Assembly: GCA_041750285.1 (NCBI GenBank)
Contig: JBGSZS010000018.1
Span: 64,048-128,047, forward strand
Reading direction: 5' to 3'
Source of the DNA: Candidatus Fermentibacteraceae bacterium
Lineage (GTDB): Bacteria > Fermentibacterota > Fermentibacteria > Fermentibacterales > JCC-6
Length of the DNA stretch: 64,000 nt
Part shown: positions 1 through 64,000 of the stretch, piece after piece
Numbering within the stretch: the first letter of the stretch is position 1
How the letters are laid out: every line of letters begins with the position of its first letter
Notes under the pieces: model-generated
Database searches by the model: none
The model's input: only the letters and a program-made list of their open reading frames with translations
What the model was told of the DNA's origin: nothing
Made by a program: the position numbers and the translations under genes

Positions 1-1480
1 CCTCGGGGTTGTACTGATCCTGAAGACCCGTCGAGAGAAGCACGTGGTCAACGACCTCACCCGCCGGGTCACCGCGGGAAACCATCCGGGCCGCCCCGGA
101 AAGGAAGGCTCCAAGTTCCCTGAGAGCGGTTCCACCCCTCGCCGTTATCCCGGGCCAGTCCGATGCCCGGGAAAGGGCTGTCAGGCAGTCGACACCCTCC
201 CTGTAGAAGTTCAGGAAGAAACTCTCCTCGCCCTTTTTCCCAACCCCCCTGGCGGGTTTGTTGATGATCCGGGAAAGGCTTTCCCCATCCCTGGGGTTGA
301 CCAGAATCCTCAGGTAACTCACAAGGTCCTTGATCTCCTCGCGTTCGAAGAAACGCTGGGCGCCAACCACCTCGTATGCCACCCCGCACCTCCTGCAGGC
401 GGCCTCGAACTCCCGGGACTGGGCGTTGGTCCTGTAAAGCACGGCCATGCGTGAAAGGGGTGTGCCCGAGGACTGGAAGGCAAGTGCCGTCCTCACGCTC
501 CACTCCGCCTCGTCCAGGGGGGAGGCGACGGGCTGCACCCTGACTGGCTCACCCATCTCCAGGACCGGAACGAGTGTCTTGCCGTGCCGGTTCGTGTTGT
601 TCGCAACGAGCGCATCGGCGGCCCTCAGTATGTTGCCGGTCGAACGGTAGTTGGTCTCCAGCCTGACTATCTTCGTCCCGGGAAAGTCCTCTGGAAAGTC
701 GAGGATGTTCGACACCCTGGCCCCCCGCCACCCGTAGATGGCCTGGTCATCGTCGCCGACAACCGTCACACAGGTCGAATCTCCCGCAAGGGTCTTCAGT
801 ATCAGGTGCTGAACGAGGTTGGTGTCCTGGTATTCGTCCACAAGGATTCTCAGGAACTTCGAACGGTAGTAGTCCCTGATGTCATTATTTTGACGAAGAC
901 CTTCGAGAGTGTATGTCAACAAATCGTCGAAATCGAAAGCCCTGTTTTCCGACAGTGTTTTCTGGTAGGCGGCGTAAACATTCGCCATCGCTTCCTGCCG
1001 ACCGGTAACCGCTTCCTCGAGAGACTGTTCTGGCGGGACAAGGTCGCTTTTCCTCTCCGATATCCATGACAGGGCCGCGGAGACCGTTATCCCTCCCGGA
1101 GGCGCGAGCCTCTTCAGAATCTTCCTGAGAAGGGCCTTCTGGTCTGATGCGTCGTAGACCGTGCAGTTGTCGGCGTATCCCAGGCGGCCGGCTTCCCTTC
1201 GCAGGAACCAGAGGCAGGTCGAGTGAAACGTGCCCATCCTGGGCAGGTCGCGCCCGCCGAGCATCTCCGACACCCTTCTGCCCATCTCCCGGGCGGCCTT
1301 GTTCGTGAAGGTCATGGCAAGGATGTTCCCCGGCTTCACCTTTCCCTCTCGAAGCAGGCGTGCGATCTTGGCAGTGAGCACCCTTGTCTTGCCGCTGCCC
1401 GCGCCGGCGAGGACGAGAAGGTGTCCCTCGTCGTACTCCACGGCTTCCTTCTGCCGGGGGTTCAGGTGAAGCTCAATCAT
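1..1480 (-). CDS. UvrD/PcrA/Rep-family ATP-dependent DNA helicase; N-terminal ~493 aa, C-terminus lies beyond the window edge
   Basis: Reverse translation from the ATG at 1478-1480 gives MIELHLNPRQKEAVEYDEGHLLVLAGAGSGKTRVLTAKIARLLREGKVKPGNILAMTFTNKAA, with a Walker A GAGSGKT motif. The frame stays open to position 1, so it is missing from the supplied ORF track. The listed ORFs in 1-1480 are out-of-frame overlaps. Confidence 0.85.
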   Translation of the reverse strand, partial: MIELHLNPRQKEAVEYDEGHLLVLAGAGSGKTRVLTAKIARLLREGKVKPGNILAMTFTNKAAREMGRRVSEMLGGRDLPRMGTFHSTCLWFLRREAGRLGYADNCTVYDASDQKALLRKILKRLAPPGGITVSAALSWISERKSDLVPPEQSLEEAVTGRQEAMANVYAAYQKTLSENRAFDFDDLLTYTLEGLRQNNDIRDYYRSKFLRILVDEYQDTNLVQHLILKTLAGDSTCVTVVGDDDQAIYGWRGARVSNILDFPEDFPGTKIVRLETNYRSTGNILRAADALVANNTNRHGKTLVPVLEMGEPVRVQPVASPLDEAEWSVRTALAFQSSGTPLSRMAVLYRTNAQSREFEAACRRCGVAYEVVGAQRFFEREEIKDLVSYLRILVNPRDGESLSRIINKPARGVGKKGEESFFLNFYREGVDCLTALSRASDWPGITARGGTALRELGAFLSGAARMVSRGDPAGEVVDHVLLSTGLQDQYNPE

Positions 1481-1804
1481 TTGGCATCCTTTTTGCTTTC
1501 ATTCTCAACGCGTTTGGTTGTGCACTGTATCTGGTTGTTTGTTTCAATGTTACCCTTGCAGAACCCACATTGGGAGGAACTGCAGAATGTACACCCCCGG
1601 GCTGAAAAGCTGGCTGGTCCTCGCCCTTTCGGGCGCGGTGGTTCCAGTGCTCGTTTCCCTGCTGTTCTCGGCCTGATCCCCTCCCAGGCCGGTTAACGGG
1701 GAACCTGGCAATTTTCGGTCCGGATCCGCGGGCGGCTGGTCAACCCCTCCAGCCGCCCGTACCCGTTTATACAAAAAAAAGTCGCCCATGGGAAAAATGC
1801 TTTT

Positions 1805-1820
1805 TGGCAACAATTTTGCT
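1805..1820 (+). promoter_or_regulatory. sigma54 (RpoN) -24/-12-like element, TGGCAA-N5-TTTGCT
   Basis: tTGGCAacaatTTTGCt, with GG at 1806-1807 and GC at 1818-1819 and the canonical 10-nt spacing between them. It sits in a low-GC intergenic stretch. No plus-strand CDS follows it. Confidence 0.3.
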
Positions 1821-1957
1821 TAGGTATTGGATGAACGATGAAATGGGTCCAGGCTCCGCCACCCTTAGCAGGGTGAACAAGCAGGTCTGAAAGAGAATGG
1901 AATGGATCCCCTCCCCATTCCGGACCGGTTGACAGGCTTGAGGAGTCGGGGCGGACA

Positions 1958-1992
1958 GGCGGCCGGTTACCCCTCCGGCCGCCTTAACTTTT
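1958..1992 (+). terminator. Rho-independent terminator-like hairpin (9-bp perfect GC stem, 8-nt loop) followed by TTAACTTTT
   Basis: ggcggccgg (1958-1966), loop ttacccct, ccggccgcc (1975-1983), then ttaactttt. The deoC stop codon at 1967-1969 lies in the loop, so the hairpin may act in both directions. Confidence 0.45.
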
Positions 1993-2629
1993 GCAAGATC
2001 ATCACGCCCGAGCTGGTGCCGATAATGGAGGCTCCCGCGGCCAGCATGGCGAGAACCGCCCCGGGTGTCCTGATGCCGCCCGATGCTTTCACATGAACTC
2101 CGGAGCCAACCGTTCTGCGAAGCAGCGCGACATCGGCCACGGTGGCGCCACCGGAACCGAAGCCGGTGGAGGTCTTCACGCAGAAGGCGCCGGCTTCCAC
2201 GGCCAGACCGCATGCAATGACCTTCTCTTCATCTGTGAGAAGGCAGGTTTCGAGTATGATCTTCACGGGCACCCCGGCCGACCCTGCGATCTGTCTCAGA
2301 AGCGAGGACACCTCCCGTACTGCTCCATCCTTCAGATGTCCCAGCGGGATCACGGCGTCGATCTCGCGTGCCCCGTGCGAAACCGCAAGTTCGACCTCAC
2401 GCGGGGTGGCCGGACCCGAACCGAGGGGGAACCCGGCGACCGAGCAGACCAGGGGGCCTTCCTTCCCGAGGATCGACGAAGCCAGAGCCACCCGGCACGG
2501 GTTAACGCAAACCGACCTGAACCCGTACTGAACTGCCTCGCGGCAATAACGCTCAACATCCCCGGATGTCGCATCGGGTCGAAGCAGCGTGTGGTCGATC
2601 CTGCCGGGAATGTCCCCCGGGTCGGTCAC
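1967..2629 (-). CDS. deoC: deoxyribose-phosphate aldolase
   Basis: IDHTLLRPDATSGDVERYCREAVQYGFRSVCVNP...VKASGGIR is a typical DeoC. The start is trimmed to the GTG at 2627-2629, which overlaps the upstream stop in a GTGA junction. The N-terminal extension of the long ORF is junk. Confidence 0.8.
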   Translation of the reverse strand: MTDPGDIPGRIDHTLLRPDATSGDVERYCREAVQYGFRSVCVNPCRVALASSILGKEGPLVCSVAGFPLGSGPATPREVELAVSHGAREIDAVIPLGHLKDGAVREVSSLLRQIAGSAGVPVKIILETCLLTDEEKVIACGLAVEAGAFCVKTSTGFGSGGATVADVALLRRTVGSGVHVKASGGIRTPGAVLAMLAAGASIIGTSSGVMILQKLRRPEG

Positions 2630-3930
2630 AGGCTCTGCCTGACGAAAACGAACACCGTTTCCCTCGCGGAGACACGAACAGGAGCATGGGAGGAAGCCCG
2701 TCCGTTGACCGTTATGCCAACGGGCCAGGTTCCTTCCGGAACCACGACCCTTGCAACATGGATCTGCGCCGGCATGGTAAGCCACGCCCTGAGGTCGGCC
2801 CTGTCGGTAACCGCACCCACGATGCTCAAAACAAGGCCCACTGCGTCACCAACCCTGGCGTCGCCGCTGGCCTCTTCGGCTATCCCCTCGCCAAGCTCGG
2901 AAACACCCGCCTTCACTGCGGTCCTTGCGGCCGCCCTTAGAACGTCGCGTCCCGCATGATCCTGAAGGTTCTGCCTGGCAAGCGCGTTCATGTCCTGCAC
3001 GAGGAAGAATGGTTCCCTGTTCCCGGCAACCTCGGCCGTGGCGGTCACTGAACGCCTTGGGCGTTCGGATATTGCCGGCAGTGAGATGTTGAACACGCGG
3101 TCGTCGGTGACCACGGAATAGCTTTCCTCGTGCCGTGTCGCGATGCTTCCCGCCTCGAGCACGAGAACGATCTCGCCCATGCCGGCGCCGGATGGCGTGT
3201 TCCCGGTGTCGAGGCCGGGCCACCGTTCAGTGTACTCGGAGAGCAGGCTTTCGTAGCCCGTGGCCCTGGCAAGGCGCAAAAGATCGACCTTGAGCCTGTC
3301 GGGCACGGGTACGCCGTAGTTCCGGGCGTAGTCGCCCTCGTAGATCTGAAGCGCCAGCCGGTAGCTCACCAGGGCATCGGAAAGCTCTCCGTCCGCTTCA
3401 TACAGCATCCCCATGAAGTAGCGGATGAAGGCATCGTCAATGTACCTGTTGGGGTTCTCGCCGTAGTCGGAGTTGAACACGCGAAGTTTCTGGTTGACCC
3501 TTCGAGCCTCGACCAGGGCGTTCTCGTAGTCTCCCGTGGAGGCGAAACTCGCTGCAAGGGCATAGTTGATGAACACCTTTTCGTAGTCGGCGCCCCTGAA
3601 CTCCCTGGCAAGGTCGCTGGTGAGCAGGGCTGCCGCCTCCTGATCGAAAGCTGTGCCCCTCTGGTTGTCGCTGATGCTCTCCGCCCTCAGAAGAGCAGCC
3701 CTGGCAACCTGTTGGGCTCCGGCGTATCGGGCCAGGTTGCCAAGCTCCATCAGATAGAGAAGCCTGTCCCGGCCCGTGGAGTCGGGGAAAACCTGTCTGA
3801 GGCGGACCATTGCCTGCTGGGGCTGGTACGAATCGAGCATTCCCACCACGGGACGGATCGTTCCGGTATACCCCGCAGCGCACGCCAGCCCCAGCAGAAC
3901 GGTGGAGAAAGCCAGAAGCCTTCTTACCAC
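2626..3930 (-). CDS. exported TPR-like protein of unknown function (434 aa), partner of the LpoB-like lipoprotein
   Basis: N-terminal signal peptide MVRRLLAFSTVLLGLACA-AG. The central region has TPR-like helical repeats (YENALVEARRVNQKL, LALQIYEGDYARNYG). It overlaps the upstream gene by 7 nt and deoC by 4 nt. Confidence 0.6.
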   Translation of the reverse strand: MVRRLLAFSTVLLGLACAAGYTGTIRPVVGMLDSYQPQQAMVRLRQVFPDSTGRDRLLYLMELGNLARYAGAQQVARAALLRAESISDNQRGTAFDQEAAALLTSDLAREFRGADYEKVFINYALAASFASTGDYENALVEARRVNQKLRVFNSDYGENPNRYIDDAFIRYFMGMLYEADGELSDALVSYRLALQIYEGDYARNYGVPVPDRLKVDLLRLARATGYESLLSEYTERWPGLDTGNTPSGAGMGEIVLVLEAGSIATRHEESYSVVTDDRVFNISLPAISERPRRSVTATAEVAGNREPFFLVQDMNALARQNLQDHAGRDVLRAAARTAVKAGVSELGEGIAEEASGDARVGDAVGLVLSIVGAVTDRADLRAWLTMPAQIHVARVVVPEGTWPVGITVNGRASSHAPVRVSARETVFVFVRQSL

Positions 3931-4538
3931 TCGATGATCTTCTTTATCTCGGTGGAACCCATCCAGACCTTGAGAGCGGTCTCGACGCTTACGAGTTCCA
4001 GGTTGACCTGATAGTAGACCGCACGGACATCGCCCTCCTGGTCTTCGACCGAATTCACGGTTCCAACCATGACAAAGTCGGCCCCGACTTCCCGGCCGAA
4101 CTGCGCAGCGGTTTCGGGGGAAGCGAAGATGGACTGGTCGCGGCGTTCCTGGCGGACCTCCTCACGTTCCCGGCCCCCGGCTGCGATCTGCACCCTGCCG
4201 CTGTTCAGAAGTGCCCTCTCGATGTCGCTCATGAAAACATCGGTGTTGATGTGCTCGAGGCTCTGATTGCGGACACCGCCGACAACGACAACCGGCTGGG
4301 CGGGCACTCCCCGCGCCTCCTCGCCCCTGTAGGTCACGTTGAGCCAGGTGCCGGCCATGCACTGGGCGACCATGGAGTCGGCGACGATGCGAGAGTCGGT
4401 GTCGTTCCAGCGGCCGCTGAGGTCTGTCTGGGTTCCGGGATCGGTGCGTGTCACGGTCCTGCCTCCGCACCCCGCCAAAAGAGCAACCAGAGCTGCCGCT
4501 ACAAGAAGCTTTTTCAAGGTTACACCCCTTTCATTCAT
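3924..4538 (-). CDS. LpoB/CsgG-like lipoprotein (COG3417-type)
   Basis: The internal start gives MNERGVTLKKLLVAAALVALLAGCGG with a perfect LAGC lipobox. PVVVVGGVRNQSLEHINTDVFMSDIERALLNSGRVQIA and ADFVMVGTVNSVEDQEGDVRAVYYQVNLELVSVETALKVWMGSTEIKKI match the LpoB/CsgG-family pattern. This is recalled from memory and was not searched. Confidence 0.55.
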   Translation of the reverse strand: MNERGVTLKKLLVAAALVALLAGCGGRTVTRTDPGTQTDLSGRWNDTDSRIVADSMVAQCMAGTWLNVTYRGEEARGVPAQPVVVVGGVRNQSLEHINTDVFMSDIERALLNSGRVQIAAGGREREEVRQERRDQSIFASPETAAQFGREVGADFVMVGTVNSVEDQEGDVRAVYYQVNLELVSVETALKVWMGSTEIKKIIEW

Positions 4539-5328
4539 GGCCCGGAAGGTCGATGGCCCCCCGGAAGATAACATTGAAGTAACCCGTGTCACGGCCTGTC
4601 CCCGTGACAATGGGAACAGGCAGTGGCTTGAAGATCATGATGCATGGATCACCGGCTTCGGGCATGGCGATGGAGGGGTCGCCACCAAGGGGCGTGTGGG
4701 TGAGCTCCCACATCACCCTTTCCTCTTCCGTGCTGTAGCCCGCGAACATCGCCTGCCTGCCGAGCGCTCCAAGTATGTCTCCAAGGCTTGTCTCGAGAAG
4801 GTTCGCGTAGAGCTGCATCTCGTTGAAGGCGTTGAAGGGCTGGATGAGGCCAAGTTGAGCGGCTGCATGTATCTCGGCAAGGGTGGGCAGTCGTGCGCCC
4901 CGGGATGAAAGGTACCACTGGGCGCCCGTCCAGGTGAAGGCGGCCGCGGGCCGGTCAAGGCAGACCGCCGGCACGGAGTACTCGGAAGTCGCAGTGGCCA
5001 CGAAGGGCGTAAACGCAAGGAAGTGGCCGCTGTCGCTGTACTGGCCCGTGATGACCGAGGCCAGCACCTGCCCGTCACGGCAGTTCTGCCCGAGCCAGGG
5101 AAGAACGTCGCGGTACGCCACCGGCAGCGAATCGATGAAGAAAGCGCCGACCTGCACGGTGTCACCCTGAACCACCACGCTCGATGCGGGCACGTATACC
5201 ATCCCGGGCGGCGGCAGGGGAAGTCCGCAAACGCTGCAGCTGTTTTCGGTCTGTTCGGCGCCGCATGCTGGACACGTCCAGGCGGCAGCGGAGAAGGCCA
5301 GAATCAGAAGGGCCCGGAGGGCGTTCAA
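4531..5328 (-). CDS. secreted FGE-sulfatase/DUF1566-like (C-type-lectin-fold) domain protein
   Basis: Signal peptide MNALRALLILAFSAAAW. The YLSSRGARLPTLAEIHAAAQLG motif resembles the RLPTxxE signature shared by the formylglycine-generating-enzyme and DUF1566 families. The C-terminus has an FRG motif. It overlaps yhhQ by 4 nt. Confidence 0.45.
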   Translation of the reverse strand: MNALRALLILAFSAAAWTCPACGAEQTENSCSVCGLPLPPPGMVYVPASSVVVQGDTVQVGAFFIDSLPVAYRDVLPWLGQNCRDGQVLASVITGQYSDSGHFLAFTPFVATATSEYSVPAVCLDRPAAAFTWTGAQWYLSSRGARLPTLAEIHAAAQLGLIQPFNAFNEMQLYANLLETSLGDILGALGRQAMFAGYSTEEERVMWELTHTPLGGDPSIAMPEAGDPCIMIFKPLPVPIVTGTGRDTGYFNVIFRGAIDLPGHE

Positions 5329-6020
5329 ACCTTTTCACCTCCCTTTGCGGCGATCCTTCTTCCCATGTAGATGAACGGAGTGTCGAAGGCTGCCACAATG
5401 AACTTGATCACGTAAGTGGAAACCAGAACGTCAATGAATACCCGTTTTTCAAGAACTCCCCAGAAGGCGATCCCGCAGAAGATCACCGTGTCGATGAGCT
5501 GGCTGACCATGGTGGACAGGTTGTTGCGAAGCCAGAGGTGCCTGCCCTTCGAAAGCCTCCTGATGTGGTTGTAGGCCCAGACATCGTGGAACTGGCTCAC
5601 AAGGTATGCGGCTATGCTCGCCAGGGCGAGACGAGGCATGAAACCGAAAAGAAGCTTCATTGCGCCGTTCACCTCCATGGCCCATGGGTCCTGCGCCGGC
5701 GAGAACAGAAGCGCCACCTGCATCACGACGGTCATCGCGATCATGCTCACAAAACCGGCGATGACGGCCCTGCGGGCCTCGGCGGGGCCGTAAACCTCGT
5801 TCAGTAGGTCAGTGGCGAAGAAGATGACCCCGTAGAGGATGTTGCCCAGGGTGACTGTGAAGCCGAACAGGGTCGTGAGTTTCATGACCTCGAGGTTGCA
5901 CAGGATGACGGCCGACGCCACCAGGGCGATAAGCCCGGTTTTCCCGCCGGACCGGAATACCAGCAGAGTGGCCGAAAGCATGGCGAAAAGGCTGATGAAC
6001 CAGAGTACTTCGTTGCCCAT
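5325..6020 (-). CDS. yhhQ: queuosine precursor transporter (YhhQ/DUF165 family)
   Basis: Polytopic membrane protein. LGNILYGVIFFATDLLNEVYG matches the conserved YhhQ motif. Confidence 0.75.
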   Translation of the reverse strand: MGNEVLWFISLFAMLSATLLVFRSGGKTGLIALVASAVILCNLEVMKLTTLFGFTVTLGNILYGVIFFATDLLNEVYGPAEARRAVIAGFVSMIAMTVVMQVALLFSPAQDPWAMEVNGAMKLLFGFMPRLALASIAAYLVSQFHDVWAYNHIRRLSKGRHLWLRNNLSTMVSQLIDTVIFCGIAFWGVLEKRVFIDVLVSTYVIKFIVAAFDTPFIYMGRRIAAKGGEKV

Positions 6021-8860
6021 CAGAACTCGGCACCGAGAGTCACATAGTGTTCGGGCTTCTCGCTCACACCGTTGAGGTCGGTTCTCCAGGCGCAGTCCCA
6101 GAGGAAGACGAACAGGCCGAGGTTGAACCTGAGGCCAAAACCGAACCCCATCTTCAGGTCGTTGAGCCTGAACCCGCCGTCGGTCCTCACTGCCCTGAAG
6201 GCGCCCACATCATCGGTGGCCCCGCCTATGTCCGTGAAGATAACCCCCCTGCCTCCGGTCACCGTCAGCGGTATCGGGGCGGCAAGGCTCAACTGGTCGA
6301 CAAAGGGGTATCGGAGCTCGAGGGAGCCCAAAGCGTACCTTGTTCCGTTGTACTCCACGTAGTCGAAGCCCCGCAGCAGGTCTGAGTAGCTCGTGTAGAA
6401 CCCGAAAAGGTCCTCCACACCCTGAACGTCGCCGACGCTCCTGCGGTGTGGGATGGCTCCGCCGAGGAAGAACCTTTGAGGGTCCTCGCCAAAGCTGGCA
6501 CCGGCCGCCAGCCTGGTGGCAATGGTGACCTGGCCCGAAACCCAGGTGTAGTTCCTGATGTCGCCCTGGATGGTTGTGTAACCGGCGTTTTCCCAGAAGC
6601 CGGGGGCCCAGTCCGCCGAGAGGGACATCCTGCTTCCAACCCTGGGTCCCGTTGCCCCCCAGAGAGCGTTGTCGAGAACAAGCCTTCCGCTGAAGGCGAG
6701 TATGTTCTCGCGGAGGTTGATGTCGGTGGACCAGAGCCCCTCCCTGTCCAGCCTTCGGTACCCCACCCCAAGCGAGGCCCTGAGGGAACGGGTGAAGGGG
6801 TAACGCAGTTCCAGCCCCGTTCCTATCTCGGTGTCCCTCACGTAGTCGTTCTCTTCGCTCTGGGTGTCGGTGAACCGGTACCGTGTGGCAAGACGGTACA
6901 GCGACACGCCGTACTGAACCCTGCCCTCCATGTTGGAGTAGAAGCACCCCGCGTCGACATCGCTGACTTCACCGTTGAGATCGGCAAGGATCGCAAGCTG
7001 GTGCCTTGCGAGAATGTCGCTGAAAATGAACTGCGAGTACCCCGCAAGCCCGGCGTAGCTGTCAAAACCGGCTGTGGCACTCACGTAGTCGAGGCTCAGG
7101 CCAGGATCGTAGGGTGAGATCCGCCACGTGCCCGGGGTTGCCAGCGTTGTCTCGACGATGCCGGAGTCGGGGGGCGCGGGAACGGGAGGTGATTCGGGTT
7201 CGCTTCCGGCCCTCTGTGAAAGGTTGCGGGTCAGGAATATCCCGCCTCCGCTCCAGTCCGATGAGTAGAACATTGAAAGCCCGGTGTCGGATGCCCTGGA
7301 AAGGGCGGAGGGGGTTCTGTAGAGGTTGCTTATCCGGGTTACCTCCCCGGTTTCAGCGGACAGGAGGTGGAAATTGGCTCCGCTGCCGGTGTTCATTATG
7401 AACACAACACCCTCGGGGTACGAGACCGGGTTCCGCAGGGAGAAAGGTGTCTCGTAGAGAAGACGGGGGGATTCGCCGGGGAACACTGCGTTCAGTGTGT
7501 AGATCCTGCCGTTCTCCCTTTCTCCCACATAAAGGATGCCCTGGTCGCCCCACCAGAGGTCGCGGGGACTGTCGCCGCCGTCCGTTATCCTTTCGACGGC
7601 TCCGGTTGCGGTGTTCCACAGGTAGATGTCCAGAACCCCTTCACTCATCGCGCTGAAGGCAACACGGCCCCCGTCCGGGGACCATGCCGGGTCGCGGACA
7701 AGCTGAAACTCTACGGGAAGGGCAAGCTCGCCGCCCCCTATGCCCCTTATCAGAAGGCCGTCGGCGTACTGGCCCTGAACCGCGACGGCCACTGAATCCG
7801 ACCCCGGGGAGAAGGCGCCTGTGCGGAACATGGGTGAAGGGCTGGTCTCGTTAAGACCTGCACCGCTGACGGGTCTGAGTATCTCCCTTCCGTCGGCCGT
7901 GCTTCTGACAACCGAAGAGAACCTTCCCCTGTGAAACTCCACGCCCGATGTCATGGCCCCGTCGGGGGAGATCACCGGCTCTGCGAGGACCACTCTCCTG
8001 CGGCCCCTGCTTCCGTCACGGATTATGGGGGTTCCGATGTCGGAGGGGCTCTCTCCTTCGGAAACGGGAGCCCAGTAGGTTTCGCGGGCCCATTCGATGA
8101 ACCGTTCGCTGAACTGCTCGACCGACATGTCGAAGGCGGCCCTGACGGCCCCCTGAAGGCCGTCGTTGTCCCTCAGGTGTCTTACGAAATCGATGTAACG
8201 GTCTTCGCCGTACCTGTCAACCATGAACTTGTAGATGGCCTGACCCTGCCGGTAGACAAGGTAGTCGCTTCGCACGGAGAGCTGCTGGATGGGGACGATC
8301 TGGTTCGCTATGACCATGTCGCGGAACTCGGACTCGCTGTCGATGTCCCACCCCTGAGACGTGTATTCCGCAAGCCCCTCGAGGGTCCAGAGAGGGGCCT
8401 TGCTCCGGACTATCCCATACAGGCTGCGGTCGTAAAGCATGTCGTACACGAAGGCGTGGTTGATCTCGTGTTCCAGCACATGGCGGTACTCGCTGTACAC
8501 ACCAGCGTAGGGAACGACGACCCTGCCCTTGAAGAACTCGGTGAAACCGCCGACCCCCTCGCCGATCTCGCCGCTGATGACCGAGGTCTGGCGGAACCTT
8601 CCCGGCGACCTGTAAACGATGACAGGGATGGGCTCGGAGGGCAGGTACTCGAAAGTCGATGAAAGGGCCTGCATTGACCTTTCGCCGATGACGACGGTGC
8701 TCTCCGCGACCTGCTCGGTTCCCTCTTCGTAGTAGACGGTGAACCTGCTTGAATGAAGCTCCCACCAGGGGTTGTCGTGTGTGAAGACCCTGTTCCTGCC
8801 GTAACCGGTCGCAAGGGCCGTGGAAGCCAGAAGCAAAGGAAGAACGCATCTTGCAGCCAT
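6020..8860 (-). CDS. large outer-membrane protein with an N-terminal HExxH (gluzincin-like) domain, TolB-like beta-propeller repeats and a C-terminal Omp85/BamA-family (Bac_surface_Ag) beta-barrel ending in Phe
   Basis: Signal peptide MAARCVLPLLLASTALA. Zinc-binding motif VLEHEINHAF, with EGLAEY downstream. TolB-like repeat PDGGRVAFSA...DIYLW. C-terminal Omp85 motifs QRFFLGG...LRGFDY, SLELRYPF, GRGVIFTDIGG and GFGFGLRF, and the protein ends in ...LGAEF. No POTRA domains are evident. Confidence 0.7.
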   Translation of the reverse strand: MAARCVLPLLLASTALATGYGRNRVFTHDNPWWELHSSRFTVYYEEGTEQVAESTVVIGERSMQALSSTFEYLPSEPIPVIVYRSPGRFRQTSVISGEIGEGVGGFTEFFKGRVVVPYAGVYSEYRHVLEHEINHAFVYDMLYDRSLYGIVRSKAPLWTLEGLAEYTSQGWDIDSESEFRDMVIANQIVPIQQLSVRSDYLVYRQGQAIYKFMVDRYGEDRYIDFVRHLRDNDGLQGAVRAAFDMSVEQFSERFIEWARETYWAPVSEGESPSDIGTPIIRDGSRGRRRVVLAEPVISPDGAMTSGVEFHRGRFSSVVRSTADGREILRPVSGAGLNETSPSPMFRTGAFSPGSDSVAVAVQGQYADGLLIRGIGGGELALPVEFQLVRDPAWSPDGGRVAFSAMSEGVLDIYLWNTATGAVERITDGGDSPRDLWWGDQGILYVGERENGRIYTLNAVFPGESPRLLYETPFSLRNPVSYPEGVVFIMNTGSGANFHLLSAETGEVTRISNLYRTPSALSRASDTGLSMFYSSDWSGGGIFLTRNLSQRAGSEPESPPVPAPPDSGIVETTLATPGTWRISPYDPGLSLDYVSATAGFDSYAGLAGYSQFIFSDILARHQLAILADLNGEVSDVDAGCFYSNMEGRVQYGVSLYRLATRYRFTDTQSEENDYVRDTEIGTGLELRYPFTRSLRASLGVGYRRLDREGLWSTDINLRENILAFSGRLVLDNALWGATGPRVGSRMSLSADWAPGFWENAGYTTIQGDIRNYTWVSGQVTIATRLAAGASFGEDPQRFFLGGAIPHRRSVGDVQGVEDLFGFYTSYSDLLRGFDYVEYNGTRYALGSLELRYPFVDQLSLAAPIPLTVTGGRGVIFTDIGGATDDVGAFRAVRTDGGFRLNDLKMGFGFGLRFNLGLFVFLWDCAWRTDLNGVSEKPEHYVTLGAEF

Positions 8861-8912
8861 TCGGCCCCCCTATATTGTGATTGCCGCAACAAACAACTAT
8901 AGTGCCAGTGGA

Positions 8913-9257
8913 ATGAAAGCCGCAACAATCACCGTCTGGACGACTCTCACCCTGCTTCTATCCGCTTCGGGATGCGGGGGTTCCCCCCGTTCGAACGCGG
9001 AGCTTTCCCGGACTGAACGGGTGCTTCTCGAGGAAACCGGAGGCATTCTTGCCAGGAACCTGGCGTTCCCGCCGGGAAGCGCCAACTGGCGGGAAGCCCC
9101 TTCGGAATCTGTCGCAACGGCAGTCACGGGAATCGCTGACCGGGTCCCCTCGGCCTGGACGGTTCTCTTCCGCTCGGCGTCCGACACCCTTGCAAGGCTC
9201 GAATCGCCCTATCAGGGCATTGGCTACGGTGACACCCCGGGGCAGGGTTCAAGGTGA
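8913..9257 (+). CDS. small hypothetical lipoprotein
   Basis: The internal ATG at 8913 gives MKAATITVWTTLTLLLSASGCGG, a signal peptide with an SASGC lipobox. It lies between two divergent minus-strand units. Confidence 0.35.
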   Translation: MKAATITVWTTLTLLLSASGCGGSPRSNAELSRTERVLLEETGGILARNLAFPPGSANWREAPSESVATAVTGIADRVPSAWTVLFRSASDTLARLESPYQGIGYGDTPGQGSR

Positions 9258-9302
9258 TGAACCACTCGTTTCACAGGGGATGAATCAGTAAGTATTGCCC
9301 GT

Positions 9303-10550
9303 TCAGACGCGGGTGACGACACGGGCGACGTCGCGCCAGATGACTGCGGCGAAAAGGAGAAGGAGCATGAAGAAGCCGATCTGCTGGGCGAGCTGGATGT
9401 GCTTCTTCGATGCCGGGCGGCGTCTGATGCCTTCGTAGAGAAGGATGAGGAACTGGCCGCCGTCGAGGATGGGTACGGGCAGAAGGTTGAACCCCATGAT
9501 GGCGAGCGAGAGGTAGGAAACAGTTTCAAGAAGGCGGGCAAGGCCGAATGAAGCCTGCTGACCCAGGGTTTCCGCAACGAAGACTGGTCCGCCCGACATC
9601 TCGACGAGCTGAACGGGTTTGAGGATCATGGCCGCGATCCCTGTGAAGAACGCTCCCGCTCCCTCGATGGAGGCGGCCACGCTGACAAGAAAGGCCCTGC
9701 CGATGGAAAGCCTCACGACGCGAGTTCTGGTGAGGGGGGTCACACCGATCAGCTTCCTTCCCTGGTAGTCCAGTGGTTCGACGAAGATCGTGTCGGTAAC
9801 GCCGTCGCGAACGAAGACCAGTTCGAGGAACCTCCCCTGAAAACCGGCCACGGCGCTCTGAAGGTCGCTGAAAGCAGCGAGTGGAATGCCGTCGGCCGTT
9901 ACAACGCTGTCTCCCGTGCGAAGGCCGGCCTCGTAGGCCGGAAGCCCTACCGAAGCCTCTCCGATGACGGTCGAAAGCAGGGGGGTGAAGCCGGGAGCCG
10001 AGTCGGGATCGAGTGAATAGGGAACCTCAAGGGCTCCGACGGCTGCCCTGCGGATCGTGAACACGCCCTCGGGTATCCGCTGGGTCTTCTGGAAGACCTG
10101 GTCCCAGCTCTGGACAGCCTCGCCGTTCACGGCCGTCACCAGATCGCCCCTGGAAAGCCCGGGCACACCGAACGGGTCGTCCACCACAGGTTCGGAATCG
10201 GGTACTCCCGTTCCAATGACGCCAAGGACCGCGAAGATCAGCAGGAAGGCAAGGCACAGGTTCATTGCCGGCCCGGCAAGGACCACGAGGGCGCGTTTCC
10301 ACCATGGCGGTCTGATGCCGTCGGTGTCGTTGCCGGAGGTTCCCAGGTCGACCTTGACGAAGCCGCCCAGGGGGATGGCCCCTATGCAGTATTCGGTCCC
10401 GCCCCGCCTGACCCGGACGAGCAGCGGGGGAAACCCCATTGAAAACCTTTCAACTGGAAGCCCGACCGCCTTCGCCATGAGAAAATGGCCAAGCTCGTGG
10501 AAGAAAACGATTATTCCCAGCCCGAACACGACGGCAAGAGCGCTGCTCAC
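9303..10550 (-). CDS. rseP: RIP metalloprotease RseP (site-2 protease) with PDZ domain
   Basis: FHELGHFLMAKAVG HExxH motif, a PDZ region and a C-terminal LDGG motif. Confidence 0.85.
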   Translation of the reverse strand: MSSALAVVFGLGIIVFFHELGHFLMAKAVGLPVERFSMGFPPLLVRVRRGGTEYCIGAIPLGGFVKVDLGTSGNDTDGIRPPWWKRALVVLAGPAMNLCLAFLLIFAVLGVIGTGVPDSEPVVDDPFGVPGLSRGDLVTAVNGEAVQSWDQVFQKTQRIPEGVFTIRRAAVGALEVPYSLDPDSAPGFTPLLSTVIGEASVGLPAYEAGLRTGDSVVTADGIPLAAFSDLQSAVAGFQGRFLELVFVRDGVTDTIFVEPLDYQGRKLIGVTPLTRTRVVRLSIGRAFLVSVAASIEGAGAFFTGIAAMILKPVQLVEMSGGPVFVAETLGQQASFGLARLLETVSYLSLAIMGFNLLPVPILDGGQFLILLYEGIRRRPASKKHIQLAQQIGFFMLLLLFAAVIWRDVARVVTRV

Positions 10551-11659
10551 ATCTCCTCCATGACATCCCGCGCCAGTTGCCTGGCATGGGAATCGGCCTT
10601 TTCCAGAACGTCAAATCCTGTGACAGGAACGGCGTCGAACCTTGAAAGGACCCCTGAGATCACTTCGGATACGGCACCGAAGGGGATCCGCCTCGAGAGG
10701 AAAGCCCTCACCGCCTCCTCGTCAGCGGCGTTGGCTGCCGCCGGGGCCGTTCCACCGGTATCATAAGCAGCCAGGACGGCGGCGTACGCAGGGTATCTCC
10801 CGGGGTCAACCGGACGGAAATGAAGGGCGCCCCACCCGAGGGGGTGGTCACCGCAACGGGTTTCGGGAATGTCGAGCGCAGGCCAGTGGAGGGCGTAGGA
10901 AATGGGAAGGCCCATGTCCGGAGTGCCCATCAGTGCCTTCCATGCGCCGTCGGCGGTCTCGACCAGGGAGTGGACGATGCTTTCGGGATGAACCACCACC
11001 TCGACGGGAATGCCCGGGAAAAGGCGCCTTGCTTCGATAACCTCGAAAGCCTTGTTCACCATTGACGCCGAGTCGACGGTTATCCTTGAGCCCATGCTCC
11101 AGTTCGGGTGGGAGAGGACACGCTCGACCGAAGCCGTGGCCAACTCGCACGCCGGCATGTCGCGAAGGGCGCCTCCGCTTGCAGTAAGAACGATGCGTGC
11201 GGGTGGTCTGTGCTCGCCGGCGAGACAGCGGAAGATCGTGCTGTGCTCGCTGTCGACCGGTATGACCAGCCCCTTCCCGAGGTGCTGAAGCAGAAGGTCC
11301 CCGCCCACAACCAGGCTCTCCTTGTTGGCCAGGGCCAGGGGGATTCCCGCTTCCTGCGCGAGAAGGCTTGCCTCGAGCCCCGCGCTGCCCACTATGGCGT
11401 TGAGAACCATGTCGGCACCCCCGATCAGCCCTGCAAGGTGTTCCCTGCCCACGAGAAGGCCTGTTCCATCAGCCCCTGCGGGGAGTGTGGCAATGCCCGC
11501 CAGGGCGGGATCGTACCGCTCCACCTGCTCCCTGAGGATGGAAAGCGATGAACCGCAGTAAACCGAGTGGAGAACCAGCGAGGGGCTTTTTTCGATCACT
11601 GCAAGGGCCTGCACTCCAATGGAGCCCGTGGAACCCAGCACCGCGACCCGCCTCTTCAC
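10547..11659 (-). CDS. dxr: 1-deoxy-D-xylulose 5-phosphate reductoisomerase
   Basis: RVAVLGSTGSIG NADPH-binding motif, plus LANKESLV and SHPNWSMG. The start is trimmed to about V31, next to the cdsA stop. Confidence 0.85.
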   Translation of the reverse strand: MKRRVAVLGSTGSIGVQALAVIEKSPSLVLHSVYCGSSLSILREQVERYDPALAGIATLPAGADGTGLLVGREHLAGLIGGADMVLNAIVGSAGLEASLLAQEAGIPLALANKESLVVGGDLLLQHLGKGLVIPVDSEHSTIFRCLAGEHRPPARIVLTASGGALRDMPACELATASVERVLSHPNWSMGSRITVDSASMVNKAFEVIEARRLFPGIPVEVVVHPESIVHSLVETADGAWKALMGTPDMGLPISYALHWPALDIPETRCGDHPLGWGALHFRPVDPGRYPAYAAVLAAYDTGGTAPAAANAADEEAVRAFLSRRIPFGAVSEVISGVLSRFDAVPVTGFDVLEKADSHARQLARDVMEEM

Positions 11660-11663
11660 TCTC

Positions 11664-12464
11664 TCACCCCATCCCCAGAAGCCCGTAGAGCACCAGGGCG
11701 ACCGGGGCAGCGGCAACGACGCTGTCGAACCTGTCGAGGATGCCGCCATGATCGGCCAGGAACCGGCCCGAATCCTTTATGCCCGCATCACGCTTCACCG
11801 CGCTCTCGAAGAAGTCGCCGATCACTCCGGCCACTCCGCACAACAGACCCACGAGAAGAAGATGTGCAAGGGGTGCGGTACCGCGGCCCAGAACTGCCAC
11901 CGATGCCATTGAACCCGCAATGCCCGCTGTGAAACCCTCCCAGGATTTCGCCGGGCTGACGAGTGGCAGCATCTTGTGCCTTCCCCAGCGGCACCCCGCG
12001 AAGTAGGCGAAGCTGTCGCCCACCCAGCAGGAAACCAGCGGGATCAGAACCGGCGCGCGGTCGGTCCACCCCAGAGACAGTCTGGCAAGGACTCCAAACC
12101 CCAGTGTGTAGTATGCCGTCAGGGCCATCACGCCAAGCATCCCCGCGCGGGCGCCCTCGGGAGTCCGCCGCGAGATCCACCACATGGCGTGAACGGCGCC
12201 CGGAAGCATGAGGGCCTGCATGGCGTACTGCGACCCGACGCCTGTCAGCAGTGTGGACAGGGCGGCGGCTGACCCCACCATGAACCGGAGGGGAATGGGT
12301 GTGGAAACCACGCAGAGAGTCACTGCCTCGTAAGCCGCAAGACCTGCGAGAAGGGCGAAAAGCGCAAGGGAGGCAGTGGGGCCGCCCCAGAGAATGACGG
12401 CCAGAAAGGCGGCGAGTCCTGGAACGGCCACGAGTATCCGCCCCCTGAGGCCGGGAAACGGCAT
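11664..12464 (-). CDS. cdsA: phosphatidate cytidylyltransferase
   Basis: Multi-TM protein with a C-terminal GGILDRFDS motif. Confidence 0.8.
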   Translation of the reverse strand: MPFPGLRGRILVAVPGLAAFLAVILWGGPTASLALFALLAGLAAYEAVTLCVVSTPIPLRFMVGSAAALSTLLTGVGSQYAMQALMLPGAVHAMWWISRRTPEGARAGMLGVMALTAYYTLGFGVLARLSLGWTDRAPVLIPLVSCWVGDSFAYFAGCRWGRHKMLPLVSPAKSWEGFTAGIAGSMASVAVLGRGTAPLAHLLLVGLLCGVAGVIGDFFESAVKRDAGIKDSGRFLADHGGILDRFDSVVAAAPVALVLYGLLGMG

Positions 12465-13171
12465 CAGTCGGTCAGGCCGCCGTACCGGCGGCCCCTTCCC
12501 GAATAGTCCTCGAGGGCGGCCCTGAAGTGCTCCCTGTCAAAGTCCGGCCACAGGACCGGAGTGAAGTAGAGTTCGCTGTAGGCGGACTGCCAGAGCAGGA
12601 AGTTCGAGAGCCTCTGTTCCCCCGAGGTGCGGATTATCAGGTCGGGGTCGGGAATGTCGGGGTTGTAAAGGAAAGCCCCTATCGTGTCCTCGGTGATGTC
12701 TTCAGGAGAGACTGCGCCGTCACGGACCTGCGCGGCGAGCTTCCTGACCGAGTCCAGTATCTCGGCCCTGCCGCCGTAGCTGAGGGCGAGGACCAGAACG
12801 AGCCCCGTGTTTTCGGCGGTCTTCTCCATGGCTTTGGTGAGATCGGCCCGCTGCTTTTTCGGAAGGTCGTCGAACCTGCCGGTGACACGGAGCCTGACCT
12901 GCTTGCGGTGAAGCTCTTCGATGTTGTTCTGTATGAACCGCGACAATAGCTTCATCAGAAAGGCGACCTCGAGCCTCGGGCGGCTCCAGTTCTCTGTGGA
13001 GAAGGCGTAAAGGGTGAGGAACCTTATCCCGGTTTCGCCGCAGAACTCGACGGCGGTGTGAATGGCCCTTTCCGCTGCGGAATGGCCGTCGGTGCGTGGA
13101 AGACCCCTCTTCTTTGCCCAACGGCCGTTACCGTCCATGATTATGGCAACATGGGACGGAACGGCAGCCAT
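12464..13171 (-). CDS. uppS: undecaprenyl diphosphate synthase
   Basis: HVAIIMDGNGRWAKKRGLPR plus ENWSRP. Confidence 0.9.
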   Translation of the reverse strand: MAAVPSHVAIIMDGNGRWAKKRGLPRTDGHSAAERAIHTAVEFCGETGIRFLTLYAFSTENWSRPRLEVAFLMKLLSRFIQNNIEELHRKQVRLRVTGRFDDLPKKQRADLTKAMEKTAENTGLVLVLALSYGGRAEILDSVRKLAAQVRDGAVSPEDITEDTIGAFLYNPDIPDPDLIIRTSGEQRLSNFLLWQSAYSELYFTPVLWPDFDREHFRAALEDYSGRGRRYGGLTD

Positions 13172-13731
13172 CAGACCTCCAGGATCTCTTTTTCCTTTGC
13201 CTTGAGCAGTTTGTCTATCTCGAGGCCGGCCTCGTCAACGGCTTTCTGGACAAGGTCCTGTGTTTTCTTCTCGGCGTCTTCGGTTATCTCGCCGGCCTTG
13301 CAGGCCTTCTTGAGCTGGTCGTTGGCGTCCCTGCGGACGTTGCGAAGGGAGGTGCGGCCCTCTTCCGCCAGTTTTTTCACGAGTTTTATCAGGTCCTTCC
13401 GGCGCTCTTCGGAAAGCTTTGGCACCGGAATGCGGATAACCGGGCCGTCGATGGTTGCCCTGAGCCCCAGGTCGCTTGCTTCGATGGCCCTTGCGATGGC
13501 GGGCGCCGTGGACTGGTCCCAGGGCTGGACCACGATCAGCCTGGGTTCGGGCGCACTGATTCCCGCGACCTGTTTGATTGGCATGGCATCGCCCCAGCAC
13601 TCGACCCTTATGTTGTCGAGGAGGGCCGGGCTGGCCTTTCCCGTCCGTATCACGGACATCTCACGGGATGTGTTCTGAACTGTCTTCGAAGACTTCTCAC
13701 GCACTTCGGAGAGTATGGTTTCCTGCATCAC
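13171..13731 (-). CDS. frr: ribosome recycling factor
   Basis: Typical Frr length and sequence (SRE...IRTGKASPALLDNIRVE). Confidence 0.9.
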   Translation of the reverse strand: MMQETILSEVREKSSKTVQNTSREMSVIRTGKASPALLDNIRVECWGDAMPIKQVAGISAPEPRLIVVQPWDQSTAPAIARAIEASDLGLRATIDGPVIRIPVPKLSEERRKDLIKLVKKLAEEGRTSLRNVRRDANDQLKKACKAGEITEDAEKKTQDLVQKAVDEAGLEIDKLLKAKEKEILEV

Positions 13732-14450
13732 GATTCCTCCACGACCGTTGCCGGAAGCTCGCCCCTCAGCACCCGGCTGAAGTTGCCGGTTCCGGTCAGG
13801 TCAAACACGGCGATCCTTATACCTGCGTCGCGGCAGACCGCCACTGCGGCGGCATCCATGAAACCAAGCCCCATGGAGAGGACCTGGTCGTAGCCCAGCC
13901 GTTCAAAACGCCTGGCACCGGGGTGAAGCTTCGGATCCCTGTCGTAGATCCCGTCGACCTTCGTGCCCTTGTAAAGGGTCGTGCACCCTGTCTGGGCGGC
14001 CCTGAGAGCGGCGGCGGTGTCGGTGCTCAGGTGCGGGTTCCCGGTTCCCCCGGCAAAGAAGATGATCTCGCCCCTTCCGAAAAGCTCTGCGGCCTTTCTG
14101 GGGGAGAAGGTCTCCACCCCCGCTTCGGGAAAGGGAAAGGCGCTGAAGACTGTTGAACGCCCGCCGGCCCTGATGACGGCATCGGACAGGGCAAGCGAAT
14201 TCATGACGGTGGCCAGCATGCCCATGTAATCGGCCGTTGTCCGGGTGATGCCGCCCGTGTCACGCCCCCTGAGGAAGTTGCCTCCCCCGGCGACGACACC
14301 GGGCTGATACCCCTGGGACGACAGTGCGATGAGTTCGGAGGCAAGCTCGGACACCCTGGACGGATCGATGCCGTGACCCAAGCCCCCCGCGAGCACTTCG
14401 CCGCTGAGCTTGAGCAGGAACCTCTCCCGCGGGCGGGGGCCTTCCTCCAT
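13728..14450 (-). CDS. pyrH: UMP kinase
   Basis: LLKLSGEVL, GGGNFLRG and the amino-acid-kinase fold. Confidence 0.9.
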   Translation of the reverse strand: MEEGPRPRERFLLKLSGEVLAGGLGHGIDPSRVSELASELIALSSQGYQPGVVAGGGNFLRGRDTGGITRTTADYMGMLATVMNSLALSDAVIRAGGRSTVFSAFPFPEAGVETFSPRKAAELFGRGEIIFFAGGTGNPHLSTDTAAALRAAQTGCTTLYKGTKVDGIYDRDPKLHPGARRFERLGYDQVLSMGLGFMDAAAVAVCRDAGIRIAVFDLTGTGNFSRVLRGELPATVVEES

Positions 14451-14451
14451 C

Positions 14452-15047
<596 letters not shown>

Positions 15048-15051
<4 letters not shown>

Positions 15052-15848
15052 TCCTTCTCTTCGATGACCGGTTCGACCGTCTCGACCGCCTCTTCGGCAG
15101 CCTGTTGCCTGTCTTCGCCCTCAACGGAGGTCATGGCCGGTTTCTCGTCAACTTCCCTCGGGTTCCTGCCCTCGGCGCCAAGCAGGGCCGAGTCTGCCAG
15201 CGTTCCGATGATCATGGATATGGACTTGATGGCGTCGTCGTTTCCGGGGATCGGGTAGTCGACCTCGCCGGGATCGCAGTTCGTGTCGACCACTCCGATG
15301 CACGGGATGCCAAGTCTTTTGGCTTCCTGTACGGCGATGGCCTCCTTCTTGATGTCCACCACTATCACAACTCCGGGAAGACCCTTCATGTGACGTATGC
15401 CCCTGAGATACTTCTCGATCCTCTCGCGCTCACGGGTCTTCTGAAGGATCTCGCGCTTCTTGAGACCCCTGGGAAAACCTTCATGCTCCTCCTTCTCGAG
15501 TTCGTTGAGACGAAGGATGCTGCGGTACACGGTCTTGAAGTTGGTGAGCGTGCCGCCCAGCCAGCGCTCGGTCATGAAGTACTGCCCGCAACGTTCGGCG
15601 TGACCCTCGACACACTCGCGGCCCTGCTTCTTGGTGGCCACGAAGAGAACGTCCTTCCCCTGGGCCACGGTTCTGGAAACCAGGTTCACCGCGTCTTCGA
15701 GAGCCTTCTGGGTCTTTTTGAGGTCGATGATATGTATGCCGTTACGGGACATGAAGATGTAGTTCTTCATGGCGGGGTTCCAGCGTTTGTCCTGGTGGCC
15801 GAAGTGAACCCCTGCTTCCAGCATCTGCTGAATCGATGGAATCTGCAT
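15048..15848 (-). CDS. rpsB: 30S ribosomal protein S2
   Basis: [24 protein letters not shown], with an acidic C-terminal tail. Confidence 0.9.
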
Positions 15849-15967
15849 TTTGAGTCTGTCCTTTCGGTTTCACCACCGGTGGAAGCGGGCGCCAATCCTT
15901 CGAGGGACACCGGGCGCCCGCAAAAACCCACCGTGAGTAATCAAGGCTCCGTGCGGAGCGGTAAACA

Positions 15968-16360
15968 CTACCTCTTGGAGAACTGGAAACGCTTGCGCGC
16001 CTTCGGTCTTCCGTACTTTTTGCGCTCGACGATCCTGGGGTCGCGCCTGAGCATTCCCTGAGTTTTAAGGGTCTGCCTGTACTCGGGGTTGGCATCGACC
16101 AGAGCCCTGGCGATGCCCATCCTGATGGCGCCGGCCTGTCCGGTTATGCCACCGCCCCTGACATTCACGACCACGTCGAAAATGCCCATGACCCTTACGG
16201 CATGAAGGGGCTCGAGGGCGTGGTCCTTCTGGGAAAGGTCGCCGAAATACTCGAGCGGTGTCCTGTCATTGATGACGACCCGGCCCGAGCCCGGCCTGAG
16301 GTAGCACCTTGCGGTGCTGGTCTTTCTTCTTCCAACGCCTATATGCTGGTCCATTCTCAC
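15968..16360 (-). CDS. rpsI: 30S ribosomal protein S9
   Basis: [17 protein letters not shown] ... [16 protein letters not shown]. Confidence 0.9.
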
Positions 16361-16369
16361 CTTTCCCGG

Positions 16370-16798
16370 CTAGAACTCGAGCACCTGGGGCTGCTGAGCC
16401 TCGTGGGGGTGTTCGACGCCCGAATAGATTTTGAGTTTCTTGATCTGGGCCCTGCCAAGCCTGTTCTTGGGCATCATGCCCGCAACGGCGTGACGAAGGA
16501 CCCTGTCGGGATGATTCGCCAGGAGATCCCGCATGAGAACCGACTTCTGGCCGCCCGGATAGCCGGTGTGCCTGTAGTAGTGTTTCTGTTCGAGCTTGTT
16601 GCCCGATACGTGAAGCTTGTCCGCGTTCACGACCACGACAAAGTCGCCGGTGTCGATGTGCGGTGTGTAGACCGGCTTGTTCTTGCCCTGGAGAAGCATG
16701 GCAAGCTTGGTGGAAAGCCGGCCGAGGGTGAGGCCGTCGGCGTTCACCAGCCACCAGTTGCGCTGTATCTCCCCGGCCCTGGCCGAATAGGTCTTCAA
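16370..16798 (-). CDS. rplM: 50S ribosomal protein L13
   Basis: KTYSARAGEIQRNWWLVNADG with a TTG start at 16796-16798 and a GGAGG RBS 7 nt upstream. The long-ORF extension is spurious. Confidence 0.85.
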   Translation of the reverse strand: MKTYSARAGEIQRNWWLVNADGLTLGRLSTKLAMLLQGKNKPVYTPHIDTGDFVVVVNADKLHVSGNKLEQKHYYRHTGYPGGQKSVLMRDLLANHPDRVLRHAVAGMMPKNRLGRAQIKKLKIYSGVEHPHEAQQPQVLEF

Positions 16799-16907
16799 GG
16801 TTCTACCTCCGAAAAGGGCTGTTTCTCTATGGTAACAACTAATGCAAAACAACAACATGCCCTCACCCGTAGTGGGCTTGCACAGTTCAGGTGAAGGGAC
16901 GGCTAAT

Positions 16908-17339
16908 CTATTCCGACCCGCCGGGAAAGTCAAGTTCACAAAGGGCTTGGGGAAGCGTTTCGGGGGTGCACGCCGTTCCCCCGCCCAGAACGATGAGCTC
17001 CCACGGCACCGGTTCGACCCTTGCGCAAACCACCAGAAGCCTTGCGCCCAGGACCGCCGCGGCCACCCCCTTGCCTGCCAGGGCCAATCCCCGCAGCCGG
17101 TGGGGCACCCGTGTTGAAAAACCCTGGGGCATCACGAACACGCCTGCCCTTGCGAAGGGAACGAACAGCTGAACACCTGGCCATGGTTCGAGACGGCAGG
17201 GTCTGCTGAAGCCAAGTGGCCTGAGCACTTCCCAGGTCGCGCCATAGATGCGCCTGCGCCTGTTGCCGGCCAGTTCGGCTCCGGGATGGCTTTTACCGGG
17301 TGTGATCACGGGAAGGGGCACGTTCAGGGCATCGTGCAT
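16908..17339 (-). CDS. hypothetical protein of uncertain authenticity, downstream of recX
   Basis: Only ORF in the 530-bp gap between recX and rplM. I recognised no family, and the start is a guess. Confidence 0.2.
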   Translation of the reverse strand: MHDALNVPLPVITPGKSHPGAELAGNRRRRIYGATWEVLRPLGFSRPCRLEPWPGVQLFVPFARAGVFVMPQGFSTRVPHRLRGLALAGKGVAAAVLGARLLVVCARVEPVPWELIVLGGGTACTPETLPQALCELDFPGGSE

Positions 17340-17431
17340 GCACCTGGGAACCCCGGGGGGCGGGGGCGGAATTGGCGCTTCAGTAAGCCTGCACCCCATG
17401 GCGGTGTAGAACCATCGTGTGTGCGGGTTTT

Positions 17432-18031
17432 TCACAGCGCCTTCTCCAGAACGGCGGCGATGACCGCCGCCGGAAAACCCCTTCGCATGAGCCATCCAGC
17501 GGCGCGCCTTCTTGCCGTTTCACGGTCGGATATTCCGCCGTACTTCCTTTTCACGAGCGCTGCAAGGGAAACCGTGGAATCGCCGTCAGGCGTTTCGGAG
17601 AGAACAGCGGTTATGGCGCTTTCCCCGACGCCCTTTCCGCGAAGACGTGCCTTCAGCCCCGCCCTTCCCAGCGTGTGGCTGGCGGCGAATGCCCTGGCGA
17701 AGCGGAGGTCGTCTATCAGGCCGTACTCGTGCGCCCACGCTATGCAGTCCGCGACAACCGCGGAGAGGTAGCCCCTGTCACGAAGTTTGGCGGCGAGTTG
17801 GCCGCTGCTGCGTTCGGACAGTGCCAGGTACCGGTTCGTGTACCTTTTCGCATCGGAAAGCTGTGCCCCCCCGGCCTCGCTGCGCAGGGCTTCAGGGTCG
17901 ATGAACGCGCCGGGAACGACCCCGTTCGCATCGGCGGTTTCGCTGGGAATGAGAAGGGACTCTTCCTCGAGCCTCGCCACCACCCAGCCACGGCGGGCAG
18001 GGGTCACGGAAAGGACCTCGGACAGGTTCAT
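17432..18031 (-). CDS. recX: recombination regulator RecX
   Basis: 4-nt overlap with the recA stop. Three helical repeats ([22 protein letters not shown]...). Confidence 0.75.
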
Positions 18032-19083
18032 TCCACCGGGGCTGGCGGGGGAGTGACGGAGGCCGTTATCGCCGACGGGGGAAGCCCCAGAAGTGTGCGG
18101 AGTTCGATGTCGAGCTTTCGGGTTATCTCGGGGTTTTCCTTCAGGTAGACCCTTGAATTGTCGCGGCCCTGGCCAAGTTGAAGGTCGCCCATGGAGTACC
18201 AGGTTCCACGGCGTGTAATGACCTTCTTCTCGAGGCCGAGGTCGAGAAGTTCACCCTCGCGGGATATGCCCTCCCCATGGAGAATGTCGAACTCGCACTC
18301 CTTGAAGGGCGGGGCCATCTTGTTCTTGACGACCTTCACCCTTGTGCGGCTGCCCACAACGTCCTCACCGTTCTTGATGGACGCCACCCTGCGCACGTCG
18401 AGCCTCACGCTGGCGTAGAACTTCAGGGCACGACCCCCGCTTGTGGTTTCGGGGTTGCCGAACATGACGCCGATCTTCATGCGGATCTGGTTGATGAAGA
18501 TGACGACGGTGCGCGACTTGCTCACCGCGCCCGTGAGCTTGCGGAGGGCCTGGGACATCAGCCTTGCCTGAAGCCCCACATGGCTGTCACCCATCTCGCC
18601 CTCGATCTCGGCCTTGGGAACCAGCGCGGCAACGGAATCTATGACAATGGCGTCCATGGCGTTGGAGCGAACGAGGGTTTCGGTTATCTCGAGGGCCTGC
18701 TCACCGGTCTCGGGTTGGGCCACGAGCAGGTTGTCGATGTTGAGCCCCAGCTTCTGGGCGTAGTCGGGATCGAGGGCATGCTCGGCGTCGATGAATGCCA
18801 CTTCGCCGCCGGCAGCCTGGGCCTGGGCCAGCATGTGAAGGGCCAGGGTGGTCTTGCCGCTGCTTTCCGCACCGAAGACTTCGATCGCCCGCCCGCGGGG
18901 AATGCCGCCGATGCCCAGCGCCGCATCGAGCAGAATGCTGCCCGTGGGTATCACGTCGACCTTCATGGCGGTGTTGTCTCCAAGGCGCATGATGGCGCCC
19001 TGCCCGAATTTTTTCTGAATCTGCTGGAAGGCCGCGTCGAGAGCCCTTGCCCTCTCCTGTGATGAATCCTCCTGTTTGCTCAT
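18028..19083 (-). CDS. recA: recombinase RecA
   Basis: GAESSGKTT Walker A motif, [37 protein letters not shown] and the full RecA core. Confidence 0.95.
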
Positions 19084-19149
19084 GGCAACACCTTTCGTTC
19101 GTTAAGGTGACCCTGTAAAGGGGACGTTCTCAAGCCACAGCCCGAAAAT

Positions 19150-19166
19150 AGTAAACATGTGTTCTC
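19150..19166. promoter_or_regulatory. possible SOS-box-like imperfect palindrome (GAAC-N4-GTTT) upstream of recA
   Basis: gagaacacatgtttact (read on the minus strand) resembles the GAAC-N4-GTTC LexA box with one mismatch. It is 67-83 nt upstream of the recA ATG. Confidence 0.2.
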
Positions 19167-19701
19167 ATGGCAAGCCCTCCGCAACCCATTCTGAAACCAC
19201 GCTGTAAACAGGCCCGCGGGGTGTGAGGGTGCTTTCGAAAAGGGTCATCCCGTCAAACATGCCAGCGATGCCGGGGGGAAGCGGGGGCAGGATGGGCGGA
19301 TGGCCACCGGAAAGCCTTGCAACGGTTATGTGGGGCAAGAAAGACCGGTTGCCGGCGGCTTTGGCCAGCCCGCAGACACCGGGACTGAAACTGCCCCCCA
19401 CCCAGACAGCCCTGCCGTTGAAGCAGCCCGTGCCCGTCAGCGTGAATTCGAGGGGAAGGCCGCTGCACGAAGCCCATGCGTCTTCAAGGATACTGCGCGC
19501 ATCTTCCTGCCGGAACTCACCGAAGAACCTGATCGTGAGATGTATGTTCTCCCGGCGTACACGGCGTGTCCCGGGACGATCGGCGAGAACCTTCGGATAC
19601 CATGCCTCTATCGCATCGAGGGCTTTTTGGGGCAGCAGCAGCGCGGAAAACAACCTCACCGGTCTTCCCTGACGAGTTGAAGCAGCACGCCCAGGGCACA
19701 T
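19165..19701 (-). CDS. thpR: RNA 2',3'-cyclic phosphodiesterase / 2'-5' RNA ligase (2H phosphoesterase)
   Basis: Two H-x-T motifs (HLTIRF, HITVAR). The start is trimmed to an internal Met, and the long ORF overlaps cinA. Confidence 0.7.
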   Translation of the reverse strand: MCPGRAASTRQGRPVRLFSALLLPQKALDAIEAWYPKVLADRPGTRRVRRENIHLTIRFFGEFRQEDARSILEDAWASCSGLPLEFTLTGTGCFNGRAVWVGGSFSPGVCGLAKAAGNRSFLPHITVARLSGGHPPILPPLPPGIAGMFDGMTLFESTLTPRGPVYSVVSEWVAEGLP

Positions 19702-20873
19702 GATGCCGCCGCAAGCCTCACAGTATCGCGTGTGCCGCCGAACCGCCAGGACACTGACGTCGTACGGGGTCCGCAGCAGACCGCTATCCACACTGTGCCC
19801 ACCGGCTTGTCGGGCGTGCCCCCCGACGGGCCGGCTATCCCCGTGACCGACACTCCGCAGCTGGAACCGAAGGCATCGCGGACACCAAGGGCCATTGCCA
19901 GTGCGACCTCGCTGCTGACCGCTCCCCGGGAGCTGATGAGCTGCTCCGGAACACCTGTAAGGCGTGTCTTTGATTCGTTGGAGTAAACAGAGACCCCCCC
20001 GGCGAACCACTCGGAGGCTCCCGGAATCCGTGTCAGCGCGGCGGAGACAAGACCTCCGGTGCAGGACTCGGCCGTTGCCGCCACAAGCCCCCTGGACTTG
20101 AGCTCGGTCCCCAGAACCTCTTCGAGTGACCGGTCACGCTCAAGCGAATAGACCCTGGGTCCGAGAAGCGAGACAACCGCATCCCTGAAACCGGGGGCTC
20201 CCGGACCGTCGAAGCCGAGGTCGACCCTGCCCGGGGAGGGAAGGTATGCCGGTGAAAGGCCGAATCTGTCCTGAACCGGTCTCAAGGTGTTGAAAAGGTC
20301 GCCCTCCCTGATTCCCCAGGTTCGCACGTGGAAACCCGAGCCGCGTGTTTCCACGATCCCGGCAACGGACAGGCAGGCCTGAAACAACTCCCGGACTTCG
20401 TGGGGAACTCCCGGAAGCGAGACGACAATTCCGCCGAGTGCGGGAAGCACAACCCCGGGGGCAACACCTGCAGGGTTCCTGACGGGGATCGAGCCCTCGG
20501 GCAGCACGGCCTGTTTCAGGGCTCCTTCGGGAACCTTCTCACCGGCGTTGCGGTAACGGGCGTCGATCATCGCAGCGGCTGCCGGGCAATCGCGAAGTGG
20601 AACGCCGAGAGCACGCGCGACTCCCTCGAGCGTTATGTCGTCGGAGGTGGGACCCAGACCGCCCGTGGTGACAAGCAGGGTTCCGGGAAGGAGCATTTCA
20701 CGAACCGCTGCGGCTATCTCATCGGGATCGTCACGGACGACCCTGGCTTCGTTCAGGGGAAGGCCCCGCCCATTCAGCACTCCCCCAAGGAAGTGGAGGT
20801 TCACGTCACGCGTGCGGCCCGAAAGGAGTTCGTTCCCAACCGCGAGAAGCACCGCCCGAAGAGGCCTCACCAT
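19656..20873 (-). CDS. cinA: competence/damage-inducible protein CinA (NMN deamidase)
   Basis: Has both the MoCF-biosynthesis-like N-terminal domain and the CinA C-terminal domain (LVSAALTRIPGASEWFAGGVSVYSNESK). Confidence 0.85.
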   Translation of the reverse strand: MVRPLRAVLLAVGNELLSGRTRDVNLHFLGGVLNGRGLPLNEARVVRDDPDEIAAAVREMLLPGTLLVTTGGLGPTSDDITLEGVARALGVPLRDCPAAAAMIDARYRNAGEKVPEGALKQAVLPEGSIPVRNPAGVAPGVVLPALGGIVVSLPGVPHEVRELFQACLSVAGIVETRGSGFHVRTWGIREGDLFNTLRPVQDRFGLSPAYLPSPGRVDLGFDGPGAPGFRDAVVSLLGPRVYSLERDRSLEEVLGTELKSRGLVAATAESCTGGLVSAALTRIPGASEWFAGGVSVYSNESKTRLTGVPEQLISSRGAVSSEVALAMALGVRDAFGSSCGVSVTGIAGPSGGTPDKPVGTVWIAVCCGPRTTSVSWRFGGTRDTVRLAAASCALGVLLQLVREDR

Positions 20874-21322
20874 GGAAGGAGGGTTCCCGCCCCGAAAAGG
20901 ACCGCCGCAGCGATCAGACCGGCTGCGATGTCATCGGCCAGGATGCCGAAGGGTGAGTCCATCCTGTCCAGAAGTGAAACCGGCCATGGCTTTGCGATGT
21001 CCATCACCCTGAAGAGCACCAGGGCGGCCGCGATACCGTAAAGGCCCCATCCCGCGGGTGAAGCCAGGCATGCAACCCAGCACCCCGCGAACTCGTCGAT
21101 GTTCACCCTGGAGGGGTCTTTCCCCCAAAGACGCCTGCCGCTGTGGCAGCCTGTCCAGGCCAGCGCGATTATCGGGAGAACGAGCAGGGTACGGGCGGGA
21201 CCGGCCAGCGCGAAGACCAGGGCGGATAGAATGCTTCCCACGGTGCCGGGGGCCACGGGGGAAAAACCCGAGCCAAGGCATGTGGCCAGGGCTGCCCCGG
21301 CGAAGTCCCTGAAGCCTTTCAC
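20867..21322 (-). CDS. pgpA: phosphatidylglycerophosphatase A
   Basis: GLGSGFSPVAPGTVGS is the PgpA motif. The GTG start overlaps the pgsA stop in a GTGA junction. Confidence 0.75.
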   Translation of the reverse strand: MKGFRDFAGAALATCLGSGFSPVAPGTVGSILSALVFALAGPARTLLVLPIIALAWTGCHSGRRLWGKDPSRVNIDEFAGCWVACLASPAGWGLYGIAAALVLFRVMDIAKPWPVSLLDRMDSPFGILADDIAAGLIAAAVLFGAGTLLPW

Positions 21323-21888
21323 AGCCCCAGTCTTCCCACTATGCGCCGGTTGAGCCAGAGGTAGTGGAGCCCTGAAGCAAGGGTGATGACCACGGACAGG
21401 ACGAGCACCCAGTAGGCGGCATTCATCGTGCTTCGGGAGAAGGCCGTGCCCCTGGTCTCCATCACCACGGCAAGAAGGTAGAACAGAACGACCCCCATCT
21501 GAAGCACGGCCTTGAGCTTCCCGATGCGGGACGGCAGTATCAGCACGCCGGCGTACGCCGCGATGGACCTGAGGCCCGTGACCAGAAGCTCTCTCCCCAC
21601 GACGGCGTACACGGCCCAAACCGGAACAAGGGCAAGCTGAGCCAGCCCGATGAAGGCAAGGCTCACAAGAAGCTTGTCGGCCAGAGGATCGAGAAATTTG
21701 CCGAGGTTGGAGACCCAGCCGTGCCTGCGTGCAAGATGGCCGTCGACGAAGTCGGTAAGGCTCGCCGCAAGGAACACCACGAAGGCCGCATACCGGCAGC
21801 CCGGGCTGCCGGAAAGAAGAAGCCCCATGAAAACGGGGGCCATGATCATTCGTGCGACTGTGAGCCTGTTGGGCCAGTTCATGCCCAT
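21319..21888 (-). CDS. pgsA: CDP-diacylglycerol--glycerol-3-phosphate 3-phosphatidyltransferase
   Basis: CDP-alcohol phosphatidyltransferase motif DFVDGHLAR...G...D...AD. Confidence 0.85.
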   Translation of the reverse strand: MGMNWPNRLTVARMIMAPVFMGLLLSGSPGCRYAAFVVFLAASLTDFVDGHLARRHGWVSNLGKFLDPLADKLLVSLAFIGLAQLALVPVWAVYAVVGRELLVTGLRSIAAYAGVLILPSRIGKLKAVLQMGVVLFYLLAVVMETRGTAFSRSTMNAAYWVLVLSVVITLASGLHYLWLNRRIVGRLGL

Positions 21889-22475
21889 CAGACCCGGCTT
21901 CTCCCCTTCAGCGCCTGGGTGAGGGTGAGGGCGTCGGCGTACTCGACAAGGGCTCCGGGGGGAAGCCCCCGTGCAAGGCGTGTCACCGGAACCGAAAGTC
22001 CTTCGAGGGCGCGCGCGATGTAGGCGCAGGTGGCTTCACCCTCGGTCGTGGAGTCGAGCGCCAGGATCACCTCCTGGGCTCCGGTCGAACCGACCCTTTC
22101 AAGAAGCGCGGGGATGCCCAGTTCCCGTGGTCCGATGCCGTCGAGTGGAGCGAGGCTTCCATGAAGGACGAAATAGGTTCCCCTGAAAAGACCCGTGTCC
22201 TCGATGGAACGCTGGTCGGCCGGGGTGTGGACCACACAGATCGAACTGGCCCTGGCGGTGTTCCGGCAGATCTCACAGGCCTCTTCAAGTGTCAGGTTTC
22301 TGCAGAAAGGGCATTCGTGGACATTCCGGGCAGTATCGGATAGCACAGATGCGAGCTCTTCGGAAAGCTCCCTGTTGTCAACCAGGGAAAAGGCCAGTCT
22401 GAGGGCCGTTTTCCTGCCTATCCCGGGGAGCTTCGAAAGGGCGTCGGACAGGCGGTCGACGGGGGAAGCGCTCAA
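21888..22475 (-). CDS. recR: recombination protein RecR
   Basis: LPGIGRKTALRLAF helix-hairpin-helix, a C4 zinc finger CPFC...CEIC and a Toprim domain. Confidence 0.9.
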   Translation of the reverse strand: MSASPVDRLSDALSKLPGIGRKTALRLAFSLVDNRELSEELASVLSDTARNVHECPFCRNLTLEEACEICRNTARASSICVVHTPADQRSIEDTGLFRGTYFVLHGSLAPLDGIGPRELGIPALLERVGSTGAQEVILALDSTTEGEATCAYIARALEGLSVPVTRLARGLPPGALVEYADALTLTQALKGRSRV

Positions 22476-22804
22476 AAAAGGTCCCCCAGACCCGGGGGGA
22501 TGCCCAGCCCCTGCATCTTCTCGCGGGCCAGCTCCCGGCTCCTCCCGACGGCGTCCTGCACCGCGGAAAGCACAAGGTCTTCCAGCATCTCCACATCGGA
22601 GGGGTCCACGGCATCAGGCGAGATGCGAATGCCCTTCAGCTCGCCCTGCCCGTTAACGACCGCCGTGACCATGCCGCCGCCGGATGTGCCCTCAACCGTT
22701 GCGGCCGCCAACTCCTCCTGTGCCTTCATCATTCCTGACTGCATCTTCTGGGCCTGGGCCATCATGTCCCGCATCTTACGGTTCACCGCGAACTCCTTCT
22801 CCAC
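22472..22804 (-). CDS. ybaB: nucleoid-associated protein YbaB/EbfC
   Basis: 110 aa, MMKQAQKMQ-type N-terminus and the usual dnaX-ybaB-recR synteny. Confidence 0.85.
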   Translation of the reverse strand: MEKEFAVNRKMRDMMAQAQKMQSGMMKAQEELAAATVEGTSGGGMVTAVVNGQGELKGIRISPDAVDPSDVEMLEDLVLSAVQDAVGRSRELAREKMQGLGIPPGLGDLF

Positions 22805-24134
22805 CCGGCTCGGGAATGAGGTCGAACAACCCTGCTATCTCCTTTATCTCTTCGTTTTCCCTGACCCGCGCGGTTTCTTCGGAGCCTCCTGCAGGGAGCG
22901 CGGGGTCTGCCTTGACCGGTTCGGGATCGGGAGGACCGTCGGACGGTGCAACCGCCGTTCCGACCTCGAGAGGCGCTGCCTCACCGCATGGAACGGCGGC
23001 CGTCGAGGGTCCTGCCGTCACCTTGGGGAGGTGGCTGAGATCGAACACGCTGGAAAGCCTTGAGGCGGTAAGCAGGGCGCCTTCGATCGTTATGCGTGGA
23101 TCGGCACCCTCCCTGATCTGCGCCGATGCGGCAGCCATGATCCTCATCACGTTGAGAACGGCGATGTCCGGCACACCGGCAACGGATGACCTCACAAGCT
23201 CCATCTCGCCCTCGGACAGGTCGACGATCCCCTTTTCCGCCCCTGTGGCAGCGAGCATCATGTTCCTCAGGAAGAGGGAAAAGGCCTCGTTGAACTCCTC
23301 GATGCTGTAGCCCCTGAGTGAAGCCTCTTCCAGAAGATCGAGGGCGGTCGAGGGGCTGGAGGTGAGAACCGCCCTGGCGACCCCCGCGAGAAGGTCGGAC
23401 TCGACCAGACCGAGCAGCCTGGAAACGGTGTCCGAGGTGATGTCGTTTCCCGCGAAGCTCACGAGCTGGTCCATGAGTGAAAGGGCGTCCCTCATGCTTC
23501 CGCCCGATGCCCTGCAGACAAGGCCAAGTGCGTCCCTGCTTACCGATATGCCCTCGCGCGCCGCTTCGGTTGCAATGTAGTCGGCCATCACGCGGAAGGG
23601 GATACGTCGGAAATCGAACCTCTGGCAACGGCTCAGGATGGTGGCCGGAACCTTCCGGGGTTCGGTGGTGGCGAATATGAAAACGACCTTTTCCGGCGGT
23701 TCTTCAAGGGTCTTCAGAAGGGCGTTGAAGGCTTCCTTCGTGAGCATGTGGACTTCGTCTATGATGTAGACCTTGTAGCCCCCCCCGGCTGCTGCGTACC
23801 TGGCTTTTTCACGAAGGTCCCGGATCTCGTCGATGCCTCGGTTGCTTGCTCCGTCGATCTCCAGCACGTCAAGGTGGGAGCCGGCGGTTATCTGGAGGCA
23901 TGCCGGGCAGACAAGGCAGGGATCGGGCGTGGGACCCTTTTCGCAGTTGAGGCCCTTGGCAAGGATTCGTGCGGTCGTTGTCTTGCCCACGCCCCGGGGG
24001 CCAGAGAAAAGGTATGCGTGACCTGCCCTGCCGGAGGCGATGGCATTCTGGAGGGTCACCGTTATGTGCTCCTGGGCGGCCACTTCGGTAAATGTCTGGG
24101 GGCGCCACTTCCTGGCGAAGACAAGGTAGCTCAT
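22776..24134 (-). CDS. dnaX: DNA polymerase III subunit gamma/tau
   Basis: MSYLVFARKWRPQTF...GPRGVGKTTTARILAKGLNC. The start is trimmed to the ATG at 24132-24134, because the upstream extension overlaps the SRP RNA. Confidence 0.85.
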   Translation of the reverse strand: MSYLVFARKWRPQTFTEVAAQEHITVTLQNAIASGRAGHAYLFSGPRGVGKTTTARILAKGLNCEKGPTPDPCLVCPACLQITAGSHLDVLEIDGASNRGIDEIRDLREKARYAAAGGGYKVYIIDEVHMLTKEAFNALLKTLEEPPEKVVFIFATTEPRKVPATILSRCQRFDFRRIPFRVMADYIATEAAREGISVSRDALGLVCRASGGSMRDALSLMDQLVSFAGNDITSDTVSRLLGLVESDLLAGVARAVLTSSPSTALDLLEEASLRGYSIEEFNEAFSLFLRNMMLAATGAEKGIVDLSEGEMELVRSSVAGVPDIAVLNVMRIMAAASAQIREGADPRITIEGALLTASRLSSVFDLSHLPKVTAGPSTAAVPCGEAAPLEVGTAVAPSDGPPDPEPVKADPALPAGGSEETARVRENEEIKEIAGLFDLIPEPGGEGVRGEP

Positions 24135-24184
24135 GCGGCTCTCCCTTCGGGGGAAGGTGAAGAGGGACTCACGCGGGAACATGG

Positions 24185-24292
24185 AACACCCGGGCGGAAA
24201 CGGGGTGGCCGCGTCACCCGAAGGACACCGCTTACGGCTGCTGCCTTCCGGCCCTGACCGGGTTCGCGGGCTTCCGCCGCGCGGGCCCCGCT
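24185..24292 (-). ncRNA. ffs: signal recognition particle RNA (small 4.5S type)
   Basis: The minus-strand sequence ACCCGGUCAGGGCCGGAAGGCAGCAGCCGUAAGCGG matches the conserved SRP RNA domain IV (E. coli CCAGGUCAGGUCCGGAAGGAAGCAGCCAAGGCAG). A closing helix forms between GGCGGAAGC and GUUUCCGCC. It sits in the canonical position upstream of dnaX. Confidence 0.65.
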
Positions 24293-24369
24293 TCCGTATG
24301 CCCGGGTGCCGCCGCCGACTCGTTGGAACCGGCAGCACCGGAGAATATATGGAAAAAGGGCAAAACCGG

Positions 24370-25809
24370 TCAGGGAATCACAAGGAGCCGGTAACAGGAG
24401 CTGTTCCTCACGGATGGGATCCCGGGGATGGAATCACCCAAAAAGCCCCCTGGCAATGCCTGGTTTTCCCTGTTCCCGTTTATGAACACGGGGAAGTTGC
24501 GGATCCACTGAGCCCCGCCCGCGACGCTGCTCGTGGTTTCCACGACCACGCCAATGCCCGAGGCCTGAGCCGCCGGAAGGCTCCTCAGCCAGGCAGCCGC
24601 ATCGGCAACCCCGGCCTCTCTGACCGTTACGATCGTGGAGAGGGGGATGACCGAAAGCCCGGGGTTCCTGGCCCTCAGGACCTCGGCCAGAAACACAGCG
24701 GCGGTGTCGCCCGCGAGGGGATAGATGCCGGGTGCGAAATTCTCCCACTGCAGGTCGGGGGAGCGGTTGACCGCCAGGGCGAAAGTGTCTGGGGAAAATG
24801 CCGTCGAGTCACCGCCGGCCAGAACGGCGCCAAGGGGAAGGTCTGCTGAGATGTCGGGCGCAGTGTTCGTGGAGTCGGCAACCATGTCCCTGATGCGGGC
24901 GTAACTCCAGAAGCGTGAAGAGGATGAATCCTGCTGCAACGGCATCACGACCTCGGACGGGGGATCGGGGGTTGAGAACAGGTTGTCCTCCCCTCCTTCC
25001 GGAGCCTTGCGCGAATCGAACACCCCCGCGGCGAGCAGGACCCCAAGTACAACCATTATGGAAACCGCCACGAAGGGAAGGACAGGAATGCGCGCTCCGC
25101 CACCGGAATGGCAGCTCGCTGCTGCCACCGCTCCGCCCTGCCTTCTGTAGGCAACCCGGCTCTCCCTGATGAGAGTGGCCAGCCAGCCCTCCATGTTCTT
25201 CCCGGTGCCCCTCTTGAGCGCGCCTTCCCGAAGGTGCATCCATACGCCGGGTGTCGCGGCCAGCACCACTGCACCCGGATTGATACGGGTGTGACCCGTG
25301 ACGATGTGGTTCCCCTCACCGCCCAGCCAGTGTGAAAGGTCACGTATGCGGCGGGAGTATTCGGGGTGGTCCCTCCCCAAGCCGGACGATTCGGCTTCGG
25401 AGCAATCTGTGGCCAGGATGGAGACGGTGTCTTCATCGAATTTGAGTATCCGGCAGGCGCCGGTCGAGGCGAACCATGCGTGGGTGCCGCAGAACGCAAC
25501 TGCGGCCACGCTGCAGCCTCCGTGACCGTTCCTGCGGATGATGTCGGCCGCTTCCCGGAGAGCATCTCCCAGGGCTTCCTCGATGCCGTAGGCAACTCCC
25601 TCGGCGAAGACGTCGCGAACCGTGTTTACTGCGATCTCGGCGGAGGGGTCGTCATCGGGGTTGAGCCCCTCGGCGACAACGACAACGCCCGCGTAGGGGA
25701 ATTCGCCCAGATAGCCGTCGGAACACACCCTGCGCTGAAGCCTGCTGCGTCCCGGTTGAGACTTCCATGCTCCCACGCAACCTGGTTGTGCTGACTTGCC
25801 TCCGCTCAT
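24370..25809 (-). CDS. PP2C-like (PPM-fold) domain protein with a single TM helix and a large C-terminal extracytoplasmic domain; possibly a pseudo-phosphatase
   Basis: N-terminal region colinear with PP2C motifs (VVVVAEGLNPDDD, AAVAFCGTHAWFASTGACRI, VVLAATPGVW). TM segment IPVLPFVAVSIMVVLGVLLAAGVF. A roughly 230-aa Ser/Ala-rich C-terminal domain. Confidence 0.55.
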   Translation of the reverse strand: MSGGKSAQPGCVGAWKSQPGRSRLQRRVCSDGYLGEFPYAGVVVVAEGLNPDDDPSAEIAVNTVRDVFAEGVAYGIEEALGDALREAADIIRRNGHGGCSVAAVAFCGTHAWFASTGACRILKFDEDTVSILATDCSEAESSGLGRDHPEYSRRIRDLSHWLGGEGNHIVTGHTRINPGAVVLAATPGVWMHLREGALKRGTGKNMEGWLATLIRESRVAYRRQGGAVAAASCHSGGGARIPVLPFVAVSIMVVLGVLLAAGVFDSRKAPEGGEDNLFSTPDPPSEVVMPLQQDSSSSRFWSYARIRDMVADSTNTAPDISADLPLGAVLAGGDSTAFSPDTFALAVNRSPDLQWENFAPGIYPLAGDTAAVFLAEVLRARNPGLSVIPLSTIVTVREAGVADAAAWLRSLPAAQASGIGVVVETTSSVAGGAQWIRNFPVFINGNRENQALPGGFLGDSIPGIPSVRNSSCYRLLVIP

Positions 25810-25839
25810 GCAAACCCCGGTTCACTTGAGGATCAGAAC

Positions 25840-25915
25840 TGGTGGAGATGAGCGGGATCGAACCGCCGGCCTCTGCCTTGCGAAGGCAGCGCTCTACCAA
25901 CTGAGCTACATCCCC
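25840..25915 (-). tRNA. tRNA-Ala (anticodon CGC), CCA encoded
   Basis: GGGGAUGUAGCUCAGUUGGUAGAGCGCUGCCUUCGCAAGGCAGAGGCCGGCGGUUCGAUCCCGCUCAUCUCCACCA. G3:U70 identity pair. Anticodon loop UUCGCAA. Confidence 0.85.
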
Positions 25916-25964
25916 ACACCAGTACAACACCCGCGGCCAGCCGCGGAAATTCCTGGCCCGCCGG

Positions 25965-28052
25965 TCAGCCCGTGAAAAGGACCCTTCCACCGCCGGACAG
26001 CACGAGCCAGCCTTCGGAGCCCTCTTCCACGCGCACGCCCCCGTCGGATGCCACCAGAGCCTCAGCCCTGACCGTCATCCCGCGGTTCAACCGCATCATT
26101 CGCGTCCGGCCGGCGGCAAAGAACAGGAGTTCGCCCTCGGCGGTTCCGGAAAGCCTGCTGAGCGAAGGCGCCTGTTCGAGACCGAGGGATTCATGTGAAA
26201 GTCCCGATGGTCTGACCGCAAGCATGTCGAACCTTGCCGTCATGCCTTCGGTGTAAGGCATGCGGACCGCCGACTCATACCCCTGGCCCAGAAGAATGGT
26301 TCCGGTGCCCGTGAGGGTTGTTGCGCCATGCTCATCGGATGAGAAGCATACTTCCGAGTCCATCGCCACCACAAAGGCGGGCCGGACCGCAACCGACCCC
26401 TGATGCAGGTGAAGGATTGTGATCTCGGCGTTCTCGACGGGATGAACCGTGTACAGGCCGGATGGAGCCGGCACTTCAACGGCGGGGACAGGCTCTGCTT
26501 CGGTGGCCTCCGTCTTCCCATCTTCAGTGTCTGCCGTTTCTTCCGCGGGTGGTTCCTCCGAAGCGGGCGCCTCTTCGCGAACGGCTTCGGGTTCAGCCAC
26601 AGGTTCGGGTTCGGGTTCGGCTTCCGGACCCCCGAAGATGGAGGTGAGGACCTCTTCCTCATTCACAGGCTCCACGGCGGGAGGCTCCTCCGCAACGGGC
26701 GCCTCCTCGGGAACCGCTTCGGGCTCGGCCACTTGCTCGGGTTCGGCTTCCGGTTCGGTTTCGGCTTCAGGGCCTCCGAAGATGGCCGAGAGATCGGCCT
26801 CTTCCTGCTTCACAGGCTCCTCGGCGGGTGGCTCCACGGCGGGAGGCTCCTCCGCAACGGGCGCTTCCTCGGGAACCGCTTCGGGCTCGGCCACTTGCTC
26901 GGGTTCGGCTTCCGGTTCGGTTTCGGCTTCAGGGCCTCCGAAGATGGAGGTGAGCACCTCTTCCTCATTCACAGGCTCTTCGGCGGGAGGCTCCTCCGCA
27001 GCGGGTGCCTCTTCGGGAACCGCTTCGGGCTCGGGTTCGGGCTCGGGTTCGGGTTCCGGGCCTCCGAAGATGGAGGTGAGCACCTCTTCCTCATTCACAG
27101 GCTCTTCGACGGGTGGCTCTTCCGCAACGGGCGCCTCTTCCTGCACGGTTTCGGAGGGAGCACCCTCTGAAGGCCTTCCGGTGTCGAAGACCGATGCAAG
27201 ATCAAGGGTTTTCTCTTGTGGAGCTGTTGCAGGCCCGGAATCACCGGGCTCGGACTCCCGGGTCCGGCCCGAGCCGCTGAAAATCGAGGAGAAGTCTATC
27301 GGACTTTCGAGATCGGCAGCCGCGGCCCCGGCATCGGCTGGCTCGGCCAGGTCGGCTGCCTTTTTGAAAATACCGGCAAGGTCATCCTTGGAGGATGCAG
27401 GCTTCGCTTCGAAGGATGAGCCGCCGAATATCGAGTCGAGGTCGAGCGCGGGACGGCTCTCCGCGGGTTTCTCCTCCTCGCCGGAGGGTATGCCCATGTT
27501 GGAGAGAAGCTCGGCAACGCCCTCGTCTTCCTGCCTGCCGTTGAGCCCCATGTCAGTGAGAAGGCGGTCGACGCCGGAGTCGGCTGCCGCGAACTCCTCT
27601 TCGGTGCCGGGAACGTCGGGGAAGACCTGCGAACCGTTCGTCACGGTTTCAGGGGTCTCCGGGGCCTGTTCGGGTGAACCTTGCTTGTCGATCCTGGTTA
27701 TGGCCACCTTGGCGCCGTGGTGGCCCGGGTTGATCTCGGCCACAACACGGTAGTTGTCGAGGGCAAGTTCGAAGTCGCCGAGTTCCTCGAGAACCTGCCC
27801 GAGCCTGAAATGAGTGTATATGTTGTTTATCTCGAGGGTCGAGAGCGCTTCGAGCTGTTCGCGGGCCTCTTCCCACAGGCCGAGGCACATGCAGGCATCG
27901 GCCAGAAGGCTTCTTGCCCTGGGTCTTGTGCCGATGAGATCCGTGGCCTTGAGAAGAAGCTCTCGTGCCTGTTCGGCCAGACCCCTTGCGAGATAACCCT
28001 CGGCATCCCTGCACAGGGCTTCGTAGGTATCGCTGGTGAAAGAATCTGCCAT
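25965..28052 (-). CDS. TPR-repeat protein with a long acidic Pro/Glu-rich tandem-repeat linker and a C-terminal globular domain
   Basis: N-terminal TPR repeats (EALCRDAEGYLARGLAEQARELL, NYRVVAEINPGHHGAKV). About four 48-54-aa repeats containing VLTSIFGGPEAEPEPE. A C-terminal roughly 170-aa domain. The antisense ORFs 26403..27170 and 26449..27753 are artefacts of the repeats. Confidence 0.7.
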   Translation of the reverse strand: MADSFTSDTYEALCRDAEGYLARGLAEQARELLLKATDLIGTRPRARSLLADACMCLGLWEEAREQLEALSTLEINNIYTHFRLGQVLEELGDFELALDNYRVVAEINPGHHGAKVAITRIDKQGSPEQAPETPETVTNGSQVFPDVPGTEEEFAAADSGVDRLLTDMGLNGRQEDEGVAELLSNMGIPSGEEEKPAESRPALDLDSIFGGSSFEAKPASSKDDLAGIFKKAADLAEPADAGAAAADLESPIDFSSIFSGSGRTRESEPGDSGPATAPQEKTLDLASVFDTGRPSEGAPSETVQEEAPVAEEPPVEEPVNEEEVLTSIFGGPEPEPEPEPEPEAVPEEAPAAEEPPAEEPVNEEEVLTSIFGGPEAETEPEAEPEQVAEPEAVPEEAPVAEEPPAVEPPAEEPVKQEEADLSAIFGGPEAETEPEAEPEQVAEPEAVPEEAPVAEEPPAVEPVNEEEVLTSIFGGPEAEPEPEPVAEPEAVREEAPASEEPPAEETADTEDGKTEATEAEPVPAVEVPAPSGLYTVHPVENAEITILHLHQGSVAVRPAFVVAMDSEVCFSSDEHGATTLTGTGTILLGQGYESAVRMPYTEGMTARFDMLAVRPSGLSHESLGLEQAPSLSRLSGTAEGELLFFAAGRTRMMRLNRGMTVRAEALVASDGGVRVEEGSEGWLVLSGGGRVLFTG
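26590..27150. repeat. intragenic tandem repeat array (period about 141-162 bp, about 4 copies); copies at 26668..26784 and 26830..26946 are identical except for 1 nt
   Basis: Direct comparison shows ggctccacggcgggaggctcctccgcaacgggcgc[c/t]tcctcgggaaccgcttcgggctcggccacttgctcgggttcggcttccggttcggtttcggcttcagggcctccgaagatgg repeated with a 162-bp offset. Confidence 0.75.
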
Positions 28053-28170
28053 GAGGATCCCCTTACGGTTGATATTCTATCGTACAAAAAATCTTGTTCT
28101 TGTCACGCAGCGGAAAACCGAAGGGCGATCGTCATGAAACGTGTGGGCGATTCCGACCACCGCCCCTGGT

Positions 28171-28263
28171 ACTGGCGGAGAGGGAGGGATTCGAACCCTC
28201 GAGAACGCAAGCGCCCTACACGGTTTCCAACCGTGCTCCTTCGACCGACTCGGACACCTCTCC
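28171..28263 (-). tRNA. tRNA-Ser (anticodon GGA), long variable arm, CCA encoded
   Basis: GGAGAGGUGUCCGAGUCGGUCGAAGGAGCACGGUUGGAAACCGUGUAGGGCGCUUGCGUUCUCGAGGGUUCGAAUCCCUCCCUCUCCGCCA. Confidence 0.85.
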
Positions 28264-28474
28264 CCAGCAAACCGGGCCTAATTCATAGGGAAGGCAGCCG
28301 TCTTTGTCAACGACAGGGTCGAGACGACTGCAAGGCCTTCCCCCGGCACGATCCGGAGAACATATTCCACCATCGTCAGGCATGTGAGACGGGCATCGGT
28401 GGCAGCCACGAAACCCTTCCGCACTGTCCTTCCGTCAACCGTTTTCACGTGGATTCTGAGGGGGTTGTTTTTTC

Positions 28475-28503
28475 TTGAAACTTTCCTATACATTCCATAT
28501 GGT
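28475..28503 (+). promoter_or_regulatory. sigma70-like promoter (TTGAAA -35, 17-nt spacer, TATGGT -10) upstream of the candidate selenoprotein gene
   Basis: tTTGAAActttcctatacattccaTATGGTaagg in an AT-rich stretch, 35 nt upstream of the ATG at 28538. A strong RBS GAAGGAGGTG lies 5 nt before the ATG. Confidence 0.35.
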
Positions 28504-28537
28504 AAGGGTTGGTTTTTTACATTGAAGGAGGTGGTTG

Positions 28538-29539
28538 ATGAAAAGATTCGTTATCCCCGCTCTTCTCGTGCTCGCGGCATTCTCGCTCGCGGCGGAGAGA
28601 ACAGTTCTCTGGGAGTACTTCACCCAGACTGGTTGAGGCACCTGCTACAGCAGCTGGTCAGCTGTTAAGTCCACGATTCAGCCCTTTGTCACCAGTGGAG
28701 ACGTCGCTCCCCTCTACATCTTCTACAACGGCCCCTACGCCAACGCATTCTGCTCAGGCAGGTTCAGCTTCTACGGTGTCACCGCCACACCCACGGTCAA
28801 GATCGACGGCCTTGCCGCCAGCTACACTCCAAGCGCATATCCCGCCGCGATAAACAGCCGTCTCGCCGTACCGAGCTATGTCAGCATCGACGCAAACATG
28901 GTCGGAGGCGCGTCGGGTGGCACCGGTTACTACAGCATAACCGCCGAGCAGGACCTGGGCGTCAGCGGCCAGATCAAGGTCTGGTCCGTTGTGATCCAGG
29001 ACAACTTCATCGCCGCCGGCAGCTGGGGCGGATACACCGGCATGGAGATGATGTGGATGCCGGTCGCCTTCCCTCTCGGCGCCGCCGGACAGGTCATCAG
29101 CTTCACCGGCCCCTACCCCCAGACCGTGCAAGTACAGGGCACCTACACGCTCAACCCCACGATCCACATCTTCAACAACCTCAAGGTCGTCACCTACGTC
29201 CAGCTCGGCAGCGGCACGCGTGAAGTTCTCAACGCCAACTACATTGACCTTCCCGACACCTCAACCGGCGTGTACGGCGAAGAGGCCGCACAGGTCGGCG
29301 AGTCCGCACAGCTGTTCGTCGGCCCCAACCCCTGCAGGGGTCAGTTCACCGTCTCGTCCGTTCTGCCCCAGGGCCAGACCGGAACCGTTTCGGTGTACGA
29401 CATCAGCGGAAGGGTCGTCCAGAGCTTCCCCGCGGGCGGAACCAGCAGCGCCGTCATCGAAGAGACGGGGCTTTACTTCGTACGCATGACCACCAGCACG
29501 GGTCTGGTCGAGAACCGTCAGATCGCAGTCGTAAGGTAG
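28538..29539 (+). CDS. candidate selenoprotein: secreted thioredoxin-fold protein with a U-G-T-C redox motif (in-frame TGA at 28634-28636 read as Sec) and a C-terminal T9SS/FlgD-like sorting domain (333 aa)
   Basis: The ATG at 28538 with a strong RBS encodes the signal peptide MKRFVIPALLVLAAFSLAAERTVLWEYFTQTG, followed by TGA, then GTCYSSWSAVKSTIQPFVTSGDVAPLYIFYNGPYANAFCSGRFSFYGVTATPTVKIDG.... This is colinear with thioredoxin (a beta1 strand, a [C/U]xxC motif, then a cis-Pro PT motif). No further stop occurs for 300 codons, and the frame runs into the listed ORF 28898..29539. The C-terminal QFTVSSVLPQGQTGTVSVYDISGRVVQSFPAGG...GLYFVRMTTSTGLVENRQIAVVR is a T9SS-type C-terminal domain. Confidence 0.55.
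28647..28668 (+). promoter_or_regulatory. bacterial SECIS-like hairpin 11-13 nt downstream of the in-frame UGA
   Basis: mRNA UGA-GGCACCUGCU-ACAGCAGCUGGUCAGCUGUU. A 7-bp stem (A16-U33 to U22-A27, numbered from the U of UGA) carries an apical loop GGUC with G24/U25. In the E. coli fdhF SECIS the apical loop is GGUC with G23/U24, 1 nt closer to the UGA than here. Confidence 0.45.
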
Positions 29540-29557
29540 GTCTGGATTTCTGTGCCA

Positions 29558-29586
29558 GGGGGCGTCATCCGGCGCCCCCTTTCCCT
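29558..29586 (+). terminator. Rho-independent terminator-like hairpin between the convergent genes
   Basis: gggggcg-tcatccgg-cgccccc followed by tttccct. It lies between the end of the plus-strand gene (29539) and the end of the minus-strand maf (29585). Confidence 0.45.
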
Positions 29587-30163
29587 ATGTGCGCATTTCC
29601 CTGAGGTGGGTGACGACATCTGTGAGGGGCAGCCCCACAACGTTGAACCAGCAGCCCCGTATCTCGCTTACGAAAAGGCCGCCCAGCCCCTGGGCGCCGT
29701 AGGCGCCGGCCTTGTCCAGGGGTTCGCCGGTCTCGATGTAGGCGCTGATCTCACGGGCTGAGAGGTCCCTGAACAGCACGCGGGTCTCACGGTGGAACAG
29801 TCTTCTCTCGTTTCCAATGACGATGCAGACCCCCCCGAACACCGAGTGCCATCTGCCCGACATCGAGCGGAGCATCTCCCCCGCTTCGGCCTTGTCACAG
29901 GGTTTCCCCAGGGGTTCACCGTCGAGGAAGACCATGGTGTCTGCTCCAAGCACCGGATTACGGGGGTACCCGGGCGCCACGGCCAAAGCCTTGCGGGATG
30001 CCCATCCCATGACAACCTGCTCGGGAGGTCCCGCGAAGCCGGTTTCGGAAACCCCCGAGGGGTGCACGATGAGTGGTATGCCGATGCCTTCCAGAAGAGC
30101 CTTCCTGCGGGGGGAGATGCTTGCCAGGACAAGCGGCGCGTCGTGGGTGTACCAGGGGTTCAA
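29585..30163 (-). CDS. maf: Maf-like nucleoside triphosphate pyrophosphatase (septum formation protein)
   Basis: LVLASISPRRKALLEGIGIP is a Maf N-terminus. The TTG start overlaps the dtd stop in a TTGA junction. The long-ORF extension is junk. Confidence 0.75.
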   Translation of the reverse strand: MNPWYTHDAPLVLASISPRRKALLEGIGIPLIVHPSGVSETGFAGPPEQVVMGWASRKALAVAPGYPRNPVLGADTMVFLDGEPLGKPCDKAEAGEMLRSMSGRWHSVFGGVCIVIGNERRLFHRETRVLFRDLSAREISAYIETGEPLDKAGAYGAQGLGGLFVSEIRGCWFNVVGLPLTDVVTHLREMRT

Positions 30164-30612
30164 GCGCGCTCCGATGGGGAATCGACCATGATCGTCACGG
30201 GGCCGTCGTTCACCAGGCTCACTTCCATGTGGGCGCCGAACACGCCTTCGCATACCCCGACGCCGGCTTCCCTGAGCTTCTGAATGAAGACCCGGTAGAG
30301 CATCTCCGCGGTTTCGGGGGGGGCGGCCCGAATGAAGCTGGGTCTTTTACCCTTCCTGGTGTCGGCGTGGAGGGTGAACTGGCTGACCACGAGCATCCCG
30401 CCGCCGGTTTCGGTCAGTGAACGGTTCATCAGCCCCGCGTCGTCGGGGAAGACGCGAAGTCCGGTCAGCTTTTCCCGCATCCAGTCGAGGTCTGCGGGAG
30501 TGTCATCCGGGCTGAAGCTCACAAGGGCCAGAAGCCCCCCTGCAATCGACGACACCGCGGTGCCGGACACCGACACGGCGGCGGAACTGACGCGCTGAAC
30601 AAGGGCCTTCAT
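30160..30612 (-). CDS. dtd: D-aminoacyl-tRNA deacylase
   Basis: MKALVQRVSSAAVSV...GGLLALVSFSPDDT...SQFTL is a classic Dtd. The start is trimmed to the internal ATG at 30610-30612. Confidence 0.85.
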   Translation of the reverse strand: MKALVQRVSSAAVSVSGTAVSSIAGGLLALVSFSPDDTPADLDWMREKLTGLRVFPDDAGLMNRSLTETGGGMLVVSQFTLHADTRKGKRPSFIRAAPPETAEMLYRVFIQKLREAGVGVCEGVFGAHMEVSLVNDGPVTIMVDSPSERA

Positions 30613-31064
30613 TCCGGAAGGTCCTCCTTCAATGCGAAGACGAGGCCTGGGAAGGCTGCGACGACGATTCCCGCAAGGGTTCCAAGCCCGAGCGGGATGC
30701 CGAAGAGCTGCAGGACCCTGCCCGCACGGAAAACACCGGTGCGCCTTCCGTGAAGAACGCGCATGACGCTTCCCGCGGCGAGGAGTGCGACCCCCGCCCA
30801 CCTCAGCGGAAGCAGGCCGCCGAAGACCGTCATCCTGAGAAGGAATGAATCGATGGTGCTGACGAGGAGCACGGCGTACATGGCGGTGCGGTCGGCTCCG
30901 TCCTCGCGTGAACCCGAGGCCGACCAGAAAAGGTACACGAGCACCACAGCAAGGCTTGCCTGGAAATCACCGCTTCGCCAGGGCAGGACCGAAAGGTCCA
31001 CCAGTCCCGTTGCGGCCAGCACGGCCAGCACGGCCAGAGGCACGAGGTATCGAACAGGCTTCAT
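30609..31064 (-). CDS. small multi-pass membrane protein, hypothetical
   Basis: Four hydrophobic segments. The start is trimmed to MKPVRYLVPLAVLAVLA. It overlaps the dtd start by 4 nt. Confidence 0.4.
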   Translation of the reverse strand: MKPVRYLVPLAVLAVLAATGLVDLSVLPWRSGDFQASLAVVLVYLFWSASGSREDGADRTAMYAVLLVSTIDSFLLRMTVFGGLLPLRWAGVALLAAGSVMRVLHGRRTGVFRAGRVLQLFGIPLGLGTLAGIVVAAFPGLVFALKEDLPE

Positions 31065-31105
31065 TGAAACCCCTTCTTCCGTGTGATCCCCCTGCACGGG
31101 GGCCG

Positions 31106-32968
31106 TCAGCGGACGATGGCCAGGCCGAGCCTGTGCGCAGAGCCGCCCACGGTGAGCACCACCATGTAAACACCTGAAGCCACGGGCTGCCCGGACATGT
31201 CACGGCAGTCCCAGAAGAACGATTCGCCATCGATGGGAGCCCTGTAGGTTCCCGCGGACAGACCGCTTCTGTTCTGGGTGTGAACGGGAACGCCGTCGAG
31301 AGTAAACACGGCCAGGGAAACGTCGGACGGCCCCTTTTCAACGTCGAAGCCGACGTGGACGAACCCCGAGGCCGGATTGGGAAAGACCGAGGGCGCAAGG
31401 CCCGAGGGTCCGGCAGGGTCCACGAAAAGGCAGACCTCGGTGCCGCTTTGACCCAGAACGCCCTGAACCGTCATGGGATGCCCCCACTGACCCGGCGCGC
31501 CCGTCACCGTGAATTCGCCGAAAAAGCCGGGTTCGGAAGCGAACCAGCCCATGCCGTTGGTCACCGCTTCCGTCATGGTCTGGCCGTTTTCGATCTCGAC
31601 GGTGTAGCCGGTCAGTGCTTCGCCAGTATCGGACCTTCTGACCCTGCCCGTGACCGACCGGTGCATCATCGCTGCGGTGGCGTCGATCACACCCCACCCG
31701 TAACCGTTGTCGGGTGAGGTGCTCTGTGTGGACGTGGCCTTCAGGGCTTCGGAAATCCGCATCATGGACCATTCGGGGTGGGCCTGGCTTATCGCCGCGA
31801 ACGCCGATGACACGATCGGGGTTGCGAAGGAAGTGCCATTGCCCGAGGAGTACCCGCCGGAAAGGTTTGCGAAAACGGTCATCTCACCCCTGGCGCAGGC
31901 ATCGGGTTTCATGCGGCCGTCTGCAGTGGGGCCGCGGCTGGAGTACGCCGAAAGTGTGCCGAGGCTGTTCACCGAACCCACCGCAAACACCGAGTCTCCG
32001 TCGGAGGGGGCGACGAGGGTGGTGTCTTCCGGGCCGTTGTTGCCCACTGCGTTCACCACGATCAGCCCCCGCGATGCCGCGATGTCGGCCGCCACGGTTG
32101 TCACAGCGGTGTTGCCGTCAAGCTGCCAGGGCTCGTACCAGTCGATGTAGCCCAGGCTGCTGCTTACGATTTCAGCGCCGTTCTGTTCGCACCACTCAAG
32201 CCCGAAGACCCAGAAGTCCTCCTCCTGCTGGTACTCGTCGCCGGTGTCTTCCGTGCGCGCCAGAAGGAAGGAGGCGTCGGGCGCCCCGCCCACGTAAAGC
32301 CCAGGGCTGTCGCCGGCGATGATCGAGAATACAGCGGTTCCATGGATGCCCGTGGTCTCGGAGTCGCCCTCTTCGTAGCCGACATACCCGTCGCCGCCGA
32401 CGAAATCCCACGTTCCGAGGACCTGGGCGCCGGCGAAGCAGTCGTGGCCGAGTTCGAAACCCGAGTCCAGAACACCCATCACAGTCCCGCCCCCCGTGAA
32501 CCCCCTCTCGTGAAGCCCCGTGATGCCGGCCTGCTGAAGCTGCCCGAGTGACAGGCCATGGGGGTCGGGCTCGCCGGAGAACTGGGACGGGGTGTACACG
32601 GAACGCGCCACGGGCCGCACCGAGGCGACGAAGGGAAGGGCACGCACGGCCGCGAGCGCCCGGTCGTCGAGAACCACGCTGCACGCGTTGAGGTAGCGGG
32701 AAACACCCGCTACCGGGGCAAGGGCCTCGGCTGCAACCGTTTCGGTGTATACGTGAAAGGGTTCGAGATCGTAGACATCGGCCTGCAGGGCACCCACGGA
32801 AGCCCTTCTTGATGCCGAGGGGCCCTGTGCGATGAGGTCTGACGCGGCTTCCAGCCGGTGCCCGACCATGGGGCCGCGGTCGGAGAAGAAGACCCAGTAG
32901 CGCACCGGGGTGCTTCCCGGCGATGCGACCGGGAGAAGGAGCACAAGAGCCGTTGCCAGGAGCTTCAC
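31106..32968 (-). CDS. secreted subtilisin-family (S8) serine peptidase with a T9SS/FlgD-like C-terminal sorting domain
   Basis: Catalytic triad contexts VLDSGF (Asp), HGTAVFSIIAG (His) and GTSFATPIVSS (Ser). The C-terminus GVYMVVLTVGGSAHRLGLAIVR is a T9SS-type C-terminal domain. The GTG start at 32966-32968 gives the signal peptide VKLLATALVLLLPVASP. Confidence 0.8.
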   Translation of the reverse strand: MKLLATALVLLLPVASPGSTPVRYWVFFSDRGPMVGHRLEAASDLIAQGPSASRRASVGALQADVYDLEPFHVYTETVAAEALAPVAGVSRYLNACSVVLDDRALAAVRALPFVASVRPVARSVYTPSQFSGEPDPHGLSLGQLQQAGITGLHERGFTGGGTVMGVLDSGFELGHDCFAGAQVLGTWDFVGGDGYVGYEEGDSETTGIHGTAVFSIIAGDSPGLYVGGAPDASFLLARTEDTGDEYQQEEDFWVFGLEWCEQNGAEIVSSSLGYIDWYEPWQLDGNTAVTTVAADIAASRGLIVVNAVGNNGPEDTTLVAPSDGDSVFAVGSVNSLGTLSAYSSRGPTADGRMKPDACARGEMTVFANLSGGYSSGNGTSFATPIVSSAFAAISQAHPEWSMMRISEALKATSTQSTSPDNGYGWGVIDATAAMMHRSVTGRVRRSDTGEALTGYTVEIENGQTMTEAVTNGMGWFASEPGFFGEFTVTGAPGQWGHPMTVQGVLGQSGTEVCLFVDPAGPSGLAPSVFPNPASGFVHVGFDVEKGPSDVSLAVFTLDGVPVHTQNRSGLSAGTYRAPIDGESFFWDCRDMSGQPVASGVYMVVLTVGGSAHRLGLAIVR

Positions 32969-32987
32969 GGGGTGCGGGGCTGCCCCG

Positions 32988-33551
32988 TCAGATCTCGGAC
33001 TCGTCGAACCACTGCCAGATGTACCATTCGCCGTCTTCATCGGGCCTGCAGATGAACTGGGCGCTTCCCGAAGCCCTGTATCCCGTCACGCCGCCGGAAC
33101 CGCCGATGCTGGTGTAGACCTTGAGGTCGAACGTTCGGGGAAGACAGTAGCTTATGCCGGAAGGGTCACCCATCCAGGGGTACTCCTGGGTGCCCGTGAA
33201 GGTGAGCTCTATGAGCTCGACACCGTTGAACATGGCCTGGTGGAACTCGTCTTCCTTGTCGAGCCCCCAGTAAGTGTCGATTATGCCGTCGCCGTTGTAG
33301 TCATCCCAGTCCTGCTCGAGGAGGTGGAACTCGAAGTCGTCGCGGAAGCACTGCATGTAATGGTCGTGGTCGCGGTTGACGTAGGCCATCTGAAGGTTTG
33401 CGAGAACCTTCCAGGCGCTGTCGGCCGGGCTGTAGAAAAGGGGCGGTTCGGTTGGGTCGGGGTCGGCATCGGGGCTGAAAAGACAGCCCGTGAGCGCGAG
33501 AAAAGCTGATATCGTTATCAGCAGGGGTTTTACCGATGCTCCTGTCTTCAC
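32988..33551 (-). CDS. hypothetical lipoprotein
   Basis: MKTGASVKPLLITISAFLALTGC lipobox. The body is acidic and Trp/Tyr-rich. Confidence 0.5.
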   Translation of the reverse strand: MKTGASVKPLLITISAFLALTGCLFSPDADPDPTEPPLFYSPADSAWKVLANLQMAYVNRDHDHYMQCFRDDFEFHLLEQDWDDYNGDGIIDTYWGLDKEDEFHQAMFNGVELIELTFTGTQEYPWMGDPSGISYCLPRTFDLKVYTSIGGSGGVTGYRASGSAQFICRPDEDGEWYIWQWFDESEI

Positions 33552-33716
33552 GTTGGCATCCTTTCATAAAACGGCACGATCCATCGGAAAGATTGCGAGA
33601 AACCGGTCTGCCGTCAACCCGTATGGTCCGTGGAATGAGCTTCGCGGCGGCGGTGTACAACGGTTGAGGCCGTTGACTTGCACGGGCCTTCATTGCAGTT
33701 TACCGCGTGAAGGGAA

Positions 33717-34988
33717 TTGCTGTCAGGAGGGATTTTGCTTCAGTTCCTCGCCCTGCTTCTACTGTCCAGCCCCGCGGGTTCATCCGTGGACGATGCCATT
33801 TCACTGTACGAAATGGGGGACATACCGGGCGCCATCCTTCAGCTGGAAGACCTCCTGAAAAACGGCACGCTCTCCACCGACGAGGAACTCAGGGCGTGGA
33901 ACCGCCTGGGCAGCGCCTACTACGCCATGGGCAACATCGACAACGCCCGCTACGCCTACTCGCGGCTGCTCGTGCTCGATGTCTACTACGACCTCGGCCC
34001 CAGGGCCAATCCCAGACTGAGGGAACTCCTTGCACAGGTCCGTGACAGCACCATCGCAACGGCAATGGTCCGCAGCGAACCCGGAGGCGCCCTGGTTACG
34101 CTCAACGACGACCTGATGGGGGTGACACCCCTTCTGATCGAGGGCCTGGTCGGCGGCAGGAGCTACAACATAAGCGTGTACCAGGTCGGCTTCGAAACGG
34201 AGAGTTACGTCCTCACCGCCCAGCCCGGTTTCAGCCACATGCTGGATTTCGCGCTCGAAGCCCCCTCGACCACGATGATGGCCTCGGCATCCGACACCGT
34301 CGGTTCGCAGGAAGGCGGCACGGTGCTCGTCGCGGGCGGGAGCACCCAGACGAACCCCCAGGTTTCCGGCCAGGGTACGGTGTCAAGCGAAGCAACCCAA
34401 ACCGCAGCCTCCGCCGGAGGTTCGGCCACGGCGCCCAGATCGACAGAAGAGCTGATCGCCGCCCTTACGCAGAGCGGCCACGGGATAGACATGACCACCA
34501 TCGCGGGCTCCGGTTCGCTTCAAAGCGAGAATTCCCAGCAGGAAACCGTTTATGCCGGTTCTTCCGGCTCTTCCTCCCTGATCGGGCTTGCAGAAAGCGG
34601 CCTGCCCGTACGCGCCGAACAGACGGTCGGTCATGTGATGGTCTTCTCCGACGTCGGACAGCAGACCGTCGAATCGGCCACCCAGGGAGGCGGGTACTCG
34701 TCCAGGTCCGGCGACGAAATCATGGAGGTCCTTGCCACGAAGCAGGACCAGATCCGCTACATCTTCAACAAGCACCTTCGCACGGATCCGCTGCTTTCGG
34801 GCACCGTCGAGGTGGAAATGCTCATCCAGCCCAGCGGCAGGGTCACCGATGTCGCCATCCTCAACTCTACCATGTACAACCAGGCCTTCGAACTCGAACT
34901 GACGCGGGCCATAGGCACCTGGCGCTTCGGCAGCGTCGACGAGAACGAGGGTCCCCTTGTTCTGCAGTTCCCCTTCAATTTTCAGTAG
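33717..34988 (+). CDS. exported TPR/PEGA-domain protein with a Ser/Thr/Gly-rich linker and a TonB-like C-terminal domain
   Basis: Signal peptide. TPR-like YAMGNIDNARYAYSRLL. PEGA-like VTLNDDLMGVTPL. The C-terminal IRYIFNKHL...GTVEVEMLIQPSGRVTDVAILNS...TWRF resembles TonB_C. Confidence 0.55.
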   Translation: MLSGGILLQFLALLLLSSPAGSSVDDAISLYEMGDIPGAILQLEDLLKNGTLSTDEELRAWNRLGSAYYAMGNIDNARYAYSRLLVLDVYYDLGPRANPRLRELLAQVRDSTIATAMVRSEPGGALVTLNDDLMGVTPLLIEGLVGGRSYNISVYQVGFETESYVLTAQPGFSHMLDFALEAPSTTMMASASDTVGSQEGGTVLVAGGSTQTNPQVSGQGTVSSEATQTAASAGGSATAPRSTEELIAALTQSGHGIDMTTIAGSGSLQSENSQQETVYAGSSGSSSLIGLAESGLPVRAEQTVGHVMVFSDVGQQTVESATQGGGYSSRSGDEIMEVLATKQDQIRYIFNKHLRTDPLLSGTVEVEMLIQPSGRVTDVAILNSTMYNQAFELELTRAIGTWRFGSVDENEGPLVLQFPFNFQ

Positions 34989-35038
34989 TCAGGGCTCAGT
35001 CCCTTTGCACGGTTCGGCACTCCGGGGAGGAGATTTGA

Positions 35039-35641
35039 ATGAGTGAGACGGTTCAGGATATCCTGCGAACGTGCGATGCCCTTCTCGAAGGGCATTTTCG
35101 GTATACATCGGGCAGGCACGGCAGGGTCTACTTCGAGAAGATAAGGATCGCGGCGCGGCCCGACCTGGTCATGGAACTTGGAAAGATGACGGCGGAGCTG
35201 TGGCGCGGCGACAGATTCGACCTTGTCTGCGCCCCGGCCTTCGGAGCCATAGTGTTCGGTTTTGCAACGGCCCACTGCGCGGGAAGGTCGTTCGCGTTCC
35301 TTCAGCGTGACCCGGCGGGCGGCATGACCGTGAGGCCCGGTTTCCAGTCGCTCGTGGAAGGCTCGAGGGTCCTTCTTGTCGAGGACGTGGTGACCACCGG
35401 GGGCAGCGTCATGGAATCCATCGAGGCACTCGAAAATGCGGGAGCCACCGTCATGGGGGTTTCCCTGCTCGTCGACCGCACCGGCGGCGCCTTCAACCCG
35501 GGCGTTCCGTGCAGGTCGCTCCTTTCGGTCAGCGCGGAGAGCTGGCCTCCCGAGGAGTGTCCGATGTGCGCGGCGGGGATCCCGGTGGCGGTTCCGGGGT
35601 CGTCGGGAAAGCCCCAGGGCTCTCCGCGGGGTTCTGATTGA
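35039..35641 (+). CDS. pyrE: orotate phosphoribosyltransferase
   Basis: PRTase motif VLLVEDVVTTGGS and a C-terminal ECPMCAAGIPVAVPGS. Confidence 0.8.
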   Translation: MSETVQDILRTCDALLEGHFRYTSGRHGRVYFEKIRIAARPDLVMELGKMTAELWRGDRFDLVCAPAFGAIVFGFATAHCAGRSFAFLQRDPAGGMTVRPGFQSLVEGSRVLLVEDVVTTGGSVMESIEALENAGATVMGVSLLVDRTGGAFNPGVPCRSLLSVSAESWPPEECPMCAAGIPVAVPGSSGKPQGSPRGSD

Positions 35642-36488
35642 AGAAACGGCTTAACTGAGTGTAGAGCTCGGGCGCTCTTTCCCTCATCTGAAGCGGCTTC
35701 TCGAAGAAGTACTCGACCGCGCAGGCAAAGAACTCGGCGGGATTGGTTCCGGCGTAGTTCCTCAGGAAAGACCTTCCGCGGTGAACCTTCTCGAACTCCC
35801 TCTGCATGACGGTCACCCAGGGCCTGTACGAGCCGAGGTCGAGCTCTCCTGGCACACCGTCGGGTCTTGCGCCGTCCAGAACGTGGGCGAACTCGTGATA
35901 ACCCACGTTGAAACCGTCGTTGTCGGCTTCGAAACCCCTCAAGAGGTGGGGAAGCGACAGGATGACGCCGCCCTGAGAGTGCATCATGCCCGCCGCCTGC
36001 GCATCGGCGGCATTCACCGAATAGTTGCCGTCAGCGGTGAAGGCTCCGGGGTAGACCAGTATCTCCCCGAAATCGTGAAACTCCCAGGCGGGGCGGCGGA
36101 AAACAAGCCTGATCGCCGTGGCCGCCACCAGCACCCTGATCGCCGGCGTCACGGTGACACCGGCAACCCCGGTGATCCTGTGTTCGCGCAGGAAGACGGC
36201 GGTCTGGGTCTCGTAGTCGGCCTTGTCGGCTGGAGAAAGGGCCTTGTAGAAGGAAACCTTCTCCGAAAGGACCTTCCTGAGTTCAGGATCGAGCCCCGCG
36301 GCCATGATGGCCCGGCGGATCCCGTACTTCCGTAGGAAGAGGAGGAACCAGACCGCACCGGCCCCCCAGATGACCGGAATCAGCCAGAGCACCGCACCCC
36401 TGGAAAGGGGCGGAAGCGAAAGGAGAAGGCAGAGCCCGGCCGTTGCCAGAGCCCTGCCTTGAATACGTTTCCGGGGAAAGACCTGCAC
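35529..36488 (-). CDS. membrane-anchored MtfA/peptidase-M90-like zinc protein (DUF980)
   Basis: GYHEFAHVLD HExxH, YRPWVTVMQREF and NPAEFFACAVEYFF. Two N-terminal TM helices. Its 3' end overlaps the pyrE 3' end by 112 bp. Confidence 0.55.
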   Translation of the reverse strand: MQVFPRKRIQGRALATAGLCLLLSLPPLSRGAVLWLIPVIWGAGAVWFLLFLRKYGIRRAIMAAGLDPELRKVLSEKVSFYKALSPADKADYETQTAVFLREHRITGVAGVTVTPAIRVLVAATAIRLVFRRPAWEFHDFGEILVYPGAFTADGNYSVNAADAQAAGMMHSQGGVILSLPHLLRGFEADNDGFNVGYHEFAHVLDGARPDGVPGELDLGSYRPWVTVMQREFEKVHRGRSFLRNYAGTNPAEFFACAVEYFFEKPLQMRERAPELYTQLSRFFNQNPAESPGAFPTTPEPPPGSPPRTSDTPREASSPR

Positions 36489-36491
36489 GGG

Positions 36492-37055
36492 TTAACCGTT
36501 CACGAAGGTCCGTTCCACCATTATCCGCTTGATCTCGGCCTTGAAGATTTCACGATCGACGAGCTCGCTTTTAAGCTCGCCCTTGGCCTCCCTGAGCTGG
36601 CGTCTCTCGAGTTTGAAGGTCCTGAACGCCTTGCGGTAAGAGTCACGGGCGGCGTTGATCTGCTCGGGGTCGGCCTTCTCGTCCCTGGTGAGGTTGTCCA
36701 GGGCTTCACGGGCCTTCTGAAAGGCCTCGCGGGCGGCTTCGGCTTCGCGGGTCTCGTCCTGAACCTCGGCCTTGAACTGGGCGATCTCGGTTTCGCTGAA
36801 CTTCATCTCGGACTGGATGCGGGTTTCAAGATCGTTGAGGATCGGGGCGATGTACTCCCTGAGGTCGTTGACGTATTCGGCGTAACGGGCCACCGTTTCG
36901 GTGAGCTTCCGGCTGCGGCGGGTGTTCCTGAGGTCGTGAAGCCTTTCCTGCCACAGATGAAGCTGTGTGAGGCTTCTGCTGAGTTCACCCCTCAGGGCGT
37001 TCTTCATGTGAATATCCGTCTTGAGACGGCGCTCCTCGGCGGTGCGGTTGTTCAT
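36492..37055 (-). CDS. coiled-coil hypothetical protein
   Basis: Start trimmed to MNNRTAEERRLK, with an AGGA RBS upstream. The whole protein is predicted helical and charged. I recognised no family. Confidence 0.4.
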   Translation of the reverse strand: MNNRTAEERRLKTDIHMKNALRGELSRSLTQLHLWQERLHDLRNTRRSRKLTETVARYAEYVNDLREYIAPILNDLETRIQSEMKFSETEIAQFKAEVQDETREAEAAREAFQKAREALDNLTRDEKADPEQINAARDSYRKAFRTFKLERRQLREAKGELKSELVDREIFKAEIKRIMVERTFVNG

Positions 37056-37135
37056 TCCATCCTCTTTCCGGCACTTTTTCGCTGTAGTTTTCGCGGGAAC
37101 AGACCGGCGGTTTATGTGAAGCCCGAAGCCATCTG

Positions 37136-37651
37136 TCAAGGCTCCAAGCGTTTCTGAAGACCGGGGTAGCCCTCGGTGATGCCCTCTTCCGGCGCGAAAC
37201 CAAGCCTTGCCGCGGCGGTCATGACCTCTTCGGGGCTTCCGCCCTCGAGTTCCAGGAAGAGGCCGAAGGACAGTGTGTCCAGACACGCTGTTACCCCGCA
37301 GGGAAGGCGCCATGTCTCCCGGTGCTTGAGGTACTCCCCGGCACGAACGTAGCCAAGTGCCCCGAGCAGGGCCTCGGCTTCGGGGAGCCCCGTGCCGAGA
37401 ACCGTCTCGTGTTCCCTGCGTCCCTTCACCCCGCTGACGGTGATGTGCTTCTTCACTGTCAGGATGACGTCATCACCCCATTGACGGAGCCTCAGCAGAA
37501 CCCCCCCCTTCCTGAGGGATCCATCGGGCGTATCGAAAAGCAGGTTCCTCTCGTCGCCCGATTCGAGGAAACTTGCTCCCGCGTCACCGAAGACCTGCAG
37601 CAGGTCTTCAAAGCCGGTCACACTGAACTTCAGCTCGTACTCGTCCCTCAT
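37136..37651 (-). CDS. CYTH-domain (triphosphate tunnel metalloenzyme) protein
   Basis: EYELKF N-terminal signature, LLRLRQ and alternating charged beta-strand motifs. Confidence 0.6.
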   Translation of the reverse strand: MRDEYELKFSVTGFEDLLQVFGDAGASFLESGDERNLLFDTPDGSLRKGGVLLRLRQWGDDVILTVKKHITVSGVKGRREHETVLGTGLPEAEALLGALGYVRAGEYLKHRETWRLPCGVTACLDTLSFGLFLELEGGSPEEVMTAAARLGFAPEEGITEGYPGLQKRLEP

Positions 37652-37706
37652 CCGGGCCTCCCCTGCTTTGACCTTTCGCCGGCCATAGGGTAGATTTCCA
37701 TCGCGC

Positions 37707-37791
37707 GGAGGACTAGTCTAATCGGTAAGGCAGCGGACTTGAAATCCGCCGGGCTATGCCCATCGGGGTTCGAGTCCCCGGTCCTCCGCCA
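37707..37791 (+). tRNA. tRNA-Ser (anticodon UGA), long variable arm, CCA encoded
   Basis: GGAGGACUAGUCUAAUCGGUAAGGCAGCGGACUUGAAAUCCGCCGGGCUAUGCCCAUCGGGGUUCGAGUCCCCGGUCCUCCGCCA. Confidence 0.85.
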
Positions 37792-37819
37792 GCACAAACA
37801 AAGGGAATATGCGGTTTCC

Positions 37820-38209
37820 ATGTACCTTGGTGACAAACAGCTCATCGTAACGGGAGACAGGGTCCTCGTAAGCCCTCCCACGGCGGGAATGCGTACCGAT
37901 TCGGGGCTCTACCTGCCCGATTCCGCGCAGGACAGCCGCAAGGTTTCGGGCGGCTGGGTCGAGGCGGTGGGTCCGGGCTATCCCCTGGCCCCTGGTTCGG
38001 ACCCGTCCGAGAACGAACCCTGGCGGCCGGTCAAGGCGTCCGAGGTCAGGTTCATGCCGCTTCAGGTGGAAAAGGGTGATTTCGTCCTGTACGTGCTGAA
38101 CTCGGCGTTCGAGATCCATCTGGAAGGCGCGAAGTACTTCGTGGTCCCCAACAGCTCGATTCTCGCCATCCTGAGGAACACACTCGACATCGAGGGTGCC
38201 GAAGGCTGA
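37820..38209 (+). CDS. GroES(Cpn10)-like fold protein with an insertion; standalone, with no groEL nearby
   Basis: Internal ATG with an AAGGGA RBS. LIVTGDRVLVSPPTAGMRTDSGLYLPDSA...VEKGDFVLY...YFVVPNSSILAIL is colinear with GroES. Confidence 0.5.
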   Translation: MYLGDKQLIVTGDRVLVSPPTAGMRTDSGLYLPDSAQDSRKVSGGWVEAVGPGYPLAPGSDPSENEPWRPVKASEVRFMPLQVEKGDFVLYVLNSAFEIHLEGAKYFVVPNSSILAILRNTLDIEGAEG

Positions 38210-38219
38210 ACCCCGCCCG

Positions 38220-38702
38220 TCAGAACAGCATGTAGAGAAGGCTCGAGTCGGCTATCCGCCAGTCACTGTCCTCCCATACCATCCTGAATGAAACCGCTGC
38301 CCCTTCCTGAAACTCCAGCACGACAGTTGCGCTTCGACCCTCGAGGACGGCGTTTTCCATGACTATCCGGCCGGTGTCGGGAAAGACCCGTCCTTCGAGA
38401 AGCCTGCCAACGATCGACTCGAGCGGGAGTTCGGCGATGTCGGAAGGTGAGAGCCTGTCACCGAACCTGGAAAGGGCCGCTTCCAGCATGCCCGGGTTTT
38501 CCGCTCCCAGTACTGCGAGCTGCCCGAACACGTCCTGAAGCCTCTGGCGAAGGTCCCGGGAGAGAAGGGCGGTAACGGCCTGGCCGTCGGCCCTTTCAAG
38601 TGCCAGTAGAAAGTCGAGGGATGTGTCGATGGGGTCGGCCGTAACGACGAGCAACTGACCGCAGACCAGAAGGGCCAGGAAGAACGGTCTTGGGGAGATC
38701 AC
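38220..38702 (-). CDS. secreted hypothetical protein
   Basis: Signal peptide MISPRPFFLALLVCGQLLVVTA. I recognised no family. It lies downstream of the PHP gene. Confidence 0.4.
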   Translation of the reverse strand: MISPRPFFLALLVCGQLLVVTADPIDTSLDFLLALERADGQAVTALLSRDLRQRLQDVFGQLAVLGAENPGMLEAALSRFGDRLSPSDIAELPLESIVGRLLEGRVFPDTGRIVMENAVLEGRSATVVLEFQEGAAVSFRMVWEDSDWRIADSSLLYMLF

Positions 38703-38716
38703 CGGCTGCAGTCCTT

Positions 38717-39679
38717 TCAGGCGAGGGAGCAGGAGATCCAGGTTCTTCCGCTCCTGTAGACCTCGATGTGAACCGGCCCCGGGGAAACCCTGAATTCGTG
38801 GCTTCCCGCCCCGAGAAGCCCTGTGTGCACCGGGGGTCCGAACCCGTCAAGAAGTGCTATCCACCCCTCCCCCGGAAGTTCCAGCCTCAGAAGCCCCGGC
38901 TGACGGCTCGCCCGGAAACCGCGGGCATCGCCGGCCAGGGCATTGCTTACAAAGCATCTGCCCCCGGCAAGGGCTTCGGCAAGCTGGGACGGGTCGTCGA
39001 GGGGACGGTCGAGCAGCAGATGCGTTCGCACCCTTCCGAAGAGGAAACCGTAGGGGAAGACCCTTCGGAAAAGTATCGTGTGCCCGTGTGCGTCCGCCCC
39101 GCCAACAGCGCAACCCCCGAGCCGGAACCAGAAATTCACGGCTTCACGGTTCGGGTGTTTCACGAAGGCATCGGGGTCGGCAATGCGTTTCCCTATGGTC
39201 AGAGGTGAAACTCCCCCCTTCCATGAGCTCATCCAGTTCCAGACCTCGACGCCGTCGAGCAGCGGGTTCTCGCCGAGGCTCCACGGGTAGCCCTCGAAAA
39301 ACGGAATAAGGGGGCTTCTTTCCCTGGGATGTGCCACGACCGCCACTGCGCCCTGCGCCTTCACGTCTTCGAGCTGGTCGAGAATGTGTCTGCCGGGGTT
39401 GAGGTGTCCGGCTCCGAACACGAGAAGGTGGCTCTTCCGGTTCGTGTGCTGAAGCTCGGCGCCAACTATCGACAGCACGCTGCCGTGCCTTGTGCCGTGC
39501 CAGCCCTCGTGAGCAAGGGCGAGCGTGTTGTGGTCGTTGAAGCAAAGGTAATCGAGACCCGCGGCGTCGGCCTGGTCAAGGATCGGTCCGGGTTCCATGC
39601 GGCCGTCGGAGCGGGTCGTGTGCACATGGATCACTCCGACCGCCTCGAAGACCGGAGCGGCCGGCACGGGAAGACTCAC
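38717..39679 (-). CDS. PHP (polymerase/histidinol-phosphatase) domain metal-dependent phosphoesterase
   Basis: IHVHTTRSDG N-terminal PHP motif, plus FNDHNT and VAHP. Confidence 0.7.
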   Translation of the reverse strand: MSLPVPAAPVFEAVGVIHVHTTRSDGRMEPGPILDQADAAGLDYLCFNDHNTLALAHEGWHGTRHGSVLSIVGAELQHTNRKSHLLVFGAGHLNPGRHILDQLEDVKAQGAVAVVAHPRERSPLIPFFEGYPWSLGENPLLDGVEVWNWMSSWKGGVSPLTIGKRIADPDAFVKHPNREAVNFWFRLGGCAVGGADAHGHTILFRRVFPYGFLFGRVRTHLLLDRPLDDPSQLAEALAGGRCFVSNALAGDARGFRASRQPGLLRLELPGEGWIALLDGFGPPVHTGLLGAGSHEFRVSPGPVHIEVYRSGRTWISCSLA

Positions 39680-39683
39680 TGTG

Positions 39684-40877
39684 TCAGCTCCTGCGCCGCT
39701 TGATCTCGCTGATCAGGGCGGGGATGACCTCGAAAAGGTCACCGACGAACCCGTGGGTGGCGAAGGTGAATATCGGGGCGTCGGGGTCGCGGTTCACTGC
39801 GAATATCTCGTCGGATGACTGCATTCCCACGCGATGCTGTACGGCGCCGCTGATGCCCACGGCGATGTACCTTTTGGGCTGCACCGTCTTGCCGGTCTGG
39901 CCGACCTGCCTGGGATAGGGAATCCAGCCCGAATCCACCGCCGCGCGGCTTGCGCCCACGCTCCCCCCCAGAAGCCCGGCCAGCTCGTGAAGCATGTCGT
40001 AGTTCTCGGGACCCTTCATGCCACGGCCTCCCGAAACGATCACCCCGGCTTCGGTCAGGTCCACTTCGGTGCCGCCCGATGGAACGAACTCCTCCAGAAC
40101 GGTCCTGCTTGCTGTCATGGAGTCGCAAACCTCGAGATGCTCGACAGGTCCGGTGCGGGAGGCGTCGGGTTCGAGCTTCTTCATGACGCCGGGCCTCACC
40201 GTGGACATCTGGGGGCGGGTACGGTCACATACTATGGTGGCCATAATGTTGCCACCGAAGGCTGGCCTGGTCTGCATCAAAAGGCCGGTTGAGGGATCTA
40301 TCGCCAGTTCGGTGCAGTCAGCCGTGAGACCCGTGTCGAGAAGCTTCGCCACCCTGGGCATGAGGTCGCGGCCCTGTGTGGTTGCCGCAGCCAGAACGAT
40401 CTCGGGTCTGTCGGTGCGGACCGCATGCAGCAGAACTGCAGCGTAAGGCTCGGTCAGGTAGTGCGCAAGCGCGGGATGGGAGGCGGAGAGGACCCTGTCG
40501 GCCCCGTACTGGATGAGCGTGCCGGGAATGTCGGATGGTTCGGCGCAGACAAGAAGGGCCGTGACCCTTCTGTCTTCTCCCGCAAGCCTGCGGGCCTCGC
40601 CCAGAAGCTCGAGGGTGCTGCGGTCCGGCCGGCCGTCCCTCAGTTCGACGACCACCATTATTCCCGTAAAGCCCTCGAGACCGCTTGCACCGCCGATCAC
40701 GTGATGAAGAACGATGGCGTCGAACGGACACGAGTTGACGCACAAGCCGCAGAGACTGCACGCCGGGGATGCCACCGCCTTCCCGCCATCGAGTGAAAGC
40801 GCGCCCAGGGGGCAGCTGGAAAGGCAGGCGCCGCACCCCACGCATTTGTCGGAAAGGATTTCGAGCCTTGATGTCAT
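39684..40877 (-). CDS. etfA: electron transfer flavoprotein alpha subunit with an N-terminal 2x[4Fe-4S] ferredoxin domain (FixB-like)
   Basis: CVGCGACLSSCP and CSLCGLCVNSCP cluster motifs are followed by the EtfA core (PQMSTVRPGV, YIAVGISGAVQH). The start is trimmed to the ATG at 40875-40877, which overlaps the etfB stop in an ATGA junction. Confidence 0.8.
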   Translation of the reverse strand: MTSRLEILSDKCVGCGACLSSCPLGALSLDGGKAVASPACSLCGLCVNSCPFDAIVLHHVIGGASGLEGFTGIMVVVELRDGRPDRSTLELLGEARRLAGEDRRVTALLVCAEPSDIPGTLIQYGADRVLSASHPALAHYLTEPYAAVLLHAVRTDRPEIVLAAATTQGRDLMPRVAKLLDTGLTADCTELAIDPSTGLLMQTRPAFGGNIMATIVCDRTRPQMSTVRPGVMKKLEPDASRTGPVEHLEVCDSMTASRTVLEEFVPSGGTEVDLTEAGVIVSGGRGMKGPENYDMLHELAGLLGGSVGASRAAVDSGWIPYPRQVGQTGKTVQPKRYIAVGISGAVQHRVGMQSSDEIFAVNRDPDAPIFTFATHGFVGDLFEVIPALISEIKRRRS

Positions 40878-41662
40878 CGTGCGTCCTCCCTTCCCAGGAG
40901 AAGGTCGGCCATGATCGATGCAAGCTCTTCCGGTGTTCCCGTATGAATGCTTCCGCCCGTTCTGGCTTCCGGTGTCGCCGTGGTGACCACCTTGGTGGGA
41001 GAGCCTTCCAGCCCGGTTTCGTAAGGGGTGAGGCCGAGATCTTCGGCGCCCCATGCCACGGGCTTGAACGTCCGTGCCCTCATCTTGCCGCGAAGTGACG
41101 GAATACGAGGTACGTTCGCGTCCTTGAGGACGGTGATGACAGCCGGAAGCGCAACCCTGAGAACCTGAACGCCCGTCTCCACGTATCTTTCGCAAACCAT
41201 GCTGCGGTCCGTCATTTCCCTGACCCTGCCCACGAACGTCACCTGGGGCCAGTCGAGGGATGCGGCGATGCCGGGGCCCGTCTGGGCCGTGTCGCCGTCG
41301 ATGGCCTGCTTTCCGCAGAACACGGCGTCGACGCCGGTCATCTTTCGAACGGCCTCGGCAATGGTGTGGCTGGTGGCCCAGGTGTCGCTTCCCGCAAAAG
41401 CCCTGTCGGTGAGGAGGATGCCCTCGTCGGCCCCCATGGAGACAGCCTCGGTCAGAATGGCCTCTGCCTGGGGCGGACCCATGGTGACGACGGTAACCGT
41501 TCCGCCCAGCTTGTCACGCCACTTGAGGGCTTCTTCGAGGGCGTAGGTGTCGAAGGGGTTCAGGATGCTCGGCACTCCGTCACGGATGAGGGTGCCCCGC
41601 TCATGGTCGATCCGCACTTCAGCGGTGTCGGGAACCTGCTTGACCGCAACGACGAACTTCAA
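40874..41662 (-). CDS. etfB: electron transfer flavoprotein beta subunit
   Basis: MKFVVAVKQVPDT...NPFD is an EtfB N-terminus. Confidence 0.85.
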   Translation of the reverse strand: MKFVVAVKQVPDTAEVRIDHERGTLIRDGVPSILNPFDTYALEEALKWRDKLGGTVTVVTMGPPQAEAILTEAVSMGADEGILLTDRAFAGSDTWATSHTIAEAVRKMTGVDAVFCGKQAIDGDTAQTGPGIAASLDWPQVTFVGRVREMTDRSMVCERYVETGVQVLRVALPAVITVLKDANVPRIPSLRGKMRARTFKPVAWGAEDLGLTPYETGLEGSPTKVVTTATPEARTGGSIHTGTPEELASIMADLLLGREDAR

Positions 41663-41665
41663 TGG

Positions 41666-42826
41666 CTACCTCGCTCCCGCTGCGGTTTCCCGAATGAGGG
41701 CGCTTGCTATGACCGAGCGCTGGATCTGGTTGGTGCCCTCGTAGATCTGTGTGATCTTGGCATCACGCATCATCTTTTCGACCGGGTACTCCTTCATGTA
41801 GCCGTATCCGCCGAGGATCTGGACCGCGTCGGTGGTTACCTTCATTGCCACATCGCTCGCGAACACCTTTGCCATGGCTGATTCCTTCTCGAACCGTCCC
41901 TTGCCCGAGTCGATCATCCTGGCCACGGAGTAGGTAAGGGCGCGGGCGGCCTCGATCGAAGTCGCCATGTCGGCCAGCATGAACTGGATGCCCTGGAAAC
42001 TGTCTATGCGCTGCCCGAACTGGCGCCGCCCCGAAGCGTAGACCAGTGCCTCGTCCAGCGCGCCCTGGGCGATCCCGATGGCCTGGGCCGCGACCCCGGG
42101 TCTGCTGTTGTCGAGGGTTTTCATGGCAACCATGAAACCCATGCCTTCACGGGAGATGAGGTTTTCGGCGGGAATGCGGCAGTCCTCGAAGACCAGTTCC
42201 CTTGTGGAACTGGCACGGATGCCCATCTTGTCTTCCTTTTTCCCGTAGCTGAACCCCGGGGTGCCCTCTTCGACAATGAAGGCGGTTGCGCCGCGTGCGC
42301 CGCGGGTCGGGTCGGTCATGGCGATGACCGTGTAGATCTGGGCTTCCCCGCCGTTCGTTATCCACTGTTTGGTTCCGTTGAGAACGTAGTGGTCGCCGTC
42401 GCGCACGGCCCTTGTCTTGATCCCCGCCGCGTCGCTTCCGGCTTCCGATTCGGTCAGGGCGAATGCGCAGAGCTTCTCGCCCGAGGCCAGGGGGGGGAGG
42501 AACTTCAGTTTCTGCTCTTCGGTGCCGAAAAGAAGAATGGGCATGGCACCCAGGGCATTCGCCGCGTAGGAGACTGCGATACCGCCGCAGGCCCTGCTGA
42601 GCTCCTCGGTCGCCACACAGAGGGCAAGGCTTCCCATCCCGGTGCCACCGTACGCCTCGGGTATGTAGATCGTGAAAAGGTCGCTCTGGGCCAGAACTCC
42701 CATGATCTCGCGCGGAAAACGGTTTTCCTCGTCGAGCTGTGCCCTGACGGGTCGAATGTGTTTGGCGGCGATCTCGGCGCAGATATCCCGAATTGCCATC
42801 AGGTCTTCGCTGAGCATGTAGTCCAT
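41666..42826 (-). CDS. acyl-CoA dehydrogenase (short/medium-chain type)
   Basis: [49 protein letters not shown]. The start is trimmed to MDYMLSEDL. Confidence 0.85.
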
Positions 42827-42892
42827 GTCCTTATCCTCCGATTTCGGCGTTCGCACCGGCACGGGCCGACCAGGCCGGCGCGTGACGGGCCG

Positions 42893-44146
42893 TCAGTTGC
42901 CTGTATACTTCCGGAAGGCGAGGGTTACGTTGTGCCCGCCGAATCCCAGTGAGTTGCTCAGGGCAACATGAATGTCTGCCTCCCGGGCGGAGCCCGGAAC
43001 GTAATCGAGTACGCAGCCTTCCCCGGGGTTCTCGTGGTTGATCGTGGGGGGAACAACGCCGTGCTTCAGGGCAAGGCAGGTGATGGAGGCCTCCATGGAG
43101 CCTGCTGCGCCCAGCATGTGCCCGTGAACCGATTTCGTCGATGAAACCATTATCCGATGGGCGTTTTCCTGGCCCAGGGCGCTTATTATGGCCATGGTCT
43201 CGTTCACGTCGTTGAGCTGGGTGGATGTGCCGTGGGCGTTGATGTAGTCGACCGAGCCGGGGTCGATTCCGCCGTCTCGCATGGCGTTGATCATGGCCCT
43301 GCGGCTGCCTTCCCCGCCCTCGGCGGGGGCCGTTATGTGGAAGGCGTCGCATGTCATCCCCGCGCCCACGAGTTCGGCAACGATCTCAGCTCCCCTTGCC
43401 TTCGCGTGGGAAAGCTCCTCGAGGATCAGAACGGCGCCGCCCTCGGACATGACAAAGCCGTCTCGGTCGCGGTCGAAGGGTCTGCATGCCCGGGTTGGCC
43501 TGTCGTTCCAGCCCGTGGAAAGAGCCTTCAGGGCACAGAATCCCCCCAGAGCCATGAAGGTGATGGGGGCTTCGCTTCCGCCTGCAAGGATGACATCGGC
43601 CCTGCCGAGGCGGATCGAGTCGAGTGCGGCAGCCAGAGCATGGCCGCTGCTGGCGCACGCCGTGACCGTACAGTAGTTGAGCGCCCTGGCGTTCAGATCG
43701 ATCGCGACCTGTCCGCACGCCATATTGGAGATCATCATGGGAACGAAGAAGGGGCTTATCCTTCGGGGTCCCCTCTCCATGGCGGTCCGCATCTGTTCCT
43801 CGAACGTGCCGATGCCTCCCACCCCGCTGCCCAGGATAACTCCGACCCGCTCGGGGTCGGGAGGGTCGTCGGCGAATCCGGCAGCGTTCCACGCGTTGAG
43901 GGAAGCCACCCTGGCAAACTGCGTGAACCTGTCGCTCTTCCGGGCCTCGGCAGCTCCAAAATGGGCCACCGGATCGAATCCATTGACCTGCCCTGCGACC
44001 TGGCTGGTGAAGTCGGATGGGTCGATCAGGGTTATACGGCCGATTCCGCTCTTCCCTTCAAGGGCATTGTTCCAGGCTTCCGACGGAGTCACTCCGATCG
44101 GGCTCACAACGCCAAGACCCGTTACAACAACTCGTCTGTGGGACAA
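42893..44146 (-). CDS. fabF: beta-ketoacyl-ACP synthase II
   Basis: RRVVVTGLGVVSPIG and the active-site context TACASSGHA. Confidence 0.9.
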   Translation of the reverse strand: MSHRRVVVTGLGVVSPIGVTPSEAWNNALEGKSGIGRITLIDPSDFTSQVAGQVNGFDPVAHFGAAEARKSDRFTQFARVASLNAWNAAGFADDPPDPERVGVILGSGVGGIGTFEEQMRTAMERGPRRISPFFVPMMISNMACGQVAIDLNARALNYCTVTACASSGHALAAALDSIRLGRADVILAGGSEAPITFMALGGFCALKALSTGWNDRPTRACRPFDRDRDGFVMSEGGAVLILEELSHAKARGAEIVAELVGAGMTCDAFHITAPAEGGEGSRRAMINAMRDGGIDPGSVDYINAHGTSTQLNDVNETMAIISALGQENAHRIMVSSTKSVHGHMLGAAGSMEASITCLALKHGVVPPTINHENPGEGCVLDYVPGSAREADIHVALSNSLGFGGHNVTLAFRKYTGN

Positions 44147-44227
44147 GATTGGTCTCCTCCGCTGTATTCAGCCCGGCGCCGCACACTTGCGCGGCGCCGG
44201 GGCTGTCTGCCGGCAAAGGCTCCGATC

Positions 44228-44467
44228 TTAAACGGAAATGCCCTTGGCCTTAAGGAAATCGATTACGGCTCCCACGGTCTGAAGCTTGCCGGCCTCCTCG
44301 TCGGAAATCTTGAGGTCGAAGGCGTCTTCGAAGTCCATCATCAGTTCGACCTGATCGAGGGAGTCGGCGCCGAGGTCGGTCACGAAATGGGCTTCGGGTG
44401 TAACCTCTTCGGCCTTTACACCAAGCTTGTTCACGATTATCTCGGTAACACGGTTTTCAAGTGACAT
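44228..44467 (-). CDS. acpP: acyl carrier protein
   Basis: 79 aa with the LGADSLDQVELMM phosphopantetheine-attachment motif. Confidence 0.9.
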   Translation of the reverse strand: MSLENRVTEIIVNKLGVKAEEVTPEAHFVTDLGADSLDQVELMMDFEDAFDLKISDEEAGKLQTVGAVIDFLKAKGISV

Positions 44468-44479
44468 TTTATGTCCTTT

Positions 44480-45238
44480 CTATGTTGTAAGGCCGCCATC
44501 AACGGGAAGTACCACACCTGTAATATACCTTGAAGCAGGGCCCGCGAGAAAGGCGACTGCATCCGCGACATCCTCCGGAAGGCCAAGCCTTCCCATCGGG
44601 ATCCTGCGGAGGTAATCGCTGCGGACCTCTTCAGGCAGAATCGCAGTCATTTCGGTCTCGATGAACCCCGGGGCAATGGCGTTCACCCTGACGCCCTTTG
44701 CCGAGATCTCCCTGCTCAGCGCCTTGGTGAAACCGATGAGCCCCGCCTTGCTGGCGGCGTAGTTGGTCTGGCCCGGTGCGCCGATCAATCCCACCACCGA
44801 CGTTATGTTGATGATGGAGGGTTGGCTGGCCCTTAGAAGGGTTCTGAGGAGAGCCCTGGTCACGTTCATGGCGCCGGTGAGGTTTACGGCCAGAACGGAG
44901 TCCCACGCCGACTGGTCCATCCGGAGCAGAAGGCTGTCGCGGGTGATGCCCGCGTTGTTCACCAGACAGCTTATGCCCTGAAGCCCGGTGTTCATCTCCG
45001 CCACGGATGCGGCTACGCTGCCAGGGTCGGCCACGTTCATCACGAAGGGATGGAAGGCCTGCCCGAGATCGTTGGCGGCCGCTGCGAGAGCATCACCGGA
45101 AATGTCGCAGCCTGCGACCTGCCAGCCCTGCGAGATGAGTTTTCCGGCTATGCAAAGCCCTATGCCCCGGGCCGCCCCCGTGACGACCGCGGTGCGGTTC
45201 CCAGCCGTTACTTCCACCGAAGCACCATCCCTCCCCAC
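44480..45238 (-). CDS. fabG: 3-oxoacyl-ACP reductase
   Basis: [12 protein letters not shown] Rossmann motif and the NAG / YxxxK SDR motifs. Confidence 0.85.
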
Positions 45239-46197
45239 GTGAGTCCGGCGCCGAAAGCGGCCAGGACGAGGTTCATCCCCGGTTTGACCGCGCCGCTTCT
45301 GACCACCTCGTCGAGCGCTATGGGTATCGATGCGCTGGATGTGTTGCCGAACTTGTGGATGTTCACGAAGACCTTTTCCGGCGGGAGGCCGAGCGCCCTT
45401 GCAGTGGCGTCGATTATTCTCACATTGGCCTGGTGGGAGATCAGGAGGTCGACATCGCTCCGTGTGATGCCCTCCTTCTCAAGGGCGAGAAGGGCCGAAT
45501 CGCGCATTGCACGCACGGCGTTCTTGAATATCTCGCCGCCCTCCATGTAGATCGTGTTCTTGCCCTCATCAAGCCCCTCGTGCGTAAGGGGTTCCCGTGA
45601 ACCGCCCGCGGGCTGGGTGAGAAGGGTGCCCAGGGAACCGTCGGCGCCCCAGTGCCAGCCGCCCAGCATGCCGCCGGGGCCCTGGCTGCTCACGGCCACC
45701 GCCCCCGCGCCGTCTCCGAAGAGGACGCAGGTGGACCTGTCCTTCCAGTTCGTGATCCTCGTGAGCGTCTCTCCGCCTATGACGAGTATCCTGTCCAGGG
45801 TTTCGGACACGATGAGGGCCCTGGCCTGGATCAGCCCGTAGATGAACCCGGTGCAGCCAGCCTCGAAGTCGTAGCAGGGAACGTTGGAGAGGCCCAGCCT
45901 GTCGGAGATGATGGCTGCGGTGCAGGGAAACACGTAGTCGGGGGTGACTGTCCCCACGATCACGGCCTGAACGTCTCCGGGTTTCCATCCCGCGGCGTCC
46001 ATTGCCCTGCGCGCCGCCTCGATGGAGAGGTCGGAGGTGGCCTGTGAGGGCTCGGAGATGTGCCTTTCCTTGATCCCGGAGCGAGTGGTAATCCATTCGT
46101 CGCTGGTGTCAACCATACGCTCAAGGTCGGCATTCGTGAGTATTCGGGATGGAACGAAATGCCCCGTCCCCACGATGTAAGCTTGCCTATTGTTCAC
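45208..46197 (-). CDS. fabH: beta-ketoacyl-ACP synthase III
   Basis: [20 protein letters not shown] and AGCTGF. Confidence 0.85.
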
Positions 46198-47248
46198 TTG
46201 CCTTTTCCTTTGCGATGAGTTCAGCCATGCTGCTTCTTATCTTTTCCACTGCGCCGGCCCTGCGAAAATCGACCCCCACTTTCAGCGCGTTCCTTATCGC
46301 GTGGGAGCTCGAGCTGCCGTGGGCGACTATGGAGACTCCGTTGAGGCCCAGAAGGGGGGCCCCGCCGTACTCTGCGGTGTCGAGCTTTGTCCAGAGATGG
46401 TTGAAGGAGGGTTTCATGAAGAGGTATCCGAACCTTGAGGCCCAGTGGCGTTTCATCTCAAGGTACAGGGCCCCCCCCACGAGCGATGTCACCGATTCCG
46501 TGAACTTCAGCAGGACATTCCCCACGAAGCCGTCGCAAACGACAACGTCAGCCTCGCCCTTCAGTATTCCGTCGCCCTCGAGGTTGCCCACGAAGTTGAG
46601 CGGCGATTCGGAGAGTTTGCGGTAGACTTCCTGCACGGTGGGGGTTCCCTTCGTGGCTTCCATGCCAACGTTCAGAAGGGCCACCCTGGGGTTCTCGACA
46701 CCAAAGACATCCCTGCTGTAGACACTTCCCATGTAGGCGAAACGGAAGAGCTGTTCGGGCTTGCAGTCGACATTCGCACCGAGGTCGAGGAGGATCGAGG
46801 GGTTGTTCACCGTTGGCAGCGAGCCGGCAATGGCGGGACGCTGGATCCCGGGGATCGTACCCAGCGCGAAGACGCTCGCGGCCATCATGGCGCCCGTATT
46901 GCCGGGGCTTACCATGCTGTGGGCGACACCGCTCTTCTGAAGCCCGGCCATGACGGAGAGGCTGCTGTCAGGCTTGTTGCGAAGTGCATGCGAAGGGTGT
47001 TCGTCCATTCCCACGACCTGGGAGGCGTGCTGAATGGAGATGGGAAGCTTCTGGCCGCCGGCCCTGCTCAGAAGCCTGGCAAGGGTGTCACGCTCTCCAG
47101 TCAGGATGACCGAAACACCCTTCTGCACGGCCTTGGGTAACTCGTCGAAAAAGCGGACCGCTCCTTCGACCACCACACCGGGGCCGTTATCGCCGCCCAT
47201 CGCATCGAGGGCGATGACCACGCTTTCAGTCAGGGGAGCATCCGGCAA
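46187..47248 (-). CDS. plsX: phosphate acyltransferase PlsX
   Basis: IALDAMGGDNGP N-terminal motif. Confidence 0.85.
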   Translation of the reverse strand: MPDAPLTESVVIALDAMGGDNGPGVVVEGAVRFFDELPKAVQKGVSVILTGERDTLARLLSRAGGQKLPISIQHASQVVGMDEHPSHALRNKPDSSLSVMAGLQKSGVAHSMVSPGNTGAMMAASVFALGTIPGIQRPAIAGSLPTVNNPSILLDLGANVDCKPEQLFRFAYMGSVYSRDVFGVENPRVALLNVGMEATKGTPTVQEVYRKLSESPLNFVGNLEGDGILKGEADVVVCDGFVGNVLLKFTESVTSLVGGALYLEMKRHWASRFGYLFMKPSFNHLWTKLDTAEYGGAPLLGLNGVSIVAHGSSSSHAIRNALKVGVDFRRAGAVEKIRSSMAELIAKEKASEQ

Positions 47249-47260
47249 CTGATGAACCCG

Positions 47261-47446
47261 CTACTCTTCCGCGGGTCTGGTCACCATGCGACCATCGTAG
47301 AATCCGCAATGCCTGCAGACACGATGGGGGATCCGGGGTTCACCGCACTGGGGGCAGCTGCTTACGGAACCTGCCACCAGCTTCCAGTTGGCCCTGCGCT
47401 TGTCCCTCCTGGTTGCGGAGGTTCTTCTCTTTGGTACGGGCATCAT
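47261..47446 (-). CDS. rpmF: 50S ribosomal protein L32
   Basis: PVPKRRTSATRRDKRRANWKL. Confidence 0.8.
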   Translation of the reverse strand: MMPVPKRRTSATRRDKRRANWKLVAGSVSSCPQCGEPRIPHRVCRHCGFYDGRMVTRPAEE

Positions 47447-47474
47447 CCACTCCTTGTTTGCATTACCGGGGCAA

Positions 47475-47969
47475 TCACTCCCCGCCGGGGTGGCAGCAGC
47501 CTCCCCGATCCTTGACCTTGTTCAAATTGGCTCCGCACACGCTGCACAAACCCCTGCACCCCTTTTCGCAAAGGGGCACCATGGGCATTGCCAGGATGAC
47601 GGACTCTCGTACTGCGTCGAATATACTAATCCAACCGTCATGATGGGAGACGGGTTCCACATCGGGTTCGTCCTCGAGGGCGGGGTCGCTGCTGTACATT
47701 CGCCGCACCTCTCCGGAGATATCGATCAGGGCTGGTTCGAGGCACCTGGCGCAGGGAGCGGCGAACACCGCGTTGAAGGTCCCCTCCACAAGAATCGAGT
47801 CACCGGATCTGGTGACTTCGAGGCTGAGCTCTCCCGGGGCATCCGTGGGCCAGGTCTCGGGGATGTTCCAGTCCAGATCGCCGAGGGGGATCGAATACAC
47901 CCCGCTGCATCGCTTCCCCGAATCCAGTGAGTTCACCGCAAGTGACATTTTCCCGATGTCGAGTATCAC
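47475..47969 (-). CDS. yceD: YceD/DUF177 large-ribosomal-subunit accumulation protein
   Basis: Conserved position upstream of rpmF-plsX, and a C-terminal Cys cluster CEKGCRGLCSVCGANLN. Confidence 0.7.
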   Translation of the reverse strand: MILDIGKMSLAVNSLDSGKRCSGVYSIPLGDLDWNIPETWPTDAPGELSLEVTRSGDSILVEGTFNAVFAAPCARCLEPALIDISGEVRRMYSSDPALEDEPDVEPVSHHDGWISIFDAVRESVILAMPMVPLCEKGCRGLCSVCGANLNKVKDRGGCCHPGGE

Positions 47970-49357
47970 GGGTTTCCCCCGAATTCCCGCCCGATGCTCT
48001 CCGCGAGTTCATCGCAAAGCGAGGTGGAGGATGACTGGATGTAAACCCTGGCGAGGGGCTCGGTGCCGGACAGCCTGACCAGAACCCAGGTGTCGGGACC
48101 AAGCAGAAGCTTCACGCCGTCGGTACGGTCGACTCCCAGCACCGGTCTTCCGGCGGCTTTTCTGGGGTCGCTGTCCAGCCAGTCCCGCTGGATGCGGTCT
48201 CTCGTTTCGGGAGAGAGGGGAAGGTCCACCCTGGTGTTGAAAAGCCTTCCGTGGGTGTTCCACAGTCTTTCGAGCTGGGCGGCGAGACCCTCTCTTCTGG
48301 CGCAGACCATCTCCGCCGCCAGCAGGCATGCGAGGATGCCGTCCTTCTCGGGAACGTGCCCCCCGACGGACAACCCCCCCGACTCCTCTCCGGCCAGCAT
48401 GACGTTGCCGGAAAGCATGGCGCTTCCCAGGTGCTTGAAACCCACTGGTGTGACTTTGACAGGGATGCCCCTGGCGGCGGCGACACGGTCAATGAGGCTT
48501 CCGGTCGTCACCGAACGAACCGCCGCGCCGCTGCGTCCCGATTCGGCAAGGTAATCCAGAAGGAGGGCGAGGAGATCGTGCGGCGTGACGAACACGCCGT
48601 TTTCGTCGACGATGCCGAAACGGTCGGCGTCTCCGTCGGTGGCCACGCCCAGTGACGCCCCGCTTTTGACAACTTCGGCACAAAGATCGAGGAGTCCTTG
48701 CGCATTGGGTTCAGGATGTTCCCTCCCCGCGAAAAGCGGGTCGCGGGTTCCGTTGATGATCCGGATGGACGCACCGAGTTCACCCAGTTTCCTGTCGAGA
48801 ACACCGCTGCCTGCCCCGCTGAAAGCGTCGTAGACAACCCTGAGCGAATCGTGCGACCTGAAGACGCCCGCGTTTATGAAGCCGTTCAGGTCACCCAGGT
48901 ACGGTGTGACGAAATCAACCGTGGAAACCGACCCTGTGGACCGGACGGGTTGTTCGCCCAGCCGGATCAGCTCTTCGATCCTTCCCGTTGCCGGGGAGTC
49001 GGCGGGACCGCCATGACCCGGTGAGAACTTGATGCCGTTGTAAAGCGGCGGGTTGTGGCTGGCCGTGAAGTTGATCACGCCCCCGAGTCCCCGGCTGCGG
49101 CAGGCATGGGAGAGCACCGGAGTCGGTACGGGACCCCTGGAAAGGAACACGTCGAAGCCGTAACCGGAAAGCCTTTCAGCAGCGGCATGGGAAAGCTCGG
49201 GGGAAAGGAAGCGGCAATCCCCGCCCACCGCCACCGACCTGAAGCCCGTTTCGGAGAGGAAGACGCCAATCGCGTCCACCACGGACATCGCCCTGTCCCA
49301 CGTGAAATCACGGGAGATGATGCCGCGCCATCCCGAGGTTCCGAAGGTGATGCTCAT
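47966..49357 (-). CDS. phosphoglucomutase/phosphomannomutase family protein
   Basis: TASHNP phosphoserine-loop motif and the GGDCRF-type motif; the GxxGD Mg-binding motif appears as VATDGDADRF. Confidence 0.85.
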   Translation of the reverse strand: MSITFGTSGWRGIISRDFTWDRAMSVVDAIGVFLSETGFRSVAVGGDCRFLSPELSHAAAERLSGYGFDVFLSRGPVPTPVLSHACRSRGLGGVINFTASHNPPLYNGIKFSPGHGGPADSPATGRIEELIRLGEQPVRSTGSVSTVDFVTPYLGDLNGFINAGVFRSHDSLRVVYDAFSGAGSGVLDRKLGELGASIRIINGTRDPLFAGREHPEPNAQGLLDLCAEVVKSGASLGVATDGDADRFGIVDENGVFVTPHDLLALLLDYLAESGRSGAAVRSVTTGSLIDRVAAARGIPVKVTPVGFKHLGSAMLSGNVMLAGEESGGLSVGGHVPEKDGILACLLAAEMVCARREGLAAQLERLWNTHGRLFNTRVDLPLSPETRDRIQRDWLDSDPRKAAGRPVLGVDRTDGVKLLLGPDTWVLVRLSGTEPLARVYIQSSSTSLCDELAESIGREFGGNP

Positions 49358-50835
49358 CTCTGACCTTCACCCCCGCGCAGGTGTTCGAGGGCGGCAAGGA
49401 TGCAGGGGTCGCGGGGGGAGACGACCTCGTAGTAATGGTCCATGGGCCACTCTCTGAGACCGATCTCCCGAAGGAGTGCGCGTTCGATGTAATCCCTGCT
49501 CTCCTGGAACTCCGAAGGGGTGAATTCGACCTCCTCCCGGGCCAGATAGAGGGAAAAGGCTTCAATGACCTGGTCGTCGGGCCAGAACTCGTATGGAACG
49601 CTGTTCTCGAGAACGTACTCCCCGGCGAAACCGAAGAAGTAGCCCTCGTACTCCAGCAGGTAGACCAGACGGTCGTCGAAATAGGCGGTTTCCACGGGAA
49701 TGTCGGGAAGGATCCCCCAGTCCTCCTCGGCGCCCTGTTCCATGAAGTCGTCGCGGAGGGTCCTGTCAATGCTTCTTCCCGAAGGGGTGTAGTACCTGGC
49801 CGTGGTGAGCTTGACGCCGTAATGCCCGAGCCCCGGGTACTCGCCCAGGTCGGTGAGGGACTGGACCGAACCCTTGCCGAAGGTCCTGCTGCCGACGATC
49901 GTGGCAACACCGTTGTCCTGCAGGGCGCTGGCGAATATCTCCGAACTGCTGGCGCTTCCGCCGTCAACGAGAACCGCGGTAGCGCCGCTGAAGAACACGC
50001 CGTTACGGGCCCTGTATATCTGCTCTCCAACGGCCTGCCCGCGCGTGGTCACGATCGGCGTGCCTGCGGGAAGGAAAAGATCGGCCAGTTCTATCGCCGG
50101 ATTCAGAAGCCCCCCGGAGTTCGAGCGCACGTCGAAGATCAGCCTGGTTGCGCCCCGATCCATCAGTTCCTGCATCGCATCACGAACCTCGGCCAGCGAC
50201 TCTTCCGAGAATCGGGCCAGACGAACGTAACCGATGCCGGGTTCGAGCATGAAATGAGCGGAGAGTGAGGGGACATCGATCTTGGCACGTTCGATGGGGA
50301 AGCTGAGCGTGTCTTCGATGCCTGCCCTGAGTACCTGGAGGGTCACAACGGTCCCCCCGGGACCCCTGATGAAGCCCACTGCCTCGTCGGTGGTCATTCC
50401 TTCGGTCGTGGCTCCGTCTATCGTCACTATGGTGTCGCCGGCCCTCATCCCGGCCCTGTGAGCAGGTGTGCCCTCGATCGGGGAGATCACAGTGAGCCGT
50501 TCATCCCGCTGCCCGAGTGTGATCCCCACCCCCTCGAACGATCCTTCGAGCTGTATCCTGAGGTTGTCGTAGTCTCTGGGGGTGAGAAGCATGCTGTTGG
50601 GGTCGAGCGACTGAAGCATCCCCTGAAGAGCCTCTTCCATGAGCACCCTGCTCTCCACGGTGTCCACATAGGCGCTTCTTGTAAGACCGTAAACATCGAG
50701 GAACAGCTCGAGCGAGCTGGCCCTTGCCGCCGGCGTATCGTAGGCATCGGCCGGAGAAACGGCGAGAAACCCCGTGAAAGCCAGCAGAAGGGTGCCCAGC
50801 AGCCCCGAAGCCCAGGAGGGTATGGGATTCTTCAT
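49354..50835 (-). CDS. carboxyl-terminal processing protease (S41) with PDZ domain
   Basis: Signal peptide, PDZ region GDTIVTIDG, and an S41 core (GGSASSSEIFASALQDNG, FGKGSVQ). Confidence 0.8.
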   Translation of the reverse strand: MKNPIPSWASGLLGTLLLAFTGFLAVSPADAYDTPAARASSLELFLDVYGLTRSAYVDTVESRVLMEEALQGMLQSLDPNSMLLTPRDYDNLRIQLEGSFEGVGITLGQRDERLTVISPIEGTPAHRAGMRAGDTIVTIDGATTEGMTTDEAVGFIRGPGGTVVTLQVLRAGIEDTLSFPIERAKIDVPSLSAHFMLEPGIGYVRLARFSEESLAEVRDAMQELMDRGATRLIFDVRSNSGGLLNPAIELADLFLPAGTPIVTTRGQAVGEQIYRARNGVFFSGATAVLVDGGSASSSEIFASALQDNGVATIVGSRTFGKGSVQSLTDLGEYPGLGHYGVKLTTARYYTPSGRSIDRTLRDDFMEQGAEEDWGILPDIPVETAYFDDRLVYLLEYEGYFFGFAGEYVLENSVPYEFWPDDQVIEAFSLYLAREEVEFTPSEFQESRDYIERALLREIGLREWPMDHYYEVVSPRDPCILAALEHLRGGEGQR

Positions 50836-51476
50836 TGAACAAGGCCCCCGTTCTTTTCCCGAAGAACCTTCAGGGTCCTTCGCAGTATCAGGTCGTCAAG
50901 CCTCTCAGGAGGCAGTGTTCCGTCAAGAACCATGAACCTGGAAGGATTCTCGCGTGACAACTGAAGGTACCCTTCCCGGACCCTTCTGTGAAAGGGCGCA
51001 CCCGCCTCCTCGATCCTGTCACGCGTTCTGCCAGCGCTGGCATGCCTCTCGAGGCCCAGTTCGGGGTCGAGGTCGAGAAGCACTGTCAGGTCGGGCACGA
51101 TTCCGGCCGCCGCGAAAATGCAGGCGGTTTCCACTTCACCCCTGGGCAGCCCCCTCCCGAACGACTGGTAGGCCAGTGTGGCGTCGGTGAACCTGTCACC
51201 GATGACAATGGCGCCCTTCGCAAGCCATGGCGCAACCAGCTGTTCGACATTCGAGGCCCTGGCGGCGAGAAAGAGCATCAGCTCGCACACGGGTGGGGTG
51301 AGGAGGCCCGTGTCGAGAAGGATCTCGCGGATCCTCTCCGATACTGGCGTCCCGCCCGGTTCCCGGGTGGGCATCACGGTATGGCCCAGGCCGGAAAGTG
51401 ACTTGCAGAGAGCCCTGCTCCTGCTTGTCTTCCCCGCGCCCTCCACCCCTTCGAAGGTTACGAAAGCGCCCTTCAT
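50832..51476 (-). CDS. tmk: thymidylate kinase
   Basis: FVTFEGVEGAGKTS P-loop. Confidence 0.85.
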   Translation of the reverse strand: MKGAFVTFEGVEGAGKTSRSRALCKSLSGLGHTVMPTREPGGTPVSERIREILLDTGLLTPPVCELMLFLAARASNVEQLVAPWLAKGAIVIGDRFTDATLAYQSFGRGLPRGEVETACIFAAAGIVPDLTVLLDLDPELGLERHASAGRTRDRIEEAGAPFHRRVREGYLQLSRENPSRFMVLDGTLPPERLDDLILRRTLKVLREKNGGLVQ

Positions 51477-51501
51477 GGGAGGGGGGTCAGCCCCCTTCCC
51501 C

Positions 51502-52593
51502 CTACTCCTTGCCCTTGGGGCGGTGCTTCTCGATGAAGTCTTCCGTCATCTTGCGGCACTGGTCATCGTAGTACTGCACGGGGGGCGACTTGAAGAAATA
51601 CGATGACGGAGCCTCGATGGCGCCGGTCAGCCCGTTCTCGAGCGCGAGCTTTGCGCAGCGGACTGCGTCGATGATCACTCCCGCGGAGTTGGGGCTGTCC
51701 CAGACCTCGAGCTTGCTTTCGAAATTGAGCGGAACATCACCGAAAGTGGTGCCTTCCATGCGGATGTAACACCATTTCCTGTCGTCGAGCCACTCGATGT
51801 AATCGGAGGGGCCGATGTGGACGTTCCTGGGTTTCATGCCGCCGGGAATCTGGCTTGTGACGGCATTGGTCTTGGATATCTTCTTGCTCTCGAGCCTCTC
51901 CCTTTCCAGCATGTTCAGGAAATCCGTGTTTCCCCCGACATTGAGCTGGTAGGTCCTGTCAAGCCGAACGCCGCGGTCTTCGAAGAGCCTGGTGAGGACC
52001 CTGTGAAGGATGGTCGCGCCAACCTGGCTCTTTATGTCGTCGCCCATGCAGGGAAGGCCCTTCTCGCGGAACCTGTTCTGCCAGTAGGGTTCACGGGCGA
52101 TGAACACGGGAATTGCGTTGACGAAGGCGCAACCCGCGTCGAGTATCTGCTCGACGTACCACTTGGTGGCTTCCTCGCTGCCCACGGGAAGGTAGTTGAC
52201 CACCACGTCGGTCTTGGTTTCGCGGAGGATCCCGGCGATGTCGGCGGTCGAGCCTGGGGCCTTCTGGATGACGGGTTTGAGGTACTTGCCAAGACCGTCG
52301 TGGGTCATGCCCCTGTGAACCGTCACACCCATGTGCGGAACGTCACAGAACTTGATGGTGCAGTTGGGCTCGGCGAAGATGGCCTCGCTGAGGTCCCTGC
52401 CGACCTTTGTGATGTTGATGTCGAAGGCGGCGGAGAACTCGACGTCACTCACGTGCAGGCCGCCGAGGTTCACATGCATGAGCCCCGGGACCTTCTCGTC
52501 GTCCTTGGCGTTCTTGTAGTACTCGACGCCCTGAACAAGGCTGTTGGCGCAGTTCCCCACGCCGATTATGGCAACTCTCACTTTTCTGGACAT
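51502..52593 (-). CDS. myo-inositol-1-phosphate synthase
   Basis: [21 protein letters not shown]-binding N-terminus. [10 protein letters not shown] and SYFFKSPP match the MIPS family. The start is trimmed to [10 protein letters not shown]. Confidence 0.8.
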
Positions 52594-52642
52594 TACGCCC
52601 TCCAGTAGTATTCCAACACACACAAGGATCGGTGCCCGCCCC

Positions 52643-53254
52643 TCACAGGGGTTGCCCCAGACCCGCCCTGTAAACGGTGATCAGCCTCTGAACCGCCGTG
52701 ATCCAGGCACCCAGGGCGACCACCACACTTCCAACCAGTAAGGCCACGCTTCCCGCCACACCCGCTGCGAGCAGGGCGGCAATCATGACGACAAGCCGTT
52801 CGGTCCGGGTGAAGAAACCCACGTCGCAGCGTATTCCCAGACCCTCCGATCTGGCCCTGACATAACTCACCATGAGTGAGCCCGCCATGGCCAGCGGAGC
52901 CGCATACAGCAGGGTAACATGTTCACTGCCGGCCCTTCCCGCAAGAATGGCAATGAAAAGAGCCGATTCGGCCACCCTGTCGAGGCTGGAGTCAAGCGCG
53001 GCACCCGCCTTCGACACCTTTCCCGTGATCCTTGCGATTCCGCCGTCGAGGGCATCGAAAAGGCTTCCCGCCATCATTGTCACTCCGGCCTGCCAGTAAA
53101 GGCCTTTCCAGGCAAGCCAGGCGGCCCCCAGACAGACAAGAAGCCCGCTGACAGTGACCGCCGAGGGTGACACGCCCAGGGAGGCCAGCAGCCTGATCAA
53201 CGGGGCGAGGAACGCTCTGCCCCTTTTGTGGAAACCGTCGAGGTTGAGGTTCAT
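52643..53254 (-). CDS. CDP-alcohol phosphatidyltransferase, candidate phosphatidylinositol-phosphate synthase
   Basis: DALDGGIAR...G...D CDP-OH-P-transferase motif. 203 aa, multi-TM. It is adjacent to MIPS. Confidence 0.65.
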
Positions 53255-53919
53255 GGCCCGGCTCCCGCGACAAGAAGGGTTACCTCCCCCTTCGGCGGAT
53301 GCTCGGCGTACTTCCCGGCGAGAGCTCCCAGGGTTCCCCGGACGTACTCCTCATGAACCTTCGTTAGTTCCCGTGCAACGCAGCACCTTCTGTCGCCAAG
53401 CAGTTCATGCAGTTCGGCAAGCAGTTTCCCCGTGTGGTGAGGACCGGCGAAATAGACCAGCGTGCCGGTGTAGGAAGCCATCGAGAGTATCCTGGTGCGC
53501 CTTGGACCAGGCTTCCTTGGCAGAAAGCCCTCGAAGGCGAACCTGTCGGTGGGCAGCCCCGATGCCACGATGGCCGTCGTTACAGCTGAAGGCCCGGGCA
53601 CTACCGAAACCGTTGCGCTGGCGCCTATGGCAGCCTGCACCGCCCGGTAAGCGGGGTCGGAAACGCCTGGCGTTCCGGCATCGCTCACCATCGCAACGGT
53701 GCCACCGGCCTCGAGGGTTTCAAGGATGAGCGGCAGCCTTCCCCTTGCATTCACGTCGTTGTAGCTCACAAGCCTTTTCCCGGGGGGCACAAGCTTCATT
53801 GTCCGCCGGGTGTCCTCGGCCATCACGAGTTCCGCTTCGGCAAGAACCCTCGCGGCCCTGGGAGACATGTCCTCGAGGTTGCCGATGGGAGTCGCCACGA
53901 GGACAAGGCTGCCCTTCAT
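53251..53919 (-). CDS. rsmI: 16S rRNA (cytidine1402-2'-O)-methyltransferase
   Basis: LVLVATPIGNLEDMSPRA and the tetrapyrrole-methylase fold. The start is trimmed to MKGSLVLV. Confidence 0.8.
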   Translation of the reverse strand: MKGSLVLVATPIGNLEDMSPRAARVLAEAELVMAEDTRRTMKLVPPGKRLVSYNDVNARGRLPLILETLEAGGTVAMVSDAGTPGVSDPAYRAVQAAIGASATVSVVPGPSAVTTAIVASGLPTDRFAFEGFLPRKPGPRRTRILSMASYTGTLVYFAGPHHTGKLLAELHELLGDRRCCVARELTKVHEEYVRGTLGALAGKYAEHPPKGEVTLLVAGAGP

Positions 53920-54155
53920 CTCCCTCCGAGCCCTTCCCTGAGGCTCCTGATCCTTTCGATCCTGGCGGAAGTGCCTTCGGGATCGGTGACGAGGGTCACG
54001 CTGAGGGTCATGCCCTCCTTCGCACCGGGCGGAAGGTGCTGGGCGGGAAGGTGCCACTGAAAACCTGAGGGAGCCAGAAGGACCGCTATCCCCTCCTCTA
54101 TCCGGTCAAGGTCTACCGTGAACTCACTCCTCGGGGTTCGGGCCATGCCAGACAC
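53916..54155 (-). CDS. DUF3006-like small protein
   Basis: FTVDLDRIEEGIAVLLAPSG...LPPGAKEGMTL pattern, recalled from memory. It overlaps rsmI by 4 nt. Confidence 0.4.
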   Translation of the reverse strand: MSGMARTPRSEFTVDLDRIEEGIAVLLAPSGFQWHLPAQHLPPGAKEGMTLSVTLVTDPEGTSARIERIRSLREGLGGR

Positions 54156-56169
54156 CCCCTCCGATCATTGACTGGGCTATGTTGGTGAAGTGGTCGCCCG
54201 CCCTTTCGCAGTACTCGATGTAGTCAAGTATGGCCAGACCCGTCATGTTGGCCATCCGTGAAGCCAGAGCTTCGCCGTACTTCTCGCGGGCCTCCTCGCT
54301 TATCTTGTTCATGCGTCCCTCGAGGACGAGAACCTTCTGGGATGCCTCGATGTCATTGTTCTTGATCGCCTTCACCGATTCGCGCGTCATCTCCATCAAA
54401 GTCCTGGATGCCGTTACGGCAAGCGCCGGAAGGGGGCCGACCTCCTTCATCACATCATCGCCGGCGATCCTGGCCCTGGCCTCCATCATGTTCACGGCGT
54501 GGTCGGATATGCGCTCGAGGTCGTTGATCGAGTGGATGATGACGGGAAGGCTGAGCGACTGTTCACGGGTCAGTTCCCCCTGGAAGAGCTTCGAGGCGTA
54601 GTTGGTCATGTCGCGCTGCATGATGTCCACCCTGTCCTCCATGCGAACTATCTCCGAGGCTTCGTGCCTGCCCGTCAGGAAGTGTTCGGACGCCATCAGC
54701 AGGCATTCGCCGGAATACTCGGCCATCTTGCCCATCTCGCGGTTGAGCGTGTCGATGGCGAGAACGGGACTGTCCAGCAGGTTGAAGTCGAGCACCATCT
54801 CGGGTTCTCCGGCTTCCTGCTTCCTGTCGTCGGGGATGACCACCCTGCAGAGTCTTGCGAGAAGCGGAACGAGGGGTATGAAAACGATGCAGTTCACGAT
54901 GTTGAAGATGGAGTGGGCGTTCGCCACCTGGCGCAGGGGGTCTGAGGATGTGAACCTGACGAGTTCGAGGAAAGGCCCGTCGTTCTTCATGGCCAGGAGC
55001 ATGAAATAGGCTGCGCCTATCAGGTTGAAAAACGTGTGGGCCATGGCCGTCTGGCGGGCCGCCCTGTTGCTTCCAAGAGCCGCGAGCTGTGCCGTGATGG
55101 TCGTTCCGATGTTGTCACCCAGAACGAGGAACACGGCGCCCTGCAGGTTCACCAGACCGATCCCGGCCAGTGTCATTGTGAGACCCACGGTGGCGCTCGA
55201 ACTTTGAACGATGACCGTTATAAGCGTTCCTGCGAAAATGGCCAGAAGCGGATTCGCGCTGAAATCAGCGAAGAAATCCCTGACGGGGGCACTTGCCCTG
55301 AGGGGCTTCATGACGTCGCTCATCACGCTCATGCCCATTATGAGAAGGCCAAGCCCCATCAGGGCCCTGCCCCATAGCTTGTGCATGCGGTTCCGGCCAA
55401 GGAAAGACATCGCAAAACCCACGGCGATCATCGGGAACGCGTAGTCGGTGATCTTGAAGGCTATGAGCTGACCCGTGATGGTGGTTCCGATGTTGGCGCC
55501 CAGAACCACGCCCACAGCCTGCTGAAGGGTCATCAGCGAGCTGTTGACGAAACCAACCGTGATGACCGTGGTGGCGCTGGAACTCTGGATCGCGGCAGTG
55601 ACAAGGGCGCCGGTGGCGATCCCCGCTATCCTGTTCGACGTAATCTTCTGGAGGATCGTCTTCAGACGGTTGCCTGCCACCTGCTGAAGGTTGGTGGACA
55701 TCATCTGCATGCCGAGAAGGAAGATGGCAAGCCCGCCGAGAACCTGGAAGACGATGAAGAACAGGTTGATCGAGACCAGGGTGATGGATGCCCTTGAAAG
55801 CTCGCCTCCCGTGTCCCCGGCAACCGCGGTGACGAGGATCTCACCCATGTCATCGCCGAACTTCAGGTTCATCATGGCAATGCCCGAAGAATCGGTGTAC
55901 ACCACGTAACCCGAAAGACCCTCCTGCATCACGGTCATGTAGCCGGGATGGGGGTCGAGCTCGGCGTCGCCGCTCTGGACCGTGAAGTTTACGGGAACCC
56001 CCATGGCGGGAGTTCCGTCACAGGCGTTCCGAACCAGGACCGAAACAGGCTCGGTGAGCATCGTTCCGGTGTTGCCGTAGGTCTTGCCAAGACAGGATTG
56101 AACCTGAAGCTCACCGGCGGAAACCAGGGAGGAGGCGCAAAGGATCAGAACCGCAAGGACTGGTTTCAT
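54124..56169 (-). CDS. Na+/phosphate cotransporter (NptA family) with C-terminal PhoU-like domains and an N-terminal extracytoplasmic domain
   Basis: Duplicated QSSSATT motifs, GANIGTT, and C-terminal PhoU-like helical repeats. A signal peptide and a roughly 130-aa extra N-terminal domain. Confidence 0.75.
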   Translation of the reverse strand: MKPVLAVLILCASSLVSAGELQVQSCLGKTYGNTGTMLTEPVSVLVRNACDGTPAMGVPVNFTVQSGDAELDPHPGYMTVMQEGLSGYVVYTDSSGIAMMNLKFGDDMGEILVTAVAGDTGGELSRASITLVSINLFFIVFQVLGGLAIFLLGMQMMSTNLQQVAGNRLKTILQKITSNRIAGIATGALVTAAIQSSSATTVITVGFVNSSLMTLQQAVGVVLGANIGTTITGQLIAFKITDYAFPMIAVGFAMSFLGRNRMHKLWGRALMGLGLLIMGMSVMSDVMKPLRASAPVRDFFADFSANPLLAIFAGTLITVIVQSSSATVGLTMTLAGIGLVNLQGAVFLVLGDNIGTTITAQLAALGSNRAARQTAMAHTFFNLIGAAYFMLLAMKNDGPFLELVRFTSSDPLRQVANAHSIFNIVNCIVFIPLVPLLARLCRVVIPDDRKQEAGEPEMVLDFNLLDSPVLAIDTLNREMGKMAEYSGECLLMASEHFLTGRHEASEIVRMEDRVDIMQRDMTNYASKLFQGELTREQSLSLPVIIHSINDLERISDHAVNMMEARARIAGDDVMKEVGPLPALAVTASRTLMEMTRESVKAIKNNDIEASQKVLVLEGRMNKISEEAREKYGEALASRMANMTGLAILDYIEYCERAGDHFTNIAQSMIGGGVWHGPNPEE

Positions 56170-56293
56170 GACAACTCCTGAAATGAGCCCCTAAAAGGTC
56201 TAATGTTCAGAACACCCCGAAAAGGAAAGAGACTGGAATATGCTCATTCCCGCCGGGGTTGAAAACCGCGGCATCGAAACCTATCATACTCCC

Positions 56294-57190
56294 ATGAAGG
56301 AAGCGGCGGCACTGCTCGAAAGCATGAGGCCCAAATCATGGACCAAGAACCTCTTCGTGTTCGCGGCCATGATCTTCGGCAGGGTCTGGACATCCGGGGC
56401 CCTCATCGCCTCGTTGGAGGCGTTTCTCGGGTTCTGCCTTCTTTCCAGCGCTGTCTACCTCATGAACGACACTGCCGACGCCAACCGGGACAGGCTTCAC
56501 CCCGCGAAGAAACTCAGACCCATCCCGTCGGGGAGGCTCAGGGGCAGCACCGCCGTGGCCGCAGCCTCGGTGCTGGCTGTTCTTGTGCTCTCTTCCTCGT
56601 GGCTTTACGCCCCCAGGCTGGCGCTTGCCTACTCGGTCTACCTCGTGATGCAGGTCGCCTACTCACTCCGTCTGAAGTCGGAGGTGATACTCGACTGCCT
56701 CATCATATCCATGGGATTCGTGCTCAGGGCACTGGCGGGTGTGGCTGTCCTGGATGACACCGGGATGGAGATGATCCTTTCACCCTGGCTTATACTCTGC
56801 ACCTTCTTCCTTGCGTCCTTCCTGGCCTTCGCGAAGCGCCGCAACGAAATATCACTTTTGGGAGAGGGGGCCACCGGCCACAGGAAGAACCTCAGGGAGT
56901 ACACCCCCGCCCTGCTCGACCAGATGATGGGAATCAGCGCCGGGGCCAGCATAATGGGCTACGCCCTCTACACCGTAAGCACGCGCACTCTGGAACAGGT
57001 CAGTCCCATGCTGTGGGTTACGATCCCCTTCGTCGTCTACGGCGTTTTCCGGTACGAATACCTCGTGCTGTGCCAGGGCCTCGGAGGCAGCCCCGACAAA
57101 CTGCTGCTCTCCGACAGGCCCATGATCCTGACCCTTCTTCTCTGGGGCGCTGTGGTATTCGCCGTACTGAGCTTCTACCCTGCGGGTTGA
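56294..57190 (+). CDS. UbiA-superfamily prenyltransferase resembling decaprenyl-phosphate phosphoribosyltransferase (DPPR synthase)
   Basis: LMNDTADANRDRLHPAKKLRPIPSG matches the NDxxDxxxDRxHPxKxxRPI motif of the Rv3806c-type family, recalled from memory. It has 7-8 TM segments. The start is trimmed to MKEAAALL. Confidence 0.6.
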   Translation: MKEAAALLESMRPKSWTKNLFVFAAMIFGRVWTSGALIASLEAFLGFCLLSSAVYLMNDTADANRDRLHPAKKLRPIPSGRLRGSTAVAAASVLAVLVLSSSWLYAPRLALAYSVYLVMQVAYSLRLKSEVILDCLIISMGFVLRALAGVAVLDDTGMEMILSPWLILCTFFLASFLAFAKRRNEISLLGEGATGHRKNLREYTPALLDQMMGISAGASIMGYALYTVSTRTLEQVSPMLWVTIPFVVYGVFRYEYLVLCQGLGGSPDKLLLSDRPMILTLLLWGAVVFAVLSFYPAG

Positions 57191-58152
57191 TGGTCACGAT
57201 CAAGGCGCCCGCAAAGATAAACCTCGGGCTGAGGATCCTTGCTCCCAGACCCGACGGCTACCACGGCATACGAAGCGTTTTCTGTCCCGTAACACTGGCC
57301 GACACACTGAGGCTGACCCCGACCGCGCGGAAGGGTGTGATAACCCTCGAATGCGGTGGAATTCCATCTCCGGAGGGACAGGACAACATCGTGTTCCGCG
57401 CCGCCGCGCTCTTTCTCGAGGCCACCCGGGCCGATATGGGCGTTGATGTCAGCCTTCACAAGGTCATACCATCTCCGGGAGGGCTGGGCGGGGGAAGCAG
57501 CGATGCGGCTGCCGTCCTTCTCGCCATGGCGTTCCTTTCGGGCGAATGGGCCGGCCTTGAAGAAATTGCCCTTGAGCTGGGAAGCGATGTGCCGTTCTTC
57601 CTCGGTGACGGTCCCGCCCTGGTGGAGGGCCGGGGTGAAAAACTGACACCCGCAGCGGTTCCCGGTTTCTTCGCCGTCCTCGTGGACTCGGGGGAAGCCG
57701 TGGCAACGCCCTGGGCCTACCGGCTTTTCGACCTTGAGCCGCGCCCGCCCGCCTTGACAAATGCAGGGGTTTCGTGCGATGATTGCGGCCTGATAACTGC
57801 GAAGTGGCATGAGGGTAAGCCTTATCCCGCAGACCTTCGGAACGATTTCCTTCCTCTGCTCTCCAGGCGCCTGCCAGGCATTGAAAAGGTGGCAAGATCC
57901 CTTTCGGGCCTGACCGAAGACTGGGGTCTCAGCGGGTCGGGACCGGTGCTTTACGCCCTGTTCCGAACCGCCGGGGAATCGGAAGTGGCTGCGAAGGTCC
58001 TGCGGGAGAGCTTCACCCGGGTGTATACCGCGGAATCTTTGTCAACGCTGGGGCGTCGTCAAATGGTTAAGACACAGGGTTTTGGTCCCTGCATTTGGGG
58101 GTTCGAGTCCTCCCGCCCCAGCCAGCCTTCCGTACACCGGGAAAGGATATAG
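57190..58152 (+). CDS. ispE: 4-diphosphocytidyl-2-C-methyl-D-erythritol kinase
   Basis: IKAPAKINLGLRIL and the GHMP-kinase motif PSPGGLGGGSSDAAA. Its ATG shares the A of the upstream TGA. The open frame runs through the tRNA-Gln gene before reaching a stop. Confidence 0.75.
   Translation: MVTIKAPAKINLGLRILAPRPDGYHGIRSVFCPVTLADTLRLTPTARKGVITLECGGIPSPEGQDNIVFRAAALFLEATRADMGVDVSLHKVIPSPGGLGGGSSDAAAVLLAMAFLSGEWAGLEEIALELGSDVPFFLGDGPALVEGRGEKLTPAAVPGFFAVLVDSGEAVATPWAYRLFDLEPRPPALTNAGVSCDDCGLITAKWHEGKPYPADLRNDFLPLLSRRLPGIEKVARSLSGLTEDWGLSGSGPVLYALFRTAGESEVAAKVLRESFTRVYTAESLSTLGRRQMVKTQGFGPCIWGFESSRPSQPSVHRERI
58049..58124 (+). tRNA. tRNA-Gln (anticodon UUG), CCA encoded
   Basis: UGGGGCGUCGUCAAAUGGUUAAGACACAGGGUUUUGGUCCCUGCAUUUGGGGGUUCGAGUCCUCCCGCCCCAGCCA. 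Confidence 0.85.
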
Positions 58153-58154
58153 TA

Positions 58155-58769
58155 ATGCCGTTGGAACTCAACATCGAAACCAGGACCCGAAAAGGTTCGA
58201 GGGAAGCAAGACGGATCCGCCGGGAAGGCCTAGTGCCCGGCATCCTCTACGGACGGGGCGGAGAGATGCCCGTCTCCGTCGACGCGCACCACTTCATGAC
58301 AGTGGTGGGCTACAACACCTCGCTTGGGATCATCAGGCTCAACATCAAGGGCGGGAAACCGGAGAACTGCATCGTGAAGGAGGTTCAGTGGAACCCCATC
58401 AACGACAAACCGATGCACATCGATTTTCTCAGGGTGCTCCCAACTCAGATGATCACGGTGCCCGTGCCCCTGCACCTCGAGGGAACCCCAAAGGGGCTCC
58501 TGCAGGGCGGCATTCTCGATCACATGCTCCACGAGGTCAATGTGACCGTGAAGGCCTCAGACATCCCCCACAGCATTGCCGTGGATGTGAGCGGGCTTGA
58601 GATGGGCGATGCCCTTCACGTTTCCGACATCGTTCTCCCCAAGGGCATGACCATTGACATGTCCGGGGAGCAGGTGGTGGCCTCCGTCATCGCCCCCAGG
58701 GTAATGAAGACCGCTTCCGAGACCGAAGCCACGGAGGGTGAAACCCCAGAGGCCGGCGAAGGGGAGTAG
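58155..58769 (+). CDS. rplY: 50S ribosomal protein L25 / general stress protein Ctc
   Basis: LNIETRTRKGSREARRIRREGLVPGILYG. Internal ATG with a GAAAGGA RBS. Confidence 0.85.
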   Translation: MPLELNIETRTRKGSREARRIRREGLVPGILYGRGGEMPVSVDAHHFMTVVGYNTSLGIIRLNIKGGKPENCIVKEVQWNPINDKPMHIDFLRVLPTQMITVPVPLHLEGTPKGLLQGGILDHMLHEVNVTVKASDIPHSIAVDVSGLEMGDALHVSDIVLPKGMTIDMSGEQVVASVIAPRVMKTASETEATEGETPEAGEGE

Positions 58770-59357
58770 GTGCCCCCGGGCGGAATAGGCCTGGTTCTCT
58801 GCCTTGGCAACCCGGGCCCCAAGTACACACTGACCTGGCACAACGCCGGTTTCTGGACCGGCGATGTCATTGCACGCGAGGCCGGCGTTTCTTTCAGGAA
58901 CGCCGGCCTTTTCCACGCGGCGGTCCTTCCCGGCGGAATACACCTTGCCAAACCCGTCACGTACATGAACGAGAGCGGACGGGCCGCAGGCGCGCTTCTG
59001 AACTCGCGGGGGCTCGAACCATCGGAGATGCTGGTGGTCTGCGACGACGCCAACCTGCCCCTGGGAACGCTCAGACTGAGACCTGAAGGTTCGGCAGGCG
59101 GACAGAAGGGACTTGCCAGCATTATCGAAGTTCTGGGCACCGAGAGCTTTCCGCGCCTGAGGCTCGGTATCGGGCCAGTTCCCGAGGGAGTGCCACTGAG
59201 CAGCTTCGTGCTTTCAAGGGTTCCCAAAAGCCTTGAGGAAGAGGCTTCAGTGATGGCGCACAGGGCTGCGGACTGTGTTACGCTTGCACTGCGCAGCGGT
59301 ATCATGGAAGCCCAGTCCGCCTACAACACCAGGACGGGGCAGCGGGAGGCGCCCTGA
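58770..59357 (+). CDS. pth: peptidyl-tRNA hydrolase
   Basis: LVLCLGNPGPKYTLTWHNAGF. The GTG start immediately follows the rplY stop. Confidence 0.85.
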   Translation: MPPGGIGLVLCLGNPGPKYTLTWHNAGFWTGDVIAREAGVSFRNAGLFHAAVLPGGIHLAKPVTYMNESGRAAGALLNSRGLEPSEMLVVCDDANLPLGTLRLRPEGSAGGQKGLASIIEVLGTESFPRLRLGIGPVPEGVPLSSFVLSRVPKSLEEEASVMAHRAADCVTLALRSGIMEAQSAYNTRTGQREAP

Positions 59358-59380
59358 GAGGCGCCCCCCTGAAAACTTGG

Positions 59381-60970
59381 TTACTGCTGTGCAGCCATCG
59401 CGAGTGAACCGATGAAGTTCACCAGTTCAGGTCCGGAAACCTCGGTATGTGATCTCATCACACCGTCGGCCGCGGTGACTCCGCCGGTCACCCAGAGCGT
59501 GGGCAGGATTTCGGGCAGGTCGATATCTTCGGGGCTGAACTGCCTGATCATTCCCAGATATCCGCCGATCTCCATGGCGTAGTCGAACATTCCATCTCCT
59601 GAAAGACCCTGAATGCCGGAAGCGGGGGCAAAGTCTCCCGATACTGTCTGAAGGATCGCCGTGGGGGCTTCGCCGGTCTCGACCATGAAAAGGCCGTCGA
59701 GGGAAGCGAACCAGTAGTTGATCGTGAGTGTGTCGAACGGAGCTTCTTCCCCGGTCATGATGACCGTGAAACGGGAATTCATCATCTCAACGCCATCAAC
59801 CGTGATGTTCTCGCACGGAGAGAAGCTGACCAGGCCCGCCATCTCCTGGGGAAGCATGGACTGGGACCTTGCGGCCATGTCCATGATCATCGCCGTCATG
59901 CCGGCAAGGTCCTGGCCCTGGGGCATTGAGTACACGGCCATGAACCGCATGAAGCCGTCGCTGAAGAAAGACATGGCTGCGCAGCTGCTCATCTCGGTCC
60001 AGATGTCGGCAACGGCGGGGTCGATTTCGAAACCAATGGCCTGGTAAATGCTGTTCATAACGATCCCGGTAAGTTCGGGAGGCATTTTAACCTGGGCGGA
60101 CATTACCTGCCCGGCGGGAATCCTGTCGAGGAGGGAAGGGCTGTCGGGCGTTACCACAAGCCTGGCAAGGTCGCTGCCCTCCTTGAAGAGCACGGTTTGA
60201 TCCGCCGTGATGGTTTCGGGCCCGAAGGTGAGGATCACTTCGGCGCGATCGGTCTGGTTGAGGACCACCACCGCGGCGTCGAAGTAAAGGGTCATCAGGT
60301 TGCCGGCGAATGCCGGCATCTCGGCATCGGTGGCGGCTGCCTGGGCTATCATGGGGATCTGCGAGGCAGCCATGGGGCCGATCATCGCGATGTTCACCGA
60401 CGAATAGACCGATGCCGGCGGAACTTCGAGCGCCGCTTCGGGATCAAGGGCCTGGGCCATCTCCGAAAGCTTGTTGCGGGTCATGGCCATAAGAGCCACT
60501 CCGCGGGATTCGGCCACGAAGATCGTGCCGTTCTCGGAGGGGGCCTGGAAGACTTCCATCTTGTCGAGGGGTTCGCCGGGCTCGAACTCGAGGCCGAGCC
60601 TTTCGAGAAGGGAGATGAAGGCAGTCATATCGGTTATGGACACGGCCATGGCCATGGACTGGGGCATCATGCTCTCCATCCAGAAGACCACTGAACCCTG
60701 GGGATCAACACCGAGGGTTGCGAGGTCATCGAGAGCATCGATCCCGAGATAGCTGACCGCTGCGTTCTCAACCACGCCCTCGCCAAGGAACGGGGCGCCG
60801 GACGCAATGTAGGCATCCATGTTTCGCACGGCGGTAACCGGTTGCGTGAGAACGACTGATACCATTGCGTCTTCCGGCAGAAGGGACAGAGGGCTCGCCG
60901 GCTCCTGGCTGCCGCACCCGGCAAGCACCAGTGCGAACAGGCAGGCAGAGACCGCTAACCTTCGAAGCAT
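59381..60970 (-). CDS. Met-rich hypothetical lipoprotein
   Basis: MLRRLAVSACLFALVLAGCG lipobox. Unusually Met-rich, with clusters such as MTAMIMDMAARSQSM and WMESMMPQSMAMA. Confidence 0.5.
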   Translation of the reverse strand: MLRRLAVSACLFALVLAGCGSQEPASPLSLLPEDAMVSVVLTQPVTAVRNMDAYIASGAPFLGEGVVENAAVSYLGIDALDDLATLGVDPQGSVVFWMESMMPQSMAMAVSITDMTAFISLLERLGLEFEPGEPLDKMEVFQAPSENGTIFVAESRGVALMAMTRNKLSEMAQALDPEAALEVPPASVYSSVNIAMIGPMAASQIPMIAQAAATDAEMPAFAGNLMTLYFDAAVVVLNQTDRAEVILTFGPETITADQTVLFKEGSDLARLVVTPDSPSLLDRIPAGQVMSAQVKMPPELTGIVMNSIYQAIGFEIDPAVADIWTEMSSCAAMSFFSDGFMRFMAVYSMPQGQDLAGMTAMIMDMAARSQSMLPQEMAGLVSFSPCENITVDGVEMMNSRFTVIMTGEEAPFDTLTINYWFASLDGLFMVETGEAPTAILQTVSGDFAPASGIQGLSGDGMFDYAMEIGGYLGMIRQFSPEDIDLPEILPTLWVTGGVTAADGVMRSHTEVSGPELVNFIGSLAMAAQQ

Positions 60971-61089
60971 TTTGCACCTCCGTAACATCGAAAGAAAGAG
61001 AGACTTGATGCAAAGCTAACAAAAATGGTACCCCGGTGTCAAAAAACGCCCTTCTTTTCAAATGGGGGCCGCCGGGTTAGAATTGACCC

Positions 61090-61893
61090 ATGGCATCAGA
61101 CTACGACCTTTTTTCGAGTTTTCAGGACGCCCCGGGTTCGGTGCTTTTCGTCGACACCGAGACAACGGGGGCCGACACCTCGCAGGACCACATCGTCGAG
61201 GTCGCTTTCCTGCTCGCGGAATACAGGGGAACAACCCCGCTGGAATCAACCGGCGAGTTCTCCTCCCTCGTCAAACCTCCGGTTCCGGTCCCTCCCGAGG
61301 CCTCCGCGGTGCATCACATAACGAACGCAATGCTTGAGGACGCCCCTTCCGCCGCCGACCTTCACGAAACCGTACGTGAGCTTTCGGAACGGGCCTCGTT
61401 CATCTGCGCCCACAACCTCCCCTTCGACCTGGCCATGCTGCAAAGGGGGTTTCCCGGGGTTTTCTCGGGCTTCACCGAAGACCGCCGCATCGACACTTTG
61501 CGCCTTTCCAGGCACTGCTTCAGCGACATACCCAGTCACGGGCTCCAGGCGCTGCGCTACAGACATGGGCTCGATGGCGCCATCCCCCCCGGCGACGCCC
61601 ACCGTGCCCTTTTCGACACCAGGCTCGTAAAGGCCCTTCTCGATTCGATACTCGGGAAGAACCTGACCGGAGCCACAGGGCTTCCCGAACTCGTCCGGTT
61701 CATTGCAAGGCCCCTCGAGATCAAGGTCTTTAATTTCGGAAAGCACAAGGGCTGTCTGGTGGAAGATACCGCCGCGACAGACCCCGACTACATCCGCTGG
61801 CTTCTCAAGCAGGAGTGGCTGCCCGTGGAATACCCCGACCTCCACCACACCCTCCTGAAAAAGTCCTCCCAGAACGGCAGCCATGCAACCTGA
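61090..61893 (+). CDS. DnaQ-like DEDDh 3'-5' exonuclease with a C-terminal extension
   Basis: LFVDTETTG Exo I motif, FICAHNLPFD Exo II motif and H-x4-D Exo III motif (DAHRALFD). Confidence 0.7.
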   Translation: MASDYDLFSSFQDAPGSVLFVDTETTGADTSQDHIVEVAFLLAEYRGTTPLESTGEFSSLVKPPVPVPPEASAVHHITNAMLEDAPSAADLHETVRELSERASFICAHNLPFDLAMLQRGFPGVFSGFTEDRRIDTLRLSRHCFSDIPSHGLQALRYRHGLDGAIPPGDAHRALFDTRLVKALLDSILGKNLTGATGLPELVRFIARPLEIKVFNFGKHKGCLVEDTAATDPDYIRWLLKQEWLPVEYPDLHHTLLKKSSQNGSHAT

Positions 61894-63181
61894 CACCTGG
61901 GTCGTCGAGGGAGGGTGCCGCCTTCAGGGCGTCCTGAGGCCTGCGGGAAGCAAGAACGCTGCTCTGCCCGAGCTGGCTGCCTGCCTTCTTGCCGATTCCG
62001 GTTGCGTCCTTCGAAACATGCCCGCCATACGCGATGCCGGGGCAATGACAGGGATCCTCGAGGGCATGGGTTGCCGGGTCGAGTCAGGGGAAAACACGGT
62101 TTCGATCGATTCAGGCAACGCCTCGCCGGACAGGCTCGATCAGGACCTCTGCCGAAGCATCAGGGCCTCCATACTTCTCGCGGCTCCCGTGGCGGCCAGG
62201 TTCGGCACCGTCTCCCTTCCCCCGCCCGGCGGTGATGTCATAGGCAAGCGCCGGCTCGACACCCATTTCCTGGTGCTCGAAAAACTGGGGGCAAAGGTCG
62301 AGTACAGGCGCAGCAGCATTCTGATAACGGCCCATGGGGGACTGAAGGGAACCAGGATTCACCTCGACGAACCCTCGGTAACAGCTACCGAGAACGCTCT
62401 GATGGCCGCCTGCGTTGCCACCGGCGAAACCGAGATATACAACGCGGCATGCGAGCCCAATGTGCAGGACCTTGCAGCCATGCTCACAAGGATGGGTGCG
62501 CTGATCCAGGGCGCGGGAACCAACCTGATAAGGGTCGAGGGCAGGGGCGGCTTGCTCCGGGGCGCCGACCATACGGTCTGCCCCGACCACATCGAGATCG
62601 GAAGCTTCATAGGGCTTGCAGCGTGCTGCCGGGGCAGGGTCGAGATCCCCGGCGTGCCAGAGTCCATAATTCAGCCCATAATGACGGGCCTGGGCAAACT
62701 GGGTGTCGAGATCATCCACGACCGGGGCGTTGTAACGGTTCCCCAGGACCAGCCGCTCGAGGTCAGGCCCGACATCGGGGGCGACATTCCCACGATCTAC
62801 GACGGCCCATGGCCGGGTTTCTCCCCCGACCTCACAAGCACGGCAGTGGTCACGGCAACGCAGTCCAGCGGGACCAGCCTCATCTTCGAGAAGATGTTCG
62901 AGAGCAGGCTTTTCTTCACCGACAAACTTGCTGCCATGGGCGCCCGGCTCATCCTCTGCGACCCTCACAGGGTGGTCATCTCGGGGCCCTGCAGGCTTCA
63001 TGGAACCGAGGTCTCGAGCCCGGATATAAGGGCGGGAATGGCTCTTCTCACGGCGGCTCTGTGCGCCGAGGGCAGCACGGTGATACGCAACGTGCGGCAG
63101 ATAGAGAGGGGCTACGAGAACATAGTTGACAGGCTTACGGCGCTTGGAGCGCACATAGGGGTCATGGGGGAGGAGCAGTAA
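61883..63181 (+). CDS. murA: UDP-N-acetylglucosamine 1-carboxyvinyltransferase; Asp at the fosfomycin-target position
   Basis: Full-length EPSP-synthase-fold MurA. The active-site loop reads PPPGGDVIGKRRLD, whereas E. coli has PGGCAIGARPVD. Asp118 is encoded by gat at 62234-62236. Confidence 0.9.
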   Translation: MQPDTWVVEGGCRLQGVLRPAGSKNAALPELAACLLADSGCVLRNMPAIRDAGAMTGILEGMGCRVESGENTVSIDSGNASPDRLDQDLCRSIRASILLAAPVAARFGTVSLPPPGGDVIGKRRLDTHFLVLEKLGAKVEYRRSSILITAHGGLKGTRIHLDEPSVTATENALMAACVATGETEIYNAACEPNVQDLAAMLTRMGALIQGAGTNLIRVEGRGGLLRGADHTVCPDHIEIGSFIGLAACCRGRVEIPGVPESIIQPIMTGLGKLGVEIIHDRGVVTVPQDQPLEVRPDIGGDIPTIYDGPWPGFSPDLTSTAVVTATQSSGTSLIFEKMFESRLFFTDKLAAMGARLILCDPHRVVISGPCRLHGTEVSSPDIRAGMALLTAALCAEGSTVIRNVRQIERGYENIVDRLTALGAHIGVMGEEQ

Positions 63182-63183
63182 CG

Positions 63184-64000
63184 ATGAGAAGGGCAGCCCT
63201 GGCATTGTCTGCAGCCGTTCTGGCAGGATGCGGGAACAACCCGCAGGAAGCTGCTCCATGGCCCGACGGCGCCCAGCTGTGGGTCAGCTCGAGCTTCGCC
63301 GACACCGCCCTGGCGTGGTCCCCTTTCGGCAACGTCCTGCTGTTCAGCCAGAACTCCTGGATCTGGGGGTTTGACGGATCAGGCGAGCCGGCGCTCTGCA
63401 CGTTCACCGACATGCTCGAATCCACCGGGCCGAACGGCTGCTGGAACGCCGAGAACTTTCTCATCGTCTACTCGGCGGTCGACGACTCGACGGGCATCGG
63501 GCAGATCCGGACCATCCCCGGGAACGGAACAGCGGTAACCGTGGTCCTCGACCCCGGACTCCCCGTTACATTTCCCTCATGGAACCCGTCGGGCGACAGC
63601 CTGGTTTTCTCGATGCGGCCGCTCGGCTCCTGGAGCCGCAGGCTTTTCACGATGCCACACCAGGCCGATACGCTCATGCCCGTCGAGATCCCCCTGCTTC
63701 CCGGCGACTGCGTAAGGGCAAGCTACAGCCCCGAAGGCTCGCACATCCTCTTCCAGTACCGCGAGACGCAGGACTCCCCCTGGAGCATCTGGGTGGTTCA
63801 CCCCGACGGCACCGGCGCCAGGCCTGTCGCCCAGGGCGGGCACTGCGTGCACCCCTGCTGGGGTCCGTACGACGGCTGGTTCGTCTTCTCCACCGACCGA
63901 TGGGGCAACTACGAACTTGCTGCGGCCCACATCGACGCAGACACGGTGATCAGGATCACCGACGACCCATCGACAGATCTTTACCCTGCCTGGAACACCG
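63184..64000 (+). CDS. lipoprotein with TolB-like (PD40) beta-propeller repeats; partial, continues past the window end
   Basis: The ATG at 63184 gives MRRAALALSAAVLAGCGNN (LAGC lipobox). It contains repeated W/Y-rich propeller-blade motifs. There is no stop before position 64000, so it is absent from the ORF track. Confidence 0.6.
   Translation, partial: MRRAALALSAAVLAGCGNNPQEAAPWPDGAQLWVSSSFADTALAWSPFGNVLLFSQNSWIWGFDGSGEPALCTFTDMLESTGPNGCWNAENFLIVYSAVDDSTGIGQIRTIPGNGTAVTVVLDPGLPVTFPSWNPSGDSLVFSMRPLGSWSRRLFTMPHQADTLMPVEIPLLPGDCVRASYSPEGSHILFQYRETQDSPWSIWVVHPDGTGARPVAQGGHCVHPCWGPYDGWFVFSTDRWGNYELAAAHIDADTVIRITDDPSTDLYPAWNT

Follow-up and report, generated by a model that had tools for sequence, protein, structure and literature searches.

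A four-gene outer-membrane lipoprotein and protease set conserved in Fermentibacteria, with a candidate role in envelope homeostasis

Four genes in a 64,000-nucleotide stretch of Candidatus Fermentibacteraceae DNA (the window) form a functional core that is conserved across the phylum. They encode a fusion protein with an Omp85 barrel, an FGE-fold protein, an LpoB-family lipoprotein, and a COG3014-family lipoprotein, and the last two also constitute a two-gene cassette of many diderm phyla. On balance, we read the four as an outer-membrane lipoprotein/protease set for cell-wall and outer-membrane homeostasis, with YhhQ and DeoC as passengers in the same gene run. The features of the region are as follows.

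1–1498, minus strand: UvrD helicase, N-terminal 499 aa; next gene past DeoC, leaving the window at its left end
1899–1921, minus strand: terminator-like hairpin with a T-rich tail, ∼45 nt past the DeoC stop (consensus scan only)
1957–1984: GC-rich 10-bp hairpin spanning the DeoC stop codon (sequence read)
1967–2629, minus strand: DeoC (a deoxyribose-phosphate aldolase), with which the run ends (TIGR00126, 209.9 bits; cut-off, 117.3)
2626–3930, minus strand: 434-aa COG3014-family lipoprotein (profile search and BLASTP)
3924–4538, minus strand: 204-aa LpoB-family lipoprotein (PF13036, E=2e-36)
4531–5328, minus strand: 265-aa exported FGE-fold protein with signal peptide and TTG start (Pfam FGE-sulfatase, E=4e-4, under the gathering cut-off)
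4565–4592, minus strand: weak sigma-70-like match, GTGACA-16-TATCTT with TG (9 of 12 matches)
5325–6020, minus strand: YhhQ/Vut_1 queuosine-precursor transporter (TIGR00697, 216.8 bits; cut-off, 50.95)
6020–8860, minus strand: 946-aa POTRA-less Omp85 fusion (Pfam Peptidase_MA_2, PD40, and Omp85, all above cut-offs)
6083–6883, minus strand: Omp85 barrel, Pfam-matched part, residues 660–926 (PF01103, 37.9 bits, E=1.9e-9; gathering cut-off, 24 bits)
7241–7705, minus strand: TolB-like β-propeller, matched part ∼residues 386–540 (PDB profile search, TolB chains, E=7e-15)
8090–8641, minus strand: Peptidase_MA_2 domain, residues 74–257 (Pfam, 38.7 bits; cut-off, 32.4)
8913–9257, plus strand: small divergent lipoprotein-like ORF of ∼114 aa with an LSASGC lipobox, located within the 442-nt rseP/Omp85 intergenic gap
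9303–15051, minus strand: tsf-pyrH-frr-uppS-cdsA-dxr-rseP, a housekeeping run upstream of the operon (Pfam matches)

The six minus-strand ORFs from the Omp85 fusion to DeoC contain no internal stops, and direct reading of the sequence confirmed the proposed run with five overlapping junctions. Neighboring genes meet at TGATG (Omp85 fusion/YhhQ, 1-nt overlap at 6020), ATGAATGA (FGE-like/LpoB-like, 8-nt overlap, 4531–4538), GTGGTAA (LpoB-like/COG3014, 7-nt overlap, 3924–3930), and GTGA (COG3014/DeoC, 2626–2629). The 4-nt overlap at 5325–5328 is also present, but its letters read TTGA rather than the ATGA first described, and the TTG start codon of the FGE-like gene is preceded by the Shine-Dalgarno sequence GGAGGTG. 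The preliminary description took these overlaps as the sign of one coupled transcript. In a crude gene call over the whole window, a start codon overlaps the upstream gene in 19 of 40 same-strand neighbor pairs, 9 further pairs have gaps of 0–30 nt, and the unrelated tsf-to-rseP run just upstream shows overlaps of the same kind. Being typical of the genome, the overlaps therefore indicate co-transcription, and the six-gene region is probably one compact operon, but by themselves they do not indicate a special link between the genes or a functional unit. At orthologous Fermentibacteria loci, spacing stays tight and the exact overlaps are mostly lost, with gaps of up to ∼180 nt between called genes.

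The sigma-70-like match lies just upstream of the LpoB-like start and could serve the LpoB-like/COG3014 cassette as an internal promoter; the consensus is that of sigma-70 and may not be the phylum's own, and neither the terminator-like nor the sigma-70-like sites were clearly enriched relative to shuffled sequence. No riboswitch or other Rfam element was found in the region.

The order Omp85 fusion, FGE-like, LpoB-like, COG3014 is invariant in six Fermentibacteria lineages, whose COG3014 proteins show 47–68% identity to that of the window. Upstream, the tsf-to-rseP run appears in the same order in L001, L003, L084, and L085; in L086 this rseP context is lost, and the four-gene order is nevertheless retained. 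In every related locus, as in the window, UvrD comes after the module. YhhQ occurs in three of the six lineages only (the window, L003, and L086; missing in L001/L002, L084, and L085) and DeoC in five (missing in L085). Both identities were borne out by the TIGR00697 and TIGR00126 scores, but their pairing with envelope genes, previously singled out as unexpected, is not conserved. They are variable passengers, unrelated housekeeping genes that tight genome packing has placed in the same transcript.

Beyond the phylum, the conserved part narrows to the two lipoproteins. In 72 of 84 loci (68 of 80 when only other phyla are counted), the COG3014 gene directly follows an LpoB-like gene of the same strand; 63 of the 72 pairs have a gap of ≤60 nt, and overlaps are frequent. 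In other phyla, the accessory partners of the cassette are LPP20- or YcfL-type lipoproteins (LPP20 and DUF1425 matches), with LPP20 genes beside the pair at 22 loci. At the 80 loci outside Fermentibacteria, neither an Omp85 fusion nor an FGE-like gene was found nearby. The case for coupling to the protease therefore comes from gene order in one phylum, and the FGE-like partner of the lipoprotein pair is specific to Fermentibacteria. The conserved envelope module that had been proposed thus exists, although the trio of FGE-like, LpoB-like, and COG3014 genes is not its unit: it comprises four genes within the phylum and two across phyla.

The LpoB-family lipoprotein carries the lipobox LLAGC (Cys-24, at 4467–4469), a short linker, and a conserved DLSGxWNDTDSR motif; its orthologs in other phyla are strongly conserved, with 26–47% identity. 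The PF13036 match bears out an LpoB-family lipoprotein with a perfect lipobox. The accompanying CsgG-like label had to be dropped, as Pfam gave no match at E≤0.1 to CsgG, nor any to DUF4810, DUF799, or DUF1566 in the region. E. coli LpoB is an activator of PBP1b, and its gene adjoins the small lipoprotein gene ycfL. Both proteins are outer-membrane lipoproteins with a PF13036 globular domain, but E. coli LpoB has roughly 55 disordered residues between lipid anchor and domain, whereas the window protein has ∼13–24 and thus lacks the long linker that spans the periplasm. It is also paired with COG3014, which to our knowledge is missing from E. coli.

These data bear on the view that the genes form no functional unit, being neighbors through genome compactness, and that the LpoB-like protein is the organism's PBP1b activator. 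The genome-wide norm of overlapping junctions, the gain and loss of YhhQ and DeoC between lineages, and the strong match to the Pfam LpoB family would all fit. However, the four-gene order is kept at only 45–50% protein identity, even in L086 with its different flanks, and the LpoB-like/COG3014 adjacency recurs in other phyla. A PBP1b activator is further disfavored by the missing linker, a TIGR02722 (LpoB equivalog) score of 100.1, below the cut-off of 110.55, and matches to solved LpoB structures at E ∼0.01 only. We consider this explanation unlikely.

The predicted exported 434-aa protein with TPRs was borne out as a COG3014-family lipoprotein with an invariant lipobox cysteine (Cys-17, at 3880–3882) and the family motif TExADxRxWxTLP (2770–2808). 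It comprises an N-terminal TPR-like helical domain and a C-terminal β-sandwich with a long helical hairpin (AF2 model, pLDDT 79). A profile search returned 4875 representatives at E≤1e-3 as full-length matches with the invariant lipobox cysteine, and a genome scan gave >600 matches, spread over at least 10 phyla. One relative is fused to an outer-membrane β-barrel domain, which we count in favor of outer-membrane association. By BLASTP, the protein matches a Campylobacterales protein named “COG3014 family protein” by NCBI (E=6e-46 over 404 residues).

The closest studied relatives of the lipoprotein pair are probably HP1457/HP0018 of H. pylori and Cj0091/Cj0089 of C. jejuni. HP0018 and Cj0089 are presumably tied to the window protein, through the NCBI name. 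They share with it a length of ∼430–470 aa, a lipid anchor, one recognizable TPR motif, and an LpoB-family lipoprotein encoded alongside, often with LPP20 or a small lipoprotein. The module is thus not wholly of unknown function, as had been proposed, since both families have members studied in these organisms. Deletion of hp0018 leads to hypervesiculation and loss of helical shape, and co-immunoprecipitation with HP0018 gave AmiA and MltD as candidate partners; in other Helicobacter species, synteny links the hp0018 homolog to hp1457, a homolog of LpoB (PMC11394524). In H. pylori, lpp20 (HP1456) adjoins HP1457 (PMC12029599). The genes cj0089–cj0091 form a single lipoprotein operon (PMC3100323), and a cj0089 mutant showed normal adherence and colonization in the assays used. 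In contrast to the window, where the LpoB-like gene precedes COG3014, the published Helicobacter/Campylobacter order is the reverse, with the TPR gene upstream. The third partner also differs (an FGE-fold protein here, LPP20 or Cj0090 there), and the Omp85-protease neighbor is found in Fermentibacteria only.

The first gene encodes, in order, a signal peptide, a Peptidase_MA_2 gluzincin domain, a TolB-type β-propeller, a Pro-rich linker of variable length among orthologs, an Omp85 barrel, and a C-terminal Phe. The PF01103 score bears out its identification as an Omp85 fusion (5.6e-15 in the best ortholog), and all three Pfam domains were detected in six of six orthologs. The HExxH motif reads HEINH (residues 131–135, at 8456–8470) and is followed by an invariant EGLAEYTS; His-131, Glu-132, His-135, Glu-161, and Glu-165 are invariant in six orthologs with identity down to 45%. 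Pfam places a PD40 repeat at residues 390–413, and the full propeller probably spans ∼residues 290–560. Replacement of POTRA by a TolB-like propeller ahead of the barrel is shared with the WD40-Omp85 subfamily, which Heinz and Lithgow likened to a BamA–BamB fusion in 2014 (PMC4104836). The gluzincin domain ahead of the propeller may set the window protein apart from that subfamily, and its gene differs by the bamA slot and the conserved lipoprotein neighbors.

The gene follows rseP, the classical bamA slot after the tsf-to-rseP run. We rejected a canonical BamA, because six orthologs lack a POTRA match at E≤1, the NCBIfam BamA equivalog was not matched, and the PDB profile search returned TolB only, with no BamA or TamA. 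A non-canonical BAM-like machine, in which the Omp85-propeller inserts outer-membrane proteins with COG3014 as BamD and the LpoB-like protein as BamC/E, would account for this slot, the WD40-Omp85 likeness, the C-terminal Phe as β-signal, and the co-transcription of a TPR lipoprotein and a small α/β lipoprotein. It appears improbable, as the same missing matches count against it and the intact zinc-protease motif has no BAM counterpart. Moreover, proteobacteria, which are taken to have canonical BAM, commonly carry the LpoB-like/COG3014 pair, and there it never lies beside an Omp85 gene. Still more doubtful is a type Vd-like autotransporter whose barrel exports the peptidase-propeller to the surface, as a secreted or displayed protease of a fermentative, polymer-degrading organism, with the lipoproteins as unrelated neighbors or assembly helpers: the N-terminal passenger and C-terminal barrel recall PlpD (PMC4104836), and the intact gluzincin motif and variable Pro-rich linker would fit, but PlpD-type proteins keep the POTRA missing here, the propeller is specifically like TolB, a periplasmic protein, and synteny with periplasm-facing lipoproteins survives the changed upstream context of L086.

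The RLPT-containing protein had been likened to FGE-sulfatase/DUF1566 domains, of which the FGE fold holds and DUF1566 does not. Its AF2 model (pLDDT 85) returned FGE, pFGE, EgtB, SenA, or PvdO as every top Foldseek match, so that the fold is shared with FGE, pFGE, PvdO, and the C-terminal domain of EgtB; most relatives carry PF03781, and the RLPT (4882–4893), WE, and GFR-like motifs are present. In contrast to these enzymes and their relatives, it is only 265 aa long, has an extra invariant N-terminal Cys4 knuckle (CPxC...CxxC, 5227–5274), and shows no conserved counterpart of the catalytic Cys pair of FGE in the alignment. It is therefore probably a binding or scaffold protein. PorK and GldK, non-enzymatic envelope members of the same fold, offer a parallel but were not among the matches.

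In the preferred reading of a homeostasis set, the LpoB-like and COG3014 lipoproteins would form a complex on the periplasmic side of the outer membrane, which may regulate or scaffold cell-wall remodeling enzymes and could thereby link this membrane with peptidoglycan. The Fermentibacteria complex might also cooperate with the outer-membrane-tethered protease-propeller, by analogy to the steering of Prc by NlpI and of CtpA by LbcA, in which an outer-membrane TPR lipoprotein is likewise coupled, genetically or physically, to a protease, there a periplasmic one that controls peptidoglycan hydrolases. LbcA was among the Foldseek neighbors of the COG3014 TPR domain; the likeness to NlpI and LbcA is one of generic TPR similarity, and the proteases differ, a zinc gluzincin on an Omp85 barrel here and an S41 serine protease of the Prc/CtpA type there.

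The small ORF at 8913–9257 had no match in a Pfam search; a small opposite-strand ORF at the equivalent position could be aligned in five other Fermentibacteria loci.

Four of six consecutive minus-strand genes form an envelope set that is conserved across the Fermentibacteria phylum, and within this set the genes for an LpoB-like and a COG3014 protein constitute a lipoprotein pair that occurs across phyla. As laid out in the preliminary description, all six ORFs were found on the minus strand and none is interrupted; the five junctions were taken from direct sequence reading.

6020-8860, minus strand, Omp85 fusion gene, 946 aa
5325-6020, minus strand, YhhQ gene, 231 aa
4531-5328, minus strand, FGE-like gene, 265 aa
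3924-4538, minus strand, LpoB-like gene, 204 aa
2626-3930, minus strand, COG3014/TPR-like gene, 434 aa
1967-2629, minus strand, DeoC gene, 220 aa
6020, minus strand, Omp85 fusion/YhhQ junction, TGATG, overlap of 1 nt
5325-5328, minus strand, YhhQ/FGE-like junction, TTGA
4531-4538, minus strand, FGE-like/LpoB-like junction, ATGAATGA, 8 nt
3924-3930, minus strand, LpoB-like/COG3014 junction, GTGGTAA, 7 nt
2626-2629, minus strand, COG3014/DeoC junction, GTGA
1921-1899, minus strand, terminator-like hairpin with T-rich tail, 3' of DeoC
4592-4565, minus strand, weak sigma-70-like match, shortly upstream of the LpoB-like start

The six genes and their overlaps as first observed are confirmed, the sole error being that the YhhQ/FGE-like junction had been read as ATGA; the FGE-like gene has a TTG start with a GGAGGTG Shine-Dalgarno sequence 8 nt upstream. 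The interpretation attached to them is partly supported. The overlaps had been taken to imply one transcript with coupled translation. When genes were called crudely across the entire window, starts overlapped in 19 of 40 same-strand neighbor pairs and nine more pairs were separated by gaps of 0-30 nt; the unrelated upstream run tsf-pyrH-frr-uppS-cdsA-dxr-rseP (9303-15051, minus strand) overlaps likewise. Because overlaps are common in this genome, the junctions speak for co-transcription, and possibly for coupled translation, without indicating a functional link. The locus illustrates that, in a compact genome, overlapping junctions do not equal shared function.

Promoter and terminator matches were not clearly more frequent than in shuffled sequences (4 versus 1.7 and 16 versus 11.5), so the individual sites serve as weak annotation only. 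An Rfam scan of the operon region gave no match, including none to a preQ1 riboswitch ahead of YhhQ. Across the DeoC stop codon lies a GC-rich perfect hairpin of 9-10 bp (1957-1984), which resembles an opposite-strand terminator because its T-run is on the plus strand; no gene is evident on that strand.

That the six genes are mere neighbors in a compact genome, as the commonness of overlaps might suggest, is a less likely reading, although two of the six are passengers. The 434-aa and 265-aa proteins have close relatives in Candidatus Fermentibacteraceae, Sabulitectum, and Aegiribacteria, all of the FCB group. We compared the gene neighborhood in the window with those of five additional lineages, in which the COG3014 protein shares 47-68% identity with that of the window. 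Without exception, the genes run in the order Omp85 fusion, FGE-like, LpoB-like, COG3014, even at locus L086, although its upstream rseP context has been replaced. YhhQ (TIGR00697 equivalog, 216.8 bits, cut-off 50.95), on the other hand, lies between the Omp85 and FGE-like genes in no more than three of the six (the window, L003, and L086), and DeoC (TIGR00126 equivalog, 209.9 bits, cut-off 117.3) is absent from the L085 locus. Since both vary between lineages, the pairing with them, previously called unexpected, is not a conserved one, and both are passenger genes.

Downstream of the module, UvrD is present in every Fermentibacteria locus compared; in the window, its ORF begins at ∼1498 and is cut by the left edge. 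At the orthologous loci L001, L003, and L084-L086, the module is followed by UvrD, in some cases transaldolase, a split transketolase, a 2-hydroxyacid dehydrogenase, and DUF6754, and DeoC may be linked functionally to these downstream pentose-metabolism genes. Divergent from the Omp85 gene is a small lipoprotein-like ORF (8913-9257, plus strand) that belongs to no Pfam family; an ORF aligning with it occupies the same position in five other Fermentibacteria loci.

The 434-aa protein had been described as a TPR-like exported protein. Pfam and NCBIfam indeed detect a single TPR motif in it and nothing else. The lipobox cysteine (Cys-17 in the window protein) is, however, invariant across 50 diverse members, and the protein is therefore more specifically a lipoprotein; the core of the C-terminal motif TExADxRxWxTLP is likewise invariant in these 50. 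By its sequence, it is a member of the COG3014 family, because BLASTP aligns it with P0321, a Campylobacterales protein of that name at NCBI (29% identity over 404 aa, E = 6e-46). Three further homologs, P0323, P0268, and P0376, are also named "COG3014 family protein," and P0268 matches the profile of the window family at E = 7.6e-62. When the profile of the Fermentibacteria members was searched against 1.84 billion representatives, 4875 proteins were retrieved at E ≤ 1e-3, of which 907 reached E ≤ 1e-30; almost all are 420-480 aa long and matched from end to end.

In the AF2 model of the 434-aa protein (pLDDT 79), a TPR-like helical domain occupies residues 20-236, and the C-terminal part is a β-sandwich with a long helical hairpin (residues 314-372). 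Foldseek against the PDB returned only generic TPR proteins (such as KLC, MamA, PilF, and LbcA), with no whole-protein homolog and no match to the C-terminal β-sandwich; a PDB sequence search gave nothing useful. Ten unusually long family members were inspected. P0256 carries a C-terminal outer-membrane β-barrel domain (OMP_b-brl_2) and P0251 and P0299 carry DUF2846 as an additional C-terminal domain, whereas the LpoB-COG3014 fusion sought among the ten was not present.

The assignment of the 204-aa protein as an LpoB-like lipoprotein stands. Its lipobox reads LLAGC (Cys-24), and it matches PF13036 with 125.5 bits (E = 2.1e-36, cut-off 22.3). It is not a true LpoB, the activator of PBP1b: it scores 100.1 bits against the TIGR02722 equivalog, below the cut-off of 110.55, and it lacks a long linker. 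E. coli LpoB spans the periplasm via a long disordered linker, whereas in the window protein a conserved domain motif follows ∼13 residues after Cys-24 and the Pfam domain begins at residue 48. No PBP1b gene was found within the window. Orthologs from other phyla are 26-47% identical to the window protein, and the invariant residues include Cys-24, Trp-44, Asn-45, Asp-48, Glu-95, His-96, Ile-97, Gly-152, Ala-153, and Asp-154. The Pfam "LpoB" family is much wider than the enterobacterial PBP1b activator, and most of its members have no known role.

To follow the pair beyond the phylum, we searched for the motif TExADTRSW, derived from a 19-sequence sub-alignment, in a single genome of each species. 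The scan gave at least 600 matches, and 588 of those listed were confirmed. The best 80 of these 588 loci belong to Oligoflexia/Bdellovibrionota, Gamma- and Betaproteobacteria, Gemmatimonadota, Cloacimonetes, Nitrospirota, FCPU426, Poribacteria, Goldbacteria, and Campylobacterales. Iterative searching with the window protein placed an LpoB-like homolog at 72 of 84 COG3014 loci and, outside Fermentibacteria, at 68 of the best 80. It is always located directly upstream of the COG3014 gene and on the same strand (72 of 72), with a gap of at most 60 nt in 63 loci and frequent overlaps of 1-7 nt; at least three of the 12 loci without it are truncated by a contig end. The FGE-like protein, the Omp85 fusion, and DeoC, in contrast, have homologs only at the Fermentibacteria loci among the 84 compared. 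The "conserved envelope module" proposed earlier hence holds as a four-gene set within the phylum, but across phyla it narrows to the LpoB-like/COG3014 pair, without the FGE-like protein.

The accessory lipoproteins of other phyla vary. LPP20-family lipoproteins flank the pair at 22 loci from proteobacteria, Nitrospirota, and Campylobacterales, and one Gemmatimonadetes locus has a DUF1425 (YcfL-like) neighbor, a weak match. At the Gemmatimonadetes locus L042 (6637-7887), two tandem LpoB-like genes precede the COG3014 gene; the Goldbacteria locus L077 (258-2800) carries a tandem pair of COG3014 paralogs, and an LpoB-like gene was not detected there. The almost constant pairing of LpoB-like proteins with a COG3014 TPR lipoprotein in many diderm phyla makes the two a testable two-protein module, for which experimental data so far come only from mutants of HP0018 and Cj0089/Cj0091.

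HP0018 of Helicobacter pylori and Cj0089 of Campylobacter jejuni are presumably COG3014 members, their likeness to the window protein resting on published descriptions. In C. jejuni, cj0089, which encodes a TPR lipoprotein of 453 aa, shares a single operon with cj0090 and with cj0091, the gene for an LpoB/COG3417-type lipoprotein (PMC3100323). The H. pylori homolog of Cj0089 is HP0018 (469 aa); deleting HP0018 renders cells less helical, with outer-membrane vesicles in chains, and both AmiA and MltD co-immunoprecipitate with it (PMC11394524). [quoted passage not shown] These descriptions agree with the gene pair and the LPP20 partners found here, except that in the published order the TPR gene lies upstream, the reverse of ours. 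A literature search returned only the HP0018 paper on COG3014 and nothing relevant on outer-membrane biogenesis in Fermentibacteria.

The RLPT motif of the 265-aa protein had suggested an FGE or DUF1566 domain, of which the FGE fold is borne out. The protein itself scores below the PF03781 cut-off (20.5 bits, E = 4e-4; cut-off 23.3), and most of its relatives have a precomputed PF03781 match. For its AF2 model (pLDDT 85), the top 50 Foldseek matches are all FGE, pFGE, EgtB, SenA, PvdO, or CalU17 (E ∼1e-5, TM 0.42-0.52). In an alignment of 32 relatives, the CPxC...CxxC knuckle is invariant, and a signal peptide and the motifs RLPT, WE, and GYFNVIFRG are present. The only invariant cysteines are the N-terminal four (Cys-19, Cys-22, Cys-31, and Cys-34), and no cysteine pair is conserved at the position of the catalytic copper-binding pair of true FGE. 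This is a divergent FGE-fold protein that is exported to the periplasm and, most likely, non-catalytic as an FGE. CsgG, DUF4810, DUF799, and DUF1566, named earlier as candidate families for the LpoB-like, COG3014, and FGE-like proteins, were rejected, since Pfam gave no match at E ≤ 0.1 and the NCBIfam searches were also empty.

The Omp85 fusion gene directly follows the canonical tsf-to-rseP run, whose own junctions overlap, and thereby occupies the classical bamA position of the proteobacterial order. Its product combines a Peptidase_MA_2 domain (PF13485, residues 74-257, 38.7 bits, cut-off 32.4), a PD40/TolB-type propeller found by Pfam, and an Omp85 barrel (PF01103, residues 660-926, 37.9 bits, cut-off 24) that is seen in six of six orthologs. 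The HExxH motif (HEINH; His-131, Glu-132, and His-135) and EGLAEYTS are invariant in the six orthologs, which points to an active gluzincin. The linker between propeller and barrel is proline-rich and varies in length, and the protein ends in a phenylalanine.

The bamA position would suit a BAM-like machine, a less likely reading, and so would the kinship with the "WD40-Omp85" subfamily of Heinz and Lithgow, which is uncharacterized and has been likened to a BamA-BamB fusion (PMC4104836). The subfamily shares with our protein an Omp85 barrel that is preceded by a TolB-like propeller and has no POTRA domains (PMC4104836); the Fermentibacteria protein adds the peptidase domain. Canonical BamA, however, is ruled out. 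No POTRA domain matched at E ≤ 1 in the six orthologs, and a PDB profile search retrieved TolB propellers (E = 7e-15) with no match to BamA or TamA. The single NCBIfam BamA match, NF058613, is not meaningful (E = 0.086, 10.7 bits, cut-off 1050). A type Vd-like surface protease is another less likely reading; the synteny with periplasm-facing lipoproteins, kept even where the upstream context changes, speaks against it.

The locus is a new combination of kinds that are already known but poorly understood. We suggest that the LpoB-like and COG3014 lipoproteins may form a complex on the side of the outer membrane that faces the periplasm, and that this complex would scaffold or regulate cell-wall remodeling enzymes; such a role fits the HP0018 phenotype and the LpoB precedent. 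In Fermentibacteria, by analogy to NlpI-Prc and LbcA-CtpA, this complex might work with the barrel-anchored protease-propeller. A more far-reaching proposal, which we consider improbable, joins the POTRA-less Omp85 fusion in the bamA slot, with its zinc protease and TolB-type propeller, the FGE-fold protein, and the lipoprotein pair into one outer-membrane machine. This would be either a divergent replacement of or supplement to BAM, or a barrel-anchored protease steered by the TPR lipoprotein and governing cell-wall and outer-membrane homeostasis. If true, it would give the LpoB-like/COG3014 pair of many diderm phyla its first general function. In the Fermentibacteria layout, the gluzincin-propeller in the bamA slot, which is tethered to the outer membrane and belongs to the uncharacterized WD40-Omp85 class, is a candidate effector, and this provides a concrete hypothesis for both orphan families.

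Elsewhere in the window, a bacterial small SRP RNA (24195-24293, minus strand, 73 bits) lies within the 5' end of the longest dnaX-like ORF (22776-24338), so that the true dnaX start is further downstream. Four tRNAs are located at 25843-25915, 28176-28263, 37707-37788, and 58049-58121. Two more candidate envelope or secreted proteases are an S8 subtilase (31106-33040, minus strand) and a PDZ-domain-bearing S41 protease of the CtpA/Prc type (49354-50835, minus strand). Two further fusions are encoded on the minus strand, one of a ferredoxin domain with an ETF α-subunit (39684-41195) and one of a Na/Pi cotransporter with PhoU domains (54124-56169).

Follow-up and report, generated by a model that had tools for sequence, protein, structure and literature searches.

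A WD40-like (peptidase-propeller) Omp85 protein encoded after rseP in Candidatus Fermentibacteraceae

Introduction

BamA is known for a 16-stranded Omp85 barrel with a loop-6 RG(F/Y) motif, an FxDxG motif and a C-terminal aromatic residue. The protein described here, referred to as the target, shares all of these features, and its gene follows rseP, as bamA does in E. coli; at the target locus a small divergent gene lies between the two. The two proteins differ at their N-termini, which carry POTRA domains in BamA and an enzyme followed by a propeller in the target. PlpD and other patatin-like Omp85 proteins also have a barrel fused to an N-terminal hydrolase, and represent a precedent for reuse of the Omp85 scaffold beyond assembly (PMC11116518). 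However, PlpD is a patatin lipase with one POTRA that forms homodimers, whereas the target has a zinc peptidase and an extra propeller and is POTRA-free; membership in the type Vd/PlpD family was rejected since neither patatin nor POTRA was matched.

BepA is a cell-envelope HExxH zinc protease with a protein-interaction domain which degrades or rescues stalled outer membrane proteins (OMPs) at BAM (PMC8423444, PMC13478230). It is a soluble periplasmic protein of family M48 with TPR and without a barrel, in contrast to the M1/M9-like Peptidase_MA_2 domain, propeller and barrel of the target, and the likeness between them is conceptual rather than one of homology. TolB shares the six-bladed PD40 propeller, but its N-terminal domain is missing from the target. 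Identity with TolB was rejected because the propeller alone aligns, with 33.3 bits for TIGR02800 against a cut-off of 343.

A WD40-like subfamily of Omp85 proteins was defined in 2014 (Heinz & Lithgow, Front Microbiol 5:370; PMC4104836). Its profiles are PF07676 repeats and PF01103 (Table S2 in PMC4104836), and in Table S3 the best folds of the barrel are BamA/TamA, that of the propeller is TolB, and the N-terminal part fits an M1 aminopeptidase or a collagenase (1z5h, 4kxd, 3qnf, 4ar1). The subfamily has been described as having "divergent WD40 and peptidase domains" (PMC11358297) and was still termed uncharacterised in papers from 2024.

Results and Discussion

Gene and domain organization

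The target gene lies in a 64-kb window, which is the whole stretch of DNA analyzed here (Table 1). It starts with ATG and ends with a stop codon at 6020-6022, counted within the gene. The open reading frame is not due to chance, since one search found 1273 homologs and a second one 706 cluster representatives at E <= 1e-30. Public assemblies contain an identical protein, and another member of its cluster bears the name [quoted passage not shown]. In the protein, a signal peptide is followed by a gluzincin zinc-peptidase domain, then by a six-bladed TolB/PD40 propeller and a disordered linker, and a BamA-type Omp85 barrel of 16 strands forms the C-terminal part. An AlphaFold2 model of the full protein (pLDDT 83, pTM 0.80) has a mixed alpha/beta domain, a propeller with about 25 strands, the disordered linker and a barrel with 16. 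Signal peptidase I probably cleaves after ALA, judging from the sequence, and the mature N-terminus G21-x-N23 is kept in 76-78 of 78 homologs.

Table 1. Coordinates of the target gene, its predicted domains and motifs, and neighboring genes in the window
Feature	Position	Strand	Basis
WD40-like (peptidase-propeller) Omp85 protein, whole gene, 946 aa	6020..8860	-	ORF list and translation; Pfam matches
Signal peptide, aa 1-19, MAARCVLPLLLASTALATG	8804..8860	-	read from sequence; pLDDT <50 at aa 1-18
Gluzincin (clan MA) zinc-peptidase domain, aa 20-275	8036..8803	-	Pfam PF13485; domain model pLDDT 81; Foldseek
HExxH zinc-binding/catalytic motif, H131 E132 I N H135	8456..8470	-	invariant in alignments
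EGLAE, E161...E165	8366..8380	-	E161, G162, E165 invariant in the same three alignments
Six-bladed TolB/PD40-type beta-propeller, aa 280-545	7226..8023	-	PDB TolB matches; model strands; Foldseek
Pro/Ser/Glu-rich disordered linker, aa 546-579 (~35 aa)	7124..7225	-	pLDDT 45-67, without regular secondary structure
16-stranded BamA-type Omp85 beta-barrel, aa 580-946, last residue Phe	6023..7123	-	PF01103; model; Foldseek; profile
Loop-6 LRGF, aa 829-832, Omp85 "(V/I)RG(F/Y)" lid motif	6365..6376	-	R830 75/78, G831 78/78 homologs
FTDIG, aa 875-879, Omp85 "FxDxG" barrel-wall motif pairing with loop 6	6224..6238	-	F875 75/78, D877 78/78, G879 76/78 homologs
rseP, M50 site-2 protease with PDZ domains, upstream neighbor	9303..10550	-	Pfam Peptidase_M50 E 5e-53 and PDZ
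Small divergent putative lipoprotein gene (MKAATITVWTTLTLLLSASGC...), between rseP and target	8913..9257	+	translation: ATG at 8913, signal-peptide and Cys motif
Vut_1/YhhQ, downstream	5325-6020	-	Pfam/NCBIfam
Weak FGE-sulfatase-like protein, downstream	4531-5328	-	Pfam/NCBIfam
LpoB-like lipoprotein, downstream	3924-4610	-	Pfam/NCBIfam
TPR protein, downstream	2626-3930	-	Pfam/NCBIfam

Zinc-peptidase domain

Peptidase_MA_2 (PF13485) matched the target over aa 74-257 (38.7 bits, cut-off 32.4). Foldseek searches with the model of the N-terminal domain returned peptidase domains of M9 collagenases (4ar9 with E 7.5e-5; 7wss with TMq 0.61), and M1 aminopeptidases (IRAP, ERAP1, PepN, LTA4H and tricorn F3). 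The HExxH motif was unvaried in three alignments (84/84, 80/80 and 48/48 sequences). Nine residues, H131, E132, H135, E161, E165, Y203, E108, K111 and R113, were present in all 80 genome homologs, which have 24-56% identity and come from at least 15 phyla; all of these except K111, which is found in at least 90%, were also present in each of 48 cluster representatives with 24-31% identity. The M1/M9 fold match and a comparison with "LNEGFA" of M1 enzymes suggest E161 as the third zinc ligand. The combination of HExxH, a downstream Glu with this putative role and a thermolysin-like fold corresponds to the gluzincins of clan MA(E), in agreement with the gluzincin-like HExxH domain noted in the first-pass annotation, and the HExxH...E site is intact. 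The invariant catalytic residues argue for an active zinc-dependent peptidase. A conserved GGFTE strand is located 23 residues N-terminal of HExxH in the alignments and may be comparable in position to the exopeptidase motif GAMEN of M1 enzymes.

Propeller and linker

The TolB/PD40-like repeats seen on first inspection were borne out by a PD40 Pfam match at aa 390-413 (24.6 bits, cut-off 20.9) and by PDB TolB sequences, which match the target over aa 340-541 at E 7e-13. Foldseek matches of the propeller included the TolB structures 4r40, 2hqs and 1crz with TMt of about 0.5. PD40 was present in 47 of 48 family members, and a resemblance to DPPIV_N was found in 39 of the 48, together with a resemblance to Tricorn_N. 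Alignment columns of the linker are gap-rich, and both its length and its sequence vary across homologs, which makes it unlike a segment crossing a pore; at about 35 aa it is too short to hold a POTRA domain.

Barrel and absence of POTRA domains

The Omp85 family PF01103 matched aa 660-926 (37.9 bits, cut-off 24) and was found at E <= 0.01 in 36 of the 48 family members. Sixteen long strands are predicted between aa 589 and 944. Foldseek matches of the barrel were BamA and TamA at probability 1.00, the top ones including BamA of F. johnsoniae and E. coli. Above-threshold PF01103, the predicted 16-stranded fold and the lid-lock motifs place the target in the Omp85 superfamily. The translation contains HVLEHEINHAF and LEGLAEY in the enzyme and QRFFLGG, LRGFDY, ELRYPF, GVIFTDIGG, GFGLRF and the terminal Phe in the barrel, so that every motif given in the first-pass annotation is accounted for. 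The barrel profile reaches E 8e-10 to 4e-7 with BamA but no better than 0.006-0.05 with TamA, which makes "divergent BamA paralog", as proposed in that annotation, a fair description in terms of the superfamily.

Canonical BamA has five POTRA domains in Proteobacteria and at least one in all characterized members. The lack of POTRA repeats suspected earlier was confirmed in that no POTRA family of Pfam matched the target at E <= 1 and the model has only the short disordered linker before the barrel; POTRA was also absent from the families listed for the 48 family members. The target stays below the NCBIfam BamA models, with about 10.6-10.7 bits against cut-offs of 297.15 (TIGR03303) and 1050 (NF058613). 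Identity with canonical BamA was rejected on the lack of POTRA and on 10.6 bits against the equivalog cut-off of TIGR03303.

Family assignment

The target belongs to the WD40-like (peptidase-propeller) Omp85 subfamily of Heinz & Lithgow 2014. It has a propeller before the barrel without POTRA and an aminopeptidase- or collagenase-like extreme N-terminus, and the folds obtained here by Foldseek are those given in Table S3 of PMC4104836. Like the 2014 set, it combines PD40/TolB-like repeats with a POTRA-free PF01103 barrel. It differs in coming from Fermentibacteria, a lineage not in the 2014 data, in having only 24-31% identity to most family representatives, and in its degenerate PD40 repeats, with one Pfam repeat versus three or more in other members. 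What this study adds is the extent of the family, the invariance of the catalytic residues in 80 of 80 homologs, a lineage-limited position after rseP and envelope-biogenesis neighbors elsewhere.

The family comprises at least 700 clusters at 50% identity from more than 15 phyla, mostly FCB (Fibrobacteres-Chlorobi-Bacteroidetes). Several paralogs per genome were observed, with tandem copies in Eisenbacteria and apparently four in Rhodothermus. Tables in PMC4104836 place D0MKD0 under BamA(6), and under WD40-like they have four accessions that share its D0M prefix. D0MKD0 is presumed to be from Rhodothermus marinus; a species tag is shown only for D0MK95. The WD40-like family appears to coexist with canonical BamA in Rhodothermus.

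Genomic context

Genes on the minus strand of the window are ordered tsf, pyrH, frr, uppS, cdsA, dxr, rseP and then the target. Gene order and translation agree with the bamA-like position downstream of dxr-rseP that had been pointed out before, including the small opposite-strand lipoprotein gene in between. This divergent gene and the start codon of the target are separated by 52 bp, and a sigma-70-like site is found at 8875-8903 on the plus strand. No Pfam or NCBIfam family matched its product, and homologs in the same position were found at three of the four Fermentibacteria loci (L001, L003 and L005; E 1e-8 to 1e-15). Downstream genes on the minus strand (2626..6020) overlap slightly, and the target stop codon overlaps the yhhQ start as TGATG. 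The FGE-sulfatase-like, LpoB-like and TPR genes are kept downstream at three of the four loci (L001, L002 and L003), and the LpoB-like gene was undetected in L005.

The target differs from the WD40-like family in general by its placement after rseP. This position was seen in 6 of about 79 loci, restricted to Fermentibacteria and Eisenbacteria; being lineage-specific, it does not characterize the family and lends little weight to a BamA-like role. Across phyla, neighborhoods are heterogeneous, with the top partner in at most about 14% of loci. Neighbors include an lpxH-like gene in 8 loci, a heptosyltransferase in 7 and a murA-like gene in 5, the last assigned by eye from a cluster representative. 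A BamB-like PQQ lipoprotein is encoded directly downstream in 11 loci (PQQ_2 2e-48; TIGR03300 174 bits). The BamB-like assignment is uncertain, as the score stays under the 285-bit cut-off of the BamB equivalog and PQQ-propeller lipoproteins are widespread. Peptide transporters, SusC/D-type loci and other nutrient-acquisition genes were not seen among the neighbors examined.

Proposed function and alternatives

Omp85 barrels have both termini in the periplasm. The enzyme domain of PlpD is solely periplasmic (PMC11116518), and this precedent, the barrel ends and the variable linker suggest a periplasmic location for the N-terminal domains of the target as well. The topology of PlpD and the analogy with BepA make an outer-membrane-anchored periplasmic metalloprotease for envelope protein quality control or turnover the most likely reading of the target, to which we give about an even chance. 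The barrel would be chiefly an outer-membrane anchor or docking scaffold, and the peptidase and propeller would be suspended in the periplasm by the flexible linker, as experiments have established for the patatin of PlpD. The propeller may bind or filter polypeptide substrates like the PD40 propellers of DPP-IV, prolyl oligopeptidase and tricorn, or take part in binding of the TolB-Pal type. The enzyme would cut envelope polypeptides, of which misassembled or stalled OMPs or lipoproteins are the likeliest, and the protein may represent a fused functional analog of BepA acting at BAM, an accessory factor rather than the OMP insertase of the cell. Envelope-housekeeping neighbors (rseP/dxr/cdsA/uppS, BamB-like, lpxH-like, murA-like, heptosyltransferase and putative lipoproteins) speak for an envelope role. 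A quality-control role is weakly supported because it draws on a heterogeneous gene neighborhood and on the BepA analogy, and several paralogs per genome would be as compatible with diversified substrates, e.g., nutrient peptides, as with quality control. The first-pass annotation had offered a new class of barrel-tethered periplasmic protease; the tethered protease survives as the best reading, and the new class does not, given the subfamily and Table S3 folds in PMC4104836 and the description in PMC11358297.

A nutritional role is rather unlikely in our opinion. A periplasmic outer-membrane-anchored oligopeptidase would use its propeller to filter and its M1/M9-like domain to trim incoming peptides before uptake, with the barrel as an anchor only. 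Such a protein would resemble propeller-gated peptidases of the DPP-IV or tricorn type, consistent with the DPPIV_N- and Tricorn_N-like propellers, with M1 aminopeptidases and M9 collagenases as nearest folds to the N-terminal domain, with a GGFTE strand possibly placed like GAMEN and with several paralogs in one genome. Many of the lineages carrying the family degrade peptides or proteins. The best match of the subfamily member D0MCT8 is tricorn protease, 1k32 (PMC4104836). The neighbors, however, are genes of envelope biosynthesis and housekeeping rather than of peptide uptake, and an anchor-only barrel leaves the strict conservation of the loop-6 and barrel-wall motifs unexplained. Export of the peptidase and propeller through the barrel as a self-translocating, type V-like surface protease degrading external proteins is an option raised for Omp85-enzyme fusions by Heinz & Lithgow (PMC4104836), and the order of N-terminal enzyme passenger and C-terminal barrel resembles that of autotransporters and of the original PlpD model; secreted collagenases are also among the nearest folds. 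We consider it quite improbable, as the PlpD precedent was overturned when its passenger proved periplasmic (PMC11116518), the target has neither POTRA nor a conserved helical or pore-spanning segment, its linker is short, disordered and variable, the propeller is nearest to TolB, a periplasmic protein, and the genomic context is envelope housekeeping.

It is very unlikely that the target is an OMP insertase or core BAM subunit, that is, a BamA with its POTRA arm swapped for a propeller like that of BamB or TolB and a protease of its own, and perhaps the protein that fills the bamA locus in Fermentibacteria. Such a role could account for the BamA-type barrel, whose loop-6 and FxDxG motifs are intact and which ends in Phe, the slot after rseP in the tsf-to-rseP cluster of Fermentibacteria and Eisenbacteria, and the BamB-like gene downstream in 11 loci; also, no other Omp85 was found in the window or within 10 kb of any Fermentibacteria locus. 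Against it stand the absence of POTRA and the low NCBIfam BamA scores, the patchy synteny with rseP, the divergent gene that gives the target its own promoter region, the multiple paralogs in one genome and the apparent coexistence with canonical BamA in Rhodothermus; moreover, insertion does not require an invariant protease site. More doubtful still is the specific proposal that the target occupies the bamA slot of Fermentibacteria and Eisenbacteria because it is part of, or a replacement for, the OMP-assembly machine. If this were true, a canonical POTRA-bearing BamA would be absent or demoted in these lineages, and insertion would be coupled to built-in proofreading in a single protein that unites a BamA barrel, a BamB/TolB-like propeller and a BepA-like protease.

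Architecture of the target protein

The target protein is encoded by a 946-codon open reading frame with an ATG start at 6020-8860 on the minus strand of the window, as found in the ORF list and by translation. It has a Sec signal peptide, an intact gluzincin site, a PD40 propeller and an Omp85 barrel. Every peptide motif quoted in the first-pass annotation was found in the translation, and the domains read there (an HExxH peptidase, a TolB-like propeller and an Omp85 barrel without POTRA domains) were matched by Pfam, AlphaFold2 and Foldseek. The NCBIfam equivalogs for BamA (10.6 bits against a cut-off of 297) and TolB (33 bits against 343) scored far under their thresholds. A PDB sequence search with the target matched TolB propellers alone (E 7e-13, aa 340-541), while a barrel-only profile matched BamA chains at E 8e-10 to 4e-7 and TamA at only 0.006-0.05.

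The AlphaFold2 model of the target was built on an 84-sequence alignment (pLDDT 83.1, pTM 0.80). Using Foldseek against the PDB, the barrel resembled BamA (including 9n2d_A of F. johnsoniae, E 3e-10) and TamA, and the propeller resembled TolB. Modelled alone, the N-terminal domain reached a pLDDT of 81. It is a gluzincin, since its fold matches both M9 collagenase peptidase domains (4ar9, E 7.5e-5; 7wss, TMq 0.61) and M1 aminopeptidase catalytic domains (IRAP, ERAP1, PepN, LTA4H and tricorn factor F3). These matches came from the fold search alone; a sequence profile of the peptidase domain found nothing significant in the PDB.

No POTRA domain was matched in the target by Pfam even at E <= 1. 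Hidden POTRA domains were likewise absent from a family-wide scan and from the AlphaFold2 secondary structure. The 35-residue linker is too short for a POTRA domain, so the five hidden POTRA repeats considered in the first-pass annotation are not there.

Features of the target protein (amino acid positions) and of its surrounding genes (window positions)
Feature	Position	Strand	Evidence or remark
Signal peptide	aa 1-18		AlphaFold2, low confidence
Mixed alpha/beta domain	aa 30-275		AlphaFold2
Peptidase_MA_2	aa 74-257		Pfam, 38.7 bits, cut-off 32.4
About 25 beta-strands, consistent with a six-bladed propeller	aa 280-545		AlphaFold2
PD40	aa 390-413		Pfam, 24.6 bits, cut-off 20.9
Pro/Ser/Glu-rich disordered linker	aa 546-579		AlphaFold2
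16 long strands (barrel)	aa 589-944		AlphaFold2
Omp85 (PF01103)	aa 660-926		Pfam, 37.9 bits, cut-off 24
tsf	14452-15051	-	Upstream cluster
dxr	10547-11749	-	Upstream cluster
rseP	9303-10550	-	Upstream of the target across a 442-bp gap
Small divergent gene	8913-9257	+	Inside the rseP-target gap; 114 aa from ATG at 8913
Four genes 3' of the target	2626-6020	-	Same strand as the target; ends overlapping or abutting

Residues H131, E132, H135, E161, E165, Y203, Y217, R830 and G831 are invariant in 84 homologues at 29-94% identity. A second set of 80 homologues (24-56% identity) was drawn from species-representative genomes covering at least 15 phyla; in it, H131, E132, H135, E161, E165, Y203, E108, K111 and R113 were kept in all 80. 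The barrel is similarly constrained: in the Omp85 loop-6, R830 is kept in 75 of 78 homologues and G831 in every one; in the FxDxG wall motif, F875, D877 and G879 are kept in 75, 78 and 76 of the 78; and 75 of 78 end in an aromatic residue. The catalytic residues are also invariant among 48 cluster representatives at 24-31% identity. Conservation this strong speaks for a functioning zinc peptidase and a functionally constrained Omp85 barrel, and against a decayed fusion. A pseudo-enzyme reading was rejected because the catalytic residues do not vary in these sets.

A known subfamily in an under-sampled phylum

Omp85 proteins are central to the building of the outer membrane. Heinz and Lithgow (2014) defined ten subfamilies of the Omp85/TpsB superfamily, one of which, "WD40-like", combines PF07676 repeats with PF01103, lacks POTRA and was likened to a BamA-BamB fusion (PMC4104836). 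The best folds in their Table S3 are BamA or TamA for the barrel, TolB for the propeller and an aminopeptidase or collagenase for the N-terminus (1z5h, 4kxd, 3qnf, 4ar1, 4fgm), the same three-part architecture as in the target. The domains and gene order proposed in the first-pass annotation therefore stand; its suggestion of a new class was wrong, the subfamily and its folds having been described in 2014. The target adds a member from an under-sampled phylum to a known subfamily, all descriptions of which are bioinformatic. We hold with very high confidence that it belongs to this subfamily and is, by prediction, an active protease. More recent papers mention the "divergent WD40 and peptidase domains" of the subfamily (PMC11358297, 2024) and state that the metalloprotease, WD40-like and patatin-like subfamilies "have not been well characterized" (PMC11116518, 2024). 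Our literature search found no experimental work on any WD40-like member, and the subfamily is unmentioned in the F. johnsoniae BAM paper.

The family is large. A word-indexed search returned 1273 relatives of the target, and an exhaustive phmmer run over 1.84 billion cluster representatives returned 706 of them at E <= 1e-30; among the best 150 of these, nearly all were 900-1190 aa long. At 50% identity the family comprises no fewer than 700 clusters, and a genome scan found at least 327 loci encoding members. These come from many phyla of the FCB group and a few outside it, among them Fermentibacteria (Sabulitectum, Aegiribacteria), Ignavibacteria, Zixibacteria, Stahlbacteria, WOR-3, KSB1, Bacteroidota, Fibrobacterota, Calditrichota, Kapaibacteria, Neomarinimicrobiota, Fidelibacterota, Eisenbacteria and Gemmatimonadetes. 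In 48 diverse members scanned at E <= 0.01, PD40 was found in 47, Peptidase_MA_2 in 45 and Omp85 in 36, and POTRA was absent from the families listed. The exact window protein is present in public data on a 370-kb contig, and a cluster-mate (MFO7625939.1) bears the annotation [quoted passage not shown].

Gene neighborhoods

On the minus strand the gene order is tsf, pyrH, frr, uppS, cdsA, dxr, rseP, a gap, the target and yhhQ/Vut_1, which bears out the proposed synteny downstream of dxr-rseP. The target stop and the yhhQ/Vut_1 start overlap as TGATG. The small opposite-strand lipoprotein gene noted earlier in the gap is real, and it is kept in place in three of four Fermentibacteria loci (L001, L003, L005). 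Its product matched no Pfam or NCBIfam family and is possibly a lipoprotein, since its signal peptide ends in LLLSASGC. The 52 bp between the divergent gene and the target form an upstream region of the target's own. There is a sigma-70-like site at 8875-8903.

The four genes that follow the target encode Vut_1/YhhQ, a weakly FGE-sulfatase-like secreted protein, an LpoB-like lipoprotein (TIGR02722, 99.6 bits, slightly below the cut-off of 110.6) and a TPR protein with a lipobox-like N-terminus. Except for yhhQ, these genes accompany the target in three of the four Fermentibacteria loci, and in L005 no LpoB-like gene was detected. The yhhQ gene is present in just one other locus, L002.

The order from tsf through rseP to the target was found in all four Fermentibacteria loci (L001, L002, L003, L005) and in Eisenbacteria L061 and L062. 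With 6 of about 79 loci, and no phylum besides these two, post-rseP synteny is rejected as a family-wide trait. To look for a second Omp85, we ran a barrel HMM over every ORF of 70 aa or more from the window and 80 loci, and inspected the Pfam-annotated contig. No second Omp85 or canonical BamA was found in the window or within 10 kb in the Fermentibacteria loci, and a literature search on BamA in Fermentibacter returned nothing. Across the 80 loci the sole additional Omp85s were same-family tandem paralogues in two Eisenbacteria loci: a second full-length peptidase-propeller-Omp85 protein (L056:679-3567; L060:2210-5752) a few kb upstream of the main match. L061 and L062 carry a third type of copy after rseP, so the Eisenbacteria lineage holds several copies.

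In other phyla, a gene for a BamB-like PQQ-propeller lipoprotein (PQQ_2, 2e-48; TIGR03300, 174 bits, under the cut-off of 285) lies directly downstream of the family member in 11 loci, all on the same strand (L074:2663-3814; also L040, L049, L050, L052, L053, L054, L058, L069, L072 and L080). It is usually followed by a gene for a PEGA-domain membrane protein (9 loci), and the three genes may form a conserved module. These loci belong to a shorter subclade of about 910-930 aa from Ignavibacteria, Bacteroidota and Calditrichota. Other recurrent neighbors are an upstream LpxH-like phosphoesterase gene (8 loci), a heptosyltransferase/GmhB fusion gene (7 loci) and a putative MurA-like gene, read by eye from a cluster representative (5 loci). 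The BamB-like, LpxH-like, MurA-like and heptosyltransferase genes all concern envelope biogenesis, and none is universal.

Proposed function

Omp85 barrels start and finish in the periplasm. PD40 propellers either control entry to a peptidase, as in DPP-IV, prolyl oligopeptidase and tricorn, or bind partners, as with TolB and Pal. In PlpD, a patatin-Omp85 protein and the sole enzyme-Omp85 fusion tested, the enzyme stays periplasmic (PMC11116518). Given this precedent, the periplasmic barrel ends and a short, disordered and variable linker, the peptidase and propeller of the target are most likely suspended in the periplasm beneath the barrel. The propeller would probably select or present polypeptide substrates, and the peptidase, working at the membrane, would serve the quality control or turnover of outer-membrane proteins or lipoproteins by proteolysis. 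The envelope-housekeeping neighbors, the occasional BamB-like partner, the kept lid-lock motifs and the precedent of BepA, a BAM-docked metalloprotease in E. coli (PMC8423444, PMC13478230), point to such a role. We consider this overall picture, a periplasmic peptidase and propeller under a barrel acting in envelope quality control or turnover, about evenly balanced; the specific quality-control role is rather doubtful.

A nutritional periplasmic oligopeptidase would share the periplasmic placement; the envelope-biogenesis neighbors speak against it, and we regard it as unlikely. Export of a surface-displayed protease in type V fashion would put the peptidase on the other side of the membrane from the PlpD enzyme, and seems quite improbable. 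Finally, the protein could be an insertase or core BAM subunit occupying the bamA slot. The lack of another Omp85 nearby would fit this, and the POTRA-less N-terminus and the lineage-restricted position would not. There is also coexistence to consider: among D0M-prefix accessions, apparently Rhodothermus, are four WD40-like proteins, the BamA(6) entry D0MKD0 and the BamA-like D0MK95_RHOM4 (PMC4104836 tables), so that, if all are Rhodothermus, canonical BamA and the family occur together in that genus at least. We judge this last alternative very improbable.

Its size, conserved zinc site and envelope-biogenesis neighborhoods make the family a credible candidate outer-membrane-resident protease, possibly a counterpart of BepA/DegP-type quality control of outer-membrane proteins, in phyla whose BAM machinery is known to differ from that of E. 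coli (PMC12611786). The family merits experimental work. The window's own contribution is modest, namely a further member and its lineage-restricted post-rseP position.

Other genes in the window

As listed, the dxr ORF begins some 30 codons ahead of the conserved N-terminus VAVLGSTGSIG and shares 86 bp with the end of cdsA. In public data (L081) the same sequence is called as a gene of 370 aa, so the true start is probably internal. ORFs of 318, 230, 195 and 479 aa (15105-17495, 24370-25809) matched no Pfam family at E <= 1e-4; the first three are kept beside the tsf cluster in other Fermentibacteria loci. Further envelope or secreted proteolysis genes are an S8 subtilase with weak C-terminal CarboxypepD_reg/FlgD_ig-like domains (31106-33040, minus strand), a nearby TPR-PEGA-TonB_C protein (33717-34988, plus strand) and a Peptidase_M90 gene (35529-36488). 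At 39684-42862 on the minus strand, a 503-aa fusion of an N-terminal 2x[4Fe-4S] ferredoxin domain and an EtfA-type electron-transfer flavoprotein subunit adjoins an acyl-CoA dehydrogenase; pairs of this kind occur in the electron-bifurcating butyryl-CoA dehydrogenase systems of fermenters.

Follow-up and report, generated by a model that had tools for sequence, protein, structure and literature searches.

The gene described here lies at positions 28538 to 29539 on the forward strand of the window, that is, of the whole 64-kb stretch of DNA that was analyzed, and all features below are on the same strand. It is a single gene of 333 codons, which an internal TGA codon splits in the output of gene callers. 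The frame opened by the ATG at 28538 stays open through the TGA at 28634 to 28636 up to a TAG stop codon at 29537 to 29539, and its translation holds no further frame disruptions. A ribosome-binding site, GGAGG, was read directly in the sequence at 28527 to 28531, 6 nucleotides 5' of the ATG. Farther upstream, TTGAAA-17-TATGGT at 28475 to 28503 is weakly suggestive of a promoter; the consensus scan found this one site against 0.3 expected, which is no proof of function, and the consensus may not be that of the phylum. Translation begins with a Sec-type signal peptide, MKRFVIPALLVLAAFSLA (28538 to 28591), which was called by reading the translation and is predicted to be cleaved after SLA. Between the signal peptide and the TGA sits the mature N-terminal segment AERTVLWEYFTQTG, and the TGA is followed by GTC, the Cys of which is encoded by the TGC at 28643 to 28645. 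A prior sequence-only reading of this DNA had described the ribosome-binding site and ATG, the signal peptide, and the in-frame TGA, all of which are found at these positions. It had also predicted that a gene caller would yield only a 213-residue fragment. Indeed, the frame at 28898 to 29539 (213 residues) is the only entry for the locus in the list of open reading frames of the window, and on the identical public contig, the gene caller reported a 32-residue and a 213-residue product separately.

Beyond the stop codon, a G+C-rich inverted repeat (GGGGGCG...CGCCCCC, then TTT) at 29558 to 29582 lies between the gene and the convergent maf gene. On a reading of the sequence, it might weakly be taken for a terminator; a terminator scan did not report it. 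The neighbors are housekeeping genes that give no functional clue, encoding DnaX, a TPR protein, Maf, Dtd, and an S8 peptidase. The tRNA gene that adjoins the gene was considered as a tRNA-Sec gene and rejected, as it encodes tRNA-Ser(GGA).

The TGA is no chance occurrence: exactly this codon is TGA in 55 homologous genes, one of them the window gene and the other 54 from 47 of the 48 public loci that were fetched, which belong to Fermentibacteria, Aegiribacteria, and Sabulitectum. These genes are about 330 codons long, and their length, together with codon periodicity, marks the 333 codons of the window gene, with selenocysteine as residue 33, as a complete coding sequence. In the column of codon 33 across 59 homologous genes, 55 have TGA and 4 have TGC or TGT, and the recoded stop in the 55 is always TGA, never TAA or TAG. 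Every gene has an in-frame start and a signal peptide upstream of the TGA. Over the 15 codons that precede the TGA, entropy by codon position amounts to 0.46/0.41/1.41, which shows that they are translated in the frame of the TGA. On the other side, the codon of Cys36 is TGC in 30 and TGT in 24 genes across the family, and the residue is invariant. Three of the Cys forms are 66 to 72% identical to the selenocysteine forms, versus 33 to 38% to homologs outside the family. In an alignment of 15 remote homologs, the TGA falls on the first Cys of a CxxC motif that all of them keep, which bears out the proposal that selenocysteine replaces the nucleophilic Cys. Thus, homologs carry either TGA or Cys at this position and none ends there. 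An in-frame UGA that aligns to Cys and is flanked on both sides by conserved sequence places the gene among bacterial selenoprotein genes, and, with the hairpin and the machinery of relatives taken in, the TGA almost certainly encodes selenocysteine. At four of the loci (L001, L007, L017, and L024), two or three paralogs stand in tandem arrays.

An SECIS-like hairpin follows the TGA at 28649 to 28666, formed by a 7-bp stem (AGCAGCU/AGCUGUU) and the apical loop GGUC at 28656 to 28659. Counted from the U of the UGA, it spans nucleotides 16 to 33, with the loop 19 nucleotides past the UGA. The bSECIS model has a UGA-to-loop spacing of approximately 16 to 37 nucleotides, and the sequence-only reading was right to place the hairpin at a suitable distance. 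The evidence for the hairpin is comparison between genes, not thermodynamics. Covariation leaves 92.1% of cells paired, versus at most 64.8% when the partner strand is slid, and there are 23 double-sided changes versus 4.4 in shuffles (0 of 500 shuffles). In one compensatory pair, a synonymous AGC-to-AGU change in a Ser codon accompanies GCU to ACU, which replaces Ala by Thr. Such pairs and the SSWSAVK motif show the hairpin visibly constraining the protein, and they neatly illustrate how an RNA structure can shape the sequence that encodes a protein. Codons +5 to +9 after the TGA show reduced variation at their third positions; the Ala at +9 is GCU in 45 of 54 genes, while the Ala codons upstream draw on all four synonyms. 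The hairpin and an invariant U preceding the UGA are kept in the TGA forms only. One subclade has the loop CGGG or AGGC, and L048, a distant homolog that is unplaced, has a hairpin of unrelated sequence in the same place.

Folding of positions 28625 to 28710 alone gave no better result than shuffled sequences (z = 0.62), and an Rfam search at permissive E values returned no SECIS family, only a chance match to an L25 leader on the other strand. Since RNAalifold, applied to a 48-nucleotide alignment, gave a weak consensus (−1.13 kcal/mol) with two of the seven pairs dropped, support for the hairpin was taken from explicit pair counts instead. Known bacterial SECIS elements, of which E. coli fdhF and Sabulitectum SelD provide examples, are likewise hairpins within the coding sequence soon after the UGA, with a G in the apical loop, and the window element has both the position shortly 3' of the UGA and the G. 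The SelD element in L033, L034, and L036 has the stem UCCCGGCA/UGUCGGGA and the loop GGU at nucleotides 26 to 28. The window hairpin differs from the bacterial elements in its short 7-bp stem, which has no evident bulged U, and in having no Rfam match. G in the apical loop positions of bacterial SECIS hairpins is also given in a legend of PMC2398784.

These observations bear on whether the TGA could be a sequencing or assembly error for TGC or TGT, or the mark of a pseudogene in the host genome. A single-base change to TGC or TGT would yield an ordinary CxxC protein, and Cys forms do occur. However, the identical 1,002-nucleotide gene, TGA included, is found in two other, independent assemblies; the 54 further genes with TGA at the same codon come from different metagenome-assembled genomes and different studies; the frame is otherwise undisrupted; and the hairpin and the preceding U are kept only where the codon is TGA. 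With the TGA reproduced in so many assemblies, this explanation has next to no credibility.

In the 64-kb window, no tRNA-Sec, selA, selB, or selD gene was found, and E. coli SelA, SelB, and SelD, used as tblastn queries, gave no match there. The competence of the source genome for selenocysteine insertion is therefore argued from its relatives, which do encode the machinery, sometimes adjoining the gene. In L014, a tRNA-Sec gene that scores 75.7 bits with Rfam RF01852 is found 2.9 kb away from the homolog, and selD-selA-selB immediately adjoin the homolog in L033, L034, and L036, where selD itself has a TGA at its known selenocysteine site. SelB occurs across Fermentibacteria, Aegiribacteria, and Sabulitectum. 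SelA and SelB are encoded on the 1.04-Mb contig that carries L002, the syntenic ortholog that is 80% identical to the window protein, and SelB is encoded on the 2.52-Mb chromosome of L017.

UGA could also be read through without selenocysteine, either by a near-cognate Trp or Cys tRNA or through a lineage-specific reassignment. UGA has been reassigned to Gly or Trp in some uncultivated lineages, and selenocysteine insertion at the present locus is a prediction from sequence. However, TGA closes 51 of the 70 open reading frames of the window, where it is the commonest ordinary stop, and so the code has not changed across the genome. A window-wide scan for in-frame TGAs flanked by open frames of high GC3 returned no other convincing selenoprotein candidate. 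Moreover, the recoded position is always that of the catalytic Cys, a hairpin with a G-rich apical loop always follows, as in bacterial SECIS elements, and relatives encode tRNA-Sec, SelA, SelB, and a selenocysteine-containing SelD, some of them adjacent to the gene. We consider such readthrough highly improbable.

Very probably, then, a single gene occupies the interval 28538 to 29539 and encodes a selenoprotein of 333 residues, with selenocysteine inserted at the UGA by means of the hairpin and with a secreted product of four parts. Translation would begin at the ATG at 28538, and the mRNA hairpin at 28649 to 28666 would recruit SelB with its selenocysteyl-tRNA(Sec) to the UGA at 28634 to 28636, where selenocysteine would go in in place of termination. 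The predicted product consists of the Sec-type signal peptide, a thioredoxin-fold domain with a nucleophilic selenocysteine (U33-G-T-C36), an Ig-like beta-sandwich, and a T9SS domain.

The architecture was analyzed on the AF2 model of P0101, a Cys homolog 44% identical to the window protein (pLDDT, 86.8), in which a thioredoxin fold is followed by a beta-sandwich and a C-terminal domain. The thioredoxin-like domain comprises residues 19 to 112 (28592 to 28873), a delimitation also backed by hhalign, and U33-G-T-C36 falls at the start of helix 1. The topology of the P0101 model is b1-CxxC-a1-b2-a2-b3-b4-a3, with DSSP assigning E22-28, H33-51, E55-61, H69-79, E86-89, E93-96, and H100-111. Pro85, in TATPTVKIDG (codon at 28790 to 28792), is invariant in alignments A1 and A4 and in the remote homologs, and C33 and C36 are likewise invariant in A4; by its place before strand b3, Pro85 is the putative cis-Pro of thioredoxin folds. 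The model thus supports the thioredoxin fold that the sequence-only reading had proposed, and it has the order b-a-b-a-b-b-a, CxxC at the N terminus of helix 1, and Pro before b3. Direct matches to thioredoxin models are weak (1fo5 at an E value of 0.069), as is a match to DUF1223.

The middle beta-sandwich spans approximately residues 113 to 240 (28874 to 29257) and carries the family signature FTGPYPQT; in the P0101 model, its strands fall within residues 117 to 236, and Foldseek and a weak match to PF11551 agree with the assignment. This Omp28 model matches the window protein at 13 bits (E value, 0.09; residues 79 to 233), short of the gathering score of 34.9, and it matches 15 of 25 clade members at an E value of ≤1 (best, 1.6e-5). 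Homology at the level of the Omp28 superfamily is supported in sequence comparisons by transitive phmmer matches to Omp28-positive proteins. The C-terminal part, residues 262 to 333 (29321 to 29536), is a T9SS type A sorting domain, which scores above the cutoff with both PF18962 (31.4 bits; cutoff, 27) and TIGR04183 (34.8 bits; cutoff, 23) over residues 262 to 324, so that the frame does remain open into a T9SS tail, as had been claimed. The family profile also matches the sequences of solved C-terminal domains from gingipain and other T9SS proteins in the PDB.

Hydrophobic N termini equivalent to the window signal peptide are present in all homologs. The window protein has two features of T9SS type A cargo, a C-terminal sorting domain and, as judged by reading, a Sec-dependent signal peptide, and the two are joined only if the TGA is read through. 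This bears directly on the possibility that the TGA is a genuine stop, which would leave a gene for a 32-residue peptide and a separate gene with an internal start, such as the ATG at 28898. Gene callers give exactly that split, TGA is the usual stop codon of the window, and the window is without selenocysteine machinery. The Cys homologs, however, read straight through the position, and the 96 nucleotides from the signal peptide to the first possible start keep the frame and are conserved as protein. The downstream "starts" vary among the homologs, being M, V, or L codons at different positions that would give products of 213 to 292 residues. The truncated product would have a thioredoxin fold deprived of strand b1 and of the active site, and a T9SS domain with no signal peptide, although T9SS substrates require a Sec-dependent one (PMC12618676). 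Termination at this codon is accordingly a very poor explanation of the locus, and we retain the selenoprotein reading. Once exported to the periplasm, the full-length protein would cross the outer membrane through the T9SS. No component of that machinery (Sov/SprA, PorV, PorU, or GldKLMN) was found among the window proteins scanned.

The closest structural parallel is HBP35 of P. gingivalis (PDB 5Y1A), the best PDB match of the P0101 model in Foldseek (E value, 5.6e-14; TM score, 0.57/0.60 over the whole length). PDB sequence profile searches did not find 5Y1A, returning only C-terminal domains and weak thioredoxins. HBP35 (Shoji et al. 2010, PMC2907840) is of the same size, at about 340 residues, and has the same three-part architecture after its signal peptide, namely, a thioredoxin-like domain with C48-x-x-C51, a beta-sandwich, and a T9SS C-terminal domain. 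Its disulfide-reductase activity, demonstrated by experiment, needs both Cys residues, it reaches the surface by means of its C-terminal domain, and its C-terminal half binds hemin (PMC2907840). HBP35 differs from the window protein in having Cys rather than selenocysteine and in coming from Bacteroidota. By analogy, the window protein may be a selenol/thiol-disulfide oxidoreductase at the surface or outside the cell, a selenocysteine version of HBP35, and the assays established for this characterized Cys analog are ready-made for it. Against this role, thioredoxins at the surface are not known to have an electron donor.

More widely, phmmer from P0101 collected 356 representative clusters. 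An alignment of 15 full-length sequences (P0101 and 14 remote homologs of about 330 to 350 residues) shares RxVLxExFTNSGCxPC along with the conserved Pro and the C-terminal domain; the CxxC motif does not vary, 14 of the 15 match Omp28, and all 15 match Por_Secre_tail. Omp28-related T9SS proteins with PF11551 and PF18962 (NF033782) reach only 25 to 37% identity, and all have Cys. Among predicted exported selenoproteins, the DsbA-like, DsbG-like, and thiol:disulfide interchange proteins act outside the cytoplasm and are placed in the periplasm. They too have UxxC in a thioredoxin fold (table in PMC13188914) but belong to different families.

The nearest known selenoprotein is GOS_C, the Omp28-related selenoprotein, first listed as a hypothetical protein (NF045500; Zhang & Gladyshev 2008, PMC2398784), which likewise looks secreted, has UxxC in a thioredoxin-like domain, and is truncated by gene callers. 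It differs in its origin, since it comes from marine surface-water metagenomes and not from Fermentibacteria; PMC2398784 reports 312 Cys homologs, and Cys forms are thus numerous there too. This resemblance raises the question of whether the window gene is new at the family level or a divergent member of GOS_C/NF045500 beyond the reach of the NCBI model. Remote homologs match the NF045500 and Omp28 models, and hhalign of the family profile against GOS_C places selenocysteine on selenocysteine (RVVMVEDFTGLNUPYCP versus RTVLWEYFTQTGUGTCY; probability, 92.9%; E value, 3.8e-7), with the UxxC of the thioredoxin-like domain common to both. However, the homology detected covers only about 90 residues, and the profile comparison alone was significant, as BLASTP found no significant match between the window protein and GOS_C. 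NF045500, with a cutoff of 200 bits, does not match the window protein at all, and it scores four other clade members (three from Fermentibacteria and L048) at 19.8 to 38.3 bits, compared with 337 to 433 for GOS_C sequences. The C-terminal parts also differ. GOS_C relatives have a thrombospondin-type-3 region (PF02412) or MtsC-like repeats and lack PF18962, and their acidic C-terminal repeats are dockerin-like as judged by eye; this region of NF045500 (approximately 293 to 377) is unmatched in the window protein, which ends in a T9SS domain. We regard membership in GOS_C as unlikely, while granting it some weight. As the closest relatives from beyond the clade all prove to be Cys proteins, selenocysteine may have been acquired here independently of the marine GOS_C.

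The interpretation of the locus in the sequence-only reading is supported, and the refuting conditions it had named turned out in its favor, since selenocysteine machinery occurs in the lineage, homologs continue past the TGA, and many assemblies reproduce the codon. However, its claim that no comparable family had been described was overstated, HBP35 and GOS_C both being known. What stands of that claim is that we found no published description of selenocysteine combined with a T9SS C-terminal domain. Searches of the literature for selenocysteine or selenoprotein together with Fermentibacteria, Hyd24-12, T9SS, or Omp28 turned up no description of this family. In the 2026 inventory of prokaryotic selenoproteins (PMC13188914), the family is missing, neither T9SS nor sorting domain nor Omp28 occurs as a term, and none of the exported thioredoxin-fold selenoproteins is listed with a T9SS domain. 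The family thus adds a clade that curated selenoprotein models, NF045500 included, do not capture. Its predicted selenocysteine enzyme would reach the cell surface by way of the Sec pathway and the T9SS, a destination for which we found no described selenoprotein. A tentative proposal, which we consider slightly less likely than not, is that this is the first family of selenoproteins to be exported through the T9SS and that it places a selenocysteine active site on or outside the cells of strictly anaerobic Fermentibacteria. The tandem arrays and the occasional linkage to selD-selA-selB suggest a lineage-specific extracellular redox chemistry based on selenium. Candidate reactions may include the reduction or isomerization of extracellular protein disulfides or the reduction of polysulfide in sulfidic habitats.

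The phylum is common in anaerobic digesters and sediments, and the family is abundant. Among the best 120 relatives listed from a collection of 5.8 billion proteins, only 1 is full length; the other 119 have neither signal peptide nor active site, and automated annotation thus overlooks the chemistry of this abundant family. Those relatives that carry a source name are mostly labeled only "T9SS type A sorting domain-containing protein."

The candidate selenoprotein gene extends on the forward strand from an ATG at 28538 to a TAG at 29537-29539 (333 codons), preceded by a ribosome-binding sequence, GGAGG, at 28527-28531 and open apart from an internal in-frame TGA at 28634-28636. Its translation reads MKRFVIPALLVLAAFSLA, then AERTVLWEYFTQTG, the TGA and GTCYSSWSAVK, which is the layout that the sequence-only reading had described. 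As that reading had also predicted, mechanical ORF listing of the region returned a 213-aa fragment (28898..29539) alone. On an identical public contig, a gene caller made two genes, with 32-aa and 213-aa products. The proposed sorting tail was likewise recovered: the last 70 residues form a type IX secretion system (T9SS) type A sorting domain, above the curated PF18962 and TIGR04183 cut-offs. Two more assemblies hold the identical 1002-nt gene with its TGA, which rules out a sequencing error as the explanation for this codon.

Searching 5.8 billion proteins gave 152 relatives, of which the best 120 were listed. Every source name given among the matches listed was Candidatus Fermentibacteria, Aegiribacteria or Sabulitectum. 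Of these best 120, nearly all were truncated N-terminally to 191-292 aa and began at differing "start" codons; the only full-length relative among them, P0101, reads FSTIT-C-GP-C at the TGA position. Translation was then extended upstream of each match in 48 fetched genomic loci. Across these loci and the window, 55 genes, the window gene included, have precisely the aligned codon as an in-frame TGA (TAA, 0; TAG, 0); 5' of it, in the same frame, each has a start codon, signal peptide and the conserved strand AERxVLxEYFTQTG. Four family genes carry TGC or TGT instead, so homologs have either TGA or Cys at this catalytic position. Three of the four Cys forms are nested within the TGA clade, as they are closer to Sec forms (66-72% identity) than to outside homologs (33-38%). 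A single reading frame crosses the TGA; positional entropy over the 15 codons 5' of it (0.46/0.41/1.41; 54 genes) is a signature of translation in that frame. At window positions 28631-28636 and in the corresponding alignment column of 54 family genes, the base 5' of the UGA is U without exception; the preceding Gly codon is GGU in 50/54 genes in a 62% G+C genome, which suggests that inserting Sec, or preventing termination, requires a particular sequence context.

At L001:8893-11005, L007:7079-10326, L017:7696-11008 and L024:5725-9125, the family forms tandem arrays, each with two or three paralogs that contain Sec. In L001, the window's closest relative (87%), tRNA-Ser(GGA) is followed by two copies of the gene, in the window by one. 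A Sec-containing member of the family at L044:1621-3732 has a Cys paralog (TGC) behind it in tandem; this paralog, 64% identical to P0246, is part of a separate Omp28-related Cys family from outside the clade.

Downstream of the UGA, a hairpin occupies 28649-28666 on the forward strand (nucleotides 16-33 with the U of UGA as nucleotide 1); its sequence in most family genes is AGCAGCU-GGUC-AGCUGUU. This conserved element is under selection at the RNA level. In a covariation test on a 54-sequence alignment, with a slid 3' partner and 500 shuffles as controls, 92.1% of cells were paired (slid control, no more than 64.8%), and double-sided changes occurred in 23 cells versus 4.4 in shuffles (0/500 reached 23). 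Pair 22-27 switched from UA to GC nine times, pair 19-30 from AU to GC four times and pair 21-28 from CG to UA four times; in the last, a synonymous Ser change (AGC to AGU) is coupled to Ala-to-Thr, indicating that pairing was preserved at the price of a residue substitution. Third-position entropy is low in codons +5 to +9 (0.23, 0.61, 0.31, 1.08 and 0.51), compared with mostly 1.2-1.9 in flanking codons. Neither single-sequence folding statistics nor Rfam was informative for the hairpin. Two Cys forms nested in the Sec clade (L038:10073-10132 and L040:8850-8909) retain a strong 9-bp hairpin, GUGCUUACC-CUCA-GGUAAGUGC, at nucleotides 17-38 after the TGC with a loop lacking G, which may be a SECIS relic or may have arisen by chance. 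A very distant homolog from an unplaced "uncultured bacterium" (L048:9998-11053; 24% identity, FlgD_ig-type tail) shares the TGA at this codon and has, at the corresponding place, a hairpin of unrelated sequence (CCUGCG-GUGGAAU-CGCAGG), indicating that Sec use reaches beyond the core clade.

TGA is the ordinary stop in 51/70 selected window ORFs, and the window yielded no further convincing TGA in frame; the recoding is therefore site-specific and UGA is not reassigned. Within the 64-kb window, tRNA-Sec, selA, selB and selD were not found. The lineage does possess the Sec machinery: a tRNA-Sec lies 2.9 kb from the family gene in L014 (ARAGORN; Rfam RF01852, 75.7 bits; gathering score, 47), and SelB with winged-helix domains is present throughout the phylum. 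One SelB (P0157), preceded by selA, is on the 1.04-Mb contig of L002, which carries an 80%-identical ortholog syntenic with the window (tRNA-Ala, tRNA-Ser(GGA), gene), and another copy is on the 2.52-Mb chromosome of L017. In Sabulitectum-type loci L033 (347-6080), L034 and L036, a selD(-)/selA/selB cluster directly adjoins the family gene; selD in these loci also encodes a TGA selenoprotein (AACAG-U-AGK), and its UGA is followed by the hairpin UCCCGGCA-GGU-UGUCGGGA with apical loop GGU.

Behind the signal peptide, the protein comprises a thioredoxin fold, a beta-sandwich and a C-terminal domain. These were located in an AlphaFold2 model of P0101 (44% identical to the window protein; mean pLDDT, 86.8) as b1 (22-28), CxxC, a1 (33-51), b2, a2, b3, b4 and a3, followed by the sandwich (117-236) and the C-terminal domain (254-327); C33, C36 and P85 do not vary in the family alignment, P85 occupying the cis-Pro position. 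The first Foldseek match in the PDB was HBP35 of Porphyromonas gingivalis (5Y1A; E, 5.6e-14; TM, 0.57/0.60 over the whole chain). Family profiles searched against PDB sequences yielded T9SS C-terminal domains and weak thioredoxins and nothing else. HBP35 is a T9SS cargo of 344 residues whose thioredoxin motif is C48-x-x-C51; it reduces insulin disulfides Cys dependently and complements a dsbA mutant of Escherichia coli, and its C-terminal half binds hemin (PMC2907840). It is a characterised Cys analogue of this architecture, with Cys in place of Sec.

A phmmer search with P0101 against 1.84 billion representatives gave 356 clusters, including many full-length proteins of ~340 aa (25-37% identical) with an invariant CxxC (RxVLxExFTNSGCxPC); Pfam Omp28 matched 14/15 and Por_Secre_tail 15/15. 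The related NCBIfam model, NF045500 ("Omp28-related selenoprotein"), is equated in a 2026 inventory of prokaryotic selenoproteins with "hypothetical protein GOS_C", described from ocean metagenomes by Zhang and Gladyshev in 2008 as a Trx-like UxxC protein of unknown function (74 Sec sequences and 312 Cys homologs; PMC2398784). A GOS_C read from their supplement scored 336.7 bits on NF045500, and the Fermentibacteria family profile aligned with it Sec on Sec (probability, 92.9%; E, 3.8e-7). Membership of the window protein in NF045500 was nevertheless rejected: the model did not match it and gave its relatives 20-38 bits (cut-off, 200), BLASTP against GOS_C was not significant, and at the end where the window protein has its T9SS C-terminal domain, GOS_C relatives have thrombospondin-3 and dockerin-like repeats.

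Collectively, the window gene is very probably a genuine selenoprotein gene, and the core of the sequence-only reading, a Sec-recoded TGA in a UxxC thioredoxin fold with a T9SS tail, was correct. Its claim of complete novelty was too strong, since HBP35 shares the architecture and the distant GOS_C has a homologous Sec. The apparent novelty is a Sec-containing clade that spans the Fermentibacteria, is tandemly duplicated and has a T9SS sorting domain; the existing selenoprotein model misses it, and almost every relative recovered from the protein database is truncated. We found no description of this clade in the literature; the 2026 inventory and the deep-Sep and BSepDB papers mention neither T9SS, a sorting domain, Omp28 nor Fermentibacteria. 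In the mechanism we propose, SelB would bind the hairpin and Sec would be inserted at codon 33; the signal peptide would be cleaved after SLA and the protein would cross the outer membrane via the T9SS. By analogy with HBP35, it may act as a surface or extracellular selenol/thiol-disulfide oxidoreductase, and one may speculate that its substrates are disulfides of extracellular proteins, or polysulfide.

Upstream of the gene, all on the reverse strand, lie an SRP RNA (24195-24293), tRNA-Ala(CGC) (25840-25915) and, nearest, tRNA-Ser(GGA) (28173-28263). The order tRNA-Ala, tRNA-Ser(GGA), gene is common to the window, L001 and L002; in L004, whose record begins nearby, tRNA-Ser(GGA) alone was seen. 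Other reverse-strand genes of the window include a 695-aa protein (25965-28052) that has TPR repeats at its N terminus and a long acidic region built from tandem units that are nearly identical (…EEVLTSIFGGPEAEPEPEPE…EEAPVAEEPP…). An S8 subtilase (31106-33040), 1.6 kb from the selenoprotein gene, has a sub-threshold C-terminal tail of T9SS type (TIGR04183, 19.5 bits; cut-off, 23) and is probably another secreted cargo. An unusual 946-aa fusion (6020-8860) joins a Peptidase_MA_2 domain and TolB-like beta-propeller repeats to an Omp85 barrel at the C terminus. At 39684-42862, the alpha subunit of an electron-transfer flavoprotein, which bears a 4Fe-4S ferredoxin domain at its N terminus, adjoins an acyl-CoA dehydrogenase, in what looks like an electron-bifurcating Bcd/Etf-type module, with the fatty-acid synthesis genes fabF, fabG, fabH and plsX downstream.
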